This document shows positions 1 to 64,000 of a DNA stretch of 64,000 nucleotides, piece after piece. The notes beneath the pieces were generated by a model that did not search any database, had not been told where the DNA came from, and saw only the letters and a list, made by a program, of their open reading frames with translations. Position 1 is the first letter of the stretch. Each line of letters opens with the position of its first letter. The position numbers were made by a program, and so were the translations under genes. The stretch covers positions 248,001-312,000 of the forward strand of contig JAQGDQ010000196.1 in assembly GCA_030141605.1 (NCBI GenBank), in the 5' to 3' direction. The stretch comes from Tubiluchus corallicola (lineage: Eukaryota > Animalia > Priapulida).

Positions 1-771
1 CAGGTGACTAGTAGAAAGTTTCTAATCAAGTGACTTAGTTGCTTACATATGTCAGAACAAAACAATACTGGTCAATGTTAGGACATGTCTCTTAGCATAC
101 AAGCCTTTTAACTCAACCAATTGCACTTCAGAAATGTTCAACTTGGAAGTGTTTAAAAGTCAAATCTCTTTAGAAAAAAGAGCTTACTGTAACTTGAAAT
201 TTGACCCTAACTTTATTAACTTTTGTGGCTTCCTTCCTAGTGAAATCAGGCCTTGAAGTTGCATTTTTCCACAAATATTTTGTTTGGATTTGCTCGTGAA
301 ACTTTGGAAAATCGCAGGCTAAACTAATGTGTTAGCAATGGCTTCCTTGGATACTGCATCGTTTCTGTGATGCTAAATTTGTAAACATTGCTACACAGCG
401 AAATTGACACGTGATAACCAAATCAGCTGCGCTGACATCATCTAAAAAGCAAAATGCGTGAAATTAAGGCCCTGACTTTCTTCGGAAATGACACATTCGC
501 ACCCGATCTCCTCTTGTATAAATCACGAAGAAAAAGTTAAGGGTATCAGAAAATCTTAGAGCAGAGCATTTTCTTTCTGTTTTTGTGTAAAACTGAAACT
601 TCATAAAGTACGATGTATTTGACCTTTAAGCAGTATTTTACTACTTATAAACCATTTACCACTTATAACACATACCAGTATTAAGACAGTGTTGTTTTAA
701 GGCAACTTTCTCAACACATTATCATTAGTATGAGTTGTTGCATTTGATTAATTGTGCATATTTCTTCACAG

Positions 772-879
772 GCTCGTGTGCTAGCCACTATTGGACCAAC
801 ACGAGGTCTAGGAGATCACGATTTGCGTGTTTTTGATACTAACTTGTATGTAAAACCATTTCTGTCTTCAGTACCTGAG
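772..879 (+). CDS. PPM1H: PP2C-family phosphatase (PPM1H/J/M type), internal coding exon; earlier exons lie outside the window
   Basis: cacag|GCT...GAG|gtaagt, 108 nt. ARVLATIGPTRGLGDHDLRVFDTNLYVKPFLSSVPE matches the PPM1H motif ARVMATIGVTRGLGDHDL...KPFLSSAPE. Confidence 0.93.
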
Positions 880-1569
880 GTAAGTTTATGATGACTTGTT
901 ATGTTTATATTGTACCTTTTGCATGCCTGACACATTACAAGGTGACACCTGAGATTGTTAGCTTCAGATCAAAGTTCGATTTGTAAGCTTAGCTGGTCTT
1001 TAGTTTGTAAGCTGACAGGAACAAATCCTTTTTTCTAAGACGTTGGTATTGCAGTGTTTTAAAAACTACACGAATATAGAAAGAAGTTTCACTAATGTGA
1101 AAATGACTTATCACTAAGAACTAGTACAATTCATACAAAAATCCCATAATAAGCAAATGAAAGATACATAGTACCAGCTTACGTCTCGGTGAGCTATCTT
1201 AATGTAGGTGAAAGAATGTAAAATCAAAAAGTATCACTATCCATTTAGCATCCATTATTGAAAATATCAAGAAAACACAGATTATAGATGGATGCATGGA
1301 TCAAGAAATGAAAAGTCCTAATTTTGTTTTAAGAACAAAATGGATATTTTGCAACCCTTTACTCACACTGAAAAAGCAACCTATATCCAAAATATCCATA
1401 TTGAAAATATCAACTAAATCCAAATATTTTTCAACATATTTTTCATTATCTTATTTGTGGGATTTGTTTATTAATTAAAATCCCTGAGCTTTTAGTGTCG
1501 ACCAGTAGCAAATACTCATATTGGAAGTAACATGAATTACCATGATTAAATCTTGTTATGTCTATTTAG

Positions 1570-1721
1570 GTAGAAGTAATTGACCTTTCCACAGAGGAGT
1601 ATGGTCCTGATGATGTAGTAATTCTTGCCTCTGATGGATTATGGGATGTGACGAGCAATGAGACGGCAGCAGAAATTGTCATGTCGACACTCTCAAAATT
1701 TTCATTTAATGAACTCAGCAG
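1570..1721 (+). CDS. PPM1H: PPM1H-type phosphatase, internal coding exon carrying the metal-binding DGLWD motif
   Basis: tttag|GTA...AG|gtaaac, 152 nt. VEVIDLSTEEYGPDDVVILASDGLWDVTSNETAAEIV...; phases agree with both neighbouring exons. Confidence 0.93.
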
Positions 1722-2165
1722 GTAAACAAGAAAACATCATTTGTTTTTTTGTGATTTATATTTGCTGCTTTCAACTTTAACATAAAATTACACTCTAAAA
1801 TGGTTAATGGTACATGTTTACTTACATGCTAATTTTGGTAATCAAATATTAGATGAGCTGCATCTTGAGCAACAAAATTTTATTGAGAAAAGTTTTTTGT
1901 TCTATAAAGTATCTTTGTTAGCTTCATTATATTAGTGTCAAAATTATTAAGTTGATGTTTAATATAATGCCAGCACTAAAAGTACTATGATGTGGATGAA
2001 GTAATACCATGTTTTTTTAGTTAAAGTAAAATACTTGCAGAAATATCTCTTTTGTTCTGTTCGTTATTGAAATATATCTAATTTGTTTTTTGTGATTCTC
2101 ACCTAATAAGAGTTTAATCCTGTAAACACAGGAAAGCAATATTAAATTAGAGTCTGAAAAACTGT

Positions 2166-2240
2166 GCATTTCCACTGGGATGCAAACACAAGACCTGCTT
2201 TATAGGCAGCTATGCTAATCATTACACTACAGTGGTACCC
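2166..2240 (-). mobile_element. Degenerate tRNA-derived SINE head in a PPM1H intron
   Basis: Minus strand reads tagtgtaatgattagcatagctgcc...gtgtttgcatcccagtgg: an A-box/D-arm-like segment followed by a decayed B-box. Confidence 0.45.
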
Positions 2241-2388
2241 GACTTTTCAGACTGGGAAATTTACTCTACTAGTCACTAGAGGACTAACAGCAGGAATCAC
2301 AGTCCACACTTGTATTAAAACGTAATATAACATATTGTAACAATATGTAGTTTGAAAATTTTCACTATCTGCATATTTCCCATCTCAG

Positions 2389-2578
2389 GTATACATCGGC
2401 TGCTCAGGATTTAGCTATGCATGCTCGAGGTCTGCTACAAGAAAAATCCAACTGGAAGACGCGGGATGACAAACCAGCTTCAGGTGATGACATCACAGTG
2501 TTTATAGTTCCACTGAGCTTTCACAAAGAACCGGCAAAAACCACCGTACCAACAAGTGCCTCTGTACTTTCTAAGTAA
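2389..2578 (+). CDS. PPM1H: PPM1H-type phosphatase, exon with the GDDI motif; ends at TAA 2576-2578, or splices after 2574
   Basis: ctcag|G TAT ACA...; RYTSAAQDLAMHARGLLQEKSNWKTRDDKPASGDDITVFIVPL. The stop codon overlaps a consensus donor AA|GTAAGT; AATAAA at 2778. Confidence 0.92.
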
Positions 2579-4326
2579 GTTGGACTTTATGAGGACTATG
2601 GTAGAGCCTTTTTCTTCTTGTGTTTACGTCGTTCATGCACTTTCAGCTTAGGGCTACTTTATTTGAATTTACTGTCAAACAGTCAACTGATAAGACACAC
2701 ATCTGCAAGAACTGAACTGTGTTAATACAGGCTATGCTGTCTTCAGACAAGCTTTATGCCCAGTTGACTTGTGCACAAATAAACATTCTCGTTTTACAAT
2801 AACTAATTAGAAATGAAGCAGTCAAAAATACGAAACCTAATGCAATGATGTTCTTCATCAATTTCCAAAAACAAATCTAATTTGAGTCTCACATCTCTAG
2901 TCTTCAAGATCGATTTGAATCTAAATTTTTAATTCATCTAATTTTCAAAATTTGCTGAATTTGAATCTTGTTAGATGTGGAATTTGAATCATAAGAATTT
3001 CATATAAATAACAGTTTTAAACAGACTGTTCAAAAGACTGTTGAAAAAATTATGTAAAAATCATTGACATTACAATTTCTTCTGCAATGATTACTCCTGG
3101 ATGAGTTACAAAACAGTCTGACATCAATCCAAACTGAACTGTTGTCTTGAAAATTTTCTTCACTCCTAGTAGTCTTACTACAGCATCACCAGCATTTTTA
3201 TGACAGTATTTCCTAAAATCGAGCTAATAACTCATTTTTCCTATCTACATCACAAATGTGTTACTAGAATAGTGGGTTATATATTACAGTAAGTGCTCAC
3301 TTAAAGACACTAATGCATGCCAGCAAAACACGATGTTAAGGGGAACATCATTATATGAAACAATGCATTCCATAGAAAACAACGTAAAAGCTTTCAGTTG
3401 TGTTCCTCACCCAAAGTTCAATAATGCTTGGTTTAGCAAGAGCGGTCACTAAGTTGCATTGCAGGACAAAAAATCAATAATGCTTAGCTATGTAAAGCTT
3501 TCATTTGCTTTGCCCAACAAAAATCAATAGTACTTCGGCATAAATCAAACACTTCATGGATTTTATCCTTTATTACTGACAATTTTTAACTAAAAGTTAA
3601 ATTGTTAAAGTTAAAGAGAGAACTGAAGTTTGCAGTGAAAATTCAATCTTTCATGCATGCATCTTACTCTGATTGATCCCCTTATGCTATTTGTTCCTCC
3701 TTTTTTCATATCATGCATAGTCTCCATGTTTTTTCTGTTAAAGCTTTTTTTCAACACTGTAAGGCATTAGCAACACAATGTCTCACTTCTGAGCTTCGCT
3801 CTGTTTCTGGATTATTTTCTCAAAAAAATTTCAAATCCAGCACCATACCGTGTTTTAAAAGCTTCTTGCAGATGTCTAACTCTAGCCATTTTTGTTTTGC
3901 ACTCCTGAGAAGTATTTCTAGTATAGCTTTTCCAGCAACATAAATGCAAATGAGGTGAAGGTAGCTATAATTAACCAAGTAATGTAACATCAATCAGCGC
4001 TATCAATTAGCGAGTAATCAGCAAGGAGTCAACGATGCCTGCTAGGTAGGGCAAATTGTCGAATTGTACTAAGGTGGTTTCTGTTAATAGGGCTTCTCTG
4101 TGAAATGCGAGTGCAGTAACTAAAATTTCAGTGCTTGAAGGCCAAAAAATTGTCGTTAAGATGAAATGTTCGTCGTTGAGTAATAAAAGTTGTCAAAAGG
4201 TCAGCTTCGTTAAACAAAAAGTCGCTAGGTGAGGTGTCATCAGGCAAGGACTTACTGTATCTAATATTTGAAATAATTGAGAATCTGCATATTATTTGCA
4301 GAATAGTATAGTATGCTATGTTTTAG

Positions 4327-5224
4327 GTCTAGTTCTGGTGTACCAAAGGACTGGATGTCTCCCGTTATGGCAGCTATTGAAAGTGAGGAGGGTCTGTATG
4401 CATCGGGTGACTCAGGGATTGCTGAAAATGATGACTTTAATCCTGCTGAATATCGAGAAAATTTTCAAAATCGCCTACAGAATGATGATAGTCTTCTTGA
4501 CTACAGCTTGCGTAAAACATTGGGCGCAACTTCAGAGACTTCCAATAACTCAGAAACGGATATTAATGCCCGCACACCAGAAAGTACCGACCTTGGAGTT
4601 GCCTCAGATGTTGGCGCAGAAGAAGCATGGCATGATTTCGAGGATGGATTGTCAGAATCAAAGGGACCTGACTCATTTGAGATTGCTTTTCGATTACGCA
4701 ATGCTTCTATGGTGGCTTCACTACAGGAAGATCAAATTACCAAGGACATTTTGTCTTCAGGAACTGAAACTAGAGGTGCTCTAAATACTAATGAGGAAAA
4801 AGGATTTAATTGTGAAACTAGCCAAAAATTAGAGTTTGACATAAGCAATGAAGCCAGTGAGAAGGCACATTCTGGTGCAAGCCAAGAAGCGTGTGACAAA
4901 CTAGAATGTGGCATGACTGATGGAGACACGGAGAAATCACAACATGGTGTAAGTGAAAAAACTCCTTATGATGAAACCAGTAAACAATCAGGCAACGATG
5001 TGAGTAAAGAAGCCAGTGAAAAGCTTGATTATGATGTGAACAGGGAAGCCAGTGAAAAGCCTGATTGTGATGTAAGCAAAGAAGCCATTGAAGAACCTGT
5101 TCATGATGTAAGCAAAAAAGCCAGTGAAAATCCTGATATTGATGTAATCAACAAAGCCAGCAAGAAAACAAATTTTGAAGAGCTAGAACATAGTGATTCA
5201 GATTTGGAAGAAGGTTATGTGTAA
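4327..5224 (+). CDS. Putative alternative terminal exon of the PPM1H-type gene, encoding a ~300-aa acidic Ser/Glu/Asp-rich tail
   Basis: 303-aa ORF in AT-rich DNA. Acceptor ttttag|G at 4326/4327 is phase-compatible with the donor after 2574 (AA|G = Lys) and joins the ORF in frame. Confidence 0.7.
4801..5180 (+). repeat. Degenerate 36-bp (12-aa) coding tandem repeat
   Basis: Units DISNEASEKAHS, DVSKEASEKLDY, DVNREASEKPDC, DVSKEAIEEPVH, DVSKKASENPDI, DVINKASKKTNF; DNA core gatgtaagcaaagaagccagtgaaaag. Confidence 0.85.
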
Positions 5225-5820
5225 AGGTTTAGAAGGAATATTAAAAGATTTTAATACTTAAAATGTAAGCAATTTGGCCTGATTTTCCCCCTAATGCAAA
5301 ACGAATGCTGCTTGACTTTGTCATCTATAATTACTACGTATAATTATTGATATGTATTTGATGTACTGTAGCAGTCATAATCCTCTTTTTCCAAATCCTT
5401 ATAAATAACCTGTACAAACTTTTGTGTTTCAATAATGACTCAGTTTGCTTTTTTAACTAATTTTTCTCATTGATGCAGAATCAAAATGTACGTTAATTTA
5501 TTTTTTCATATGTATATATATATATGTATTCTATATTATATTATATTTTATTATATTATGTTATAGTATATTATATTATCGTGTTTAGTTTCTTCACTTG
5601 TAAAAGTTTTGTCTTAGCAGTGACCCCCACCTGTAATTTAAATTTTTTATTGTAACCTTTTTTCTGTAAATATTAAAATAATTGCCCTGTCATGTTCTTT
5701 TTGAGTGAATTAACATGCTTGCAAGATGTTTCATCGATGTATGCATGCAGCATTGTTAGTTGCAACATAATGTCTTGCCATAGTCTGTAACTTTTATGCT
5801 TTAGTATGTCTAGTTGTAGT

Positions 5821-6579
5821 CAGGGATGCGAGGATCTATTAATTTCCCAATCCGCAATAAATTTGGTCCACAAAGATAAAATCTGCAGTCCACTAAAAAT
5901 CCACATTTTCTTATTAACAGCGATCCGCAAACACTCTATACTAAATTTCTTAAAATCTATGATCCGTCCTGATCCGTAAGGCTTCCGATCCGCATCCTGC
6001 TTACATGTCTATTTTAATTCACTTCCACATAATAATCTGCATGTTCAGCAAACCTTGGTTTAAATAAATAAAAATATTTTAAATCAGTGGAAATCGCACC
6101 TTGTTGCAGTGTGTCCACTGGGTGGTTCATTTTCATTGATTAATTGCAATTGTAAAAAGGAATATTAGAATATTCTTTATCTGATGTTATTGATTTCACA
6201 TTAGTATTTTTAGAGCAAATAAAAGATTTTACTACTACTGCTGCTGCTGTTGCTACTAATGCTACTGCTACTAGTATAGTAGTACATTAGTTTAATGATT
6301 AATGAAGCTAATTATTATTTTTATTTCATTGTTATTCAACTTGGTAACTTGTGATGAGTGTCAGTCTGCTATTTTCTTCCTGCAATGCTCACATTATTAT
6401 CTAATGTGTATTAACATTAATGAAAATTAAAATCCGCAAAGATCACCAAATTTTTAATCCGCATTTGGTCCGTATAATTCCTTATCTTTAATAGTAAATC
6501 CACAATCCGATCGGATCCTCAAAAAATCTTGCGAATCTTGCTGTCATCCAGTCCGCAAGATCACGTTCCGCTCATCAGT
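5821..6579. mobile_element. Possible non-autonomous DNA transposon (hAT-like ends)
   Basis: Imperfect inverted termini cagggatg...catcagtg and two subterminal clusters of repeated ATCCG(C/A) motifs (5821-6000, 6430-6580). No clear TSD. Confidence 0.35.
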
Positions 6580-9500
6580 GGTTCTTTATTCACTTCTACG
6601 AACATAGTGCTAACTGAGAACGGGTTTGTGCATGTCTAGAATTATTATATGCCTGTTTTACCAATGATGCTACCACTGATACTTCCATGCTTAAACACAC
6701 ACTTGAGTGTCCTGCCCTATCTCGCCTTCATTTGTAAAGTTCATTTGCAATATACAAGTGCAATGAATTGTTGTTGTTGCAATAAACACAATTACATATT
6801 TTGGTGCTGTCATTAAACAATTTGAAACCTTGTATTCACTTTTATCTCAGACTTTCAGCCTCTCTGCCTTCTATGTGCCAAACACTTTAATTAATTAGAT
6901 TTTATTCAAGCTTTATTAAAACAAATGAGGCAATGAGCAGTCAATGGCTTTAAAGCTGAAGTTCACCTGCATAAAGCATTTTAATTTACCTTTATTAACA
7001 ATATTACATATAAGCAGATATATTTAATAGATAACAGTTTTTGAGTTATCAGTCTAATAATCTGTCTGCATGACTAATAGACCTATACAATATTAGTGCT
7101 TTATATTTGTGTGATTGATATTTGTAATTGTTGTTCAGATGAGTAATAATCATTTTAATGATTTTATTAGCTGGGAAATTTTCTAACAAATGTTGTGGTC
7201 ATTTACAGTTGGTATATTCTATTGTAATTGTTCATTTTATTATGATAATTGATATATTATACAACAGTCATATTTTTCAAATCCAACCACTCTGCTTACT
7301 AAAATAATAATATTGTAAATTTTCAGTTTTTTTAAATATATTTTGGTGTTTTCCTGTATCGTGTTAATAAGAACATAAAGACAAAAATTAATTACTGCTT
7401 CCAATTAACATGGAACATAGAACATTTATTGTCTCCAACGTTTGTCCACTATAACAACAGCGTTTTCAGTAAGTGTTGCTTAAATATTAGGTAATTGCAA
7501 TCATGTAGCAGGCAGGGAGGGACCAAAGGGTCATCTAGTCATATTGATAGGTTTGACAAAATTAAAAATAAATTTATTATTGCTTCAATTACAACCACCT
7601 ATATAAGTTAACTCGTTGATTAACTAAGTAGCCTAATTACAGTTTTCAAGTTGTAAATCTTTTTGCAGTTTGCTGACTGATACAAATTAGGATTAAGAAT
7701 TACTTGAAAGTTTTTCGACATCCTTGCAGCATAAAAAATATTCACTCAGTCCTTAAATAAAGCCTACTGTAAGTGTACATAATTATATACACTTAGTCCT
7801 TGGTTTTTCAAGTAGTTAGAGTGCCGTAAAAAAGGGCAATATATTTTTTATTTTTATAAAATTAATTATTTTGTGATCGTTGCACATGTATTTTAGCCAT
7901 ACAAAATAATCTTTTTGCAGCGGGTAGAGGACACAAGACTACTGTGATTTCCATGAAAAGCAAAATACTTTTCGTTTTCTCCAAGAGGTGGCACGACAAG
8001 AAAAACTTTGATCATGTTCACTTGTTTCATTAACAGGTAGCCAGTTAGCCACTAGCCAGGTAAGGAAAGTTCGTAAGCAGTACGGAATCGGTTGCGTTTG
8101 TCGAAGATTTCGGAATTTCTGTGTAAGTGTATTGTATTTTCAAGGAATTCAGAATTATAATATTTGTGACAGATCATTACTAACGACGATCAAATCTCCA
8201 AAGAATTGATAATTGTCTGATTTGGGTTACACACCAAATGGTATTTGGGCTAAGTGGTTGGAGAAAGTTCAGCGTGATCCGGCACTGTCAGAATTTGATA
8301 AGTACTGTATGCTAATATCATCTTATTGTTTTTACTTATAATAAGTTATCATAAATTGTATTAAATGCTGATAACAATCTGATAATTAGGCTTATGCTGT
8401 TTTATTGACTGAAATCCTGCTTAGAATGTGCACATGAGTGTCACTGTGTGATGGATATTTTTTGACTACTGCCTCTTCAGTACTTGCTATAAATTTGTTA
8501 TTTTTGTGCGCCTTCTGCGCTCTTCTCCAAGACTAGTGTATTAAATTTTCGTGGTATTATCTTCAAGTTTGGGAAAACACTGCTGGATTTAGCTGAAAAG
8601 ATGCCTTGGGCTATTCAACTAATTGAAGAGGGCCCCACCAGCCGTATTCAACCTCGTTTCCCTGACTCTGAAAACAAGTAAAGGTTCAAACAAAAATTAA
8701 GCTGAGGGTAATGATAGATGTTTAGTAAAATAACACAATTCACAGTTCTTTCTAACAGAGTTCCTCCTCAAAAGAGTACAAGATGGTATTGCTAAATGCT
8801 GTAGTGAATGCATGAATGCCAAACGAAACACTTTGTTTTGCAAAAACTGAACTTTGCGAATATTTTAAAGCAGAAATTAGCGGAAATTAAAAAAATGAAA
8901 TTATAAGTTTACTTTTATATTCTTTGAAGCCCTTGAACTTGCAAATTTTATTCCTGGGAAGTGTTACTAAAGATGATAATGACTACGTGACAGTGACAGT
9001 GTGACACTTTTAGATTCTATTTTAAGTTTGTCATTATGTGCAGTTTGAAGAAAATTGAGAAATTTCTTACTTGGTAAACAGTCTTCAGGTGATACGTATC
9101 AGCCATAATGATCACCTTCTGATGAGTATTCAAAATATATGTCAGAATGAGAACTACCTACTGTCAGGTTAAAATATTCAAATTTTTCACATCAGTTAAA
9201 ATTAACCTTCACTGGTTAACTTGTGGGTGGGGTATTAGAAACAAGAAAGCATCCTTAGATTCCTGATTCATAGAAAGTAAAGAAAGGTGATTTCTGAAGG
9301 AAGATTCTTTTAGAGGTTGGTACATTATAACAACATGTGTAGGGCAGACTTATGAGAGTGTCAAAAATATTATACACAGACTTTGAGGCCTTAGCCTTCA
9401 GCCAGTCTAGCTTGTAGGTGAATTTACCCCTAGACGAAAACCTCAAACTGCTCGGTTAGCTGAAGAACTTAGGCCTCGTTTAAATGCAAGAAATAGTTTT

Positions 9501-12469
9501 ATTATGTGTTACTGGATAAAGACTTGAAAGGGGTTATGACATGTGGCGACTTCAGTAATGAATGTTATATTAATTATAAAAAAACAGAATCTTGATGTAT
9601 GAACAGAATTGAAAGATGTTTATGAAATTTTAGCAAGATCTAGAAAGTTTTATTAAATTGTAAGGGCTTTTTATAGTTATTAAGTAATTTGCAGCTAATA
9701 AATTTGTGTCTAACAGTGGTAATTTTTGTTAGGAGTTGGACATACCAATCAGTAAAGCCAGTTTCTTGAAAAGTAATAGACATACTAACATAGCCACTCG
9801 CTTCTAAAACTATATATTATGTGTAAAGCTTCAATAGATATTATCACACCACTTTCAATTTCGGCTCTCTAAATGTACTTGGAGATAAAATTTTTTATCT
9901 CTACCACGCGCTACCAAAATCTCAGCTTTTGCCAAAAAAAAAAACAAACACTGCTGTGCCAAGTAGATACTGTAACTGTGGCTGAAAAGTTTTTGATTAA
10001 ATTTCTGATTAAAAAATAGGCACCCAGCTTGTGAAGCAATACGTATGCGTATATATATATATATTGTAACAAATTTTGTGTATATATACTGCTGTTGCTA
10101 TTGCCGCTGCTGCCACCACTACTATTAGCATGACAACGTATGTATTACACATACAGTATGTATGCAATATATCTTTGAGTTGTGAAGATTTCACAAATTT
10201 ATTTGTTTTCATTTGAAATTAACCAAAGTTCTCAAGAGGTCTTTATTAATTTTATCATTAAGTTTTTTGGAGAAAACCTGGGATGAAAACATGACAAAAA
10301 CGATGAATTTAAATAAATTGAAAAAATGACTAATACCTTTCTGCTGGTTGATTGGCATTGTATTACTTGCTTCTTATTTTGATCATTCTACTTGGTTTGT
10401 TGGTAATCATTTGAGGTCTGTCATATTCTAATAATAATTCTACCATCATACTGTTTAGGATGCTTTCTTGTGTACTTGATGAAACTGATAAGAATTTCCA
10501 CAGGTGTTTAACTAGATGATTGATTTACACATAACAACAGCTTTGAGCCAAATTACAAAATTACCTTGTGAATAGTGGGTTTGGAAACATCTCCATGTCT
10601 ATTAGGTTTTGCTATTTATGTCAGTTGTAGAATAGCTCTGCGTATCACTGGCTAGCCAAAAGGACTGTTGCTTCCTGGGTCGAAATGAAGTATTGCTTGT
10701 GAGTACCATTTATGTTAGTAAGAATTTGTTGTCTGAAACAGCATCCACAGCAGTCGCAGATCTATTCAATAACCTGCCTCGACATTGCACAATTTGATTG
10801 ATAAGCACTTAGCAAGTATGAAGTACACACTTTTTGATTGTATTTTTTCTTTTTTGTCTTAAAATTGAATGTATTTTAAGTGAGTTCAAACTGGTAATGG
10901 TCTAATATACTGTTTGCTCTATAAAAACACATCTATAGCCACAATGTTTACTCATATTGTGTATGAAAAAACTATATGTGCAAACCCAAAATTATTCACC
11001 GAGCTTTCAGTTTTCATTATTCTGCTTAGTGATAGTGAAATTCTAGTGGATTCTCTATATTCCTTTTAGACTTTCAATTCCCTTATGAGGGATATTAAAT
11101 GAGGGTGTTAAACCGTAAGATTTGTTTCATAATTTATTGCATGATTAAACAAAGCTTGATTGTTGTTTTTCTTCATTATTAGCAATAGATAATACAAAAC
11201 TCGGTTAAGAGTTAATCTGGATTTAGTGCTCAATCGCTCGTAATAAATGTTATATTTATTGTCAGATGTGATCAAAAGTTGGTAATATAATTTTCAACTG
11301 TAGCTCAGGTTGCTAAGCCTTTCTTACATTTCCTAGTTGTGTAGCTATATAACCTAGTTTCGTTGTTGTCCGGTCATTGATTTTTTATATACAAGCATCA
11401 ATAAAACTAACCTAGTCTGATCACTATCGATGTATCAATTATGGCCGTTCATAAATGCTGTAAAGGGCAATATCCTTTGTGCACGGGAGACATGATTGGG
11501 GGGTAATTACGCTCGTAGAAACAGCTGACATGGTGTTAGTGATCCCATAATTACCCGTTTGCATTCTTCACTGGGTAAAACATTGATAAGTTTAGGTGAA
11601 CCTTGTTATTTTCGCCTTCCAATCTTAAGCTTGGACAAGCGGCGACATTTTGCAAAAAGTCTAAATTTGTTGTGTTAGAAGGCCATCAAAAACAAGAAAT
11701 TTTGATGATCATATCTATATCTGCGCGTGAGATAGATTTCAGAATTTTGTTGTTTACTTACAAAGATTTCAAGTCCTCCTACAGTTACTTGTACAGTAGT
11801 TTGCGCTATATTGTGTTCATGTTACCGTTAATTTTGATTAACATTGGTTAAGTACTAAGTACAGATTTACCAAAACGCAGATGAGTGTCTCGGGGAGAGA
11901 GAAAAGATAGGTAATGAGCATGATAAAGGTGGGAGGGAGAGAGTGGGGACGGGTGATTTTGTAAAAATGTGCAGTTATTTCGTCGTAGTAGTTCAATGTC
12001 TAATTGTTTTAATTAATTAAGGATCTTTCGTGTTTTTCTTCAGACGTTTTTCACATAAAATACAGTCCTTTATTAATCCTAGTACTAACCTTGTTGTTTC
12101 GGGCAGTTTATGTAAAAAATGGACATCTAGCTGGAGGCTTTGTTAATTATTTTCTCTTTTGTCTTGTTTATTCTGACAGTTAGTTTATAATTATTAGTCG
12201 CTTTTAACTGCTCTGTAATTAGTAATGTTGGGGATTGTATTTTAACTCAATATTGTTTACAAGTGGAGCTGTGTGTCCAATGCAAAACTGATGCGACTCA
12301 TGTGGTACCTATCTGAGAGTACCACGACTTGCTGGAATTGGAGGTACTTTTGTTGGTTGGGTTGTTGAAACGTGCATTTCATTGCTTTTTTGGTCTAAGT
12401 TTCACGTTTTGCATACATCTGCTAAACTTGTAAGTACCAAAAGTGTGATAGACTTTTTAATAGAGTAAT

Positions 12470-13270
12470 GTTGGTGACTTTTAATGGTGTATCGAGGTCA
12501 AAGGTCATTTGTGAATTTAAAACTGTGGGGTATTAGGCCACCAAAAGTTGAGTAGCTTTAGTGCTACAGAGAAGACAGATTATACTGTATACTTTATGAT
12601 CTTGAATAGCTTGTTTGAGTTAAGTCAGTTAAATGCCGAATGAACACAAATCAGACTTTTTCATCCACAGGATCAGCCAAAGCCACAGTACTAGGGTTAG
12701 GTCCGCTGTGTGGTGTGATTCAAGACCATCTTGCTTTTGTGCGATATCTATCTATGAAAATACCTCGGCATTACCTTTCATTTGATGTATTACAAGCTAC
12801 TATTCAACAGAATGTGTGAGCATTTTGTCTGTTTGGCTCCTCAATTTCACTCCTAGCGATGTTCTGTGTCAACCAATCTGGTCGCAGCTCATATTATTGA
12901 ATCCATGGCATGATTGTCATTGAGGCCTTTCATTTGATACATTACGACCTACTGTTTTCCCGCACTCAGCCGTTCACTAGATTTCAACCTCCTAGCCACA
13001 TAACCAAAAATTGTAAGAGGAGACCCAGCCTAAAGAGATTATAGGAAACCCACTGCGTGACCTTTGACCCAGGTGACTGGTCATATACAGACATAAATCC
13101 CCCTGTCTGGCGATTGCGCTCTGAGAGCTTCGTGAGCCTTGCCCTCTATGTTTGCGAGTTATTAAAAGAAACACAAAGGCCGAAGAGTAAATAAGCAAAA
13201 AACGTGGTAGGCCGAAGAGTAGATAAGCAAAAAAACGGGGTAAGTCAACAAATTAAAGTACTTTAAGTAA
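12470..13270. repeat. Interspersed repeat related to 20060-20850 (TGACCTTTGACC / tttcatttgat family)
   Basis: Shares the motifs ctttcatttgat..tac...tact and tgacctttgacccag with 20060-20850. Boundaries approximate. Confidence 0.4.
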
Positions 13271-13745
13271 TGCATGATATCACAAGCTGAAGTGTTTCAC
13301 CTGAGATTCCTGCAATATCCCTTTCATCATGCCGTCTAACTAATTGCAGCTTTAATTATTAACATTGCAATGGGAAACTCATTAATTAGTAATCAAGGTT
13401 TGTTAACTGAACAACGCCTAATTGATGTGCAATTGCTAAACAATTGTTGTGTTGCTCACACCTACGAGGGTTATTAATTACGTGACAGGCTTTAGGTTGA
13501 GAGAGAGGCTATGTATCTAGCCCTGAGAAACCATAATAGATTATTAGCTCAACGTTCGGCGCGAGGTAGGCTTTTATAGTGGTTATCTTTGATTAATATT
13601 TCTGGCTTAGTACTAGCGGTTTACTGTGTTTTCACTTCGCGTTGATTTATTTTCAGTGAATAAAATTCCAGACCATCCAGCTGATTAGTTATTGCCGGTT
13701 TTAATAATGTTTAAACCTTCTAATGACTACCACATAAATTAAAAC

Positions 13746-14330
13746 TTAAAGGAAAGCCAGAACTCATCTTAAACTATAGCTCAAAACAATCTACCCTATA
13801 ATAATAATATTGAAAGGAAACATACTATTTCTTTCAATACTGATTTACGCAAAAGAATTATTACTACAGAAACGTAATTTCGCATTCGCGCTGTTAGTTC
13901 TTCGTTGTTACTGCTGTTACATGCATTTCGCAATTCGCTAATTACATCGGAAGAGCGCCTCTCAGTTCAAATGTGTTCAATTTTGACGTAGTGCAGACGT
14001 CCGAGAGCTACTGGCAAACTAGAAATTTGAATTTAAAACTTAAAATTTGCTGAGTTTTTGTGTATCACGCTGAATGTTGTACAGTAACACTGTACTTCAA
14101 TTTTCGCTTTCGCAAACAGGTGCACCACGCTCGTGAAATGTTTTTGTGCTGTTGAAAATTATGTTCAGTTGTGATGTCATCACTAGTTAGGCTCGCTTGT
14201 CGTTAATTAGGTTATAGTCTATTATTTAAGTACCAGAAATACTTTGGTAGTGCTATAGGTCTTAAAATGTGTACTTTTACCGTACCTCAAAATGGGGTAG
14301 GATATATAAATTCACACAGTTTTTCTTTAA
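13746..14330. mobile_element. TTAA-flanked non-autonomous DNA transposon (Kolobok-like MITE)
   Basis: TTAA|AGGAAAG...TTTTCT|TTAA termini. The last ~290 bp align with 36235-36527 and more weakly with 36600-36918. Confidence 0.55.
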
Positions 14331-17300
14331 ATGTAAACTTTTGTGGACCATTTGTGGTATTGGACTCTGGTTTTTTTATTTATCTATGCGTTTTCAAATC
14401 ATGCAGTAATTTTTCTCAAATCGAGTTGTACCGATTTTGAACTCATTGCCTGCATATGTTGATCGTAACTGCACAAAATATTAAGTTATTTAAAAGCCGC
14501 TTATATAAATTTAAATAAATAAAGTTACCTTACATAAATTCCTTGTCCTCAATAGACACATGCTAGCAGTTAATCTCTTTGTGTCTTTACCACACTCTTG
14601 TAAATATTTTATTTGTATGTTTTTCCAACGTGTTTTATATATATTGTTTTTATTATAGACTGTATTTTACTATTGGGTGTGAATAAAATAAAATAAATAA
14701 ATAAGATACCAAACGCAGAGGTCGGTTAGCTGTCTGTAGGTTCTGAGCTACGTCTCTTTATTTTGATACTTTCTAAATCTGTGTATTCAATATGCTTGCG
14801 GCTACAACGTTTTGCTACAAGTATGCATTCACCCGCTTTATGTTCTGCCGTTTCTACTCGTCCTTGTACGGAAACGGTTGTTCACATTGAAATAGAATCA
14901 CCAAAGTTGTATATGAAATTAAGCTTCTCTTGTACATTAAAAACTGAAATTTTTCTACAGCACTATCTTCTTGTGACTTTGCATGATTTTCTGCGTTTTG
15001 GATCGACCTCTTTTACGATGTCCTTTGCATTATTTGTAGGCGCGCTACGTCAGTAGAAGTTTGAGGAAAGTAGTTGAGAACCGTGATTATTTAGAATGTA
15101 TAGTAACCACACATGTTACACTGACACACAGCCGTAGTTCATTGTATTGTTTTCTCAGTAGCAGTTGCTCAAATTTTCATGTTAAACCAGGAGTCTCACC
15201 TGCATGGTTTTAGGAACGTAATGATCTTAAGTGTGTAAGATTTTCTTATTAATTGTAAATATTTACTTGAAATTTTATTTGTTTCTTCCTCTGAGTAGAT
15301 GAGTGAATTGCAATAAATTTATTTAATTTATTGTGTGTAGATGTTTGGTTTATAGGTCCTAGATATTTTAGTGTTTTGCCGTAACCGTAATATAGGCCGC
15401 TTAGCGGTGAAGGCCTACACTAACAGGTGTGAATTGTCGTTATTATAAACAAAGGATTCGCCACTGTCAACGAGACGTAAATATTGTCTTGTTTACCACA
15501 TTGCTCACGTATCTACAAAGTACAAATACTAGCGAAAGAGCGCTTGATTTGTTGTTTCTAATTTACCTGCGTCCTGCAGCAAAGACTGGCTCACAGGTTT
15601 GAGAATGTTTATTCAGATTATTTCCTTAGCTTATTGGCTGATATGTATTATCAAGCTCAAAATTGAATGGTATACATAATAAGCTTATAAATTTAATTGC
15701 AATCGTCCATTTATAATAATTAATAGGTTGCTTGATGAGTGAAACTCAATGGTAAATGAAAAGCAACAGACCTGCGCTTTTTTACTGTACAATCACCGTC
15801 TTCTTTTAAGTGAGAATTTCGCCAGTTTCCGCTTGATTTCTTCAGTTTTGTTTTCATCTTTAAGCCATTCGGTTTACTTTTGAACAAAATAAAGGGGTTA
15901 ACCCTGCGTTTGTTTGCTTTTCCCATGTTTACATTATTGTGCAGTGTTTACTTTTCGCTCATCTCATTACCGCTATCTCTGTAAAACTTTTTCAATTTTT
16001 CATATCGTCCGTACAGTCATTGTAACCATGTGAAGTGAATTAAACTTGAACGTGTACAATGAAACTGAAAATTTCTGAACATTTGAACCGTCCCTTGAGT
16101 TTATTCTGTGCTGCTGTGAAGCATATTCTGTTGATGATGGCAGAAGGTGCCTAGAAACAACAAGATTTTTTTAAAAAAATTAAACATTGGCAATGGTTTA
16201 TCCTGATACTTCATTAATCCGGCGTTACATTTTTAATCCCGCCTGATTGTTTCATATTATGTTCTGTTCGAATAATTGCTCTTTGGAGAACTTGTGTCAT
16301 ATGGGGACAGTCGACTTGCTGTGTCAGCGTAAAACCGAAAGTAACAAAATATTTTCCATGAACCAATCATTTCAAACAAAAACAAGTTTTATGACTTATC
16401 ACCAAAACGCCAACACATTTGTTAACGTGCTCACTTGGATGATTCCTTGCTCAGTCTGATCCAGTGTTTGTTCCTCTTAATCTTAGCAATTTGTAAGCAT
16501 CCATTCTGCTAAAAATTCTAACTGAGGTTCGAACAAACTGAGGGGTAATCTCCGGTAATTTCAAGTCTGTAAGTTGTCGCAGCCGGTATATGTTGTTATA
16601 AAAATTGAATGATATTAGAGACAGGTTAAGAGAAAAGAATTCACGAGCTCTTCTAATACTTTGGTTCTCCTCAAGCATCAAAGAATTTTCTTTAGTTTTG
16701 AGCAAAAACTAAAACCATGGCCAATTTTATCAATACTTTACATCGCATGCGTGAGCATTTTTGATAAGTTAGTGATTAGAAACCAGTGGCAGTTGTGCGC
16801 AGTTTTTGTATTCATTTACTCAAAGCATATCGGAGCGCTTGAAGCGCCATTATTAATGAATATTGATGCTGTAAGTTAACATGATTGTTTCGTATGAAAG
16901 GTCCAGGTGCTACTTGGAGTAAGCCAAGGTCATTTTTCTTACAATCTTGACAAGATCATAAGATGGGCACATTTACTTTGACGCCTAATAAAACTCATTC
17001 TATATTTGTCTGAGAAATTTTACTATCCTTTCATTCTTTTCGCTTTTCATTCCTGGTCTAGGCCTTGGATAAACTTATTGTGAAAATGCAGTTAAACTCT
17101 TGCTAAAAGATTAAAAAATTCTTTTGCAAAACGTCTCTTGTATCTATTGCACATCAGAAACGATTCTGTTAAACTCAAACCATGTCGAATTGACGATGTT
17201 TAATATTTTATTCTGTGGTATTTGTAAAGTTTTCGAATGCTCCTTTATGATGGCTGCTAGCTTGCATTTTGCTGAAAAGTGTTTTAATTTGACATAAATT

Positions 17301-17338
17301 TTCACGGACATGAGTCTTGTGTGTGAGTCTTTGAGCCA

Positions 17339-17605
17339 GTGAATAACTCGGTGAGTCAGTCGGCAAGTGAACATAAAACTGCAAGGGCTCACATTAACAG
17401 CAAACACTAGGTCCTTATGGTCCAGCATCACCTTATCTGTGTGTCTCAAAAGTAATGTGTACAAGTGAGTAATTAGCACCGATTAACTCACTGAGCATTA
17501 ATCTAAAAAGTGAGTAACTCAGTGAGTCAATCAGTTAGTGGACACAAAACTTCAAGAGGCTCACTACACTAATGTAAACGGGTGAGTGGCTCAGTGAGTC
17601 AGTTT
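17339..17605. repeat. Degenerate tandem duplication (~170-bp spacing) rich in GTGAGT(C/A)A
   Basis: taactc(g/a)gtgagtca...aaaact(g/t)caag..gctcac at ~17344 and ~17516, with a third partial copy at ~17585. Confidence 0.6.
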
Positions 17606-20059
17606 CTTTGTGGCATCATAAAAGCCATGAAATTCATTCTAAATTGAATGTTCAGCAAGAGGTTCACAACACGTCTCCTTTATCGAGCGGTCGTTTCTTG
17701 TAAATAATGGACTTTACATATACTGATTAACAATGAAGGTTTTTACAAGATTTAGTGTTGGCTTTACTAAGTAAGTTCTAGCAGGAGACTGGTTTATTGT
17801 TTCAAACCCTGTTCATTACCGTGTTGGCCAACATGCTGCTGTTGAAAAGATGAAAACGGTCAACCTTTCAACCGAATCAAGTTAGGGAATTCTCTTTGAT
17901 GATCTGCAATGCAACAGTTGACCTCGTGGTACAGTGAAATTATTACGAAGAGAAACATAAGGCAAAGCGTAAATATTTTAATATTCTTCATGTGATCTTT
18001 TTGACTTTTCTCTCATTTTTCTGCACCTGTAATCACTCCACACCTGTCTATAGGTAACACTAGCTGAAAGACATCAACCAAGAACAAATTGAATTGCTTT
18101 ATCAAATACTTGTTGAAAGTCAAGAGGTGTTTGATTCAAAGATTTTCTATAGACGTTAAAGAATGAGTTTTCCTTGAGACGGTATTACAGTTCATTCAAA
18201 GTAAAATCCACAGTTGAACATTACTAGGTGTTATTCAAAGTTTAATTGATCGATAACTCTAGATTCTAAAGATTCTTACAGCTTGTAAACGCCTATTGCT
18301 TATAATCATATGTAAAACAAGGTGTGGCACAAAAACTAATCACACCCCTCCAATCATATCCACCCTTGTTTTGCGGGTGCACAGATGTGCCACCAGCTGT
18401 GGTCGATAATGAAGATGGACTGATAAATCTGGTGCTCAAAAATAGATGATTTGATGGATAAGAGAATGTCAAACTAGATTAAATTGGACACGCAACAAGT
18501 CAGAGTTTTTAGATTTGTGCACTTGCAGTATATAAAAACTGAGCAACTGGTGTTTCTTTCAACAAGTTATGTTTTGCTATATTACAGAATTATGTTTATT
18601 TTATTCTTAGCGTTTATTGATCTGATATGTTTATTTTGCAGATGCTAAAACTGTGCACAGCATTACTAAGTTTTAACTGCTAGGTGGATTTATTTGTTAT
18701 TTTCTTTCCGTAATTGCAAAATATTTTTCGAATTTTTGATGTTATTTTATTCTGCAGTATAAAAATAAGATAAACTGCTATTTCTTTGATGTTTTCTACC
18801 AGTCTGGCTTGTCGGAATTAAGAAAAAGTTATGTAATATGGCAAAATAAGACGTGATTTATTTCGTAATATTCCAGTTTTTCTAAAAAAAAAGTTAATTA
18901 TAACAATGTGGTTGAATTATCCGAGCAATTTTTATAGAATTCAGCATTAGCATACACGTTTTACATCTTTTTATGGCAGAAAGCTGGTGTATGTTACCTG
19001 ATTTTAACATTCTCTTATGTAATATCTATGCGCATCTATGAAATACGTTGTTATTTTTGTACGTTTAATGGAAACTTTGGCATTATACGTAAATACCAGT
19101 TATAAAATAAAGTTTACGTGTTTCCAGGGCGAGCACGATCTTTGTTTTGAACATGTTTTTCCAAAGTTTGTTTCGGGTCGTCCAATGACTACATTTACAA
19201 GATTTAGAACACGAATTTTTTAATGAGTTATTCTTTGTCCCTTTGTATCAACGTGGCTACAAAGCTGCATATGTTCTTTGGTTTCCACATGTCATTAGAA
19301 TAATGTGCTCTTCGCCCTTGCCACGTATTGGGCTGAATTTCGTCAATTGCTGTCAACATTTTTATCTTCGCCATCTGACTTTTTTCTCCTAACTTTAGAG
19401 TTGTAGAGTTATTTTCACATCTGATTGAAACTGTATAGTAAGAGTTGCTGTGATTCGTCTAAACGTTTTTATAAACGACTGCACAGTCAAAGCATCACAT
19501 CATTTTTGTATACAGTTATTTTTTTGCTAACTTTTCATCTTATCATGCGTGCTACTGCATGTCTACTCGTGTGCATTACCTGTGAAAGCTTTTCATTTTA
19601 CTCCTTGATAATGTACAGATAGCCATGCACCTGGTTACACACCTGTCCCACAGGATTTTGAATGGCAGACCACCTCTGTCTGGTTTGACTATAAGAATAA
19701 TGTGCCACTCTGACACTATTGCAAGCTTTTGAGTATTTAGGTTCAAGACTTTCTTATGCTGATATTCAGAATGTTTTTTACACAGTATTAAATTGAGGTT
19801 ATTCTAAATCGTATGTGTTTTACATTGTTAGATTATTAAATCTATATATTTATAATCATAAAATTTAGATTTCAAACTAGTTGACAATGTTTCTGATGTG
19901 GTCAGAAACTGAAGATTTTGCAAACAATACAGTCAGTAGTTACAGAATTGGGCATTGAAAAGACACCAGCCTCTTCTTTTAAAGTTCTAACATTATTTTA
20001 TTGAATTCAGTTTGCTTGAATGCATAGGAACTGCACTTCATAATGAAATGGCAACTTGT

Positions 20060-20850
20060 AACATTTTAACCTGTGACCCAGGAGTCAGAGGTCCACCAAT
20101 TTTGGCATAACTGATACCATTCAGTTTATCTCTTTGAGACATTTCATTTGATATACTACATCATACTATTCCTAGACACCCAATGTATTCCTGTTCCTGA
20201 CCCCCATTTTTCAGTTTTTGCCTCCTAGCGGAAAATTTCCCATCCCTCTAAGTGCCCCATATTCTGCCATACCCAGGAACTTGGCAACACCTAACCATAT
20301 ACCAGATATTATGGCCCCAGCTCAAAAACTGTCGGAGAAGATAGATCCTAAAGAAAAATAAATGAAGACCCACCCGCTCCATGACCTTTGACCCAGCAAC
20401 TCCGGTCACATGTATACATAGTTCCCTTTGCCCAGAGAGTGTACCCTGTGAATTTGGTGTTCCTGCCCCTAAGCATGTAAAAGGACACCAAATGGCAGCC
20501 CCAAATTTTGCATTGTGGCCCTTCCCTCGGGCGTTTATAGCTTGTCAGCTTTTTGAAACCCCAGTTCCATATCTACCCCACAGTACCCAAATACTTGTGA
20601 AAAAGAATTGCAAAAAACCGAAAGCCCTAAGAGGAATTATGTCTTAAAGGAAAAACTGACCGATGCCTACTGCCCTTTCCCCTTGACCAAAGGTCAGTGG
20701 TTCCCTGCCCAGAGCTACCAAACCTGTGAGTTTGGTGACCCTATCTAACAAAGGTTTAAGAGTTGTTAAGCATTTAAGTTGCAGAGAATAAATAAGAATA
20801 AATAACTCAATGAAAATCAGTAAGATTTTGCTATAGCTAAATCTTAATAA
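20060..20850 (+). mobile_element. Non-autonomous repeat with a terminal hairpin (Helitron/Helentron-like)
   Basis: Higher-GC island with TGACCTTTGACC motifs, an (AATAA)n-like tract, then hairpin TAAGATTTtgctatagctAAATCTTA at 20821-20846. Confidence 0.4.
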
Positions 20851-21010
20851 TTATCAGGAACCAATAAAAGCTCAAAATTGATTACAAAAAATAATTAGTT
20901 ATTTTTTAAATTATTTATTATTATTTATATAATTTAAAAATAACTAGTCCAGCAAAACTAATACTTACGAAAGTTGGATTGACTGGTGAGCTATTAACAA
21001 GTTTAAGGCG

Positions 21011-21066
21011 CACCTTGATCACAAGTTAATCATCTTGATCACAAGTTGATCACCTTAATCACAAGT
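21011..21066. repeat. 20-bp tandem repeat, ~3 copies
   Basis: caccttgatcacaagttaat / catcttgatcacaagttgat / caccttaatcacaagt. Confidence 0.85.
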
Positions 21067-23189
21067 CTAGATGTTCTAATGGTCACTGCATTCGACTTAT
21101 AATCTGAAGGTCCCTGTTTCAATCCTGACTATTTTGCATTACCTTTCGGATAAGTTTGTTTTCAAAAATGTAATAAAGCTGTATAGGTTCATTTTATCAT
21201 TGTGGATTCTCGTATACTGACACAGTTTGCAGTTTTATGTGCATAGTGTGCGCTAAACATTTTACATAGACGCTCAAATAAATTTGATTTATCCACCTAT
21301 TAAAGAAAATTAACGAACTAAGTAACAGCACTGTCTCTTAGTTTCTTTAAAGTTTTTAAATCATTGATTTCTATGTAGTGCAATAGTTCAGTTACAAAGC
21401 ATCTTTCCCTGACTGACTATATTTTTTATTACCACTTTTACTCCAATTTGTCTGTTTCTGTACTTCTTTACAGAACAGGAACGTCTTTGTTAATTTTTCT
21501 TCTCCAGTTTTCTTATTGGTTTTTCTTCCGTCTGAAATCGAGTTTGTGTATTTGTCTATTCATTGCCTTCCTCGGGCGGATGAATACAATCACTGTCCAT
21601 CTCATAACAACCGAACTTATTGTCTAGGGAAGACTTATCTGGTCTTAATAAAACTTGATCATTTTTGTAAACATTCGATGTGTTTAGACTTGTAGAACAC
21701 ACAATCTTTACCAGAACCTAAGAACTGCACTTAGCTGTGCGCTATTAATTATTGTTTCTGTGAAGTAGCTGATATATTTGAAATACCATGGTACTACTAA
21801 TAGACCTGTTAACATAAAAGTACATCAATAATCACTCTGCTATGGAGCCTGTAAAAGGTCGATCAGGAAAATGTGTTAATAATAATTGCCATTATTGTAC
21901 ATAATTGTTGTAGATATTACAGGTTTATTGTTAAAAGAGTGAGTCTTCTGGTATCTCCAATGAGAAAACTTAAACAGATAATTAAGGTATCTGGTTCAAT
22001 GATAATTAGATAAACATTGCTCTGCTATGAGAATAAATCCAATTTGTTGAAGTATAATAAGAAACTGTCAAGTGTTATTAATGGTGTGACTAGTCAGTTG
22101 AAGTAGGACTTTTCTTGTACGAATCAACGTTAAAAACTTTTAAAAGGGATTGTGCGTAGTCATATAAGAGAATCTCAGACCTTTTGCTTACTTTTTAAAA
22201 ATATAGCTTCCTTACTATTTTCCAGGAAATTGCAGTCTGGTGAAGCAAAAAGCTCCGCTTTTGATTGTCGATCTTGATTGGCACCACGCACTTGAAAAAT
22301 CATCATTCAATTTAAGACAGCCACCCACATTGTTAAAACGGGTCACTAAACATGAAGGGTACAAGAGTTTATTTTTACTTTTAATCACCTGTTTTCCAGT
22401 TTGTAATAAGCACTACACTGAAACCTGCAATAGAATTAAAACGTTTATTAGGTGACAGTGCAGAAAAAAATTCATGGAAGGTTAGTATTTATCTACAAAA
22501 CAATTTACCTGGTAGCTGTATATCCTGATTAAACCCGCGTTTACAGTTAATTCGTCGTGTGAGAATTCCTTAAAGCTAAAATTTATATTTGTATCGTCTA
22601 TATGTAGCTTTATATCCAGAAATAAAAAGTAATGGAATGAGGAATTTTACACAAATACTTGTATCTAGAATGCTAGAGGGTTTCATTATCTACTCAAATA
22701 AAATATTAATTAAATTTATAGCGTTTCATCATAGAGGATTATCCTCGATAATGAACTGTGTTACAGTCCTTCCACAACCATCTTTTAAATAGGTCTTTCC
22801 TTTAATTCTGGATCCCGGCATGCATAAAAAGGTACACTTAACTGTTTGCCATTGTACAAATTAGTAAATTACAGTCACATTAGAATTAAATTGACAATGT
22901 TAAGAGACTTGGGAAGTCTTCCCTATTGCATTACATTGCCGTTAGCGCGTTTAGATTGACACTGGATAAGTGCACGTTTAATGAGTTCACATTCTTTGAC
23001 CAGTTTCTAAAGGAGGACCACCTTGCATGAAAACCCACTCCGTCATCATCTTTGCGTCTCCTGCCGCCCACAGTTCTACATTCCTGCATGAAACGTGTGA
23101 TAATAAATTACCTCTCAGCACATCACGTATAGTTGTTGCAGTAAAGATATAAATTTTATAGTTTTAATAACAATGACAACATCATGTTA

Positions 23190-23434
23190 CATCAGCAACA
23201 ACAACAACAATCTTTATGCATTTATTTCAACAGATAACATGTCTGTTACACTTAAGGCTTTTATCACTCACACACAGAAAATAAAACCTTATTAACCCTT
23301 ACTAATCCTTTTATGCTTATTAACATACACTAGACAGGGCAACAGCAAGTATAACTTTTAAAATTCGTTGATTTGATTAGCTGCAGTATCGAACCCACAA
23401 CCTTCCAGCTGGAAAACATGCACATTTCTACTAG
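23190..23434 (-). mobile_element. tRNA-derived SINE remnant
   Basis: Minus strand has a B-box-like GGTTCGATAC near the 5' end (~23385-23394) and a (TTG)n simple-repeat tail near 23195-23210. Confidence 0.45.
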
Positions 23435-26264
23435 ATTTAACTTTTACCTAACCAACATTTCAGCTTCCTCCTTGATTATCCAACTTGTTGGTGCCAGAAC
23501 TTAGTCCACTCACCGCAGGTGTGGGCCATTTGAAGTCATATACCCAGGCCCTGAATAACGCTTTTGATTAAATACATTTTAGCCACAAGTACAACACGTA
23601 ACAAACCTTTTTATTATTATGTAGAACGTATTTCAGACTACAGTAATCATGTTCTGCTGGTTTGACACTTTACTGGTTACAAATAGTATTGAAATTTTAG
23701 TTGCAACTGCAAGTACATCGAGGTTACCAGTCTTGGGCACTCATGTGATGATTTTTAAATGATTGATTTTTTAATAACACGAGTATTATATTGTTTTGCT
23801 ATGTGATACAGAGCTATATATTTTATATAAAATGATAAACAAAGTCGGTGCCACCAGTCACTTCAAAGAAGTTCAATAAACGTCTGTAAAACTGCTTAAT
23901 GTTTAAATACTACTTATTTTAAGTTTTTCCATGAAGTAGCTGTAATCGAAAGCAGTTTTGTGATACCTGGCGACACCTGGCTCAAATCCAGGCAGTATCA
24001 AACTTTTTATGTATTTCGAAAATTTGTCAATGTGTCTGTTTAATTACTTTAAATTGCTTTAATCATAAAAGTCTTAATGATAATGCGGCGCACCATAATT
24101 ATCGGTAGTAATTGTAATATATATTTTGTATTTTTTCTAAAACACGATTACAAGAGTTTTAGTGCTTGAAGCAAGTTTTTCGTAGTTACTGTGGAAAATC
24201 CGCTTTTTAGACTAGTTTTTCTCCCGGGTTGTTTTTTTCCATTTTGTTTGGGTAAAGCTGGTCCGCGTTACCATAATACAGGTTTGTATAACTTTTACGC
24301 CTGCAGTCAGATGTGATGTGTTTTTATGTACGAGGTTTATGTAAATGACAAAAGCCAGGTTTTAGACGCCTCTAATCTCGAATAGAGGGTAGCTGCTGTG
24401 TGTGAACCCAACGTTAGACTTGTTAAGAGGCAAGTTTACTGTCTGCCGAATCATGACTGATTGCATAGGAAATTCCACGGGTATTGAAAAATTAACTACA
24501 GTATTGTCAGTTTAAAGGAACGAAAATTGTCAAGCTGTCAGAGTTATGAAAACAGTTTCGGTCTCGTCTAGAAGACTTTGTCCTGTGCTCATATAACGAC
24601 CGCTATCGTGTACAGTCCAGTCAACTTGGCTAAACAAAGCTACTTAGTGGGGTGGACAGGTGAAAATGTTGAATATAAATCCAGAAATATTGCTTTCTTG
24701 TAACTCGTTTAGTGATAGGAGTACTAGTTCTTTACAAACGTGTAAGGCTCTAGTTAAAAAAGAAATTTTCTGGTAGAGAATGCCGAAGATAAAAGGCCCG
24801 AGTGAAATACTGGATTTATAAATGCAGTTATTCTCTATTTAGGAATGTCCAGTGTAAAAGTACAAGAAACAGCAAAAAATGACTACTGTGAGCAAATTGT
24901 TCCTTTTAAGAACAAATCACGAGACATCCTGAGACAATCTTCCCTTAAATTGTAATTTAATTATTTTTTAGACAATTTTATCCGACTTGTGCCCATACGT
25001 AATGTATTTGTATCAATAGAAAACGTTTCTGAATAAGTCTATTTAATTTATGCTTACTTTGTTTAGTCTGTACATGTGAAGTTTAAATAATAACTTGGCT
25101 GAAGTAGTTTTGCTAAATAAAATACATTTTTTGGAGAGCTTTTACTGGTTGAAAGCTGTTCAAGCAAAGTTTTGATTGGTTTACACGAATAATAGGATGA
25201 ATACATTAGTGCTGGGAGCATTGTACCTAAACCTTTGATTGTACACGATAAGAGTTTTAAACTCTCTTGTCCAGTCGCACTTATAACTAACAAAGCCAGA
25301 CAGGTAGTCCATTAAGCACCGTCCACACACCTACAACACCTAAGCTTACCTCACCTGACGACTAATTAGTAATATTGGTCATGACAGGTAAGGTGAATGA
25401 GTTCCTAATACGTAGCTAATTGTTGATCACTTGCAGAATAGGATATTAGATAGTGTTTGTTTTTCATAATTATTCCTGTTGAATCATTGTTTTCAGTTGT
25501 CTTGCGTTGTTTGATTTAGATCAAGTAGGAATTTCAGTGTAGGCAATTAGGTAAATTATAATTATGTACATCATTGTTAATTAACCCACCAAATGATGTT
25601 GATTTTTTCATATCGCGTGCGTTTCGGCAACTAGCACTACTGTGTATTTGAGTTTATCTTACAAAACTTACACAATATTTATAGGCCTATAATTTATAGA
25701 ATAACATTATACTTTTGCGATATTGAGTTATTCGAACTCAAGCAGCGCTGAGACAGCGAACTATTTAATTTCACTATTAACGCATATATAGTGAATAAAT
25801 TTGACCTTTGATTTGTAAATTCTATAATTGTAATGATTTTGTTACTGAGATAAAAGTTTAGCAACACTAAATAATTGTAGTTACAGCAGTTTTGTTTACT
25901 GTATGTATGTTACAATTTAATAAAATAAGTCAAGCATTTATTATGTCAAAAATATTTACAACTTCTTTGTTAGTACTGCTATATTGCCTGAAGTCATTTT
26001 CTCAGCAACTGATTTCATGTGTGATAGTAGAAAGTGTTGTGGTGTTTTATTTAATCATTTACTCTTCATTGCGTTTACATAAACACTGCTGAGTCAGTTG
26101 TGGACAGTAATGCCATAAAGTATGTTGATCTGTTTTCATGTTTCTCTCCGTCTCTCCCCTTTCCCTCCCTCCCCCCCCTCTCTCTCTCTTTCCTCCCCTA
26201 TTTTCATTTACAAAGTGCATATATCAAATAGCGCTATTTGATATCAGACGTCAATCTGCCTCTA

Positions 26265-26332
26265 GTAAACAAACACCTTTTTCTGTTGACTTGCTCTGTT
26301 GGGAAGTTTGCTTACTTCGTTTCCATGGCAAC
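26265..26332 (+). promoter_or_regulatory. Forkhead motif (GTAAACAAACA, 26265-26275) plus RFX X-box (GTTTCCATGGCAAC, 26319-26332) upstream of RAB23
   Basis: Near-palindromic 14-bp X-box ~1.5 kb upstream of the RAB23 ATG, with an adjacent forkhead core. Confidence 0.55.
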
Positions 26333-27848
26333 TAATAGCGCGGTTAGTGATAGGAAAAGGTTTCATTATTTACTGGATCGATTGTTCATGCATCTGTATT
26401 ATTGCTTCTGATCAATACAATTCAATTAATAACTGTTCCTGCTGCAGTTCTTATAATCAATCAGCTCAAAACTAAGCAAGAATTATTGGGCGATTAATCC
26501 ACATTCAATTATGTACCCATTTGGTATGTCCAAAGTTTCTAGAGATTGTCAGGTTTACCTTGTCAAGGAAAAAAGCAAGAAAAATAACTTTCTCATAATA
26601 AAAGGCAATAATAATATGACTCATTTATAGTTTATGAATGTTAAGTGATTTTTAGAATTCAAAAAGATAATTTAAACAGTGCAACTGTGCATTTAAGTTC
26701 TGCTTTTTTCTGAACAAAAATAAATTAATATTTTTAATAAATAATTTCATATAGTCACTAAAACAAGTGGCATCGTAACTATGTACTTTTTTATCAAAGG
26801 TACCTACATCAAAGGTGCTATACACATTTTGTTTGTCACTTGTAGGCTTACATGTGTGCAATTTCCTAATAAAATGTAGCTTAGGTCTGTTTGGTTTATT
26901 AGCTCTCATGCATTTTTAAGTGCACATGTTGATTGCTTTCCATTCTGCTATAGAGGTATAAAGTCTATAATAGACTTTTTTATATTTCTTTAATTCTACA
27001 GACCTTGGTGCAAGCTAGCTGGGAACTTGGGGCCCATCATAATTGTTCTCAGTTGGGCCCCACATCTCCTAAGCCCGGCCTTGTTTATTATATCATTATT
27101 GCTTTCATATATCTGCAACTTTTTCTTTTTTCTAAATACAGCATTTCAGTTTTTACTGTAACTATGTTGCTCCTTACACTGACCGTGGGCTATTTATCAA
27201 CCAAAACACACTAGACCTTTATATTAAATTTCTGTTACTCTGTGGTTATATCACAATTTGGCCCTTTCTTTTTCTCATTACAGAAAAAAGGGAGTTGATA
27301 AATTTGAAGGCCACTTTGGGCCTATCAGTATTCACCAGATGTTACATTCACAATCAGAAGTGTGAACTTCTGTTGAATTTTCTGTTTTTCCTTACCCATC
27401 TTTGAAATAAGTTTTCAACTAGCCATAATTTATGGGCTGTAGGGATTGTTGAATTAAATCAATTATTTATTTCAGGTTTCCAACAGGTTATATAAATAGA
27501 ATTAGCAAAACACTCCTATATCTTCACCTGCCAGAGATGCAGTGTAGTTCTTCAGTTGGCCATGCTACCACGTGGAGCCTGTCATATCCTGTTTATACAC
27601 AGAATCCAGAAAATAATGAAAAGTGACACAAACTTTAGGTACTAACGGGAGTGGTCTTAGCAGACCTCCTTGAAGGACCTCGACTCATCATTTTTGTTTT
27701 TTCGCAGGTTGGCGAAGATGACTGCAGACAGGATTTACAATTGAATTTTGTGCTTGAACTTTTACCGGGCCTCGGGGCAAGGCCGGTCAGCCACTTTCTG
27801 CAATCTCACACTTGAGTTTAAGCATTGAAACTCAATGCGGTAAAAGTG

Positions 27849-27881
27849 ATGAGGGAGGAAGAGATAGAGACTGCCATTAAG
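27849..27881 (+). CDS. RAB23: RAB23 coding exon 1 ([11 protein letters not shown]); the exon probably begins at 27708
   Basis: Resembles the RAB23 N-terminus MLEEDMEVAIK; in-frame stop upstream; donor AAG|gtttgg. Confidence 0.88.
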
Positions 27882-30800
27882 GTTTGGTTCACTTAACAGA
27901 CAATCTTTTTTTTCTGTTTAATGCTTATTCCCCCTTGCCTCCTTGGGGCAGTCTTATCATTGCAGATATATTCTTTTTTAATTTTATAGTTTTCCTTTTT
28001 CTGCACCTGTTATGATGGCACTGTAAAACATTAACACTGTTAAAAAACTTTGCTTTCCAGCCTTAAAATTTTATATGAATCCCTATAGCCAAGGATGCTA
28101 CCATGTGCATATCTCATTAATAACTGGCAAAAAGTTTATGATTTTCAGCAAGGTTATAATTTTCAACAGCATTGAACTAAACTTTTCTCCTCAATTTCTC
28201 TTTTGGCCTGTTAGAGGTGTAGTGAATTATAATGAATTCTGTCGTAAATTTCAGCTATGATTATCATAAAACAGTTGATGGAGAGCCAAGCATTACTTTT
28301 ATCCTTCATTGGCCATTATTGACACAATTTTAGAACTGTGTAAGAGGATCCATTCTAAACACATCATTGACACAAAATAAAATTACTAATGTGATCTGAA
28401 TTTGTTAGCGCTACAGCCTACAGGAAATAGGGGCCATTTGCCATTTCCATACAATGTGCTATATTTACTAGCTGAATAACCATGAAGTGCAGTGGACAAT
28501 AGGGGAGTAAAATCATAAATGTGTTATTCATGCTTCTTGTTCATGCTCAAAAGTAATGTTGTTACAGTTAATGTAGAAGTGCATAGATTTTACTAATGCT
28601 GCAATTTATTATTTAAAGTGCTATAATGGCATTATTAACTGCGGAATTGATTAAGTTTGATAATCACTGAGTTGCCAAAAGCTGTGACCAGCCATTGAAT
28701 GCTTGTGCTATTCTCATAAATTAAAAATGTTAATGTGCAGATTGCATGTGTGCTATTGAAATAGAAGTATGAGTTCAAAGTGAATAAAAACTCTTTGTAT
28801 TTGCAATAATTTGTGTTGCTCAATAAAAAGTGAATGACTCATTTTTATCCATATGAGTAATTTGTTTGTCTTCCACTAGGTGGTAATAGTAGGCAACGGT
28901 GCTGTAGGAAAATCATCTATGATACAGAGGTACTGCAAAGGCATTTTCACCAAGGAGTACAAGAAGACTATAGGTGTTGACTTTTTGGAAAAACAATTTC
29001 AGTAAGTGCTTTGTTTAACTGAGGTAACTCAGTTACTACAAGACCTATTGCAGAGTCTTTGTTGATAAAAAGTGTGCTTTAAAGTTTCTTTTAGGTCAAC
29101 CATCCGTCTAACTCACATACTTCTAGTTGCAACAACTTGTAACAATATACCAGAATATCCAACAGTTGATCATGTTTTATTAAGTAGTTTTCTTGTAATT
29201 AAAGTCTTCTTGAAAAAGTGGACATCTGTCAGCTTGATGACTGTTGCAGAATTAACGGGGAAGATGTGCGGCTAATGTTATGGGATACAGCCGGTCAAGA
29301 AGAATTTGATGCAATAACAAAGGCATATTACAGAGGCAAGTACCTTTCAAAGTTGCAAGCTTCTTGACTGCTTCACAGTTTTTATCACTATATGGCAATT
29401 GGGTGTGTATGGAAATCACAAACATATCATAAACTAAATTTGCAAGCATGGTTAAAGCACCTTGCTTTAGTATGTAAACTTTAGGTATAATGCACATTAT
29501 AAATGTGCAAGAAGAAAGTTTTTAACATTTTTATACAGTTTGGCACTCTGAAGCTGGAGTTCTAATGATTGTGGTAGGATTGGGACCTTGGTGTATCAGT
29601 CACATGCGGATATGAATACCACGTAAACAGCCATAAACAAACTCCTCAACAGTATAAACAGCCATAATTAAGCCGGCAGTAGCAAGTATCAAACCCTAGT
29701 GGTTACCTATCCATTTTCTGATTAAGCTTGACATTACTTAATTTCAGTTACTAAGTATGCACTGTTAACTCACTCAAAATTTTGGCTGTTGTCTGGATAG
29801 GTCTTAGCTTGTGTTTGTGTTCAAATTTGTAGTTTTCTACAAAGATTTAATTTCTTTTAGAAACTAAAGTTATTTGTTTAAATCAATTTTAAATCTGTAC
29901 AGTAATGTGCCTGCAGTCTCGCATTTTGTTTTATAAAACTGACAGGCAAATAAGTATATTGTGTTTTTACTTTGCACTAAGCTAATTTCCATTTGTTTTG
30001 TGTTGGTCTTCGATGTTGATTATCTACATGCAAGAAAACAGTTTGTTACCTTATTTGTGGGACACGTATGTCCAGCCTTCCGCGCTTCACGGTCGTCCTC
30101 TTTTCTTCCCTAAATTGCATTTATCTGCCGTGTTGTAATTTGCATATATTTTCCTTGACAAGCAAAATGACAGGTTAGACAAATTCATTCATTGTTCTGT
30201 AATAAAAGTTACTAGTTTTTCTAATTATTGGTTAGAAATTTCATCATGCCAGTTTGTTAGTGAAGTGAAACTATGTTACAGATAAACAAGTACGTGATAT
30301 GGGGGGAAATTCTACTGTGAGTTGATCGGGGTGGGCAAATAAAATTTGTGTCTCTGCTGCTATGTAATTGATATTTCTTGAATGACATTGCCTGATTGAA
30401 ACATAATTAATGATCTTCTATTAAACCTTGAATTAATATACTTCGTTGTACCATAATTAATCCATCGTTTGTTGAAGAATGGGGCATAGAAATAATTATG
30501 ACTCCTATCTCAACTGCTTTCTACTCCTATCTTTAGTCACATTGTTGTTGTTATACCATTTCAGGTGCTCAAGCTTGTGTTCTAGCTTTCTCTACTGTAG
30601 ACAGAAGTTCTTTTGATGCAATAGAAAAATGGAAAAAGAAAGTGAGCATTTTAGAATAATTAGATAAATATACATAAAGCAAATTACTGATCGTAAGTGA
30701 TTCGCTTAGATACTACTTCTTTTTTGCTGTTCCTCCATATTTGTTAAACATTGAATGTTGACAAAGTGTTGGATACAAAACATTGTAGAGGAGCTTCAGA

Positions 30801-33800
30801 GGAGCTAAATGCACAATACTTGTTGTGATGACAAAAAGTATAACAGTAGAATAGAAAACTTTAAATATTTATTGATGTAAAAGATTAAACAAAAATATCG
30901 GTAAAAATATAGGCATATAAGGTCTTGTAACAGCCAACTAGTGAGAACAGAATGTAACAAAATTGGAGCAAACTGTTCACTATTGGGCTAAACCTGTTTT
31001 TAGAACAGGGTAACAGATAGGTAGAAGCCATCTACTACATCAGTAGTGATTTTACAGATTACTGAGCTAATTACAATTTAAATGTAATTTTTGTAATTTT
31101 CTGGTCATTCACAATGTCAATACTTAAGATTAGGTTTAAGTGAACAAGCGGTGACCAAGAAATTTTGTCTAGTGAAATTCCTGGGTTGTTCATATCCATG
31201 GCCATATCTAATGTTTAAGGCTGGAGGTAGATCCACGAATCAACTGTAGTTACCTGTGTACTTTCTTACATCCAGCCTGCCTCTGGGTCTGTACAATTTA
31301 CAAGAATGATCTCTAATATTAGCTGCATTCCTCAAGGATGGCTCATCTTGAATGTTAGTTTTATTGATAATCTGAAAAACCTGAATCATGAAATTTTGCA
31401 TATAAAATTTAGAGAATAGGCAATTCATGTTTTCTGAAAAGCTTCCTATTAATTTGTTTGCTTTGAGGAAAACTAGGTCATCTGTTAAAACAAGGTATCA
31501 CTAGCAAAGACTTACAAAGCTCAGTGAATTAACCAAGTGCCAAATAAATTAATCCACATTATTTAGGTTGCTATGGCAATGCGGTAATGATGATAGTTTA
31601 ACTAGAAGTAGCACACCATTAATTATGTGCTGATTGTGCAATGGCTCTTACTAGCTTAGATTTTTGTAACAGCGAGGATCTTGTGATATCTGAGCTTACA
31701 CAAACATTTTTGATTTTTAGTTAAATATGTTTTGAAACATCTATATTCATTTGTTTTAATGATAAATATACGTATTACATATATTCAGCATAGCAGTTTT
31801 ATGAAGGTGATTAAAAAAATGTTTCTTTTATTTTTCTGCTGTTATCATCACAAATGTACTTTTCAGATGTCTGTTGCCTTCATATATAATTAAAGCAACA
31901 TTTCTGACTTATTAACTTGGTTTACTCTATTAGCTTCTCAAACTCAGCTGTAGGCTTCGATCATCCATGATGTATAATCAATAGATTTAATTAGCTTCGT
32001 TTAGACTAAGCTTGCATGTAATTTATGCTGGTTCTTAATCATGTTGGTTTGTTTTGGCAGGTGGAAAGTGAATGCTCTTACATACCTACTGTATTGGTGC
32101 AGAATAAGATGGACCTAATTGATCAGTCAGTGGTCCCCAAGTAAGTGTTGATAAGTACTGTCTCCTATGCATGTATGGCAATGTAACGAAAGAGGGTGAA
32201 AGGTGCAAAGGAAGAATGATGTACGACAGGAAGGAAGGAGCAAAGGAAAGCCATTAGTGTAATTACTAACTTGGAGTATAGTGACATTTGGAATTTAAGG
32301 CTGTAGTTGTCTATCATGTAATAACATGTTATTGACATAAAATACAAATTGTTTGTGTTTTATATTACGCAGTAGTTTGCATTAATGGTTCTAACATAGA
32401 AGCTGTTCATATGTTTTCATCTCTAAAGTTTGAGCATTGAACAAACATGATATTGGATTGCCACGTTGCATTATTTTTTTAATATCCTCGTGTAGATTTT
32501 GCTGCTTATAGTAAAGTTGTAGGTGCGAAAGTGTAATCAGCAAAAGAAAATTGGTAACAATAGTAGTGTTATTTTTGATTAAAAAGCATTAACCATAAAA
32601 TGGATTAATGTATTTTACTGCATAAATCTTGACACATTTGGATAAGTACAGTAGACACATACACACGTGCACAGATTAATGAAATTATTATAGTCTATCT
32701 AAGAATCACCAAAAGTGCACATAGTGCACACAGTTATTATAGATAAAACTAAAATCATAATATGTATGTTTGATGCATACTTATATATGTATATGTATAC
32801 AGATTACTTTTGCATTTGTTTTAGGGAAGATGCTGAAGGGTTAGCTAAACGACTAAAACTACGGTTGTATCGAACGTCCGTGAAAGAAAATTTACACATA
32901 GATGATGGTAATTAAATAGTACATGTTTTACATGTATCATTGGCATAATAAACTGTAAAGAATGTAAGAACCTGGTTCTGTAATGCAAAAAGAACTTTTA
33001 AATTATGTCATTAGTTTAGAAGTGACAAGTAACAAGCTGTGCGCCATTTTGTATCACCAAAGTGTCTTGTTCTTTTTACAAAGTAATATATTGTATCACC
33101 ATCCCAATGTACACCACTGGCTCACCAAAAAAACATTAATCTTTTTGACAGTATAAAGTAATTAATACTTTTCTTTAGTTAGTGAAGAGTTTGCTACTGC
33201 AAATGCTCTGATTATTTTTTCAAACTTTACGCATTGTTATTTTTTATCTAAAGTTGTTTCAAACATCTGACTGTTCAAATGGCCATGCTTAATGGTCATT
33301 TCAAGGCAAACTTTTGAATTTTATTTATGAAAAGTGTTTTCTTGTCCTTAATGTCTTTTTTAATATTTTATCATTGTCATATTCCTTATTTAATATAATT
33401 TTTAAAATTCTTTCCATGTCATTTTGTCAGAAATGAAAATTTGACAAAGTTCTTGAAGAAATGAATCATGACATCATTCCCATTGAGAAACAACATGAAT
33501 CATACTTTTGTCATCTTATAACCCTCAGAACTATTCCACTAGAGTCCTTCAAAGCTGTGAATAACTGCAGTGCTAGATATTAAGATACTATTATTATTTA
33601 TTTGTACATCAATGTACATTAATACCACATGGTCATGCAGTACATTAGTAATTTTACAAATGTAATCAGTTACTGATTTATAATACATTAATCACAAAAT
33701 TATACAATGGAAAAAACAAAGCAATAAAGAGACAAAAATGACAATAATTAACTTTAAAAGTTATACTTTAAAATACTATGAAATTATTTGCATGTGGTTA

Positions 33801-35317
33801 ATCCTGCATAATAAACATTAAAATTTCATTTAATTCAGTCAAGATAAGAAAAGAGAATTCTGCTGCTTCTATTGTATTTAAAATATCCATGGCCAGAGAT
33901 GCACTAGAAGTTTGATCATCAGTTAGTCTGCATTCCTCTATAAATACATATGATTGGACAAGCTTCGGCTTAGATATCATCAATGCATAATCTATATTGT
34001 AATTTTGGCAGATGTACTTCACATTATTTCCCATATGTGATAGAACTGAATAACAACTTTGTCGAGCAACTTTGTTCTTTCCTGAAAATTAAATCCTGCT
34101 AACCGTTTCGTTAATTTTCATCTATTTATTATTCTGTCCAGGGGAGGAGGCAGTCATTTCCTGACACCCTTACTCTTTATACATGTTTTTATAGAAAGAC
34201 GTAGAGACGAGAATTGAGAATGTACGTCCTTCATTAACTTTTTGCAATAAGTTACATAAATTTGTTTGCAGTTTTCAGGTATTTAGCAGAAAAATATTTA
34301 CAGCAGATGAACAGTTCAGTAGATGACTGTCAGATGCATCGTATTGGCGGGCACAGTAAGTAGAAGTTTCTCTGTCTTTAGTTCTGCACTTCTAGTGATT
34401 TTTTTTGCAAAGTACATGTGCTTATCTGGCAGTCAAGAGTAATAAATACGAAAGATATTACATAAGATACCTGTGTTTCATAATGTGAATTGTGCTTCAG
34501 AAGTAATACATTTTTCTGATTGAGTATCCAGTAATTAAATTTATGAAACTACTGCAAAGTAATACATAAAGTTAAGATGCGATGCAAGTGGACTGTACAG
34601 TTGTCTAATCATGCTGCTGTTTAAATAATATTTGAAAATAATAACTTTACTTAATGAATTAAAAGCTTACAAGTTAATCGTTGTTAAACCTAATTAGTAA
34701 TTTGTTTGGAGACACACTGAATATTTCATTCATTGAGTGTTGCTTTCTTGAATGAAGATACTTCAGGAAAGCAGTTGAAAGCCTTGGAGCCTTGAAAATT
34801 AACTAGTGTTGCTTTCAAGTAATGCATATGCCTTTGAATGTATGATAAATGGTAAGATATTTTGAAGAAAATTATTGTGAAAATGTCTAGCAGATTGTTT
34901 TTAATCTTCACTAGCAGAAATTGCAGGTTTGCCTGTTGTAGCATAATGCTCATTAAATTTTGTTGATAGAAGACAAGTCATGTCACTTTGCAAGAATGAG
35001 TGTGCAACAGGAAGTGTTGCCAGAAGAAACTTTCTGTAATTCAGTGCATTTTTATAGAGGCATATCTTGCTAGTAACATAGTATTTTTACTTTAGACATT
35101 GGTCTTGCTTGTGGCAATTTGTATAAAAAATTGTGCAATCAAAGCACTGAAGTTCCTATATATGCTTGTTGTGCTAATTTGACATATTATTAATGCAGAT
35201 GCGTTTGCAACTGGGAACGGGGTGCCCGGAAAAGGACGTGAGACGATCCAGCTTCATCCGAGCAAGAGGAGAACACAGGGAAAGAAATCTCCCCTTGGAA
35301 GGTGTAAGCTATTATGA
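27849..35317 (+). CDS. RAB23: Ras-related protein Rab-23, complete spliced CDS (227 aa, C-terminal CKLL prenylation motif)
   Basis: Coding exons 27849-27881, 28880-29001, 29250-29335, 30565-30641, 32061-32140, 32825-32907, 34272-34355, 35199-35317 (684 nt, all phases consistent). Motifs [46 protein letters not shown]. Confidence 0.96.
28880..29001 (+). CDS. RAB23: RAB23 coding exon 2 (P-loop, switch I)
   Basis: [40 protein letters not shown]; actag| and |gtaagt boundaries. Confidence 0.96.
29250..29335 (+). CDS. RAB23: RAB23 coding exon 3 (switch II), followed by a GC donor
   Basis: [28 protein letters not shown]; G|gcaagt. Confidence 0.95.
30565..30641 (+). CDS. RAB23: RAB23 coding exon 4
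   Basis: [26 protein letters not shown]; ttcag| and |gtgagc. Confidence 0.95.
31240..31400 (-). mobile_element. CR1-like LINE ORF2 3'-end fragment in RAB23 intron 4
   Basis: MIQVFQI...[20 protein letters not shown] resembles the CR1 C-terminal TRGHxxKLxKxRxRLDVRK motif. Confidence 0.6.
32061..32140 (+). CDS. RAB23: RAB23 coding exon 5 (NKxD)
   Basis: [26 protein letters not shown]; ggcag| and |gtaagt. Confidence 0.95.
32825..32907 (+). CDS. RAB23: RAB23 coding exon 6
   Basis: [27 protein letters not shown]; tttag| and |gtaatt. Confidence 0.95.
34272..34355 (+). CDS. RAB23: RAB23 coding exon 7
   Basis: [28 protein letters not shown]; tgcag| and |gtaagt. Confidence 0.92.
35199..35317 (+). 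CDS. RAB23: RAB23 last coding exon (basic tail, CaaX-type CKLL)
   Basis: [39 protein letters not shown]. Confidence 0.9.
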
Positions 35318-36234
35318 ACTATCCAGCTCCAGTCCTCGGCACTGCCTATACTAATCAAACGATGGGGAATCTTTAGTGCAGTTTACTTCTGTGATTACAT
35401 GCAACACATTATGTCTCGTACATCTTGTAATATCCTGTGTAGCTGAACGTCGTGTTCTAAGATGTGGTGCGTTCTCTAACATTGCGTAGAACATTATGTT
35501 ATTTTGAAAAACTCGTAACACAGGTTTAAAGCAAAATGTAGATAGCTGACAATAGGTTCGTTAAGCGTATTTGAACATGTCCACTGTCTAGCAGTGCTAA
35601 TGGCAACTGGTGCATTGTGGTTACAGATTACTGCTCACAGTGATAAACTAAAAGGTGTGCATTGTAGCCATATTTGCCCTAATTCGGTACATCTTGCATA
35701 TCGTAACGGAAAAAAGACGTATTTTTGAACTCTGATGTAAAACTATTTGAGGTATTAAATATTGAAAGACAGAATGTTTTTCAAGAAAGATATGCTTCAA
35801 AGAAATATTACGGGGAGTCTAATTTTGTTAGTTAATTGTTGTCTAACATACTTCCAGCTATTCAGGTGGGTGACAGTGCAGGCTTGGATTTTGAAAACAC
35901 ATGCACAATAACAGTTTGTGCCTGATCAGAATGCAACTTAAAAAACCTGGCTGAAATCTTGAATTATAGCTTAAAACAATTTACGTTATAAAATATTGAA
36001 AAGGAATGTATAATTTTTCAAAAATAACTTACATGAAGGAATTATTACCACAGAAATGCAATTTCCTATTCGCATGGCTAGTTCTTTGCTGTTACATGAG
36101 CACTACCGCTTGGAACATTTCGTTAAAAACAGGTGTTGTACCTCTCAGTTCAGAGGTGTTCAGTGGTGATGTAGTATGCACGTTTGAGAGCACTTGCGTG
36201 AGCACAGCAATAAGCTTGAAATATAAATTCTAGA

Positions 36235-36918
36235 CTTATAATTTGCCAAGTTTTTATATATCACACTGTATATTGTACAGTAGCACTGGACTTCAATTTT
36301 TGTTTTTGCAGACATATACAACACACACGTGCAATGTTTGAACTATTGAAACTTATGTTCAATTGTGATGTCATCACTAGTTGGGCTCGTTTGCTCTTCA
36401 TTAAGTTTTTAATCTATTATTTAATTATCAGAAACACACTGTGACATCATTACCGATGTTAAAATGTATTCTTTTTCTGCAGTTCAAAACGGGGTGTGTT
36501 ATGAAAAATCATCCTGTTTTTCTTTAATCATGTCATGATGGCAGCATTGTTAGATTATTCATTAATCCAGTGATGAGCTTAAAATGTGAAATTGTCAATT
36601 TAAATTTGCGATGTTTTGTATTTAATTGTCAGTCTTATACAGTAGTGCCAAGCTTCAATTTTTGCTTTTGAAAATGTGTGAAACTCTCATGATGGTTTCT
36701 ACATTTAGAAAAATTTTCTCACTTGTAAACTCACCGTTACCTATGCTTACCTGCTGTTAATGAATTTTTTCATATAATTTCCGTAGTGCTCCCGTAGGTA
36801 TAATATCACAGTCTCAATGTAAATCAGAAACTTTTGGTAATTATTGTAGTTAATAAAATGTATGTCTGAGACCAGGTCAAAAGAGTTTGGTCTGAGAAAT
36901 CATACTATTTTCCTTTAA
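36235..36918. repeat. Two adjacent diverged copies of the Kolobok-like MITE end seen at 14040-14330
   Basis: Shared gtacagta...cttcaatttt...tcagaaa...ctttaa; tgtgatgtcatcactagtt is also in the first copy. Copies end in TTAA at 36527 and 36918. Confidence 0.6.
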
Positions 36919-39900
36919 ATAAATTATCATCTAAAGACATAGTTTTAATATAATGACGAGTTTTGCACTGTGTTGCTGCGATTAGCGATGACCACTAATT
37001 TATATTAACAATGGACAAAAATTGTTTCAGATGAGCGGTCCAGTTCTTCCCACTAAATGACATTATGCTTATTTATGCTATTGCTGTCTGCCAGCGCTTT
37101 CATTAATTCATGGTTGTGCTAGAAAAATTGTGAACAGGGTAACTAACAGACGGAACATTATGCAATGTACTGTATTTTAGTACAAATGCCAATTACCAAA
37201 TGCAGCATGCCCAGTGTCTAATTCATCCACATGTGTTACAGTATTGTGTTCTATAATTCTCCTCTTTAAGACAAGTCATCTTACCATTATACTTCTACAT
37301 TGTTTAACTGACAAAAAGAAACTCTAACATATGTTTATTGTTTAACTTTGCATTTTGGTTATCACCAAGATCGTTTAATGTACTAACATACAATTTTATT
37401 GACTATATCTTACTGTGACATTTTTACTTTTTTATGTTTCTTTATTTTAGAAATGTTTTAAATAATGCCAACATTGATTTCTTGAACGTGTAACTTTACT
37501 TATATTTTATAATCTTTAATTTATTCAGGGTTCTTATTAGGGTCACCATAATTATTATTTTTGTACATAGCTTATTAACGTACATTTATTATTTTATGTA
37601 AAAATGATGTGCTTATTCTATTGCTTATGTTAGGACAATTTTAAAAAAATCCCTTAGGTCATTTATTAGCGTTTGATTTTGTTCATGTTAGATAAATGTC
37701 AGCAATACTTTTATTGCATACTTTATCAAAAATTGAATTTTTCATTTTTTGCCATAATTAGATTGTAATTCTAACCAAATAGAATAAACTGATAGTTTCA
37801 ACGTCGAGATTAAATAAAAAGTACAGAGAATTTTGTGATTTCAATAATTAAATTGTTTTTCGCTTCGCTTAATATCTTTTACAAACTTATTTTTCAACTT
37901 TACGAATTTGTAGTTCGATTTCTGATGAAGGACATTTTTGTATAACTGTGACTAAACAAAAACTTACGTTTGCTTACACTTACTGTTAAAGGGCAGTAAA
38001 ATTCAATGACATATCTTGAAGATTTCTTGAAAAGTAAAATTAATTGCATAATAAATATTTTTATGGCTACTATTTGCTGTATTTGAGAACATTTGAGTCC
38101 AAATTTTTGGTTTTGTCATAAAAAAACGTGAATTGTACTGAGGCAAATTTATTTTGCTGTTAACATAAATACTGAACACATTACATTTATTTCAGGTGAT
38201 AGTGCTATATTTCATTCATTTTCAGCACTAACTCACTAGTGGATTTCAGCAAGCCAGCCACTCAGTCAATTTCCCTCTTAAAACGAGAAATTTTTAGTAC
38301 ATGTGCACTTAAGTAATGATCTGATTTACTATTTTGCATTTAATGACTTTGTTTCAAAACAGAAAATGGACTAGTAACATCTCCATAGTTATACATAAAA
38401 ACTTAGTACATTATAAATTTACGAGTATCTTTTTATTTTTCACAGACGTATTACAGTACTGGTGTTACCATAACAACAATCATTAATCACACTACATGGT
38501 GGCACAAATGTTTTTAGACATATAATTACAATATAAATAGGAATATCTAGCATAAATGCTATTACTAAACATATACATTATATAAATATACATCTGTTTT
38601 GTACGTACGTGCAACATGACATCATCACATACTATAATGACTACACCAAATGGTGGTAACATTTACGTACTTCTTGAACATCACGAAGGGTAAAATTGAA
38701 TTAAGTATAACCAAGGCAAATGAAGTCTGAAATTGCCAGTAGAGAAATTTCCTTTTTTTTACTGTGACTATAACCCAGTATTGTGAGGTCAGAAAATCGT
38801 TCAAACCATCTGCAACTATTCAACACTTAGCAAGCACTTTCTAAGAAAAGAACCTAGCTAGGACCACTAATGGAAGTAAACTGTGGAGCCTGTATAATAT
38901 TGTTAATGAAACTGATTTAAACAAGTACACAAACTTACTTCACTAGTAGAAAAAAAAGGTACAAGTAACGCAGAAATTCGAAATTCTGTAAATCCAGTCT
39001 AGCTTAGTCATTCAGGACTAGTGCAATAAATAATTCAGAAACTTGTAATCATAACATAATAATGTAGCATTCAGAGTCGAGAGTTTTCTCTCAAAGAAAC
39101 TTGCAAGTTTTATATCAAGAAATGTGCAAGTGTCTTCACACTAGAAAGCAGTGTCTGCTGTGACTACTCTAAGACAGTAATCATAAGCAAAACCTTATGA
39201 CGGATAATGTAGCGACATTGAGGTTAAAAGAAATTTACTCTTAGCAAATTGATTGTCTTTGCAACAGCTAGGAACTGTCAAGAGGTTTCACAATGAAAAC
39301 AGGTCGTGTCTCTATTCAAAGCGAGAAGTGTAGAAAAGATGCAGATAGTAAACTCGCAGCAGGGGCATTTACACTAAACAGTAATCAACTCGTAGCTCTT
39401 GTCTGCGACTTCGCAATTTCTTGAAACAAAAAAGTCACAAAGCAGTTATACAAACAAATTTGCTGTAAAATAGAAAATTCTGCCGTTGGCCCAAGTGCAG
39501 AAAATATATAAATCATGTGCAAACGAAAAAGCATTGTTTACAAAAAATTGCAAACTAAACCAAACTATAGGTATGGAATAACGGCTTGCTCATAAAACGG
39601 TAAGTTGTTTGAACCCCGCAACCAACACTTACATAAATTAGATATTGAAAAATCTGTAAAATACAAGGAAGAAATTGTAAGAACCTGCTTTATGTTACGG
39701 CACATTGGTAGACATTAACATCATCAAAATTCTATAAGTTATTTACACCTTGGTAATTTATAAGTTATATACACAAGGAATCACAAAATTAAATGACTGA
39801 TCAACTGAGTCGATGATACATGAACACAGTAATTAATAAACATCAGTTGTGCTGAAGGACAAATTGTGAAAAATAATAGTTCGGCGCTGAAATGCTTAAC

Positions 39901-40685
39901 ATTAGAATCCATTCGTGAAAAATTAACTTTAAGGCTATAAGAGTGAAAATTGTTCATAATAAAGCTGGGTGTGCAAAATTGTGTGTCAAAATAACAACCT
40001 AACACTTTTGCAAATCCAATGTTCATCCTGCATGATCGACATTGTGCACAAGAGCAACTCCACAAAATCATATTTAGAAAAACGTGAAAGAAAATAAATC
40101 CAAAAATCAAACTACTTGTTGTTACTAAAATCTCTTAGGAATTCTAAAAATGCAATTATTCGATTTGTGTGCAGCTAAGAATAAAGGAAAATTAATATAA
40201 TGGATTGAACTTCTAATAAAACAGAAATTTCAAGTATTAATAAGTTTCTTAACGTAAGAGCACTGGCTAGAAACTAATAATGAGATAATAATAATAATAA
40301 AACTATAACTATATTTTTACTGTTAACAATGTTCATAGACTGATAACAAAAACATTAATAGTAGCTAGTTTGGCAAAACTTATAATGCAATACTTCAACA
40401 TTTGCAAAAAGGAATCAGTGCACATTCAGCCTGTTTTTGTATCCTCTAAATCCATATTTAAGAATCACTAGAAAACCAGAAAAACAAGAAAATGGTAGTT
40501 ATGTATTATGAATGGACGAATTACTTGGTAGATGAACATGTTCCAAAAGAAAGTGAAATCAAAATTAAAGTCACGTATCCATTCTTAACTCCTGGCTCCG
40601 ATCCTATGACTAAAAATAATGCATTACATACAATGGCTGATTATATGGAAGCTCACTATCAAATAGTAGACGCACAGTGAAAAAA

Positions 40686-40699
40686 TCACACTTTGTCAT
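40686..40699 (-). CDS. UBE2W: UBE2W last coding exon (DDKV*); 3' UTR probably runs to ~38420
   Basis: tttcag|AT GAC AAA GTG TGA completes WWYHDDKV; minus-strand AATAAA at 38432-38437. Confidence 0.85.
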
Positions 40700-43547
40700 C
40701 TGAAATGTAACAACAAATGTTTTACGTTTAATGCAAACTATGAAATGGCAAAGAAAATATTTGTCATTGATTAAGATATTTCATGCCATAGTAGATTTCA
40801 GGAATTAAAAGAAAATCAGCGTAATTAAATATCAAATAGTGCTGTCGAAAGTTTGTTGGATACACCCAAGTTGAACACCAAATAATGGCACTTCAACATA
40901 AATAATTAACTATAGTAAAAGTTAATATAGTTACAAGTCATAATAGTACCAATTGCATACAAGATAATGATACATCAGCATACAATAATAGTCGGGATAT
41001 TGATGAAAAACTTACCGTGGTACCACCACCTAGTCTTCTTTGGATTTTTGTTGCATGTGCGTACATAAAATGTGTTATCAGGTGGTCGTTTCTGCAACAA
41101 ATGAAGGATAAATTATGACATTTTACTCGCATTGGAGGATCTGACAAAGCTAAACCATATCTAGAAGTACCTGTTCAATTATTTTTTATATTCTTGCATT
41201 TTTCATCAGAAGACATTTTTACGAAAAGTCACATATAAGTCAAAAGCTTCATAATGTTGATCATTAACAAGGTTTACCCGCTAAGCAGATTCTCCCACCC
41301 CTGGCCCGTCAGAAGTGCCTTAGTCAAGTTTGAATCTACGAGATAAATAGCCAAACTCAGTATGGTGAATGAAACCCACTCAAAGTAAACGATGGCAGTT
41401 ACACATCCATGAGTTGGCCAACCTTGGTGTTGCTTAACTTTTATTGCAAAGCACAGGCGCATGACCACTAGCCTATTTCCCTGAAATTTCACGTGTATTT
41501 TTCTCAATGTAGCTGACCAATGTATTTACAACTTCATTTACTGATTACTAATTACTGATTTTTTTACAAACCTTTTCCTTGCAGCTGCTTAGCATACTGA
41601 CTATACTTAAACAGATAGATTGTACAGAAAGCGCTGGTGACCAATCCTCTGTCAAGATGGATAGACAAATGTGGCCATTACTGTAGACATGTGGATGCAC
41701 AGGAATGTGATTACCAGTGAAAACTACCTGTGGTAAAAATGCAGAAGTTCACTAAAATTCAGGAAAACGAAGACGTTTGTGGCTTCCTAGTTTGTCTACA
41801 AACAAAGAAACCCAGTGTTCCTGGTTTAAAAATCCTCCGAGGAATTTTCCAGCACAATTATAGAGCTTACAAATCAATTTCGTCCTACTAAGCACAAAAA
41901 GTAGTGCCCAGCAGCAGAAGAAAAACTTCTGGCACTCCAACCATTTAATGTTTTCATTTTTGTTTCGTGGGTGAAGACACAAATTGTGCATGTTTTTTGC
42001 GTCCCTGAGACCGACTTTCCCTTTTCAACAAGAGGGGATAAAGATAAATGATTTTTTTCTAAAAATCACCCGGAGTTTGATTTGCAGTACTGACCAGAGT
42101 AACTTTTCTATGTATGAGTTGTGCATAACACGACAGTCCTAAAACATTCAGCTCCAGCATTAAAAATTGCAAAGATTATAAAAGACATAGAACACTGTCA
42201 CAATAATACAATCGGCATTTAGAGAAACGCTACTGTTTCTCCCAAAATTTTCGATCTACTAAGCCACACGATACAATACACATGCCGGTAAGTAACAACA
42301 TTTGCTTTTTTTCTAGATTGTATGTAGTAATTAGGACAGCTACGATGATTTCTGACTAGGCAATTTTGCTGCATTTTGAAAACTTTTGTTAATGTCGGAT
42401 TAGTAATTAATAATTAACAGTAACTGAACTTTAGACGAATCTTGCACCCTTTCACCCTTACGCCCGGGGGCAATTGCTCCCTCTCGCCCCTACCTTGCTA
42501 TGCCCCTGGCTACAGCAAAAGGTTGCAGGCAAAATTCCTTCACGCAAAATCAGGTGCAAATACACGACAATAAATCTCGCTTGATACAAAGAGCTACAAA
42601 GACCATTTAGTAATCTGCCGGGAAGCAAAAACATACATAATAATTATGCTGTTTTATATTATCAGTGAGTTTTTAGGACATAATAATGCAATATGTACTG
42701 CTTTAATGCTTAAAATTAAATAAGAAAGTTGTTGATGAAATAAAAATGGTTTTGAGCAAAGTAAAAAAAATTGTCGTTAAAACGAAACATGAGTTAAGTG
42801 AGAAAAAGTGTCAAATGTTCAGCATTGTTACGTCACAAAAACAGGAGTTATTAAACGAGGTCTTACTGTATATGACTTTCAAAATTTAATTTACATAATA
42901 CTTTATTTCATCTTTTGGATCTTAATGCTCTTTAAGAAGATGGAAGAAACTGTTTAAGGGAAATAAAGCTCTGGAGTAATTACCTCGGGTGAATCAAATG
43001 GATACCTATTACTAAATTTGAATAGTAGTTGAAAGCGTTCTCCCTCATACAGAGTACCTGTAGCACCTTCCATTTCTATTGTCCACCTATAATCATACAT
43101 AAGTAACTATGTAAAATAATGAAGGCAGGGCCAACCATGCAAAATTTCATCTGCAGACCATACAACAAAATACCCTTGAATTTCTATTCCAAATCTTAAC
43201 TTTATAGATACACAGATCCAGTTATGAAAAACCAGGTCAATAAAGTGCAATTCATAATAAGTTTACATATAGCCGTATTTATACTCATCAACATGCAATT
43301 ACAAGTTAGATCCCAGATGAAACCTTTACACGGATATCTAGGTTTCTGCACACTTAATGCCCACACAACTATAAACTCGCAATGATTTGCACAAAACACT
43401 AAAAACTTTTCAGTGTAGAACATTTTTACTAAAATAAAGTTTTGAAGACAATGTCAGTACATACGTGTGTAGACTGTGGTCTGCATTAACTTTTATCCCA
43501 GGAGGCGGATCTCGTACAAGTGTTGACAGCTCCTTCTGTAGTCGTTT
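40686..43547 (-). CDS. UBE2W: Ubiquitin-conjugating enzyme E2 W; five coding exons, start exon not located
   Basis: Exons 43547-43465, 43086-42984, 41727-41572, 41091-41016, 40699-40686 with GT-AG boundaries and consistent phases. KRLQKEL...DPPPG...YPFDSPE...HPHVYSNGHICLSILTEDWSPALSV...KRPPDNTFYVRTCNKNPKKTRWWYHDDKV*. HPHVYSNGHIC is diagnostic of UBE2W. Confidence 0.96.
41016..41091 (-). CDS. UBE2W: UBE2W coding exon (KRPPDNTFYVRTCNKNPKKTRWWYH)
   Basis: tgcag|AAA...G|gtaag, 76 nt. Confidence 0.95.
41572..41727 (-). CDS. UBE2W: UBE2W coding exon with the catalytic Cys
   Basis: cacag|GTA...AAG|gtttgt, 156 nt. VVFTGNHIPVHPHVYSNGHICLSILTEDWSPALSVQSICLSIVSMLSSCKEK. Confidence 0.96.
42984..43086 (-). 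CDS. UBE2W: UBE2W coding exon (WTIEMEGATGTLYEGERFQLLFKFSNRYPFDSPE)
   Basis: tatag|G...GAG|gtaatt, 103 nt. Confidence 0.95.
43465..43547 (-). CDS. UBE2W: UBE2W coding exon (KRLQKELSTLVRDPPPGIKVNADHSLH)
   Basis: aacag|AAA...AC|gtatgt, 83 nt. Confidence 0.93.
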
Positions 43548-45129
43548 CTGTTAAATTATTATTGTTATATTAGCTTAATATGTTACAACTGTTGTACGAT
43601 ATTACATTGGACACAATAATTCACGAATTCTTATTAAAAAAGTTTAGACGACAATGGTGGTTACAGCCTATACTAGTAAAATAGTGACCGTGACTAGTAG
43701 CTACTAACTATTTAAAAGCTTAATGCATTTGAAACAATATTTGATCATAATTTCGACAACTGTGACCTTCTATAACATTCTAATTTAAACAAGTACAGAC
43801 AGCAATAAGCCTTTTATGCTATAAAGTGATGCCAGGACTCTCTTAATTCTTTTTAGGCAGTTTCACGCTTTTAATAATTTAGACCACTTGTGCACCTACT
43901 AATGATTAATGATGACATACGGGCTCGTTTTTGTGCCTTGTAAATCCACTAATGGTCACCTGCCTGCAGATTGAGCCAAGTAAAACAAGGGTAGTAAAAT
44001 ATTCCCTTGGGTCAAATAAGGGACCAACTTGGAAACAAACATTTAGTTAGGAAAAATATGAGACTACTCGCTGGAGACATCATCTTTAATGATAAGAATA
44101 AAAAGTCCATGAGCTTTATTAGAATCAGAAGCAGATATTCTTTATTGCCAAAAGATTTTTTAAAAATCTGCTTTAAAAACTAATAAAGGGCATTCAACTT
44201 TTTATTCATGATAATAAACATTTAGATCCTTTAGGTAAATATTATCCCTGGTCTATACCCAAAACAAGCTTTTTACAGTAAGTTGCTAACCCAACCAAGT
44301 ATACTTCAACTGTGGTTTCTTTACTGCCACAGAGCTACTACTGGCTTTCAGTACTATCATGTTTACTCTCAAATAAGGATAAGTTCGACGAAAGACGCAA
44401 GATACTTGAATTTTCTGAAACTACCTTCTCACATGGTAATGGAAAAACCAGGGCTGTCTCTCTCTCCTAGTCAATGCAACTGTGCTTTTCCTGTGTTTCA
44501 TTTGTTGTGCCTCTGCAACTTTAATACGTGATTGTATGCTTTTATGTGTGATGTTTTTATTTGTAAATAATATAAAGAAACCAAAAAATTGGTTTTAGAA
44601 TCTTTATGTGTTTCCCCCTTTTTATTTCAAGTCTTGTGTCTTTTTATTGTATTAATTGTGGGATTTTTTAATAATCAGCAAGGTGTGCAACTGGCTAATA
44701 ACCACTAAAAAGAATTTCAACTAATTAAATAAATTCTTTCCTAGGATTAGGAAATTAGGTGTTTCACAAATCTAACTCAGCCAGCACATGCATGGATATC
44801 ACTGACAAACTGTATGTCTGTTCTCCATCACATAAATATGACAAACCAGTTATTAAAATTTAATGCAGAATTGAAAATATTACGGTTAACCTGTTTTTTA
44901 CTCAAATACAGCCAAAGTTATACAACACACTTACATAAACTAACACTAGCTCAACAGTACCATATCAAGGCCTTGCTCAAACGAATATCAAGTACCTGGC
45001 ATAAAAGAGTTTTTCAACAACCATGAACAACAGCAAGTACATTTGTACATGAGTACATCTATGGAATATTTGGCAAAATCCATATGGGCTGACAAAATCC
45101 TTACTTCAAAAGTTGAAAGAGTGCTAGCA

Positions 45130-45620
45130 TACAAAAGATGTTTTTAGAGCACTCGGTGCTTGTTTAAAAGACTTGACATTGGGGGCATTAACAATACCAC
45201 TGCTTAAACTGTTCCATTCCTGCACAACACGGTAGGAGAAAAATGCTTGCTGATATGTGTGCATGAATGCTGAATATATAGTTTTTGCTAATGACATCAA
45301 TGTAACTCTCTATGAGGATTCTCAAAGAACTCACTCCGATCCAAATTTGTGGCCGGATTCACTATCTTGAACATGCAGACAATTGTGTCATGGCTCTAAT
45401 CTAGGGTAGGAACTGATATCGTTGGCAAGACGAAGACATCTTCTTTGGACTTTTTTATCTTCTCTTTAAAAGATACAGATTGCAGTGCCCTAATAACAAC
45501 AGCATATTCCAACAAAGGACTAATCAAAAGGTTTGTATATAGGTACAGCAACTGACGGCTCAGGGCATACGACTCTCTAATGATACCAATTCTTTGTTTA
45601 GCAGTCTTACATGAGTAATA
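45130..45620 (-). mobile_element. CR1-like LINE 3' fragment
   Basis: Minus-strand translations LYTNLLISPLLEYAVVI and FSYRVVQEWNSLSSGIVNAPNVKSFKQ are typical of the CR1 ORF2 C-terminus. Confidence 0.7.
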
Positions 45621-45624
45621 TAAT

Positions 45625-48060
45625 TGTTGCTACCATATGCAGAATATCAATTGGAAGGTGCTGCATAGGAAGAGCAAGAAAGATGGTGGAATGCTTTTGC
45701 CCCCTAGTAAGGCCTACAAAAAGGTTAAGAAGATGCATTATGAGCATTTTGTGAATTCTTACAACATCATTGAATCATGACTAACACACATTAGGGAAAC
45801 AAAGGCTGTTAAAGGGCAAGAAGAATTAATGAATTTTGCAGATGACTCGAGAATGGCCCCAGAAATACTGAATCATTGACCAGTATTAACAAAATAGAAG
45901 AAATAAATAATCAGACAAATCTTTTGTGTATATTAGAGAAACTCCCAATGTACCTTTAACCAAGACAGAAAACAGAAGCATATAAAATTAGAATAAGTCA
46001 AAAATGAAGTCCAACAGTTGACAATGTAGTGCATTTTGTTTAAGCTGCAGCTTTAGAAGCAACTGATCCAGTTTTCGGTAATTTAGGGTATGCCCAGACC
46101 AAGAAAGAAGGCCCCCAGATAGTGTTTACACGGGCAGCAAAAATTAGACTCTGGTACCCTTTTCCTTATACTCGTGGGGTACGCAATTGTTAAGATTCAG
46201 TAGCAGTGAAGAGATGGTCTTTATTCGTACATAAGAACAACGACTGGCGCATTTCACCTAACCACAGCTGTTAGGCCTGTGTCACACAGAAAAAGCCACA
46301 AAAAGCAAGCCATAATCCGTAAGGTATAAAGCGTCTTCCATCTTCCGTAAGGTGCATGTCATAATTCGCAGTATGCGCCTTGCTTTGTATAACTATGCGG
46401 GAGACACAAAACTACTATATTTTAATATAATAGGTACTATAGTTTAATAGTTAAAATAATTTTACTCATTACAGAATAACAGATTGTCAGTCGCATACGT
46501 TGTATATGCATAACATGATTGACTGGCATGCTGCCTCCTGCATGTAGTATACATTTATTATATGTATTGTAGTAATATGGCAGTAGTAATTAAGTGCTGT
46601 GGGTTAAATATGCCTTTTAATGTTTATAGTACATCGATGTTATGAATTGTTTTATACGTAATTCTTATGAAATGAATTTTGCATAGAAAAGCTTAATTAT
46701 GCAAATTTTCACATTAGTGATAAGCAAAAATTCCTTATGGCAAATGAAATTAATGGCCAAAGGCTCAAAACGGCTTGCAAAGCTCCACTAGAGACCTTGA
46801 TAACATAGTTGCCCAATTCTGGCAGGTGGAAGTGTGTGAAGATGAAACCACTATTCTGAAGAAGATATCAAGATGATTATATATATATACTAATACTAAT
46901 CTGTAATAAAACATACAGAGAATGTACAGTAATAAAATGTTGTAGGAGGATTCAGTAATTCTACCTAAGGATAATCACTACCAATTGCCAACACTATTGA
47001 CAATTGATAGTGATTATGCTTAGATAAACCCAATACCATTCTGAAGCAAGTATCCTGAGCTCCCAAAAACTTACCTGTGCTCCCTGTGGCACAGTCTAGA
47101 TTGCAGGGTCGTAAAAACAAGCTACAAAATGACTGTGGAAATCTTAAATTTGCTAAATATGGCATATGCCGAGGAAATAAATGCCAAAAGTATTAATGGC
47201 AGCCCTAGAAAGATTTGGTATTAGCCTCACTTTGCAGTTAGTAAAACAAACAAGCCAGATAAAAACAAGAATTGTGTTTAATTGTGCTGTTCAATTTGAA
47301 GGTACTACTCTCAACAGGAATGTTACGCAGGGCCCTGCTTCAGGAGTTGTGCTTAAATTTAGAAAAAACCAAATAGATTTCATGGCTGATCATGAATGCA
47401 TGTTTCACCAAGCAAAGGTACTGCAGAGGATAGTGATATACAAAGATTTTTATGATGGGAAAATGGTTGTTTAAACGCATAACCAAAAGTCTACAGAATG
47501 GCCGTACACACATTCTGTGGAATGTGGTGACCAAGTGCAGCAGCTTTTGCACTCCAGAGTACTGCAAGGGATAACAGGCATTTGTATGATGAAAATGTAT
47601 TGGAAGGCCATTAACTCCGATTTCCGATGATCCCGAGGATGCAGAACCATTGAGGCCAAATCGTCTGCTTTTGGCTCACAATCACGCTTTGCTGCCACAA
47701 GGTATTTTTTGAGACTGATCGATACAAACACAAGTGACAACGCATTCAGCTCTTAGCGACAACAACAACAACAACAAAAAATAGACTATGCCAAAGAGAA
47801 ATCTCAAAGTTAATGATGTGGTGCTTGTGAAGGAGATCAGATATCTGTAGCCACTGTGAAATATGTAACAAGCTCATGATGGCCTGAAGGAGTGAAGGAT
47901 AGATTTTTGGAGCAACCCATACAGAAGCTTTGTCTTCTGAAGGGTGCTGACAAATTGCTTGTTGAACATGTTTGTCAAAATGCTCTGGTCAAGTTTGCAT
48001 TAGAGAGGGGGAGTGTTGCTGCCATATGTAGAATAGGAAGTTGGAAAGTGCTGGCCTAGT
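45625..48060 (+). mobile_element. Old, internally deleted Bel-Pao LTR retrotransposon relic
   Basis: Similar LTR starts tgttgct(a/g)ccatatg(c/t)agaata at 45625 and 48014, the second after purine tract agagggggag. Gag remnant EINNQTNLLCILEKLP...EATDPVFGNL (~45900-46086); RT remnant KTRIVFNCAVQFEGTTLN...QGP...MADHECMFHQ (~47260-47420); integrase tail RNLKVNDVVLVKE / PIQKLCLL. Confidence 0.8.
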
Positions 48061-48233
48061 TATGAATGGACTTTGTATTTGAAAGAGACCTTTACAATGG
48101 GTAGAATAATCTTCTTACACACTGCATACCTTTCAATGTAACCATTTTGGGCTGTACTCTTGCCACTAGCATCTCTTCCTCTCACATTTCTATCTTCATC
48201 ATCCTGCCTTCCCTTGCACATTTTTACTCAGCT

Positions 48234-48540
48234 TCACTGACAGACATTGCATCTCTTGCTCTGATGGCACATATAGCTGTTACAGCTGGGCTTTAAGCAT
48301 TTGAAGCAAAGTCTTTTCTTTCTGGACAGCTCCAATCTGTCTTCTGGCTTCATGGCAGCCAAGTTTGCACATTCAGTTACGAAGTGTTCACCTATGCAGA
48401 TGCTGCATGTACTAGGTCTCTTTGACTCACCTGATATTTTGAATAAAAAATTTGTTAGGCAACTTGCTTTAGCATCTTTTCTCGCCGTGAGTTTCTGGCA
48501 TCTGTTCTTTTTCGGTCTGTATATTCTAAACTGATTTAGT
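48234..48540 (-). mobile_element. Bel-Pao Gag zinc-knuckle fragment in the opposite orientation
   Basis: Open minus-strand frame with no usable start codon: ...STCSICIGEHFVTECANLAAMKPEDRLELSRKKRLCFKCLKPSCNSYMCHQSKRCNVCQ*. Confidence 0.8.
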
Positions 48541-48993
48541 AATCATTAAATTTCAGTGATCACATGGAAACCCGAGCCAAGATATCAGATCTTACCACCA
48601 TAAGGCATCATGTGATTAAGTAAAAACATAGAAGGTATCAATAGTGACTTGTATAATTCTGAGAAAAGCACACTCAACAGTTTCAGCTGAAGAAGCCCAC
48701 TGGTCAGACTGAGACTCAATACTGTCGAGATCTATTGTGGTCGTAAACATGTCAGAATCAAATTGTGATTTGATTTTAGCATATAATTTTAACAAAGCAG
48801 GGCTCCAATAGAAAGATGCATCCTTTATCTACACACTAATATAAAGAAAAGTTGAAACATACCTCCTATTCATAAAAAAATTACTGTTAGCGTCACGAGA
48901 ACAGACTAAGACCGAGCGATTTCCTGAAATGTTTTCATTTGGGAGTTAGCAGATAGCAATATTTTTATCTACTGCTGTGTGCCACAGCCTAGG

Positions 48994-49279
48994 TGTTTTG
49001 GATATAAGCACGTGGTGCCTCCTGGTGTTTGTTTTTCCTAGTTTAGACAGGTGAGCTAGGTCAGGAAATAGGCCATTGGCCTCATTTCACAGTTAGCATA
49101 TGAAAGAAGTGAGTCACCGGTATGCGGCAAAGATGTAAGTTTCATTTCTTCACATTTCGTCATGTCATATTATTATTAATTATCATTATACCAGTTACTT
49201 AATGTTTTGACGTTGGTTTAGCAGAAAGAATTTTTAATTTTTCTTCAGCTAAAACGAAGTCGAACGCATGTCGCGTACA
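48994..49279 (+). repeat. 5' LTR
   Basis: TGTTTTGG...CGTACA; 283/286 identical to 55709-55994. Contains CACGTG (49009), TGAGTCA (49110) and an intron-like segment at 49135-49248. Confidence 0.97.
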
Positions 49280-49361
49280 GTTTTATATCTCAGTCTGTGT
49301 ACCTAGAAGAGACGGCCATATTGCTTTCGAGAACAGAACACCTGGACAAGGGTAGTACAGC

Positions 49362-51600
49362 ATGGCTTCCGGGCAAGGACGAGATTTGTTGAGACTAAAT
49401 GAAGAACAGCTTCAGCAAAAAACCGTACAAGAGTTAAGAAAGTTGCTACGGGATAAGGGATTACAAGTCGCTGGAAGCAAAGCAGAATTAGTCCAACGAG
49501 TACTGGACAGCGAGATTACTGCAGAGGTAACCACGCCTACTTCAAAGAGTGAGAGTGTTAAAACGGCTCGTGACCAATCAGGCGAGGTGGGAGTGATGCA
49601 AACGGACAACACCACGTCCAGCAGTGTGAAAACTTCTGCAACAAACTTAAGCAGGTTTGATTTGCATGCCTTGAAAATTAAAGAACAGAAACTAAAATTA
49701 CAAGCCATGGAAATCAAACATTTGAGCCTGCAAAAGGCTAGTCAGGGTTCTGCTAGTTCAGATGTGGCTTCGCCTGTAGCCAAAGAAATATCAAGTGCAG
49801 AAAAGGTCAATGAGTGGATTGAAAAGTCACACAAAGATGTCACAGAAGTCTCGTCACCTGAAGGGCTCATCAAACCCGAAGCTTACGTTACTATGGCTAC
49901 CAATGATAAATACGCCATAGGTGCTCTAGTACTGGCTTCTTCGCTATGTAATGTTGGTATTACACTTAGTTTAGCGATATTAATTACAACTGGAATTTCT
50001 AAACCCATAATGACGCAGATAAGCGCCACCTTTGATCACGTGGAGCTTGTGGAAGCTATTGACAGTTCACATGTAAAAAGTCTACAATTACTAGGACGGC
50101 CCGAATTAAAGGTGACTTTTACAAAACTGCATTGTTGGAGGCTAACTCAGTTCTCAAAATTTGATTTTTGGATTCTGATGTAATTGTCCTGCAAAACATA
50201 GATGATTTATTTAGCTGGAACGAACTGTCAGCAGTTGCAGATATTGGCTGGCCTGATTGTTTTAATAGCGGACTTTTCGTTTTTGAACCTAATCTTAGCA
50301 CGTACAGTGAATTGAGGTCATTCGCTCAGTCAGATTCAAGCACATTCGACGGTGGAGAGCAAGGTCTACTAAACCAGTATTTTAAAGCCTGGAATACAGC
50401 TTTTGATAAACGATTGCCATACAGGTATAATGTAGCAGTAAAGCAGTTTCGAGAAAGTGTCAAGGTTGCTCATTTCATGGGTCCTAGTAAGCCCTGGGAC
50501 AGTATACGCAGCATTTATCACAAGCAAGTGGCGCCAGCTACAGGTAAAACAGACTTTGAATCTGAAATGTTAAATATTTGGTGGTCACTTTACATTCATG
50601 AGGTCGAACCAAACTGGCCTCATGAATTAGAACTAATAAATAAAGCTAATGTTCAGCAGCACATTCCTACCCGAACAAAACTCAGTCCTGATGCACCTGA
50701 ATTTGCCACTCGCTTACATGACAGGAGCAGTGTTCATAGAAAATTATACACATGATGACGGGGCGAGATATACCAGGCTTTTACAATTTTGCACGGGCGA
50801 AGCAAAACGGGTTGTCGAAAGTTGCAGTTATATGGACCCGCAGATCGCATACAGTCATGCTAAGCAAATGCTTATTGAACGTTTCGGGTCACCCTTTATT
50901 GTAACACAAGCGTGGTTGGCTAAAATAAATGAGTTTGCAGTCATAAAAATAATGAAAAGGAAAAACTCAGGGAATTTTCTGACTTGATGATTGGTTGTGT
51001 AGAGACATTAAAGGCCATGGACAATTTAGCCGAAATAAATACACAAACAAGTTTGCTTCAAGTCATTAAGAAACTCCCATTCCGTTTGCAAGACAAATGG
51101 AGAGACGTTGTTACCAAGTTAAATAAACATGATGGCAGAAATCCTACAATTTACGACGTGGTGGGATTTGTCAAAGAGGCGACTGAAAAAATAAACCATC
51201 CCGTGTTTGGTGACCTTGCAACCGGTGGTCAAATGAACATTACAAAACGCAAGAATAAATTAGCAACTAGGAATTTCGCATGCACTACCTTTCGAACAAG
51301 AAGTTCATCCAGAGAAGAAAAATCGAGTCAAACAGGCGGAACGCCAAAGGATAGAAAATTAAGCAGTAGAGATGTCAGAAAATGTGTTCTGCAACTCAGC
51401 CGAGCATGTTTCTCTAAAAAACTGTGAACAGTTTAAAGACAAGTCGGAAGAAGAGAGACTACAGTTTGCTCGGAAAAGTCGCTTATGTTTTAACTGCTTA
51501 CAGAAAGGGAACCAAAGAGCTGGAAGCTGTTACAAACCAGGCTGTACAAGACAGGGATGCAGAAGAAAACATTCTGCTCTGCTTCATGACGCTCTGGAGA
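49362..51600 (+). pseudogene. Bel-Pao Gag region (SAP domain, coiled coil, glycogenin domain, DUF1759-like capsid region, three Zn knuckles), frameshifted
   Basis: SAP at 49410-49508 (LQQKTVQELRKLLRDKGLQVAGSKAELVQRVLD); RYTRLLQFCTGEAKRVVESC...LIERFG; KKLPFRLQDKW...HPVFG; knuckles CNSAEHVSLKNC, CFNCLQKG...C, CTRQGCRRKHSALLH. Frame breaks near 50163, 50720, 50950 and 51385. Confidence 0.9.
49878..50611 (+). pseudogene. Captured intronless glycogenin-like glycosyltransferase (GT8) domain; a 1-nt frameshift at ~50163 in this copy
   Basis: EAYVTMATNDKYAIGALVLASSL...LLGRPELKVTFTKLHCWRLTQFSK / FLDSDVIVLQNIDDLF...DIGWPDCFNSGLFVFEP...FDGGEQGLLNQYF...LPYRYN...KVAHFMGPSKPW...LNIWW is colinear with animal glycogenin (AFVTLTTND, RPELGVTLTKLHCW, MDAD, GWPDCFNSG, FDGGDQG, VVHFLGRVKPW). 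Confidence 0.95.
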
Positions 51601-54443
51601 AGTGGGCTCCTTCCAATGGCGAGAGGTCAACAAATGTTGAAGCAACAAGTTGCGCTGTCACTACAACCAAACTGTCAACAAGGGCTGTGCTCCCCATCAC
51701 TCCTGTAAAGGTACAGGTGCAAGGCGGACGTCCAATTCAGACAATGGCTTTGTTGGACCCAGGATCAACTAATACGTTCTGTTCCAAGGCCATATATGAT
51801 GAGCTGGGAGCTGTTGGCAAGAAACAAGTCGTGTCACTGACTACAATTGAAAAGAAGCATTCAAAAATACATACTTCTGTGACCAAGATGTACGTCAGTA
51901 AGTTGGATGGATCAAACAAAATGAAACTTCCCTTTGTCTTTGTCAGGCCATCTTTGATGTTGGATGTGACTGACTATTTGGTAGACGAACAAGACATTAG
52001 TAACTGGCCTCATCTCAAAGATGTTCCTTTGACGCTAGCTGATTCACGTGAACTGCAGCTCGGGTTAATTATAGGACAAGACGTCTCTGATGCATTAATG
52101 CCTTTAGAAACACGCTGTGGGCCAAGAGGAGTTCCGTATGCAACAAGGACTAGACTTGGATGGACATTAAATGGCCTGATAGGAGGCGGCAATGAGGACA
52201 CTAAAAAGCTGTCAAACAACCTTCTTCAGGCAGAACAGGTTACCAGCCAGCGACAAGTCGAAAAATTTTGGAAAATGGACGCTGTTGACGATAGCATACA
52301 GTACTCCCATGACGATAAGTTGGCGCTGAGCATTTGGGAGAAGTCCATCACCAAAAGAAATGGTCACTACGAATTGGAGATACCTTTTAAGTCTAATGAT
52401 GACAACATTCCTGACAGTTTTCAAATGGCTTCAAAGAGGTTGGCAAGCCTTCGCTGTAGACTCAGCAAGAATAAGTTGTTGCATGAAAAATACTCCCAAG
52501 CCATGGCTGATCTGCTCCAAAAGGGATACGCAGAAGAAGTTGTTGAACATGATACGAATGTTGCAACATGGTACTTGTCACATTTTCCAGTTTTTAATGA
52601 GAACAAACCCGAAAAAACTAGGATCGTATTTGATTGTTCGGCAACAGAAGACGCAGTCTCTCTCAACATGTTGGCACTACAAGGTCCAGATCTGACTAAT
52701 AAATTGCTTGGTGTCCTGCTATGCTTTAGAAAGTATCCAGTAGTAATCATGGCTGATGTTCGTGAGATGTTTCACCAGGTGTACGTAGCACCGAAGAATA
52801 GGGACATGTTGAGATTTCTCTGGTGGAATGATGGAAACCTAGATGCGCCACCCTCCATATTTCGAATGACAGTCCACCTTTTTGGCGGTGTGTGGTCGCC
52901 CAGCGTAGCTTCATTTGCTCTCCAACAGACAGCTAGAGATAACGTCAACTGTTTTGATGAGCATGCATTAAATACGGTGGTACATAGCTTCTATGTCGAC
53001 GACCCCTTTAAATCTGTGGAAACTGCAAAAGAACCAATCGATTTGATGTCAAAATTAATACAGATTCTAGACACTGGAGGTTTCCACTTGACCAAATGGA
53101 TGAGTAACGACAGAGACGTATTAGCATGTGTGCCAATTGAAGAACGAGGAAAGAACATTAAGAATCTTGATCTAACCCAGGACGATCTACCAAATGAACG
53201 AGCCTTAGGGGTTAAATGGGATGTCAAAAGCGATATACTTGGCATTCAGGTTAAGCTGCGAGAAAAGCCAAGCACCAAGCGGGGACTACTTAGGTCATTA
53301 GCAAGCACCTATGATCCCCTAGGCATGGTCTCGCCTTTCATTTTACAAGCGAAAAGACTGTTTCAGAACGAATGCCGGATCCAGGAAAAATCATGGGATG
53401 ATAGACTGGAAGAAGAGACTGAGAAAAGTTGGGATAAATGGAAATCTGATTGTCCTGCACTAGAATACTTTACGCTAGACAGATGCCTGAAGCCAAGAGA
53501 TTTTGGAAGAATTGCTGACTTGCAGCTGCATCACTTCAGCGATGCATCCCAGTATGCTTACGGCACTGTAACTTATGCACGGATGGAAAATGCTGATGGA
53601 GTTGTACACACAGCATTTGTAATGGCAAAGTCTAGGCTAGCACCTATGAAAAGCCTAACCATACCACGCCTTGAGTTGTGCACAGCAGTATTAGCCTCAA
53701 CTGTCGACAAACAACTGAGAAGAGAATTGTCCATACCCATCAGCGAGTTCGTGTTTTGGTGTGACAGCACTATAGTGCTTCAATACATACGCAACACCAC
53801 AAGACGTTTCCATACTTTCGTGCAAAATAGAGTGACTACCATACTAGAAACTTCGTCGCCAGTTCAGTGGCATTATATCAGTACCGCAGATAATCCAGCT
53901 GATGACGTATCCCGAGGAATGGACGCCAATGCCTTAGTAAAATCTCAGCGTTGGAAATATGGTCCTAGTTTTCTGCGAAAAGCCCAACATGAATGGCCGC
54001 AGCATGATCCGAGCAAAGAAAATGATGAACTTAACGACGATAAAGAAGTCAAGCAGACGACATGTTCCACTACTGTAAAACACATACAGGATAGAAACGA
54101 CACAATTAGCAAGCACATTGAACATTTTTCGTCATTTTACAACCTCAAGAAAGCAGCAGCTTGGATTCTTCGTCTGAAGGACATTTTGCAAAAGAAGATC
54201 AGAGGAGAAAAACCTGAAGTACCTCCAAAGTTAACAGTGCAAGAGCTGACAAGAGCTCAAGATGCATTAGTAAAATTCGTTCGGACTCAGAACTTTGGCA
54301 TGGAATATAAGGCGCTTACACAAAAATCTGCTAAATTGATGCGCATCCCTAAATCAAGCAGGCTACGAAAACTTGATCCGTTCATTTGCGAGAAGGGTTT
54401 GCTACGTGTTGGTGGACGACTGAAGGCGCCAGGCACCCTATGA
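51372..54443 (+). CDS. Bel-Pao polyprotein segment: Zn knuckles, aspartic protease, reverse transcriptase, RNase H
   Basis: ALLDPGSTNTF; KTRIVFDCSA...QGPDL...MADVREMFHQ...HLFGGVWSPS...FYVDD; LHHFSDASQYAYG, TIPRLEL, WCDS, NPADDVSRG; GLLRVGGRL. Confidence 0.95.
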   Translation: MSENVFCNSAEHVSLKNCEQFKDKSEEERLQFARKSRLCFNCLQKGNQRAGSCYKPGCTRQGCRRKHSALLHDALEKWAPSNGERSTNVEATSCAVTTTKLSTRAVLPITPVKVQVQGGRPIQTMALLDPGSTNTFCSKAIYDELGAVGKKQVVSLTTIEKKHSKIHTSVTKMYVSKLDGSNKMKLPFVFVRPSLMLDVTDYLVDEQDISNWPHLKDVPLTLADSRELQLGLIIGQDVSDALMPLETRCGPRGVPYATRTRLGWTLNGLIGGGNEDTKKLSNNLLQAEQVTSQRQVEKFWKMDAVDDSIQYSHDDKLALSIWEKSITKRNGHYELEIPFKSNDDNIPDSFQMASKRLASLRCRLSKNKLLHEKYSQAMADLLQKGYAEEVVEHDTNVATWYLSHFPVFNENKPEKTRIVFDCSATEDAVSLNMLALQGPDLTNKLLGVLLCFRKYPVVIMADVREMFHQVYVAPKNRDMLRFLWWNDGNLDAPPSIFRMTVHLFGGVWSPSVASFALQQTARDNVNCFDEHALNTVVHSFYVDDPFKSVETAKEPIDLMSKLIQILDTGGFHLTKWMSNDRDVLACVPIEERGKNIKNLDLTQDDLPNERALGVKWDVKSDILGIQVKLREKPSTKRGLLRSLASTYDPLGMVSPFILQAKRLFQNECRIQEKSWDDRLEEETEKSWDKWKSDCPALEYFTLDRCLKPRDFGRIADLQLHHFSDASQYAYGTVTYARMENADGVVHTAFVMAKSRLAPMKSLTIPRLELCTAVLASTVDKQLRRELSIPISEFVFWCDSTIVLQYIRNTTRRFHTFVQNRVTTILETSSPVQWHYISTADNPADDVSRGMDANALVKSQRWKYGPSFLRKAQHEWPQHDPSKENDELNDDKEVKQTTCSTTVKHIQDRNDTISKHIEHFSSFYNLKKAAAWILRLKDILQKKIRGEKPEVPPKLTVQELTRAQDALVKFVRTQNFGMEYKALTQKSAKLMRIPKSSRLRKLDPFICEKGLLRVGGRLKAPGTL

Positions 54444-55563
54444 TATTACCGAGAAAGCATAAGCTGTCAGAGCTAATCATTCGTCATTACCACGAAACGA
54501 ACGGCCACATTGGCAGGGAACATGTCATAGCTTTAGTAAGAAATGAATTTCGGATAATTCATGCAAGAGCCTTGGCACGCAAAGTCCTGTACGAATGCCG
54601 ACATTGCAGGCTTCGCAAGCCATCTTTCCTTGATCAAAAGATGGCAGATTTGCCTATTGACAGACTACAGCCATCAGACGCTTTTACCACTATTGGCATT
54701 GATTGTTTTGGCCCGATACAGACCAAGAGAGGTCGCTCACACATTAAACGCTATGGAGTCATCTTTACATGCCTAGCTACACGCAGTATTCACTTGGAAG
54801 TCCTATTTGACATGTCCACTGATTCGGTTATAAAGGCGATTAACAGATTTTGCTGCCGCCGAAGGAAGCCAGACAAAATCAGGTCAGATTGTGGGACTAA
54901 TTTTGTAGGAGCAAGCAGAGAGCTGAGAAAGTCTATAGCCGAGTGGAACAATGACGTCATACATTCAGAGCTTCTTCAGCGGCAAATAGAATGGCAATTC
55001 AACCCACCAAGAGCCCCACACATGGAAGGTGTTTGGGAGTCTCTCATTAAGAGTGTGAAGAAGATTCTCTTTCCAACGAACAAACCTTGGATGATGAAGG
55101 CTTGGCAACCCTGTTTTGTATAGTTGAAAATATAGTTAATAGCAGACCGCTAACTACAGTTTCTGACGATGTTGACGACTTCAATCCGTTGACTCCGAAT
55201 CACTTTCTTCAGATCAGCGCAGTTCCAAACCTGCCTTTGGGAAAGTTTTGTCAGGCAGATCTCTTTCGACGAAAGTGGAGACAAATACAGTATCTCTCGG
55301 ATATCTTTTGGCGCAGATGGTTGACTGAATATTTGCCCACTCTACAGACTCGAAGCAAATGGAACAAGGAGCAGAAGAATGTTGAAATAGGAGACATCGT
55401 ATTAGTTCTGGATGAGACACCAAGGAATCACTGGATGCTAGGACGGATCATTGAAGCACGGAAAAGCAGTGATGGACTAGTGAGAAGTGTGATGTTGAAG
55501 ACTAGAGATGGGACTCTAAAACGACCAATTCATAAAATAAGTTTAATCGAATGTAACAATTAG
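54430..55563 (+). pseudogene. Bel-Pao integrase (HHCC, DDE core, DUF5641-like tail), split by a frameshift at ~55075
   Basis: HPMILP, HETNGH...CRHC, GIDCFGP, RSDCGTNFVG, GVWESL, VNSRPL, FWRRWLTEYLPTLQTRSKW, RPIHKI. Confidence 0.93.
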
Positions 55564-55708
55564 TTGATTTTGTTAAGCATTCATAAACTGTATGTTTAAG
55601 TTAAACTTTGAAGTAGATGTATGTCAATTTAGTCAGTCATGATATGTTATTACACTGTTGGTTTCCTTTAATTTTGTAAATGCTGCAGGAGAGCATTTAA
55701 GGAGGCAG

Positions 55709-55994
55709 TGTTTTGGATATAAGCACGTGGTGCCTCCTGGTGTTTGTTTTTCCTAGTTTAGACAGGTGAGCTAGGTCAGGAAATAGGCCATTGGCCTCAT
55801 TTCACAGTTAGCATATGAAATAAGTGAGTCACCGGTATGCGGCAAAGATGTAAGTTTCATTTCTTCACATTTCGTCATGTCATATTATTATTAATTATCA
55901 TTATACCAGTTACTTAATGTTTTGACGTTGGTTTAGCAGAAAGAATTTTTAATTTTTCTTCAGATAAAACGAAGTCGAACGCATGTCGTGTACA
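55709..55994 (+). repeat. 3' LTR, preceded by a polypurine-tract-like aaggaggcag
   Basis: Direct repeat of the 5' LTR, followed by TSD CTAGG. Confidence 0.97.
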
Positions 55995-56644
55995 CTAGGT
56001 AATAGGAATGCTTCAGAAAAAAGAACCAAACTGTAAACACTGAAAAGTTAAAAAGAGCTTCAGATGAATTTTTTCAATGTGCGCCATTTTACAGTGTCTG
56101 TGTGGGCCAGTAAGTGGCGTACTCTACCGGCGTTGTTTTGTAACTTTTGATTTTCTTTCGAAACGCGGCACAAATAGCAAAGAAGGGTTGCAGTTTATAC
56201 AATGAAAATTGGAACATACGATACTTTGAGGCTTCATACTGTACAAAAAATATGACTGTATGAAGAAGAAAGCCAATGTTCTAGCACATTAAGTGCTTGT
56301 TAAGAACAATAATTTTCTTGCTTGTAGTCCTTCGTTGTTTTGAATACATGACTTTTTGTATCATGCAACTTTGAAGGTTTTTGACTTTCCAGCAGATTTC
56401 ACTTTAAAGATGTTTTCACGTGTCAGCTCCAAGATGCGTAAAGATTAGGAAACTTGAAACTTTGAAGCCCTGTACATTTCCTTGAGTACTGTTTCTTTCA
56501 GTTGCTCAGCACATATATACACTCACATACTGACTGACCTTACTGACTAACCAGCTAACTAGCTATGATTTACTTAGTGTCGGTTAGTTATTTAATTAGT
56601 TAGTGTTGGTCTAGCTAAGCTAATCAGAGAGTCAATCAATTAGT

Positions 56645-56770
56645 TTTGGCAATTTTGTGGTATGGCAGGTTTGGTGGTATGGCAGGTTTGGCGATATGGC
56701 ACATTTAGCACTATGGCGGTATAGCAGGTTTGGCAATGTGGCATTTGGCGGGTGGTGTTGGTATGGGAAG
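56645..56770. repeat. Degenerate GGTATGGCAGGTTTGG minisatellite
   Basis: Five to six imperfect ~17-bp units. Confidence 0.7.
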
Positions 56771-56899
56771 GAGGTAGAGTGTCGACAATGGGACTGATAT
56801 AGGAAGGTAGAAGGGTGTTAGGGTGTGAGGAAAACCACCTAAACTGCAAGTGCGCCACAATGGCCCGAAATAAAGACCACCGAGCATTCCCTTTGGAAT

Positions 56900-58720
56900 G
56901 CCGCTATGAACATTAATCCACTCATAGATAATACATTTAAAACTCCTGACAAAGACAATTTGTTACCTAGAGTCTTAATTGATACAAAGGATCACATTTC
57001 AGCCCCTTTAGCACATGTTATAAACTTATCCCTCGAAAATGGATGTATTCCTAATAAGCTAAAGGAGTCGGTAATTGTTCCTTTGTTTAAAGCTAAGAAC
57101 CCTATGGACTTGAGGAATTATAGACCCATCTCCCTCCTACCATTTTTTCTAAAATTTTTGAAAACTTTTTGAGTTCAGTTGTCAGATTACCTAAACAAAA
57201 AAAAATATTATTAATACAGAACAGTTTGGGTTCAGGAAAGGTTGTTCAACTGAAATAGCTTTAGTTAAAATTGTAGAAAACAAAATAATTAAATACAGAA
57301 GGTAAAAAAGGTCACTTGGTATTTTTTGCTACCTGTCAAAAGCTTTTGACTCGGTCGATCATGATATACTACTATCAAAACTATTTTACTATGGAATCAG
57401 GGACAAGGCTCATCAGCGGTTAGAAAATTACCTTAAAGAGCATACACAAGTAGTTAAATATAATGGTTGTTTCTCTTCAGAAAAAATATAACTCATGGTG
57501 TGCCGCAAGGGTCAATTTTGAGACCACTTTTGTTCTAAATATATATAAATGATTTATTACATTTCCTAATTAGTTCTGTGGAAGTTGTAACTGTATATTT
57601 TTAGGTGCTGCCATCTATTAACTAATCACTTTACATTTTACCAGCTAAACTCACCCATAATATAATTGTTCGGTCCAGTGAATATGCATACTCACTGGAT
57701 CTCTCCCTATTTTACTGTAATGGTATTTGTGAAGCCAAGTTTGCATAATTACCTATACCTATATATACTGACTGGATTCTACTTCTAGTCACTCTCTGTC
57801 TCACTCTCAATGCAGTGCAGAAGTCATGCTAGTCGTGCTACACAACTGTCTAACTCACACTCTGTGCAGTGCAGCAGTCGTGATCCTCATTTTACTTACT
57901 GTCTAACTCTCAGTGATCAGTGCAGGACATTCTTGTCCTCAGTGTGCAGTGTAGCAGTCATTCTACATATGTGTATGTAGTCTAATAAATGTTTCAGTTT
58001 TGTGCAGATATGTGGTATAGTGTTTTATTCTTTTTCTACAAAGTGTTCAACTACAACTTCATACAAGACTTTCACAAGTTCCAAAATGATTCAATATGCT
58101 GACGACACTAGCCTCCTTTTTAATATTAATCAGTTCAATGCGCAAAACACAGACAAGATAAATGATGAACTCGAACAAATTCCTATGTGATTCAAAATTA
58201 ATAAGCTTTCCCCAAATCCGTCAAAAACTAAATACATTGTTTTTAGGTCGCGTTATAAAAATATTCTAAGTAATATTGACATCAACATAGCTCAGGTGCC
58301 CATAACATGAGTAAATGAAATGAAATTTTTAGGTGTAATCATTAATGAATTTTTAGATTGGCAAGCACACATTAATAAGCTATGAGTTAAAATGTCTAAA
58401 AACATAGGAATTATTTAACATATAAAACAATATACTTCCAAAAAAACATATGATTTCACTATACAGTAGTCTTGTTTTGCCATATCTGACCTACTGTGCA
58501 ATCCTGTGGGGTACAACGTATGCCAGTGTGTTAAACAGTATGACAACGCAAATGCAACCGTCAGATGTATAACTTACGGAAAAGATTCCAGATAGGCAAC
58601 AATTATTTCAATGAAAACAGAATTTTATTATTTGATAATTTAGACAAATGATTAAAAATAGCCCTTCCGTTAAAAAATTTGAAGAAACATTTAAACTACA
58701 AAACTTCAACTTGTATAGTA
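56900..58720 (+). mobile_element. Decayed LINE (CR1/L2/Crack-group) reverse transcriptase region, interrupted by a solo LTR
   Basis: NYRPISLL, QFGFRKG, LSKAFDSVDHDILLSKL, GVPQGSIL, IYINDL, then after the insertion YADDT, KFLGVII, LPYLTYCAILWG; multiple stops and frameshifts. Confidence 0.9.
57577..58076 (+). mobile_element. Solo LTR (500 bp) inserted in the LINE RT
   Basis: TGTGGAAGT...ACTTTCACA inverted termini; 5-bp TSD AGTTC (57572-57576, 58077-58081); TATA-like run ~57760 and AATAAA at 57984; LINE frame resumes after it. Confidence 0.85.
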
Positions 58721-59779
58721 CTTCATAGTTTTTTCCCTTCCTCTTAACCCAGTAAAGTTCATCCTCTGCAATATAATCATTATTTGTTATTTCAGTTCTA
58801 GGTTAATATACCATTGGCAGTCACAGCATGATGCTAGCCATGGCGTATTCGTATAACGTACGCAATTATTATTAATTATCATTTACTGAATTCATTATTA
58901 CATATGATTGCACGTCGGCACTATCATAATAACTATAATTCTCACATCTTTTTCTGTTCTTTTCTCGTTTTAACCATAACATTTTTTACTTATTCCTGTT
59001 CTACATGCTTTTGTATATAAATTCTCCTCCTTATTTCTATTTCACATTCAGCCATTCTTACATTTACAAGCTATTAGTATTAATAAGCTTCTTGCTGCAG
59101 TGGTGTTATCATGAATTGATACTAATATTTATAACTATATCCGTTAATTTCAACTAAATCACACAATGATGTACATTATATGTACGTAAAATGTATGTTA
59201 CTAGTATGGTAATTACTATTTATGTGAAATAAATAAGTAAAATTGAAAAAATAAATAAAATTGAAACTCTACGTTACCTCCTGCAAGAAAAGAACTAAAC
59301 CAAGAAGATTAAATCTCAAAAAGCTAAATAAATAACAGTAAACATCAAGCAAAAAAATAAACTCAATAGAAAGACGCGAGTTCATTAAAAAATGTATTAA
59401 AGAAATGTATCTATTGTTCACTGACCTGCATTGACGCCATACTTTTTTGCTGTCAGCAGTGTGAATTTCGTCAACGCACCGCGTCGACAATCGTAACTCA
59501 CAATTCCTTTATTCATTTAAAAACATAGAGGTATATACAATTATTTATGGCCGTTATAAACGAAATATTGATTTCCAAGAAAACTGTTACTCCGGGAATT
59601 ATTTATTAATGAAGTTTTTAAATTTAGCTTAAAAACAAGATAGTGCTTTTTTGTTACGTGCATTGGTCATAATCGTGAAGAAGTCAAAGTCTCGAAAAAT
59701 TGATGTGAAAAAAACTTTTTGAGACTTAGTGGGCACTTTGACTTCTTTGCGATTATGTTTTCAAATTTATTAACAATGC

Positions 59780-61443
59780 AAAATATATAATTATGCTGAC
59801 AATAGGCCGTTATAAGCAGGACAGAATGTGCTCCAAACATTAAACAAACTAGATTCTAATTGTAGCAAAGTGTTGAACTGGTTTGAAGATAATAGCATGA
59901 AAGCAAATTCAGAAAAATTCCACGTTGTTGCCATTGGAAATAAATCACAAGCACTAAATCTAAACTTCGACATTGACGCAAAAAATCAAAATTAATGTGA
60001 CAATCAAATAAAAATCTTGGGTACATGTTTGCAAAATCCAATATAAAAACAAGTAGAAGTCCTTCCTAACTGTAAGTAGAAGAATTGCAGCATAATTTAT
60101 TATTTATATCATTCTTTCACCCTGTTAAAGGAAAAGCGGATAATTGTGTAAACATTAGTTCAGAATAAAGAATGCTCTAAAGTGATGAAAACTACAAAAG
60201 CTTTTTTTAAATCAAAGCTTAGATTAAATAATAATTACCTCGCATACTCAAATTTCGTTAAACTTTCAAAGCCACGCGCGGCTCAGTGATTCTTCTAAGA
60301 TTGGCAGCGGCGCGTTTTTGTCACGTTAGCGTGGTCGATAAATAGAAGGCGGTACCATGGTAACAATGATCATGAACTACAGTGTTAGTTTCTCACGTCA
60401 TATGGATGTAGAGCCCATTTTCGTGACATCATACGTTTAAGCAGTAACACTTACGCAAACGTGCTTAACGCGCAAGGGAGATGTCTGCCATTGCACAAAC
60501 TGTATTAGTTTCTGACGTAAGCAATAGCTGCGTTCGGTTGCCGTTAATTAACTTTCTAAGCTAATTATTCAAATATAAGAAACATTTGCTAACTTTGTAG
60601 GCAAGAAAATGTGTATTTTGGACAGTAAATTAAAATGAGATTGAGTCTAAACAATCGTCCAGCCTTCCTTTAAAGTTTAATTACTGTCTGCCTGTATGGC
60701 ATTTTAGTAGTTACGCAGTAACGAACAAACGTGAAAAAATTTAAGAAAGGGCACTGAGATTTACCTACAGTGATTATGCCTTAAGTTATGAAACATGCTA
60801 AACAAATTTAAAAATTCGTTAATTCTTTGCGTATAAGAACTTTAGCCTTAGAAATATTTAAAATTCTAAACAAAGAAGGAGCTAGCTACTTATACGACCT
60901 GATGGCAATTAAAGAATCTAAGTATTCATTCCGATATATTAAAATTACAAATGTACCACGCATCAAATGCACTAAATACGGCTAAACTCTGCGACATTCT
61001 GCCGCAGTTCGCGGAATCAATTGCCAAACGATAAGCGAAATGCTTAATGTAGTTATGAACTTATGGTATGTTTCAAAATATAAATTCGTGGAAAGATGAC
61101 GAATATAAATGTACTGCATGTCGCAGAAATTGAAAATTTTATGGTTCTGATTAAGCTGTACTTCCAAACTATGAACTGTTTTCGAATGTGATTTTAACTC
61201 GATTAATTAAAGGCGTTGATTTTAGCATCTAAGTTAGCATTTATGATTTTAAAGTCTGCTAGGATCCAAAGTGTTTTATTGTAGCAGTATAATTGTAAAA
61301 TCTTTTTATCGCCTAAGCACTATTTTTACTAGTAGACTGGCTTTGTAATATATGTCGGCTTAAAAGTTATTAGGAGTTAGTGTTTTTTGTGTTTATGTAA
61401 AACCCGACTTTAAATAAAATTTGATTTATTTTGATTGATTTGA
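59780..61443 (+). mobile_element. Decayed LINE (Crack/L2/CR1-group) 3' part with a (TTTGA)-type tail, interrupted by a MITE
   Basis: YNYADN..., VLNWFEDNSMKANSEKFHVVAIG, IKILG; resumes ~60685 with CLPVWHF...ERALRFTYSDY...CTKYG; ends aataaaatttgatttattttgattgatttga. Confidence 0.75.
60125..60673. mobile_element. TTAA-flanked MITE (Kolobok-like) nested in the LINE
   Basis: TTAA|AGGAAAAGCGGA...TCCAGCCTTCCT|TTAA imperfect terminal inverted repeats. Confidence 0.65.
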
Positions 61444-63005
61444 GAACGTACGTATTATCACGTCCGGTATTAACTTAGCGCTAGGCCGTTCGACTGCTAA
61501 TACACAGTGTGCACACTCATGTGTCATCATAAATATAATAGCAGCAAATAAATGCGGTGAAATGTTTTTTTTCGCACTCCGCAACAATGTGAGGTTATAT
61601 CTATTAGGAAGCCCTTGCATCTCAGCAATGTACTTAGGCACGGAACTTAACGACTTGGGTTACCAGTATAAAAGCACTACGCTGTTTGGTGCAATTAGTC
61701 TGTATGTATAATTAGTCTGTACGGAAAAATAGTCTAGCATAGACTAATTTTAAAGGGGACAGGTCATTTTGGCGCGGCCGTTTGGGCGCCCGCCCACTTG
61801 GGCGCGAGACATTTCGGCACAAGAATCGACGCACACTACGCTTGAATAATTTCTGTGTCGCACTACAACACGTGATGCTTATAGCTGGCCTATTAGGTGA
61901 AACCTCTTTGTTTCTTTAGTCGCAGACTAATTTTTTCAATGTACCTAAAGTTTTTGTAAACGAATAAACAATTATTTTCGTGAATACGATCATGTAATTG
62001 ACATTAGAAATAATTAAAACACTCACCATGTGCAAAAACCTGCTGTTTTTAAAGCTTATTAAAAACTCTTACAACTCGAAAGTTAAATTACATTACATTA
62101 AGATGCACTGAAGTTTAAAATTACAATTAAATTATATTACATTAAAACGACTTTACAAAACATTAATTAAGAAAGACTGAAGTTTAAATTACATTACATT
62201 TAAAAGACAATAATTTACGTGAATATTAACCTCATTAAAATCCATTATTATAATAATCTCGTGTCACAGTGTATACAGTAATAATGAAGTTACTGATAAT
62301 TAAAAAGTGCAGAGGTATAAAACTTAGACTGTGAAGAGGCTTAATCTTGAAAGTGATAATTATGTATATTTGCGTTATAACGATGCGTTATAACGTTATG
62401 TCAGCGTTCAGATTACAACTGTCCTGCTACGTTCTGTTAACTTTATCAATGTATGATACTGTGTAAATAATTATCGGAGTTAACAAGATAGGAAAATTTC
62501 AAATTGACAAGAACGTGTGGAAGGCAAAGTTGAACACCAGTTAAACCATAAGTATACCACAGGTTAAGACTCAGCATTAGTTGACTTAAATTTCAAAAGC
62601 TTTTCAATACAATATAGGCGATACACCCTAAAACATATTATGAAAGAAATCTACTTAGATCTTTTCGTATAAGCATTAAACACCTGAATGTGTCAATTTT
62701 GTATGATATTGTTTAAAACCTACTTCGTAAGCAATGTGCAAAAGCACACCTGTTTCATACAGCCAGTGAGTATTAAAAATTGTTCATGTTGCTGTTGGCA
62801 TTAAACAACTAGCCTACTGTATTGTCTTACGTAAAGATTTAGTTCATTTTATTCTTTGTAATCGTTAAACATATCGACAGACTGTATTTAGTCAGTTTTC
62901 TTCTATTAAATTTCTTAGACGTTTATTGAGTAAAGGTCTAAAATAGAAAACTCATTTTTTTCTTCTCCTGCAGGACACACCATTTTCTGTAGGGAGGGTG
63001 TGCAC

Positions 63006-63483
63006 TGTAACAATACCATAGATATGGTTTGTTTAGATAAAAGATCTTGGTGATTGCTTAGGAGGGTTCTGCATTCGAGACTGTCATGCTGCTCTGATCT
63101 TCTTTTTTCACTTCTTCAGTTTTGTCACTAAGTGCAGGTTGCATATACAAGCTAAATTCTTCACGCCATTTTTTCCATGCTTGTGACAGATTGCGTGATT
63201 CGAAGTTTAGTGCGTTAGGTGGTTTTAGCTGATTCATAGTTCTCTACAAATTTGCCGTCCGAATAAATACTCAAAACAACTAGTTCACTTCTGACACCAT
63301 GTTACACGCTACAATAATATTAGCAACCAGACAAATGCGTGCATAATAAAGTAGTATTTATTAAACTAATTAGGAACTTAAACAAAGAAGATCAGAGCAG
63401 CATGGCAGTCTCGAATGCAGAACACTCCTAAGCAATCACCAAGATCTTTTATCTACACAAACCATATCTATGGTATTGTTACA
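63006..63483 (-). mobile_element. 478-bp fold-back derivative of a Gypsy (Mag-like) LTR element: LTR, PBS, gag start, inverted partial LTR
   Basis: Minus strand: 184-bp LTR TGTAAC...GTAACA (63483-63300); PBS TGGTGTCAGAAGTG (63299-63286); gag start MNQLKPPNALNFESRNLSQAWKKWREEFSLY (ATG 63237). 100-bp inverted arms 63006-63105 / 63384-63483 (97/100); TSD TGCAC. Confidence 0.9.
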
Positions 63484-64000
63484 TGCACTAGCCATTGTAC
63501 TAGCATGGAATGGCTTTATTAGTTCAGTAGCAGTTCGGCCCATAGAATGGCCACTATGAGAGATGCAAGACACGTCGGCTAGTTTTGTTTCTCTCTAAAT
63601 TTATTTTTTAATCTTTGCATTTTCTATTCTGTTCTTGAACAATTTCTACAATTCTACAACAACAACTCTACTACAAATAGACGATAAAAAGTTAACAGCA
63701 CTGGAGAAACCAGTGCAAAGCAAGAGTTGGAGCCGGATTCGCGAAAAATTGATTGGATCTCGATTATATTAAAAACAGGATGTCATGCGTAAATGATCTG
63801 ATAAGCTCATTTTAAAATACCAAAATTTTTCAGTGTTGCGGGACTAGGTTTCGCTCTGTTTGCGTTCAAACTTTCACTTACTCAAGGACACAGAATATAC
63901 GCTCTGAATGTTATTTTGAAGTCACTTTAAAGCAGACACCTCTGTAAATCAAAACGTAATTTTACCTGCATGAAATTCACAAATCCTACTTTCTGAGTGA

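Follow-up and report, generated by a model that had tools for sequence, protein, structure and literature searches.

A spliceosome-assembled self-primer proposed for an animal branch of BEL/Pao retrotransposons

How does an LTR retrotransposon start its first DNA strand when the bases behind its 5' LTR do not resemble a tRNA site? This question is raised by an element of 7.0 kb that spans positions 48994-55994 of the window, the whole 64-kb stretch of DNA analyzed here, in which no tRNA gene was found. The feature of interest sits within the 5' LTR. An earlier note on this DNA had proposed that removal of an intron from the LTR assembles a primer out of the element's own RNA. On re-reading of the sequence, all its coordinates are correct.

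The element is bounded by two LTRs of 286 bp with TG...CA ends (48994-49279 and 55709-55994) and is flanked on both sides by the 5-bp target-site duplication CTAGG (48989-48993 and 55995-55999). The two LTRs differ at three positions (49106/55821, 49249/55964 and 49274/55989). All other features are on the forward strand. The coding region is split into seven stop-to-stop pieces in the open-frame listing. Its first open frame (49356-50183) contains a SAP domain (ca 49410-49508) and then the start of a glycogenin-like segment. To our knowledge, a Gag does not usually open with a DNA-binding domain of the SAP type. The glycogenin-like segment is intron-less and occupies two frames within the gag region (49878-50506; glycogenin-1, E 2e-21; Glyco_transf_8, E 2e-10). 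It lies in frame behind the SAP domain and is broken in this copy. Contigs from run X1 cover the same region, so that it is possibly a family trait. The segment may be a host mRNA captured by the element. The remainder of the gag region, named by position (50640-51427), consists of two broken frames with no match in Pfam. Then come a protease-RT-RNase H frame of BEL/Pao type, assigned from Pfam and relatives (51363-54443; Peptidase_A17, E 1e-47), an integrase (H2C2, rve) followed by DUF5641, assigned from Pfam in two frames (54377-55563), and a polypurine tract directly 5' of the 3' LTR (55699-55708).

The order PR-RT-RH-IN with Pao-type domains, the size of the LTRs (0.2-1.2 kb in BEL/Pao), the length of the genome (4.2-10 kb) and the polypurine tract are those of the BEL/Pao superfamily. 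The integrase placed after RT, the TG..CA LTRs and the 5-bp duplication are likewise shared with Semotivirus. The search returned 1250 protein relatives at E <= 1e-50. The best listed are BEL/Pao proteins with 40-50% identity, and the named ones come from marine invertebrates and fish, so that a marine animal is the probable host. By its proteins, the element groups with BEL/Pao (Belpaoviridae). Elsewhere in the window, a dispersed 71-nt repeat, probably part of a short interspersed element, is present in three copies (14143-14213, 36337-36407 and 60484-60554), and a 305-codon open frame at 4307-5224 has no match in Pfam.

The 5' LTR ends with TACA at 49279. The next bases are GTTTTATATCT and TGG is absent, as the earlier note had pointed out. 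Within the LTR, a GT-AG intron of 114 nt (49135-49248) is delimited by the donor AGAT/GTAAGT at 49134/49135 and by the acceptor TTTTCTTCAG, which ends at 49248. It contains a pyrimidine tract, its A+T content is 75% compared with 56% for the LTR exons, and in 19 families it occupies the same position relative to the predicted primer. The 3' LTR carries the same intron (55850-55963). Splicing of this 3' copy joins 4 nt (55846-55849) to 7 nt (55964-55970), and the resulting junction is the exact reverse complement of 49280-49290 (11/11 pairs), a putative non-tRNA primer-binding site. In the 5' LTR, the corresponding pieces are the end of exon 1 (49131-49134) and the start of exon 2 (49249-49255), with C at 49249 leaving 10/11 pairs. 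The exact match of the 3' copy and the mismatch of the 5' copy both agree with what had been claimed. The unspliced sequence forms 7 contiguous pairs with 49280-49290, also as described, to which a weak alternative has to be added: the acceptor side can form up to 9 pairs with a 2-nt bulge (-7.7 versus -25.2 kcal/mol for the spliced duplex).

All 179 GT..AG pairs of the 3' LTR were scored. The canonical intron is the single best with 11 nt, and two others reach 9. Of 300 shuffles, 2 reached 11. Taken alone, this single-element match is suggestive, not decisive. Two extra donor-like sites and a pyrimidine-rich acceptor are seen earlier in the LTR (49051-49092 and 49109). As candidates for the primer junction the donors at 49051 and 49109 were rejected, their match not being comparable. 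An extra upstream donor is likewise present in several relatives (L013, L075), and given these donors exon 1 may be further spliced. A second helix that would extend the duplex, between 49119-49127 and 49295-49303, has 9 bp including 3 G-U. It is present in the sequence and in the predicted fold, as had been proposed. Considered alone, it does not stand out from chance (shuffles were equally stable in 49 of 200 cases), and p < 0.05 was reached in only 1 of 17 tests, which counts against pairing within one RNA. We rejected it as independent evidence. The junction duplex closes a loop of 24 nt in the predicted fold (49256-49279). A small hairpin is seen in this loop at 49262-49275, where the LTR difference 49274/55989 preserves pairing (G-C or G-U).

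A metagenome scan for relatives confirmed 438 loci, of which 80 were kept. They represent 61 families at 85% identity, not counting the window. Two scans of viral contigs found no relatives. Three sets of loci with readable LTR ends were compared. Set A consists of the window and of 10 loci whose LTR copies stop matching each other at the LTR end, so that this end is fixed independently. Each of these 11 elements has an exact complement of 10-15 nt that starts 0-4 nt after the LTR. In nine it spans a GT..AG junction (4-9 nt of exon 1 and 6-7 nt of exon 2), and for these the best contiguous match without splicing is 6-9 nt. In the other two (L017 and L060) the complement is contiguous and the LTR intron-less. 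As controls, cross-family pairs reach 10 nt in 5 of 110 cases, several of them with the related families of L016 and L062, and shuffles reach that length in 0-2 of 300 each. In set B, made of nine loci with a fixed 5' LTR start, all reach 10-15 nt, eight at a junction and L049 contiguously. Set C, nine contigs with overlapping ends, gave two junctions (13 and 12 nt), four contiguous 11-mers and one match of 9 nt within offset 5 (L004, for which 12 nt are seen by eye at offset 6). The two others (L027 and L038) are unreadable, the overlap being outside an LTR. In the scan of sets B and C, junction cross-pairs reach 10 nt in 8 of 306 cases. Chance alone also yields contiguous matches of 8-11 nt in that scan, which makes the contiguous cases of set C less convincing than those at a junction. 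Repeats of L026, L018 and L078 were rejected, as they are not LTR ends.

A blind scan, carried out without LTR boundaries, was readable for 59 loci; 21 of the 80 were dropped for too little upstream DNA. A match of 11 nt is reached by 18 of these 59 loci, with wrong geometry in 2 of the 18, versus 20 of 472 cross-pairs. Of the 38 loci without a match of at least 10 nt, most have no LTR in the contig. Blind-scan matches of L031, L046, L051, L069 and L075 were not counted owing to wrong geometry; L046, L051 and L075 have proper matches in the later scan of sets B and C. All scans together collapse to 26 families including the window, 19 of junction type and 7 contiguous, with donor patterns that were chosen after some sequences had been inspected and an acceptor rule that was relaxed for sets B and C, a choice that weighs against the primer interpretation. 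Some contigs show peculiarities of their own. Those of L011 and L060 are probably mosaics of copies, because L011 has no matching target duplication and the LTRs of L060 are 88% alike. L055/L056 is over its whole contig a head-to-tail tandem array of a BEL/Pao element with a period of 6138 nt at 100% identity, which may be an assembly artefact. The LTRs of L029, L023 and L065 end in TATA instead of CA.

Does the site behind the LTR change together with the junction? Twenty of the 26 families were tabulated. The first ten bases differ in 17 of the 20, with a mean of 5.5 differences, and all four Watson-Crick pair types occur at 6 of the 11 positions. The post-LTR bases thus change together with the splice junction, and the complementarity that the earlier note had predicted across related BEL/Pao families is borne out. 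The complement is exactly 11 nt long in 13 of 20 families (range 10-15), and the predicted primer ends with AC at its 3' side in 13 of 16. Such a length peak, with Watson-Crick pairs only, would be expected were the site rewritten from the primer during plus-strand synthesis, or were the duplex measured by an enzyme. The first bases of the 11-mers are mixed and by eye not initiator-like, as regards the idea that transcription starts there. The families are spread across the whole of a quick tree (75 rows, unrooted, with no named references and used for spread only), with RT-RNase H identities of 43.5-70% between families. According to ICTV, Belpaoviridae use an 18-nt site for tRNA-Arg or tRNA-Gly and are poorly understood (PMC8742986). 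None of the 20 tabulated families has such a site, and in all of them TGG is missing within 8 nt of the LTR end. In this respect they depart from BEL/Pao as described there, and the missing site speaks against the generality of that feature.

Is the intron spliced? It has the consensus donor, the pyrimidine tract and the AG of a GT-AG intron. In 16 families the donor reads GTAAGT (11), GTAAGC (3), GTGAGT (1) or GTACGT (1), the length ranges from 76 to 426 nt, and the A+T content exceeds that of the LTR exons in 15. Precise loss of an intron from DNA betrays a spliced RNA that went through reverse transcription. The 168-nt intron of L072 is missing, to the nucleotide, from its sister L065 (compared with L068 and L072). 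In L060, one LTR copy has the acceptor and the other the joined complement, the donor being outside the contig, so that the intron was probably lost exactly there too. These losses, in the DNA of relatives, indicate indirectly that the LTR intron is removed by splicing from RNA that goes on to reverse transcription. L017 has no intron, its LTRs are identical and a target duplication flanks it; it is young, and intron-less elements therefore move. Since intron-less families exist, at least one of them young, splicing appears to be needed only in the intron-bearing families. The proposal that the primer is assembled by splicing is hence supported by the cross-family complementarity and by intron loss, and does not hold universally. 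Two candidates may account for the persistence of the intron despite working intron-less sisters: the primer sequence of the 3' LTR may be kept from competing, or a 5' intron may raise expression.

The LTR signals are unevenly distributed. In 13 of 16 families an AATAAA or ATTAAA follows the acceptor and precedes the LTR end (in L044 it overlaps the primer), and in 2 the motif is upstream; the window element has neither motif after the acceptor. Three of 16 families have a TATA-like box at 130-170 nt 5' of the donor, namely the window element (49003-49008, 132 nt 5' of the donor) and L013 and L023 (140-170 nt), and none was found in the other 13. These boxes point to an exon 1 longer than in a Tf1-type primer at the RNA 5' end. 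For the window element, the box would predict a transcription start at ca 49030-49040.

Folding of spliced versus unspliced leaders was a check that the earlier note had proposed. When natural 5' leaders are spliced in silico, the junction duplex is predicted in 9 of 11, with a mean pair probability of 0.4-1.0 (0.82-0.96 for the window leader). The predicted spliced folds of L053 and L058 lack the duplex, which argues against pairing within one RNA. The whole duplex forms in 0 of 11 unspliced leaders, with one half partly formed in L012 and L005. Among three arrangements of the two-strand duplex, the spliced form has the highest stability in 16 of 17 rows; only L053 departs, whose coordinates were off by one in that comparison. 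A sister copy adds to this. Run X1 contains a multi-copy family ca 96% alike to the window element. One of its contigs, over 49209-49669, has the pairing base at 49249 and a change at 49291 that gives a duplex of 12 pairs, as read from the alignment register. In the second helix of the same contig, G-U is replaced by G-C through a change at 49296, and U-A by U-G through one at 49301. Contigs over 49108-49181 leave the exon-1 arm unchanged. All three changes are compatible with pairing; coming from a single lineage and from separate contigs, they give modest support. A joint that skips the intron is absent from the X1 contigs, and comparison with run X2 gave 1 and 0 records; neither outcome speaks for or against splicing.

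From these data, we consider it quite probable that the splice junction is the primer, be it in cis or in trans. As to its manner of action, we lean slightly towards a BEL/Pao element that primes reverse transcription in cis, as Tf1 does, with a spliced piece of its own RNA and no tRNA. Pol II would start near the left LTR end, as the TATA-like box suggests, and the host spliceosome would remove the LTR intron, as the exact losses in relatives indicate. The junction would then fold back onto the 11 bases after the LTR, where complementarity and covariation are observed and the fold is predicted. By analogy with Tf1, the RNase H of the element would cleave where the duplex ends on its 3' side, 4-7 nt inside exon 2, which predicts a cut after 49255 in the window element. 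Reverse transcriptase would copy the remainder of the LTR (here the 24 nt of 49256-49279, the predicted template for minus-strand strong-stop DNA) and jump to the RNA 3' end. The poly(A) site of the RNA would have to lie past the primer sequence, where a signal is present in 13 of 16 families and absent in the window element. An unspliced 3' LTR copy would pass the intron on and a spliced one would lead to its exact loss; both outcomes are seen in DNA.

Several points weigh against this cis scheme, besides the folds and the second helix mentioned above. Unlike in Tf1, the RNA is predicted to start before the primer, which would carry along ca 100 nt of exon 1 unless trimmed. The window element lacks a poly(A) signal after the acceptor and leaves no more than 24 nt for strand transfer. 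The scheme also needs two introns of the same sequence to be treated differently within a single RNA, for which we know no cause. The existence of intron-less families means that splicing is not universally required. Finally, the window copy itself is broken, with its seven frame pieces and its mismatch at 49249.

The unequal treatment of two introns is avoided if the primer comes from another molecule, a reading that we hold to be rather unlikely. A short spliced LTR transcript would pair with the primer site on a genome left entirely unspliced and be cut there, standing in for a tRNA. It could arise by early polyadenylation, from a solo LTR or by splicing from the 5' donor to the 3' acceptor. 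All complementarity data are fitted as well as in cis, and inheritance of the intron is explained more simply. The poly(A) signal after the acceptor in 13 of 16 families would lead one to expect short spliced RNAs, and in run X1 the depth of LTR pieces far exceeds that of internal pieces. Against it, the Tf1 precedent is described, in the accessible parts of PMC7175516, as an intramolecular pairing, 9 of 11 spliced leaders are predicted to adopt the cis fold, an A/U-rich duplex of 11 bp between two molecules is weak, and the same geometry works in intron-less families. The boldest form of the primer idea is that short spliced LTR RNAs, even from solo LTRs, serve in trans as self-made substitutes for tRNA.

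The position of the pairing bears on another explanation, that the duplex is a regulatory structure only, which would hide the 5' poly(A) signal or mark spliced RNA for packaging or translation, with priming by something else. Poly(A) signals do lie inside the loop closed by the duplex in most families. The distance from the end of the pairing to the LTR end, however, is 0-5 nt in every case, as a primer requires; the peak length is 11, the pairs are purely Watson-Crick with mostly AC at the 3' end (13/16), and no other primer site is visible. We regard this explanation as improbable. Still less credible is priming without completed splicing, in which the post-LTR bases would bridge the exon ends over a looped-out intron, or the 3'-OH of exon 1 would prime after the first splicing step. 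Exon 1 with the second helix can pair on its own in the window element (-20.2 kcal/mol), and a bridge would draw both splice sites together. Nevertheless, the whole duplex is in none of the 11 unspliced folds, a primer made of exon 1 needs no covariation of the 4-7 bases of exon 2, yet these covary, and the same 11-nt geometry is kept in intron-less families. Half-tRNA primers exist in Copia lineages, according to the accessible parts of PMC6317226, and ICTV gives tRNA-Arg or -Gly for Belpaoviridae (PMC8742986), yet the 17 different sites that occur among 20 families, which match the family's own LTR rather than foreign ones, leave almost no room for an unusual tRNA half or other host RNA as primer with the LTR match as by-product or chance.

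Self-priming has been demonstrated for Tf1, with 11 nt, an RNase H cut and pairing within one RNA, as described in the accessible parts of two papers (PMC7175516, also PMC4600332). In these sources, Tf1/Tf2 of Schizosaccharomyces pombe, Tj1 and the Tf1/sushi group of Ty3/gypsy have, like the present families, no tRNA site and an 11-nt complement of the LTR just after it, in a geometry that fits an RNase H cut freeing a 3'-OH. In the intron-bearing families described here, the complement of about 11 nt appears only after splicing. The superfamily also differs, since the window element has BEL/Pao proteins and is not a Ty3/gypsy chromovirus, and priming is experimental in Tf1, whereas ours is read from sequence alone. 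In plants, self-priming was predicted from complementarity between LTR and primer site for Tcn1 (Gypsy) and for TAR/Houba/Osr-1 (Copia), hence also by inference and in more than one superfamily; the hosts are plants and an intron through the primer is not mentioned in the accessible parts of that source (PMC6317226). The fungal GalEa elements with their "conserved hairpin site" and the bivalve TRIMs are also LTR elements without a tRNA site. As far as the accessible parts tell (PMC5445492, PMC6934838), their hairpin is confined to the internal region, with no complement found in the LTR; the families described here have their pairing partner within the LTR, where splicing has first to create it. 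The accessible parts of PMC5445492, PMC6934838, PMC4558846, PMC3601003 and PMC7472051 describe other cases, without the feature of a splice-junction primer. Those of four BEL/Pao surveys (PMC554778, PMC3118150, PMC6238403 and PMC8220671) mention neither a tRNA or primer site nor an LTR intron. In the accessible parts of the literature, we came across neither a case of self-priming in BEL/Pao nor a primer that splicing creates.

It is probable that in a large and old animal branch of BEL/Pao the tRNA primer has been replaced by one that the spliceosome assembles from two LTR exon ends, splicing thereby gating reverse transcription. If true, this would be a fourth route to a minus-strand primer, after the whole tRNA, the half tRNA and the self-primer at the RNA 5' end, and the first that depends on host splicing. 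Self-priming would extend to the BEL/Pao superfamily, described by ICTV as tRNA-primed, and the many BEL/Pao elements without a visible primer site would be explained. The LTR intron would be a rare case of an intron surviving repeated reverse transcription, in which intron-bearing and intron-less sisters can be compared directly. The elements may be freed from the supply of tRNA and from silencing by tRNA fragments, and their replication would be tied to tissue-specific splicing.

Follow-up and report, generated by a model that had tools for sequence, protein, structure and literature searches.

The window (the whole stretch of DNA analysed here, 64 kb from the priapulid Tubiluchus corallicola) contains a Bel-Pao LTR retrotransposon of 7.0 kb, whose features all lie on the + strand; Bel-Pao elements are the Belpaoviridae of the ICTV. 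Ras and ubiquitin-conjugating exons are also present in the window and mark it as animal-type DNA. The element is bounded by two 286-bp LTRs with TG...CA ends, the 5′ LTR at 48994-49279 and its direct repeat, the 3′ LTR, at 55709-55994, which differ from one another at three sites. They are flanked by a 5-bp target-site duplication, the letters CTAGG at 48989-48993 being identical to those at 55995-55999. No primer-binding site was recognised by eye after the 5′ LTR; a purine-rich tract (55699-55708) lies 5′ of the 3′ LTR.

The Gag N-terminal region (49362-49877) comprises a SAP domain (49410-49508; Pfam SAP, E=7.9e-9), a Ser-rich linker and a Lys/Glu/Leu-rich helix, judged by eye to be a coiled coil. 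Next comes the catalytic core of a glycogenin (49878-50617), and then a Gag linker (50618-50735) with the PAM2-like motif LSPDAPEF (50681-50704), followed by a frame break and a loss of codons. The capsid region (the DUF1759 of relatives) and zinc knuckles occupy 50736-51590, as located by tblastn of relatives and by Pfam on those relatives. Protease (LLDPG), reverse transcriptase (YVDD) and RNase H (Pfam Peptidase_A17, E=1.2e-47) follow at 51591-54425, and integrase with DUF5641 (E=2.8e-30) at 54426-55563, by Pfam and tblastn of relatives. Rfam had no match over 44000-60000, and the capsid piece had no meaningful match in the PDB. Thus, the domain order is Gag, protease, reverse transcriptase, RNase H, integrase, with the Pao-specific Pfam families Peptidase_A17 and DUF5641. 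The first-pass annotation, made from the letters alone, had named a Bel-Pao element with a glycogenin domain between the SAP domain and the capsid region; the LTRs, the target-site duplication and the Pao-specific families bear out the first part of this, and the position found for the domain the second.

Among 1337 long relatives, the best 120, at 40-46% identity over pol, each combine Gag and Pol in one polyprotein; the sources of those with names are echinoderms, nemerteans, a crustacean, cnidarians and a fish. Over reverse transcriptase and RNase H, the element has 51-57% identity to its best relatives and clusters with 16 of them, including three that bear SAP (SH-like 95), in a tree of 53 rows which, being all Bel-Pao and without an outgroup, does not allow assignment to a named Bel-Pao clade. 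Four of the 120 relatives have an N-terminal SAP domain, and 44 have a loose match to the PAM2-like motif. The closest in architecture (the SAP-bearing P0028, P0043 and P0062, and the Asterias cluster P0016) share the order Gag-PR-RT-RNase H-IN-DUF5641, the N-terminal SAP, the PAM2-like linker and the single polyprotein; what sets the present element apart is the glycogenin domain, which is found in none of those 120.

The glycogenin domain

The domain is read in two halves. The N half (49878-50162; human GYG1 aa ~4-101) shares the reading frame of the Gag Met (49362). It matches glycogenin-1 of human and rabbit in the PDB (E=1.6e-21) and has 60% identity to the glycogenin P0001. The C half (50165-50617; aa ~100-268) matches rabbit glycogenin-1 (E=1.2e-36) and Pfam Glyco_transf_8 (PF01501; E=1.9e-10). 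Both the HMM and the sequence searches, therefore, agree with the homology first proposed. The proposal that the whole catalytic domain is colinear with glycogenin holds in that homology runs across the core, but the domain is interrupted by a frame break near 50163 and lacks ten codons of the acceptor arm; likewise, the N half is in frame with the Gag start, as had been claimed, but the C half is in another frame. Over 49587-49880, the frame of the Gag Met is the only one open.

All four of the motifs that had been pointed out are present: the DxD motif, as LDSD (50171-50179), GWPDCFNSG, AHF with the His212 equivalent (50471-50473), and KPW (from 50489), all in the C half. With residues numbered from an alignment to rabbit glycogenin-1 (1ll2), the equivalents of DxD, Trp128, Asp160, Gln164, His212 and Lys218 are retained; the DxD and His212 equivalents correspond to the metal ligands of glycogenin. 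The Asp163 equivalent (50357-50359) reads Glu in this copy, and Asp in 173/173 proteins and 73/73 loci that matched the search pattern.

The GT8 core is nearest to glycogenins. Over the core it is most similar to P0001 (55% identity), with ~50% to molluscs and insects. In a quick, unfinished tree of 71 chosen rows, the domain stands beside P0001 (SH-aLRT 90), in a spiralian-type group that includes glycogenins of molluscs, nemerteans, annelids and cestodes. Its branch is long, although the length of 1.23 is not relied on; this position fits an animal source without naming which animal. The fold predicted for the C half from its sequence alone was too poor to use (pLDDT 41.5), and the ESM Atlas gave no usable match. 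As had been noted at the outset, the domain ends before the glycogen-synthase-binding tail: compared with glycogenin proteins, its translation has no WExGxxDY. Glycogenin forms dimers and builds a short glucose chain on its own arm, and its C-terminal tail recruits glycogen synthase. Lacking this tail, the domain of the element would be uncoupled from glycogen synthase. In sum, the element domain shares with animal glycogenin (GYG1; CAZy GT8) the catalytic core and the residues listed above, and differs from it in having no introns, no tail and Glu for Asp163, in lying inside Gag and, in this copy, in having lost the arm.

Lesions of this copy

This copy is a dead, decayed member of its family. 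It has six frame breaks (near 50163, 50735, 50946, 51390, 54425 and 55070), so that it is unable to make the Gag-glycogenin fusion, and no single open Gag-Pol frame is present; relatives aligned by tblastn change frame along the element. The first break (50160-50170) leaves the two halves of the domain in different frames. Further on, an alignment gap at 50429-50440 marks an in-frame loss of 10 codons from the acceptor arm, including the equivalents of Tyr195 and Tyr197: the spacer in this arm is 10 aa here, versus 20 aa in 107/108 and 22 aa in 1/108 of the glycogenins where the pattern matched. A second break, together with a loss of ~55-80 codons, lies at the start of the capsid region, where 28 codons separate the PAM2-like motif from the capsid, compared with 82-107 aa in the 12 relatives in which both patterns matched. 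Owing to this second break and loss, the C half meets a stop at 50753-50755. Thus, in this copy, the domain is not in frame with capsid or Pol. The loss in the acceptor arm, the replacement of Asp163 and the dead state of the copy had all escaped the first-pass annotation.

Tyr195 is the self-glucosylation site of glycogenin, and its loss blocks the priming of glycogen (PMC12267440). With Asp163 changed and the acceptor tyrosines missing in this copy, enzyme activity appears doubtful.

Introns and the probable route of capture

Three genomic glycogenin loci from metagenomes (L080, L015 and L029) provided intron positions: aa ~48 (L080 and L015), ~106 (L029, where it is the single intron within the core), and ~161 and ~203 (L080). 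At all four positions the domain of the element has no intron, in agreement with the original description of it as intronless. Homology starts in the codon of the first intron of L015 and stops at an exon end of L080; the glycogenin catalytic domain has its own edges at those exon edges anyway.

An alternative for an intronless insert is a processed pseudogene made by a LINE, which landed in the element later and brought its own poly(A) and target-site duplication. These were looked for at the domain edges. At 50581-50760 there is no run of A of 5 or more, and the longest repeat at the edges is 8 bp, which is at chance level. The 8-bp repeat CACCTGAA flanking the domain was considered as a possible duplication and rejected, as ~0.15 such repeats are expected by chance and it lies away from the edges. 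Furthermore, it is the 3′ half of the glycogenin gene that is missing from the element, which is the reverse of a LINE-made processed pseudogene and argues against a LINE retrocopy. The LINE route was thus set aside. Capture of host mRNA in particles during reverse transcription is an established mechanism, and its application here would account for the four absent introns, the absence of poly(A) and of duplication beyond chance, and the missing 3′ half. The comparison of gene structures supports capture from a spliced mRNA, as first proposed; such capture within a particle would fit better than a LINE-made retrocopy.

Searches for a second fusion

Neither Pfam nor a profile of 119 glycogenin cores detected a glycogenin domain in any of the 120 related polyproteins (best 120 of 1337; best E=1); thus, the domain is not a feature of the clade as a whole. 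No other host enzyme was found ahead of the capsid in the 24 relatives rescanned with Pfam. From the other side, no Gag-glycogenin fusion was found among 15 matches of 479-2000 aa, nor among the best 150 of 1936 representatives (40 proteins of these two sets were rescanned with Pfam), and 0/18 glycogenin-type proteins of 1788-5000 aa are fused (7 rescanned with Pfam). Blastp with 120 Pao polyproteins matched 0/180 glycogenin-type proteins, 12 Pao polyproteins matched 0/80 metagenome glycogenin loci, and no Gag-glycogenin fusion was found in viral contigs. These searches of proteins and loci were word-limited, so their blanks weigh little. P0153, P0197 and P0224, in which the domain lies at a Gag-like offset, are host glycogenins that have a long N-terminus. 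Because no second case was found, the capture would be lineage-specific, as far as the searches reach.

Other copies in public sequencing runs

Four public sequencing runs (X1-X4), from two samples and two studies, contain at least a third of the words of the element; X1, X2 and X4 are from one sample, and one of the four may be the source of the window itself. The data are short assembled contigs, and what follows refers to the best-supported rows (40 of 493 differences and 12 of 84 indels) and to the best 15 of 31 joints and the best 32 of 1917 pieces.

A contig of X3 is identical to the window over 49875-50233 and, having no difference across 50163, places the frame break in the read data. 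In X1 and X2, all of the depth at 50161-50163 comes from a version without the break, at a depth of 16.6 in X2 (pol contigs 16.6-17.8) and 298 in X1 (pol contigs 328-336). Contigs of X1 and X4 carry extra letters at the arm gap (50429-50440). A second, unbroken and mostly synonymous version of the domain, at a depth like that of pol and in two studies, means that the domain is probably a feature of the family. That more than this copy carries it is supported by contigs of two studies, but physical linkage to the element comes from the 3′ junction only: record 23 of X4 (50441-50676, 3 differences) spans the 3′ edge of the domain into the Gag linker. For the 5′ junction, there is no bridging contig among those listed from X1-X4. 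A high-depth contig of X1 stops at 49874 and a contig of X3 begins at 49875, edges at which some copies may diverge, perhaps because they lack the domain.

An assembly chimera, joining an element to a glycogenin retrocopy, would leave the 5′ junction unbridged, as it is among the listed contigs. The frame, however, is open from SAP into the domain, X4 has a contig across the 3′ junction, none of the runs shows a gap in depth along the element, and the LTRs and target-site duplication are clean, which makes a chimera hardly credible. The Gag-glycogenin element is real, not an artefact.

The nature of the unbroken version bears on a different alternative: that the domain occurs only in this defective lineage, through a single recombination with the host mRNA or a later insertion, and that the unbroken version is the host's own glycogenin gene, unusually divergent or poor in introns. 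Domain depth is 1.45-2.0 times the median pol depth in all four runs; the surplus of roughly one haplotype could come from a host gene or from derivatives without pol. L029 is an example of a glycogenin gene with just one intron in its core. The domain has nine listed single-letter differences: five synonymous ones, and four (in three codons) that give a host-type residue. This would be expected of a host gene, but it also counts in favour of a domain kept by the family. The synonymous proportions elsewhere are 3/3 in the capsid, 1/12 in the Gag linker and 2/8 in pol (domain versus Gag linker plus pol, 3/20 synonymous: Fisher P=0.07), all counted in a sample biased by choosing the best 40 of 493 differences by support. 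Moreover, contigs of X1 and X2 at 53916-54787 have the integrase break of this copy (no gaps), so those haplotypes are also defective. Against the unbroken version being a host gene stand the density of differences from the window, which is about the same in the domain as in pol contigs (1.6-3.3%), the contigs of the second version that cross the intron position at aa ~106 (their ends being deduced), and record 23 of X4, which joins the domain to the Gag linker. A later insertion is also at odds with the lack of poly(A) and of significant edge duplication and with the missing 3′ half, and a host gene with 8-9 changes at invariant columns would be unlike nine spiralian-group rows, which have 0-2. 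Taken together, these make the host-gene alternative improbable. The simplest reading is that each sample has two to three element haplotypes, all with the domain, and that the lesions of this copy are private to it.

Selection on the domain

An open frame without stops is uninformative about selection here, because it is forced on any insert upstream of Pol in an element with a single ORF. The analyses below compared the domain with P0001 and 99 host glycogenins. At near-invariant columns, defined as those at least 95% fixed in the 99 hosts, the domain departs from the host majority in 9/75; the host median is 0, and 2/99 hosts reach 9. Nine hosts of the spiralian group have 0-2 changes at the same columns. 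The nine changes of the domain are conservative (mean BLOSUM62 1.22, versus -0.92 for simulated neutral change; P=0.0003), and columns with a 90% cut-off give the same outcome. If the two most conservative changes are removed as belonging to the host lineage, P=0.007, and with four removed the signal fades (P=0.06). The six changes never seen in hosts have BLOSUM scores of -1, -2, -3, 0, 2 and -2, which is like neutral change. A gradient of identity across site classes (88/60/33/14%) was put forward as evidence for selection and rejected, since host divergence plus uniform change explains it: relative to P0001, the identities by site class are compatible with a gene of host type to which 8.7% uniform change has been added (P 0.11-0.49).

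The conservative changes at invariant columns suggest a fold kept under relaxed or shifted selection, while the site classes and the six changes never seen in hosts point the other way. On these residue comparisons, selection on the fold seems reasonably probable, and catalytic activity somewhere in the family is conceivable but on the doubtful side.

The main alternative sees in the domain a passenger that the element tolerates, or a module with a structural role alone, captured in frame but catalytically silent and of no benefit, which persists since Pol lies downstream of it and its fold must not harm the polyprotein. The neutral-like scores of the six changes never seen in hosts and the fit of the site classes to uniform change are what this would predict, and the replacement of Asp163, seen in 0/173 hosts, points the same way. 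So do the 120 relatives (best 120 of 1337), all without the domain, and the contig ends at 49874/49875, with the copies that may lack it. On the other hand, most catalytic and metal-binding residues are retained, conservative changes are in excess at invariant columns, and 740 useless extra bases in Gag would be expected to disappear. A passenger or silent module is accordingly regarded as rather unlikely.

Proposed origin and role

The reading preferred here is that the family captured the glycogenin core in frame from a host mRNA and has kept it under selection as a module tethered to Gag; for this reading as a whole, the case is evenly poised. Capture would have occurred when reverse transcription switched templates to a spliced mRNA packaged alongside the element RNA, and the point of entry would have been the variable stretch of Gag that separates the coiled coil from the PAM2-like linker. 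In unbroken copies, the domain would be translated within the single Gag-Pol polyprotein, between the SAP/coiled-coil region and the capsid. The suggestion that the domain would be made at Gag stoichiometry adds little, because relatives produce Gag and Pol as a single polyprotein.

What the module would do is the weakest part of the proposal. It may fold as a glycogenin dimer and so provide an extra Gag-Gag contact, and, in copies that have the acceptor arm, it may glucosylate itself, which would place short alpha-1,4-glucan chains on particles; such chains could tie particles to glycogen stored in germ cells. Taken by itself, this tie to glycogen is less probable than the reading of a captured and selected module as a whole. 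In the fullest form of the proposal, the glycogenin in Gag would lack the tail and glucosylate either itself or a host protein, and particles would wear short glucan chains and ride maternal glycogen into the egg or evade disposal. This picture is unlikely; were it true, no earlier LTR element would be known to have a glycosyltransferase of its own, and retrotransposition would for the first time be linked to glycogen metabolism.

Known systems

Most host genes acquired by LTR elements form ORFs of their own after pol, or else supply regulatory domains. The extra ORFs captured by LTR elements that are described in PMC6431247 sit downstream of pol, between the LTRs; the glycogenin domain, in contrast, lies inside Gag rather than in a separate ORF after pol. 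The nearest likeness described there is in the giant, Gypsy-like Burro/GYPSM1 elements of planarians, which have host-like domains (MATH-TRAF, SUMO-like, BCL2-like and BIR) in frame in the polyprotein, as the present element has; they differ in belonging to another superfamily, in having regulatory domains placed after the capsid and knuckles, in having no sugar transferase among those domains, and in their thousands of copies (PMC6431247). A second likeness is found among RNA viruses. The polyproteins of endornaviruses and hypoviruses carry glycosyltransferase domains of unsettled function (PMC3647011, PMC6992542, PMC10224137), and these viruses resemble the element in being RNA replicons with a captured glycosyltransferase in a single polyprotein. 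However, their domains are GT28, UGT and DXD-type GTS, partly of bacterial origin and in viruses of plants and fungi, and not GT8, glycogenin or Gag domains (PMC3647011, PMC6992542, PMC10224137).

Neither a Gag-glycogenin nor a captured glycosyltransferase in Bel-Pao was found in the literature searched, which was without Repbase and most subscription journals. No word starting with "glyco" occurs in the main text of three papers that survey Bel-Pao or LTR elements (PMC3118150, PMC8556966, PMC6238403), and a search of the literature on viral GT8 genes gave nothing usable. The impression of the first-pass annotation that no LTR element with this enzyme had been described agrees with the protein collections and literature searched, in which there was none. 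The Gag-glycogenin element is, apparently, undescribed so far, and its kind is that of host-gene capture by LTR elements.

Implications

In the protein collections and papers searched, there was no other case of a metabolic enzyme that precedes the capsid in frame within Gag. The element offers a natural tail-less glycogenin with altered active-site residues for the study of acceptor shift. If the domain is a passenger, then the variable N-terminal part of Bel-Pao Gag would be a slot that tolerates a whole folded enzyme. If it has been kept by selection, then a retrotransposon particle can use a sugar-transfer fold, in parallel to the glycosyltransferases of endornaviruses and hypoviruses.

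Surroundings and derivatives of the element

The 7.0-kb Bel-Pao element, with flanks at 48794-48993 and 55995-56266, is located within another repeat: in contigs assembled from the public read runs X1-X4, both flanks are connected with different letters in between, and loose contig ends occur at 48794, 48850 and 56266. In the same runs, the depth at 49200-49870, at 50730-51000 and in the LTRs is far greater than that of pol. The more frequent version of these high-depth parts has, among the rows listed, a gap of one letter near 49588 and differences that are mostly non-synonymous; these observations suggest many non-autonomous derivatives of the element.

Directly 5′ of the element are decayed Bel-Pao fragments, two on the forward strand (45694-46118 and 46760-47900) and one on the reverse (48078-48518). 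These strongly decayed pieces, which come from other Bel-Pao elements, contain capsid, reverse transcriptase, a DUF5641-like end and a zinc knuckle. On the 3′ side, at 56843-58500, putative remnants of a LINE-type reverse transcriptase were recognized by eye from NYRPISLLP, a PQGSILGP-like motif and YADD, and appear CR1/L2-like. A dispersed repeat has two copies (13958-14330 and 36141-36527), about 75-83% alike piecewise, and a weak third match near 60484.

Host exons and glycogenin genes

The window includes exons of a Ras-family GTPase (29203-29364, forward strand) and a ubiquitin-conjugating enzyme (41551-41748, reverse strand). An acidic open frame of 305 codons (4307-5224, forward strand), with short repeats close to its end, matched nothing in Pfam and is probably a long host exon. 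Elsewhere, the genomic glycogenin gene of the metagenomic locus L029 (997-1842) has a sole intron in its catalytic core, and one predicted protein, P0156, joins glycogenin to FHL-type LIM domains, which may be a true fusion or an assembly chimera.

A PAM2-like motif in Gag

The Gag linker of the element contains, at 50681-50704, a PAM2-like motif; PAM2 is a contact to poly(A)-binding protein. As a raw count, 44 of the best 120 of 1337 related Bel-Pao polyproteins have a loosely matching stretch, which sits about 90 amino acids N-terminal to the capsid motif. Such a motif may be a general, little-noted trait of Bel-Pao Gag.

Follow-up and report, generated by a model that had tools for sequence, protein, structure and literature searches.

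A glycogenin domain without its acceptor arm in the Gag of a BEL/Pao retrotransposon: possibly a re-aimed transferase, possibly a decaying passenger

The window analysed here (the whole stretch of DNA, 64 kb) contains a glycogenin domain hosted by a 7.0-kb BEL/Pao LTR retrotransposon (Table 1). The LTR pair is 99% identical, differs at 3 of 286 sites and aligns without gaps. LTR length (286 bp), element length (7001 bp) and the CTAGG duplication fall within the BEL/Pao range (LTR 0.2–1.2 kb, genome 4.2–10 kb, target-site duplication). In the profile map, Gag (capsid, nucleocapsid) is followed by PR-RT-RH-IN, and the Pao-specific Pfam models PF05380 (E 1.2e-47) and PF18701 (E 2.4e-30) were matched together with PF17921 and PF00665. 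Size, TG...CA LTRs, 5-bp duplication, Gag-PR-RT-RH-IN order, Peptidase_A17 and DUF5641 are all shared with BEL/Pao elements (Belpaoviridae, Semotivirus; PMC8742986). At the place of the BEL/Pao primer-binding site (tRNA-Arg or -Gly), the 5' LTR is followed by sequence that does not start with TGG; a purine-rich tract is present. Among the best-listed matches, BEL/Pao elements of marine invertebrates and fish were 39–46% identical to the element. A glycosyltransferase domain was found in 0 of the 120 best-listed polyproteins of these relatives, whereas the element has one in Gag; for GT8 in particular, the best 120 of 747 Pol matches (proteins of 1792–5000 aa) gave a best E of 1.3. In two papers on these elements, PMC8742986 among them, env alone is mentioned as an extra gene.

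Table 1. Features of the element and of its glycogenin domain (positions in the window).
Feature	Position	Strand	Remark
Left 5-bp target-site duplication	48989..48993	+	CTAGG
5' LTR	48994..49279	+	286 bp, TG...CA; 3 differences vs. 3' LTR
Gag N-terminal region	49362..49877	+	SAP domain, short coiled-coil-like stretch, low-complexity linker
SAP domain in Gag	49410-49508	+	Pfam PF02037, E 7.9e-9
Glycogenin catalytic domain, N-terminal part	49878..50159	+	nucleotide-binding strand and helix, lid, RPEL...TKL
Frameshift within glycogenin domain	50160..50165	+	just before DxD
Glycogenin catalytic domain, C-terminal part	50165..50608	+	through last helix
DxD	50171-50179	+	
WPDCFNSG	50249-50272	+	
FDGGEQG	50345-50365	+	
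Glu codon at Asp163 position	50357..50359	+	GAG
Junction of in-frame loss	50432..50437	+	acceptor arm, residues 190-199
HxxGxxKPW	50471-50497	+	
LSPDAPEF Gag motif	50681..50704	+	in frame with glycogenin C-terminal part
Frameshifting loss	50705..50735	+	at least ~38 codons, including capsid-start F-x-G-x-P motif
Remaining capsid (DUF1759-like region)	50733..51388	+	spread over two frames
Zinc knuckles, aspartic protease, reverse transcriptase, RNase H	51384..54428	+	Peptidase_A17 model
Aspartic protease	51753-51767	+	
Reverse transcriptase YVDD	52989-53003	+	
Integrase (H2C2, rve) and DUF5641	54419..55563	+	two further frames
Purine-rich tract	55699..55708	+	precedes 3' LTR
3' LTR	55709..55994	+	
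Right 5-bp target-site duplication	55995..55999	+	CTAGG

A preliminary description of this DNA had spoken of a captured glycogenin, and the domain does sit within gag. It is fused in frame at both joins, to the Gag N-terminal region (whose order was also found in relatives P0086, P0101 and P0119) and to LSPDAPEF (which lies ahead of the capsid region in relatives), in a linker where relatives carry only low-complexity sequence. The domain is whole and gave a collinear 731-nt match without inserts; its N-terminal part, free of introns, showed 48–60% identity in tblastn searches with P0001 and P0002. An intron-less host coding sequence between LTRs, as expected of a retrocopy, is thus present. 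The C-terminal ORF alone passed the gathering score of PF01501 (CAZy family GT8; 38.2 bits vs. a cut-off of 24.3, E 1.5e-9). All GT-A/GT8 features (DxD, C-terminal His, KPW) are present, and the metal and donor residues of glycogenin are retained. Kept residues comprise T11, N12, Y15, R77, T83, K86, D102/D104, D125, W128, N133, S134, D160, Q164, N188, H212, G215, K218 and W220. The C-terminal glycogen-synthase-binding tail was not found in six frames of the window with a profile built from 91 tails among 201 full-domain proteins (best E 3.5), and no second glycogenin piece was found elsewhere in the 64 kb. The domain and the remainder of the element did not differ in codon composition (chi-square p 0.24), which is uninformative.

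Two alterations had been reported for the domain, an in-frame loss of about ten residues including the acceptor Tyr195 and a change of Asp to Glu in FDGGDQG, and both were recovered here. The sequence from 50345 to 50497 (+) is a single reading frame from FDGGEQG through KPW. In a phmmer search of PDB sequences, the ORF aligned with rabbit glycogenin-1 (1LL2, E 2.9e-36), in an alignment where a gap of 10 residues separates L189 from A200, leaving residues 190–199, including Tyr195 and Tyr197, without counterpart (numbering counted from the 1LL2 alignment, Met1 included). Exon skipping or a frame slip behind the gap was rejected, as there is one frame and both flanks align. The GAG codon aligned with Asp163 of 1LL2, and the change takes one base. 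The deletion is confined to the mobile acceptor arm; placed at random, a 10-codon deletion would strike the Tyr at 10 of 2072 element positions (0.5%) or 10 of ~255 within the domain. Autoglucosylation of human GYG1 is blocked by Y195F (PMC12267440), and with the acceptor Tyr absent the element's domain would be unable to self-prime. A model of half of the domain had a TM score of 0.87 to GYG1 (3T7N) and closed over the loop gap, where the two blocks on either side had pLDDT values of 90 and 80. It is weak evidence, since it covers half of the domain and every row used to build it has the loop.

We take Asp163 to be the equivalent of the donor-sugar-binding residue of LgtC. Glycogenin Asp162 mutants have reduced activity, Tyr-to-Phe mutants carry out trans-glucosylation, and galactinol synthases may have Glu at the site corresponding to Asp163, although a literature search did not confirm the galactinol synthase residue. 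The LgtC residue matching Asp163 binds the donor sugar (PMC13128908) and Asp163 is 99–100% conserved, so Glu might simply cripple the enzyme.

For a census of cellular glycogenins, 359 glycogenin-like sequences were gathered, a redundant set in which every member was found by likeness to the query. Column statistics used 238 rows, after exclusion of 121 partial or duplicate sequences. In the profile alignment, the acceptor column held Tyr in 321 of the 324 loop-spanning sequences. The loop was absent from a single one, P0020 of Acanthocheilonema viteae, probably through a gene-model error, since a second A. viteae record (P0346) has it; among the 324 there was thus no genuine loop-less cellular sequence. 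The DGGDQG motif was covered by 337 of the 359, with Asp in 335 and Glu, the sole substitute, in two arthropod cellular paralogs (P0064, Nymphon striatum; P0299, Strigamia maritima), both of which retain the loop Tyr.

In a tree of 109 rows (thinned at 72% identity), the domain was placed within a clade of animal glycogenins (supports 0.98 and 0.93), as sister to P0001/P0003 (0.89). It is 47–56% identical to animal glycogenins, and its terminal branch (0.76 substitutions per site) is the 6th longest of the 109. Compared with four near sequences, it differs at 55–67 of 81 variable and only 5–6 of 59 conserved columns. A long branch with a conserved core would also be expected if the capture was recent and the host unsampled. 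The 15-residue windows least like cellular sequences cover the lid in part, the flanks of the arm and the residues that follow KPW, regions named as modulating activity in PMC12267440.

Further copies of the family were searched for in several collections. Homologs of the C-terminal ORF included no family copy among longer proteins (68 matches from 319 candidates) or proteins of similar length (72 from 93), with no more than 50% identity where most of the query was aligned. No glycogenin with a BEL profile match was found in the best 150 of 1837 HMMER matches (1.84 billion representatives). Metagenome contigs gave no Pol match in the 80 kept of 115 relatives, many of these contigs being 1–2 kb and too short for Pol; viral contigs gave no match. 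The first ESM Atlas match was an ordinary glycogenin cluster.

The copy itself is dead, with six frameshifts (one in the glycogenin domain) and the capsid start lost. Several of the frameshifts coincide with short one-base runs or are close to them. The F-x-G-x-P motif, found in 117 of 120 relatives, is absent from all three + frames; this loss of at least ~38 codons, ~250 nt downstream of the loop deletion, indicates that the copy takes large deletions. Rates of change were compared with the LTR clock (3/286), which predicts 0.54 changes (upper bound 1.6) since insertion for the domain's 46 best-conserved columns. Four were observed, all conservative and each present in some cellular glycogenin. 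In Gag-Pol, 256 columns are conserved in at least 95% of 119 relatives (P0085, a chimera-like record of 3399 aa, was excluded), and the element departs from 23 of them. This rate of 9.0% matches the domain's 4/46 (Fisher p 1.0) and compares with a median of 1.1% and a maximum of 6.5% for the relatives themselves; the LTR clock predicts 3 such departures (upper bound 8.7). As Gag-Pol shows the same rate and also exceeds the clock, a change made before insertion need not have been under selection. Radical changes at columns at least 90% conserved numbered 0 of 59 in the domain vs. 25 of 344 in Gag-Pol (p 0.035 at 90%, 0.085 at 95%, 0.13–0.22 at 80, 85 and 97%), a contrast that is threshold-dependent and post hoc. 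No in-frame stop occurs in 2072 codons, where 4.4–8.4 would be expected were the Gag-Pol excess neutral decay.

We favour, with a probability of roughly 0.4, the reading that both alterations predate insertion and mark a Gag-tethered transferase of the parent element, re-aimed at another acceptor. An animal glycogenin mRNA would have been captured during reverse transcription, as suggested by the absence of introns and the known template-switch mechanism. Most domain changes, including Glu and the loop loss, would then predate insertion, with the fold presumably still under selection. From GYG1 biochemistry, the domain is predicted to be unable to prime glycogen on itself or to recruit glycogen synthase. 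Speculatively, it may take up Mn2+ and a UDP-sugar and act in trans, with a nearby protein as recipient of the sugar; the simplest candidates are Gag and a host protein encountered in particle assembly. The acceptor might enter by the groove left where the arm is missing, and Glu may alter rather than abolish donor-sugar binding. The deletion stays in frame and within the arm, the best-conserved columns show conservative changes alone, and change exceeds what the LTR clock predicts; these points favour a re-aimed over a decayed domain slightly and on indirect grounds. The repurposing to another acceptor suggested in the preliminary description thus gains a slight preference, while the decay specific to this copy that it also allowed is nearly as likely. 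Against re-aiming, the material is a single damaged copy, and no relative of its family was found in the collections searched.

Almost as probable as the re-aimed transferase is a passenger domain, functionless now and with changes that never were functional, in which a point change (Glu) and a template-switch or repair deletion (loop) are damage accumulated either by a degenerate, helper-dependent lineage or by this single copy. Such decay agrees with the six frameshifts, the second large deletion nearby and a Gag-Pol departure rate that matches the domain's and exceeds that of all 119 intact relatives. It is also consistent with the one base needed for Glu and the lack of a second copy; LTR-mediated retrocopies are often non-autonomous, and 14 of 21 older ones carry loss-of-function changes (PMC5131818). 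Decay would, however, have had to place an in-frame deletion exactly on the acceptor arm, to leave only conservative changes known from cellular proteins at the columns conserved in at least 90%, and to spare the frames from stops.

The remaining explanations appear less probable. Capture of a host paralog or transcript form already lacking the loop or carrying Glu, which would move the alterations into host evolution rather than element adaptation, is unlikely. In its favour are an unsampled host (best identity 56%) and two Glu-bearing arthropod paralogs, but these keep the loop Tyr, and the census contained no true loop-less sequence. The dominant-negative partner of host glycogenin proposed earlier fared poorly. 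An inactive decoy of this kind, pairing with the host enzyme to poison glycogen priming or merely binding UDP-sugar, would profit from the retained partner-facing D125-W128-N133 and D160; Gat1 forms the same dimer without self-glycosylation (10.1101/764241), and non-glycosylated GYG2 suppresses glycogen synthase (PMC12267440). It is nevertheless improbable, as Tyr197, which makes inter-subunit contacts with D160 and W128 (PMC12267440), is deleted, the synthase-binding tail by which GYG2 acts is absent, and the domain is tied into Gag. That the gap or Glu is an assembly or sequencing error is very improbable. Small errors are conceivable given the frameshifts at one-base runs, but a clean 30-base in-frame loss is atypical of base-calling error, the window is free of N, and the LTRs align gap-free.

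Among known systems, GYG1 (EC 2.4.1.186, CAZy GT8; 1LL2, 3T7N) shares the whole catalytic domain with DxD, His, KPW, D160 and Q164. The element's domain differs from it by the lack of residues 190–199 and of the tail, by Glu at 163, and by being embedded in Gag and split by a frameshift. LTR-mediated animal retrocopies (Tan et al. 2016, PMC5131818) are likewise intron-less host coding sequences in sense orientation inside an LTR element, and the Pao element BATUMI carries one of them. Those retrocopies replaced internal element ORFs, whereas here a whole domain lies in gag beside full-length pol; unlike them, it is only distantly similar to any cellular source known. Gat1, the Skp1 alpha-galactosyltransferase of Toxoplasma and Pythium (PDB 6MW5; 10.1101/764241), is a glycogenin-like GT8 that modifies another protein instead of itself and offers a functional model for the re-aimed transferase. 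The structural match to it has only 28% identity (E 4.3e-8 vs. 1.7e-13 for GYG1), and Gat1 is a cellular gene with shown activity, whereas the element's domain branches among animal glycogenins. An origin from Gat1 was rejected (6MW5 E 4.5e-15 vs. 2.9e-36 for 1LL2; fold-search rank 41). Viral GT8 proteins (mimivirus p13-like and others) resemble the element in bringing a GT8-like fold into a virus; they are free-standing genes of large DNA viruses, and at 14–22% identity, with the domain placed among animal glycogenins, a viral origin was rejected and the capture is unrelated.

Gene capture by LTR elements is known, and captured pieces are mostly passengers; a published account of a glycogenin in a retrotransposon was not found. 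If the domain only decayed, the locus would still be an unusual and apparently unreported capture, with two lesions that are then meaningless. It is less likely than not that a retroelement family kept a remodelled, arm-less and tail-less glycogenin under selection in Gag, better preserved than pol and used to sugar either the element's particle or a defence protein of the host. If true, a sugar-metabolism enzyme re-tooled in Gag would give retroelements a new kind of accessory function; whether glycosylation in the cytoplasm has a part in particle assembly or host evasion would then be worth asking. The trimmed domain is also a natural design for an old question, whether an arm-less core with Glu163 may still glucosylate in trans.

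The glycogenin-derived GT8 domain is housed in an LTR element of 7001 bp with a CTAGG target duplication and LTRs that differ at 3 of 286 positions. Domain order (Pfam) was SAP, GT8, Peptidase_A17, RT, integrase and DUF5641, a layout in agreement with the Belpaoviridae ICTV profile (PMC8742986). The nearest polyproteins (39–46% identical) were BEL/Pao-type, and those named came from echinoderms, nemerteans, cnidarians, a crustacean, a mollusc and fish. No tRNA primer-binding site was recognised, and the sequence following the 5' LTR lacks the usual starting TGG. The glycogenin match covers the entire catalytic domain uninterrupted by inserts, is in frame upstream with the SAP-bearing gag start and downstream with the Gag motif LSPDAPEF, and occupies the position of a low-complexity linker in relatives (three SAP-bearing relatives compared). 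Just upstream lie fragmentary remnants of older BEL/Pao elements (pieces of capsid, RT, C-terminal region and zinc knuckle; about 25–55% identical to relatives), which contain no part of a glycogenin and are not similar to the main element in DNA sequence. Outside the element, 60 of 347 ORFs of at least 45 codons were scanned and gave 0 Pfam matches. A 305-codon open frame, acidic, serine/glutamate-rich and with short imperfect repeats, had no Pfam match and is probably a host exon.

Coordinates of the element, its captured domain and neighbouring features
Feature	Position	Strand	Remark
305-codon open frame	4307-5224	+	
BEL/Pao remnants	45694-47951	+	
BEL/Pao remnants	48072-48518	-	
5' LTR	48994-49279		TG...CA
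Sequence after 5' LTR	49280-49310		
Stretch with excess change	49362-55560		
Glycogenin-derived domain	49878-50608	+	
Single-codon gain	50336-50344		
FDGGEQG through KPW	50345-50497	+	
Glu codon	50357-50359		GAG
Single-codon loss	50390-50410		
Frame changes	near 50160, 50705-50735, 50945, 51385, 54420, 55066		
3' LTR	55709-55994		TG...CA

Among PDB sequences, phmmer matched 19 glycogenin sequences (E 3e-36 to 3e-33) and also Gat1 (E 4.5e-15). The preliminary description had reported a captured glycogenin without the auto-glucosylation loop and with DGGDQG changed to DGGEQG, and both changes were borne out. FDGGEQG through KPW is read in a single frame; alignment to rabbit glycogenin-1 (PDB 1LL2, whose numbering is used) left a gap of 10 residues (190–199, the arm) that includes Tyr195 and Tyr197, and placed Glu at Asp163. 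Both changes are rare among cellular proteins. In a comparison set of 359 glycogenin-like sequences, redundant and biased toward query-like proteins, the acceptor column held Tyr in 321 of the 324 sequences extending across this region and the loop was absent from 1 (P0020); position 163 was Asp in 335 and Glu in 2 of the 337 covering the motif. P0020, a public protein of Acanthocheilonema viteae, misses 15 residues across the acceptor loop, likely by gene-model error, since a record of the same species (P0346) has them. The two Glu carriers, arthropod glycogenin-like proteins of Nymphon striatum (P0064) and Strigamia maritima (P0299), keep the Tyr loop; the latter also has His replacing Gln164. 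In two further glycogenin-like proteins (P0221 and P0291, the latter of 1134 aa with two GT8-like regions) the loop is full-length and the acceptor column lacks Tyr. Compared with animal glycogenins, an in-frame single-codon gain before FDGG and an in-frame single-codon loss before the arm both sit near the arm deletion.

In a tree of 109 domains, the element's domain nested with animal glycogenins; its terminal branch, the 6th longest, measured 0.76 substitutions per site. The closest cellular protein was 56% identical. The domain descends from glycogenin. A profile search of the window for the glycogen-synthase-binding tail gave no match. Because three defining features fail (Tyr195, Asp163 and this tail), it is a glycogenin-derived GT8 domain and not glycogenin.

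This retrotransposon copy is dead. Its polyprotein is broken by six frame changes, the first of which splits the glycogenin domain immediately before DxD. The second accompanies loss of a capsid-start motif present in 117 of 120 relatives; from LSPDAPEF to the next capsid helix there are 30 codons, versus at least 68 in the 43 relatives with both motifs recognised. Of 256 columns that at least 95% of 119 relatives share, 23 are changed in the copy, a proportion that no relative reached in leave-one-out comparison (median 1.1%, maximum 6.5%); the copy also ranks with the most distant of the sequences, at a mean identity of 45%. Between the LTRs there is more change than their 99% identity predicts, and conserved columns of Gag-Pol carry numerous missense changes; the pattern points to a helper-dependent lineage whose frames stayed open, to homogenised LTRs or to small errors in the assembly.

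The preliminary description's interpretation finds partial support. That the domain is a transferase re-aimed at another acceptor is slightly favoured, at a probability of roughly 0.4, which is our judgement and not a computed value. Several observations were counted in favour of changes that came before insertion and had passed selection. At the domain's 46 most conserved columns the LTR clock predicted 0.54 changes (upper bound 1.6) and 4 were seen. At 90% conservation, its 6 departures in 59 columns were all conservative, each present in some cellular glycogenin, versus 25 radical departures in 344 Gag-Pol columns. Glu is the sole cellular substitute at 163; the deletion preserves the reading frame and removes the arm alone (a target of 10 in 2072); metal and donor residues are retained; divergence is highest in part of the lid, around the arm and after KPW. 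In-frame stops numbered 0 in 2072 codons, against 4.4–8.4 expected under neutral decay at the Gag-Pol rate. An AlphaFold half-domain model (mean pLDDT 86.6; TM 0.87 against GYG1) closes across the gap, and is not independent evidence.

Decay of the loop and Asp163 in a non-functional copy or lineage is a tentative but serious alternative. The domain departs at the same rate as Gag-Pol (4/46 and 23/256, p 1.0), and Gag-Pol, too, has more departures than the LTR clock allows (3 expected, upper bound 8.7), so that the lineage looks to have been degenerate already when this copy inserted. Of five conservation thresholds, a single one sustains the contrast in radical changes (p 0.035; others 0.085–0.22), and at 85% the domain shows 2 radical changes in 76 columns. 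A second large deletion lies 250 nt from the loop loss. The long branch with a conserved core is also expected from recent capture from an unsampled host; that an atypical host paralog supplied the changes is improbable. The dominant-negative idea of the preliminary description is weakened, and a decoy very unlikely: Tyr197 contacts partner-subunit D160 and W128 (PMC12267440), and these contacts are lost with it. An artefact is least credible of all.

Capture probably occurred by template switching onto a co-packaged mRNA, as the domain's lack of introns suggests; such capture has been demonstrated in animal LTR elements, one of them a Pao element (PMC5131818). Self-priming is impossible without Tyr195, since Y195F abolishes autoglucosylation (PMC12267440), and in the absence of the tail glycogen synthase cannot dock. 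Glu163 likely shifts or weakens donor binding, as judged from the motif place, LgtC and the rabbit mutants. Asp163 is presumably the first residue of the GT-A xED motif, and we take LgtC Asp188 to be its counterpart. Rabbit Asp162 mutants reportedly have lowered activity. Such mutants have been crystallised (1ZDF, 1ZCU), the xED motif is described in PMC7185993, and LgtC Asp188 binds the donor sugar (PMC13128908). Gat1 offers a functional model: this glycogenin homolog does not autoglycosylate, transfers galactose to Skp1 and retains the same dimer (10.1101/764241). The domain's position in gag prompts a guess at the acceptor: Gag, or a host protein present where particles assemble.

GT8 was absent (0) from the best 120 of 747 Pol relatives, a BEL domain (0) from the best 150 of 1837 GT8 representatives, and Pol (0) from 80 metagenome loci bearing relatives; viral contigs yielded no further copies. 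Among the matching papers listed, largely from outside subscription journals, no title or abstract opening described a glycogenin or glycosyltransferase within an LTR element. The main text of a BEL/Pao survey (PMC3118150) names env as the captured gene and contains no word starting 'glyco'. LTR-mediated capture as such is a known kind of event.
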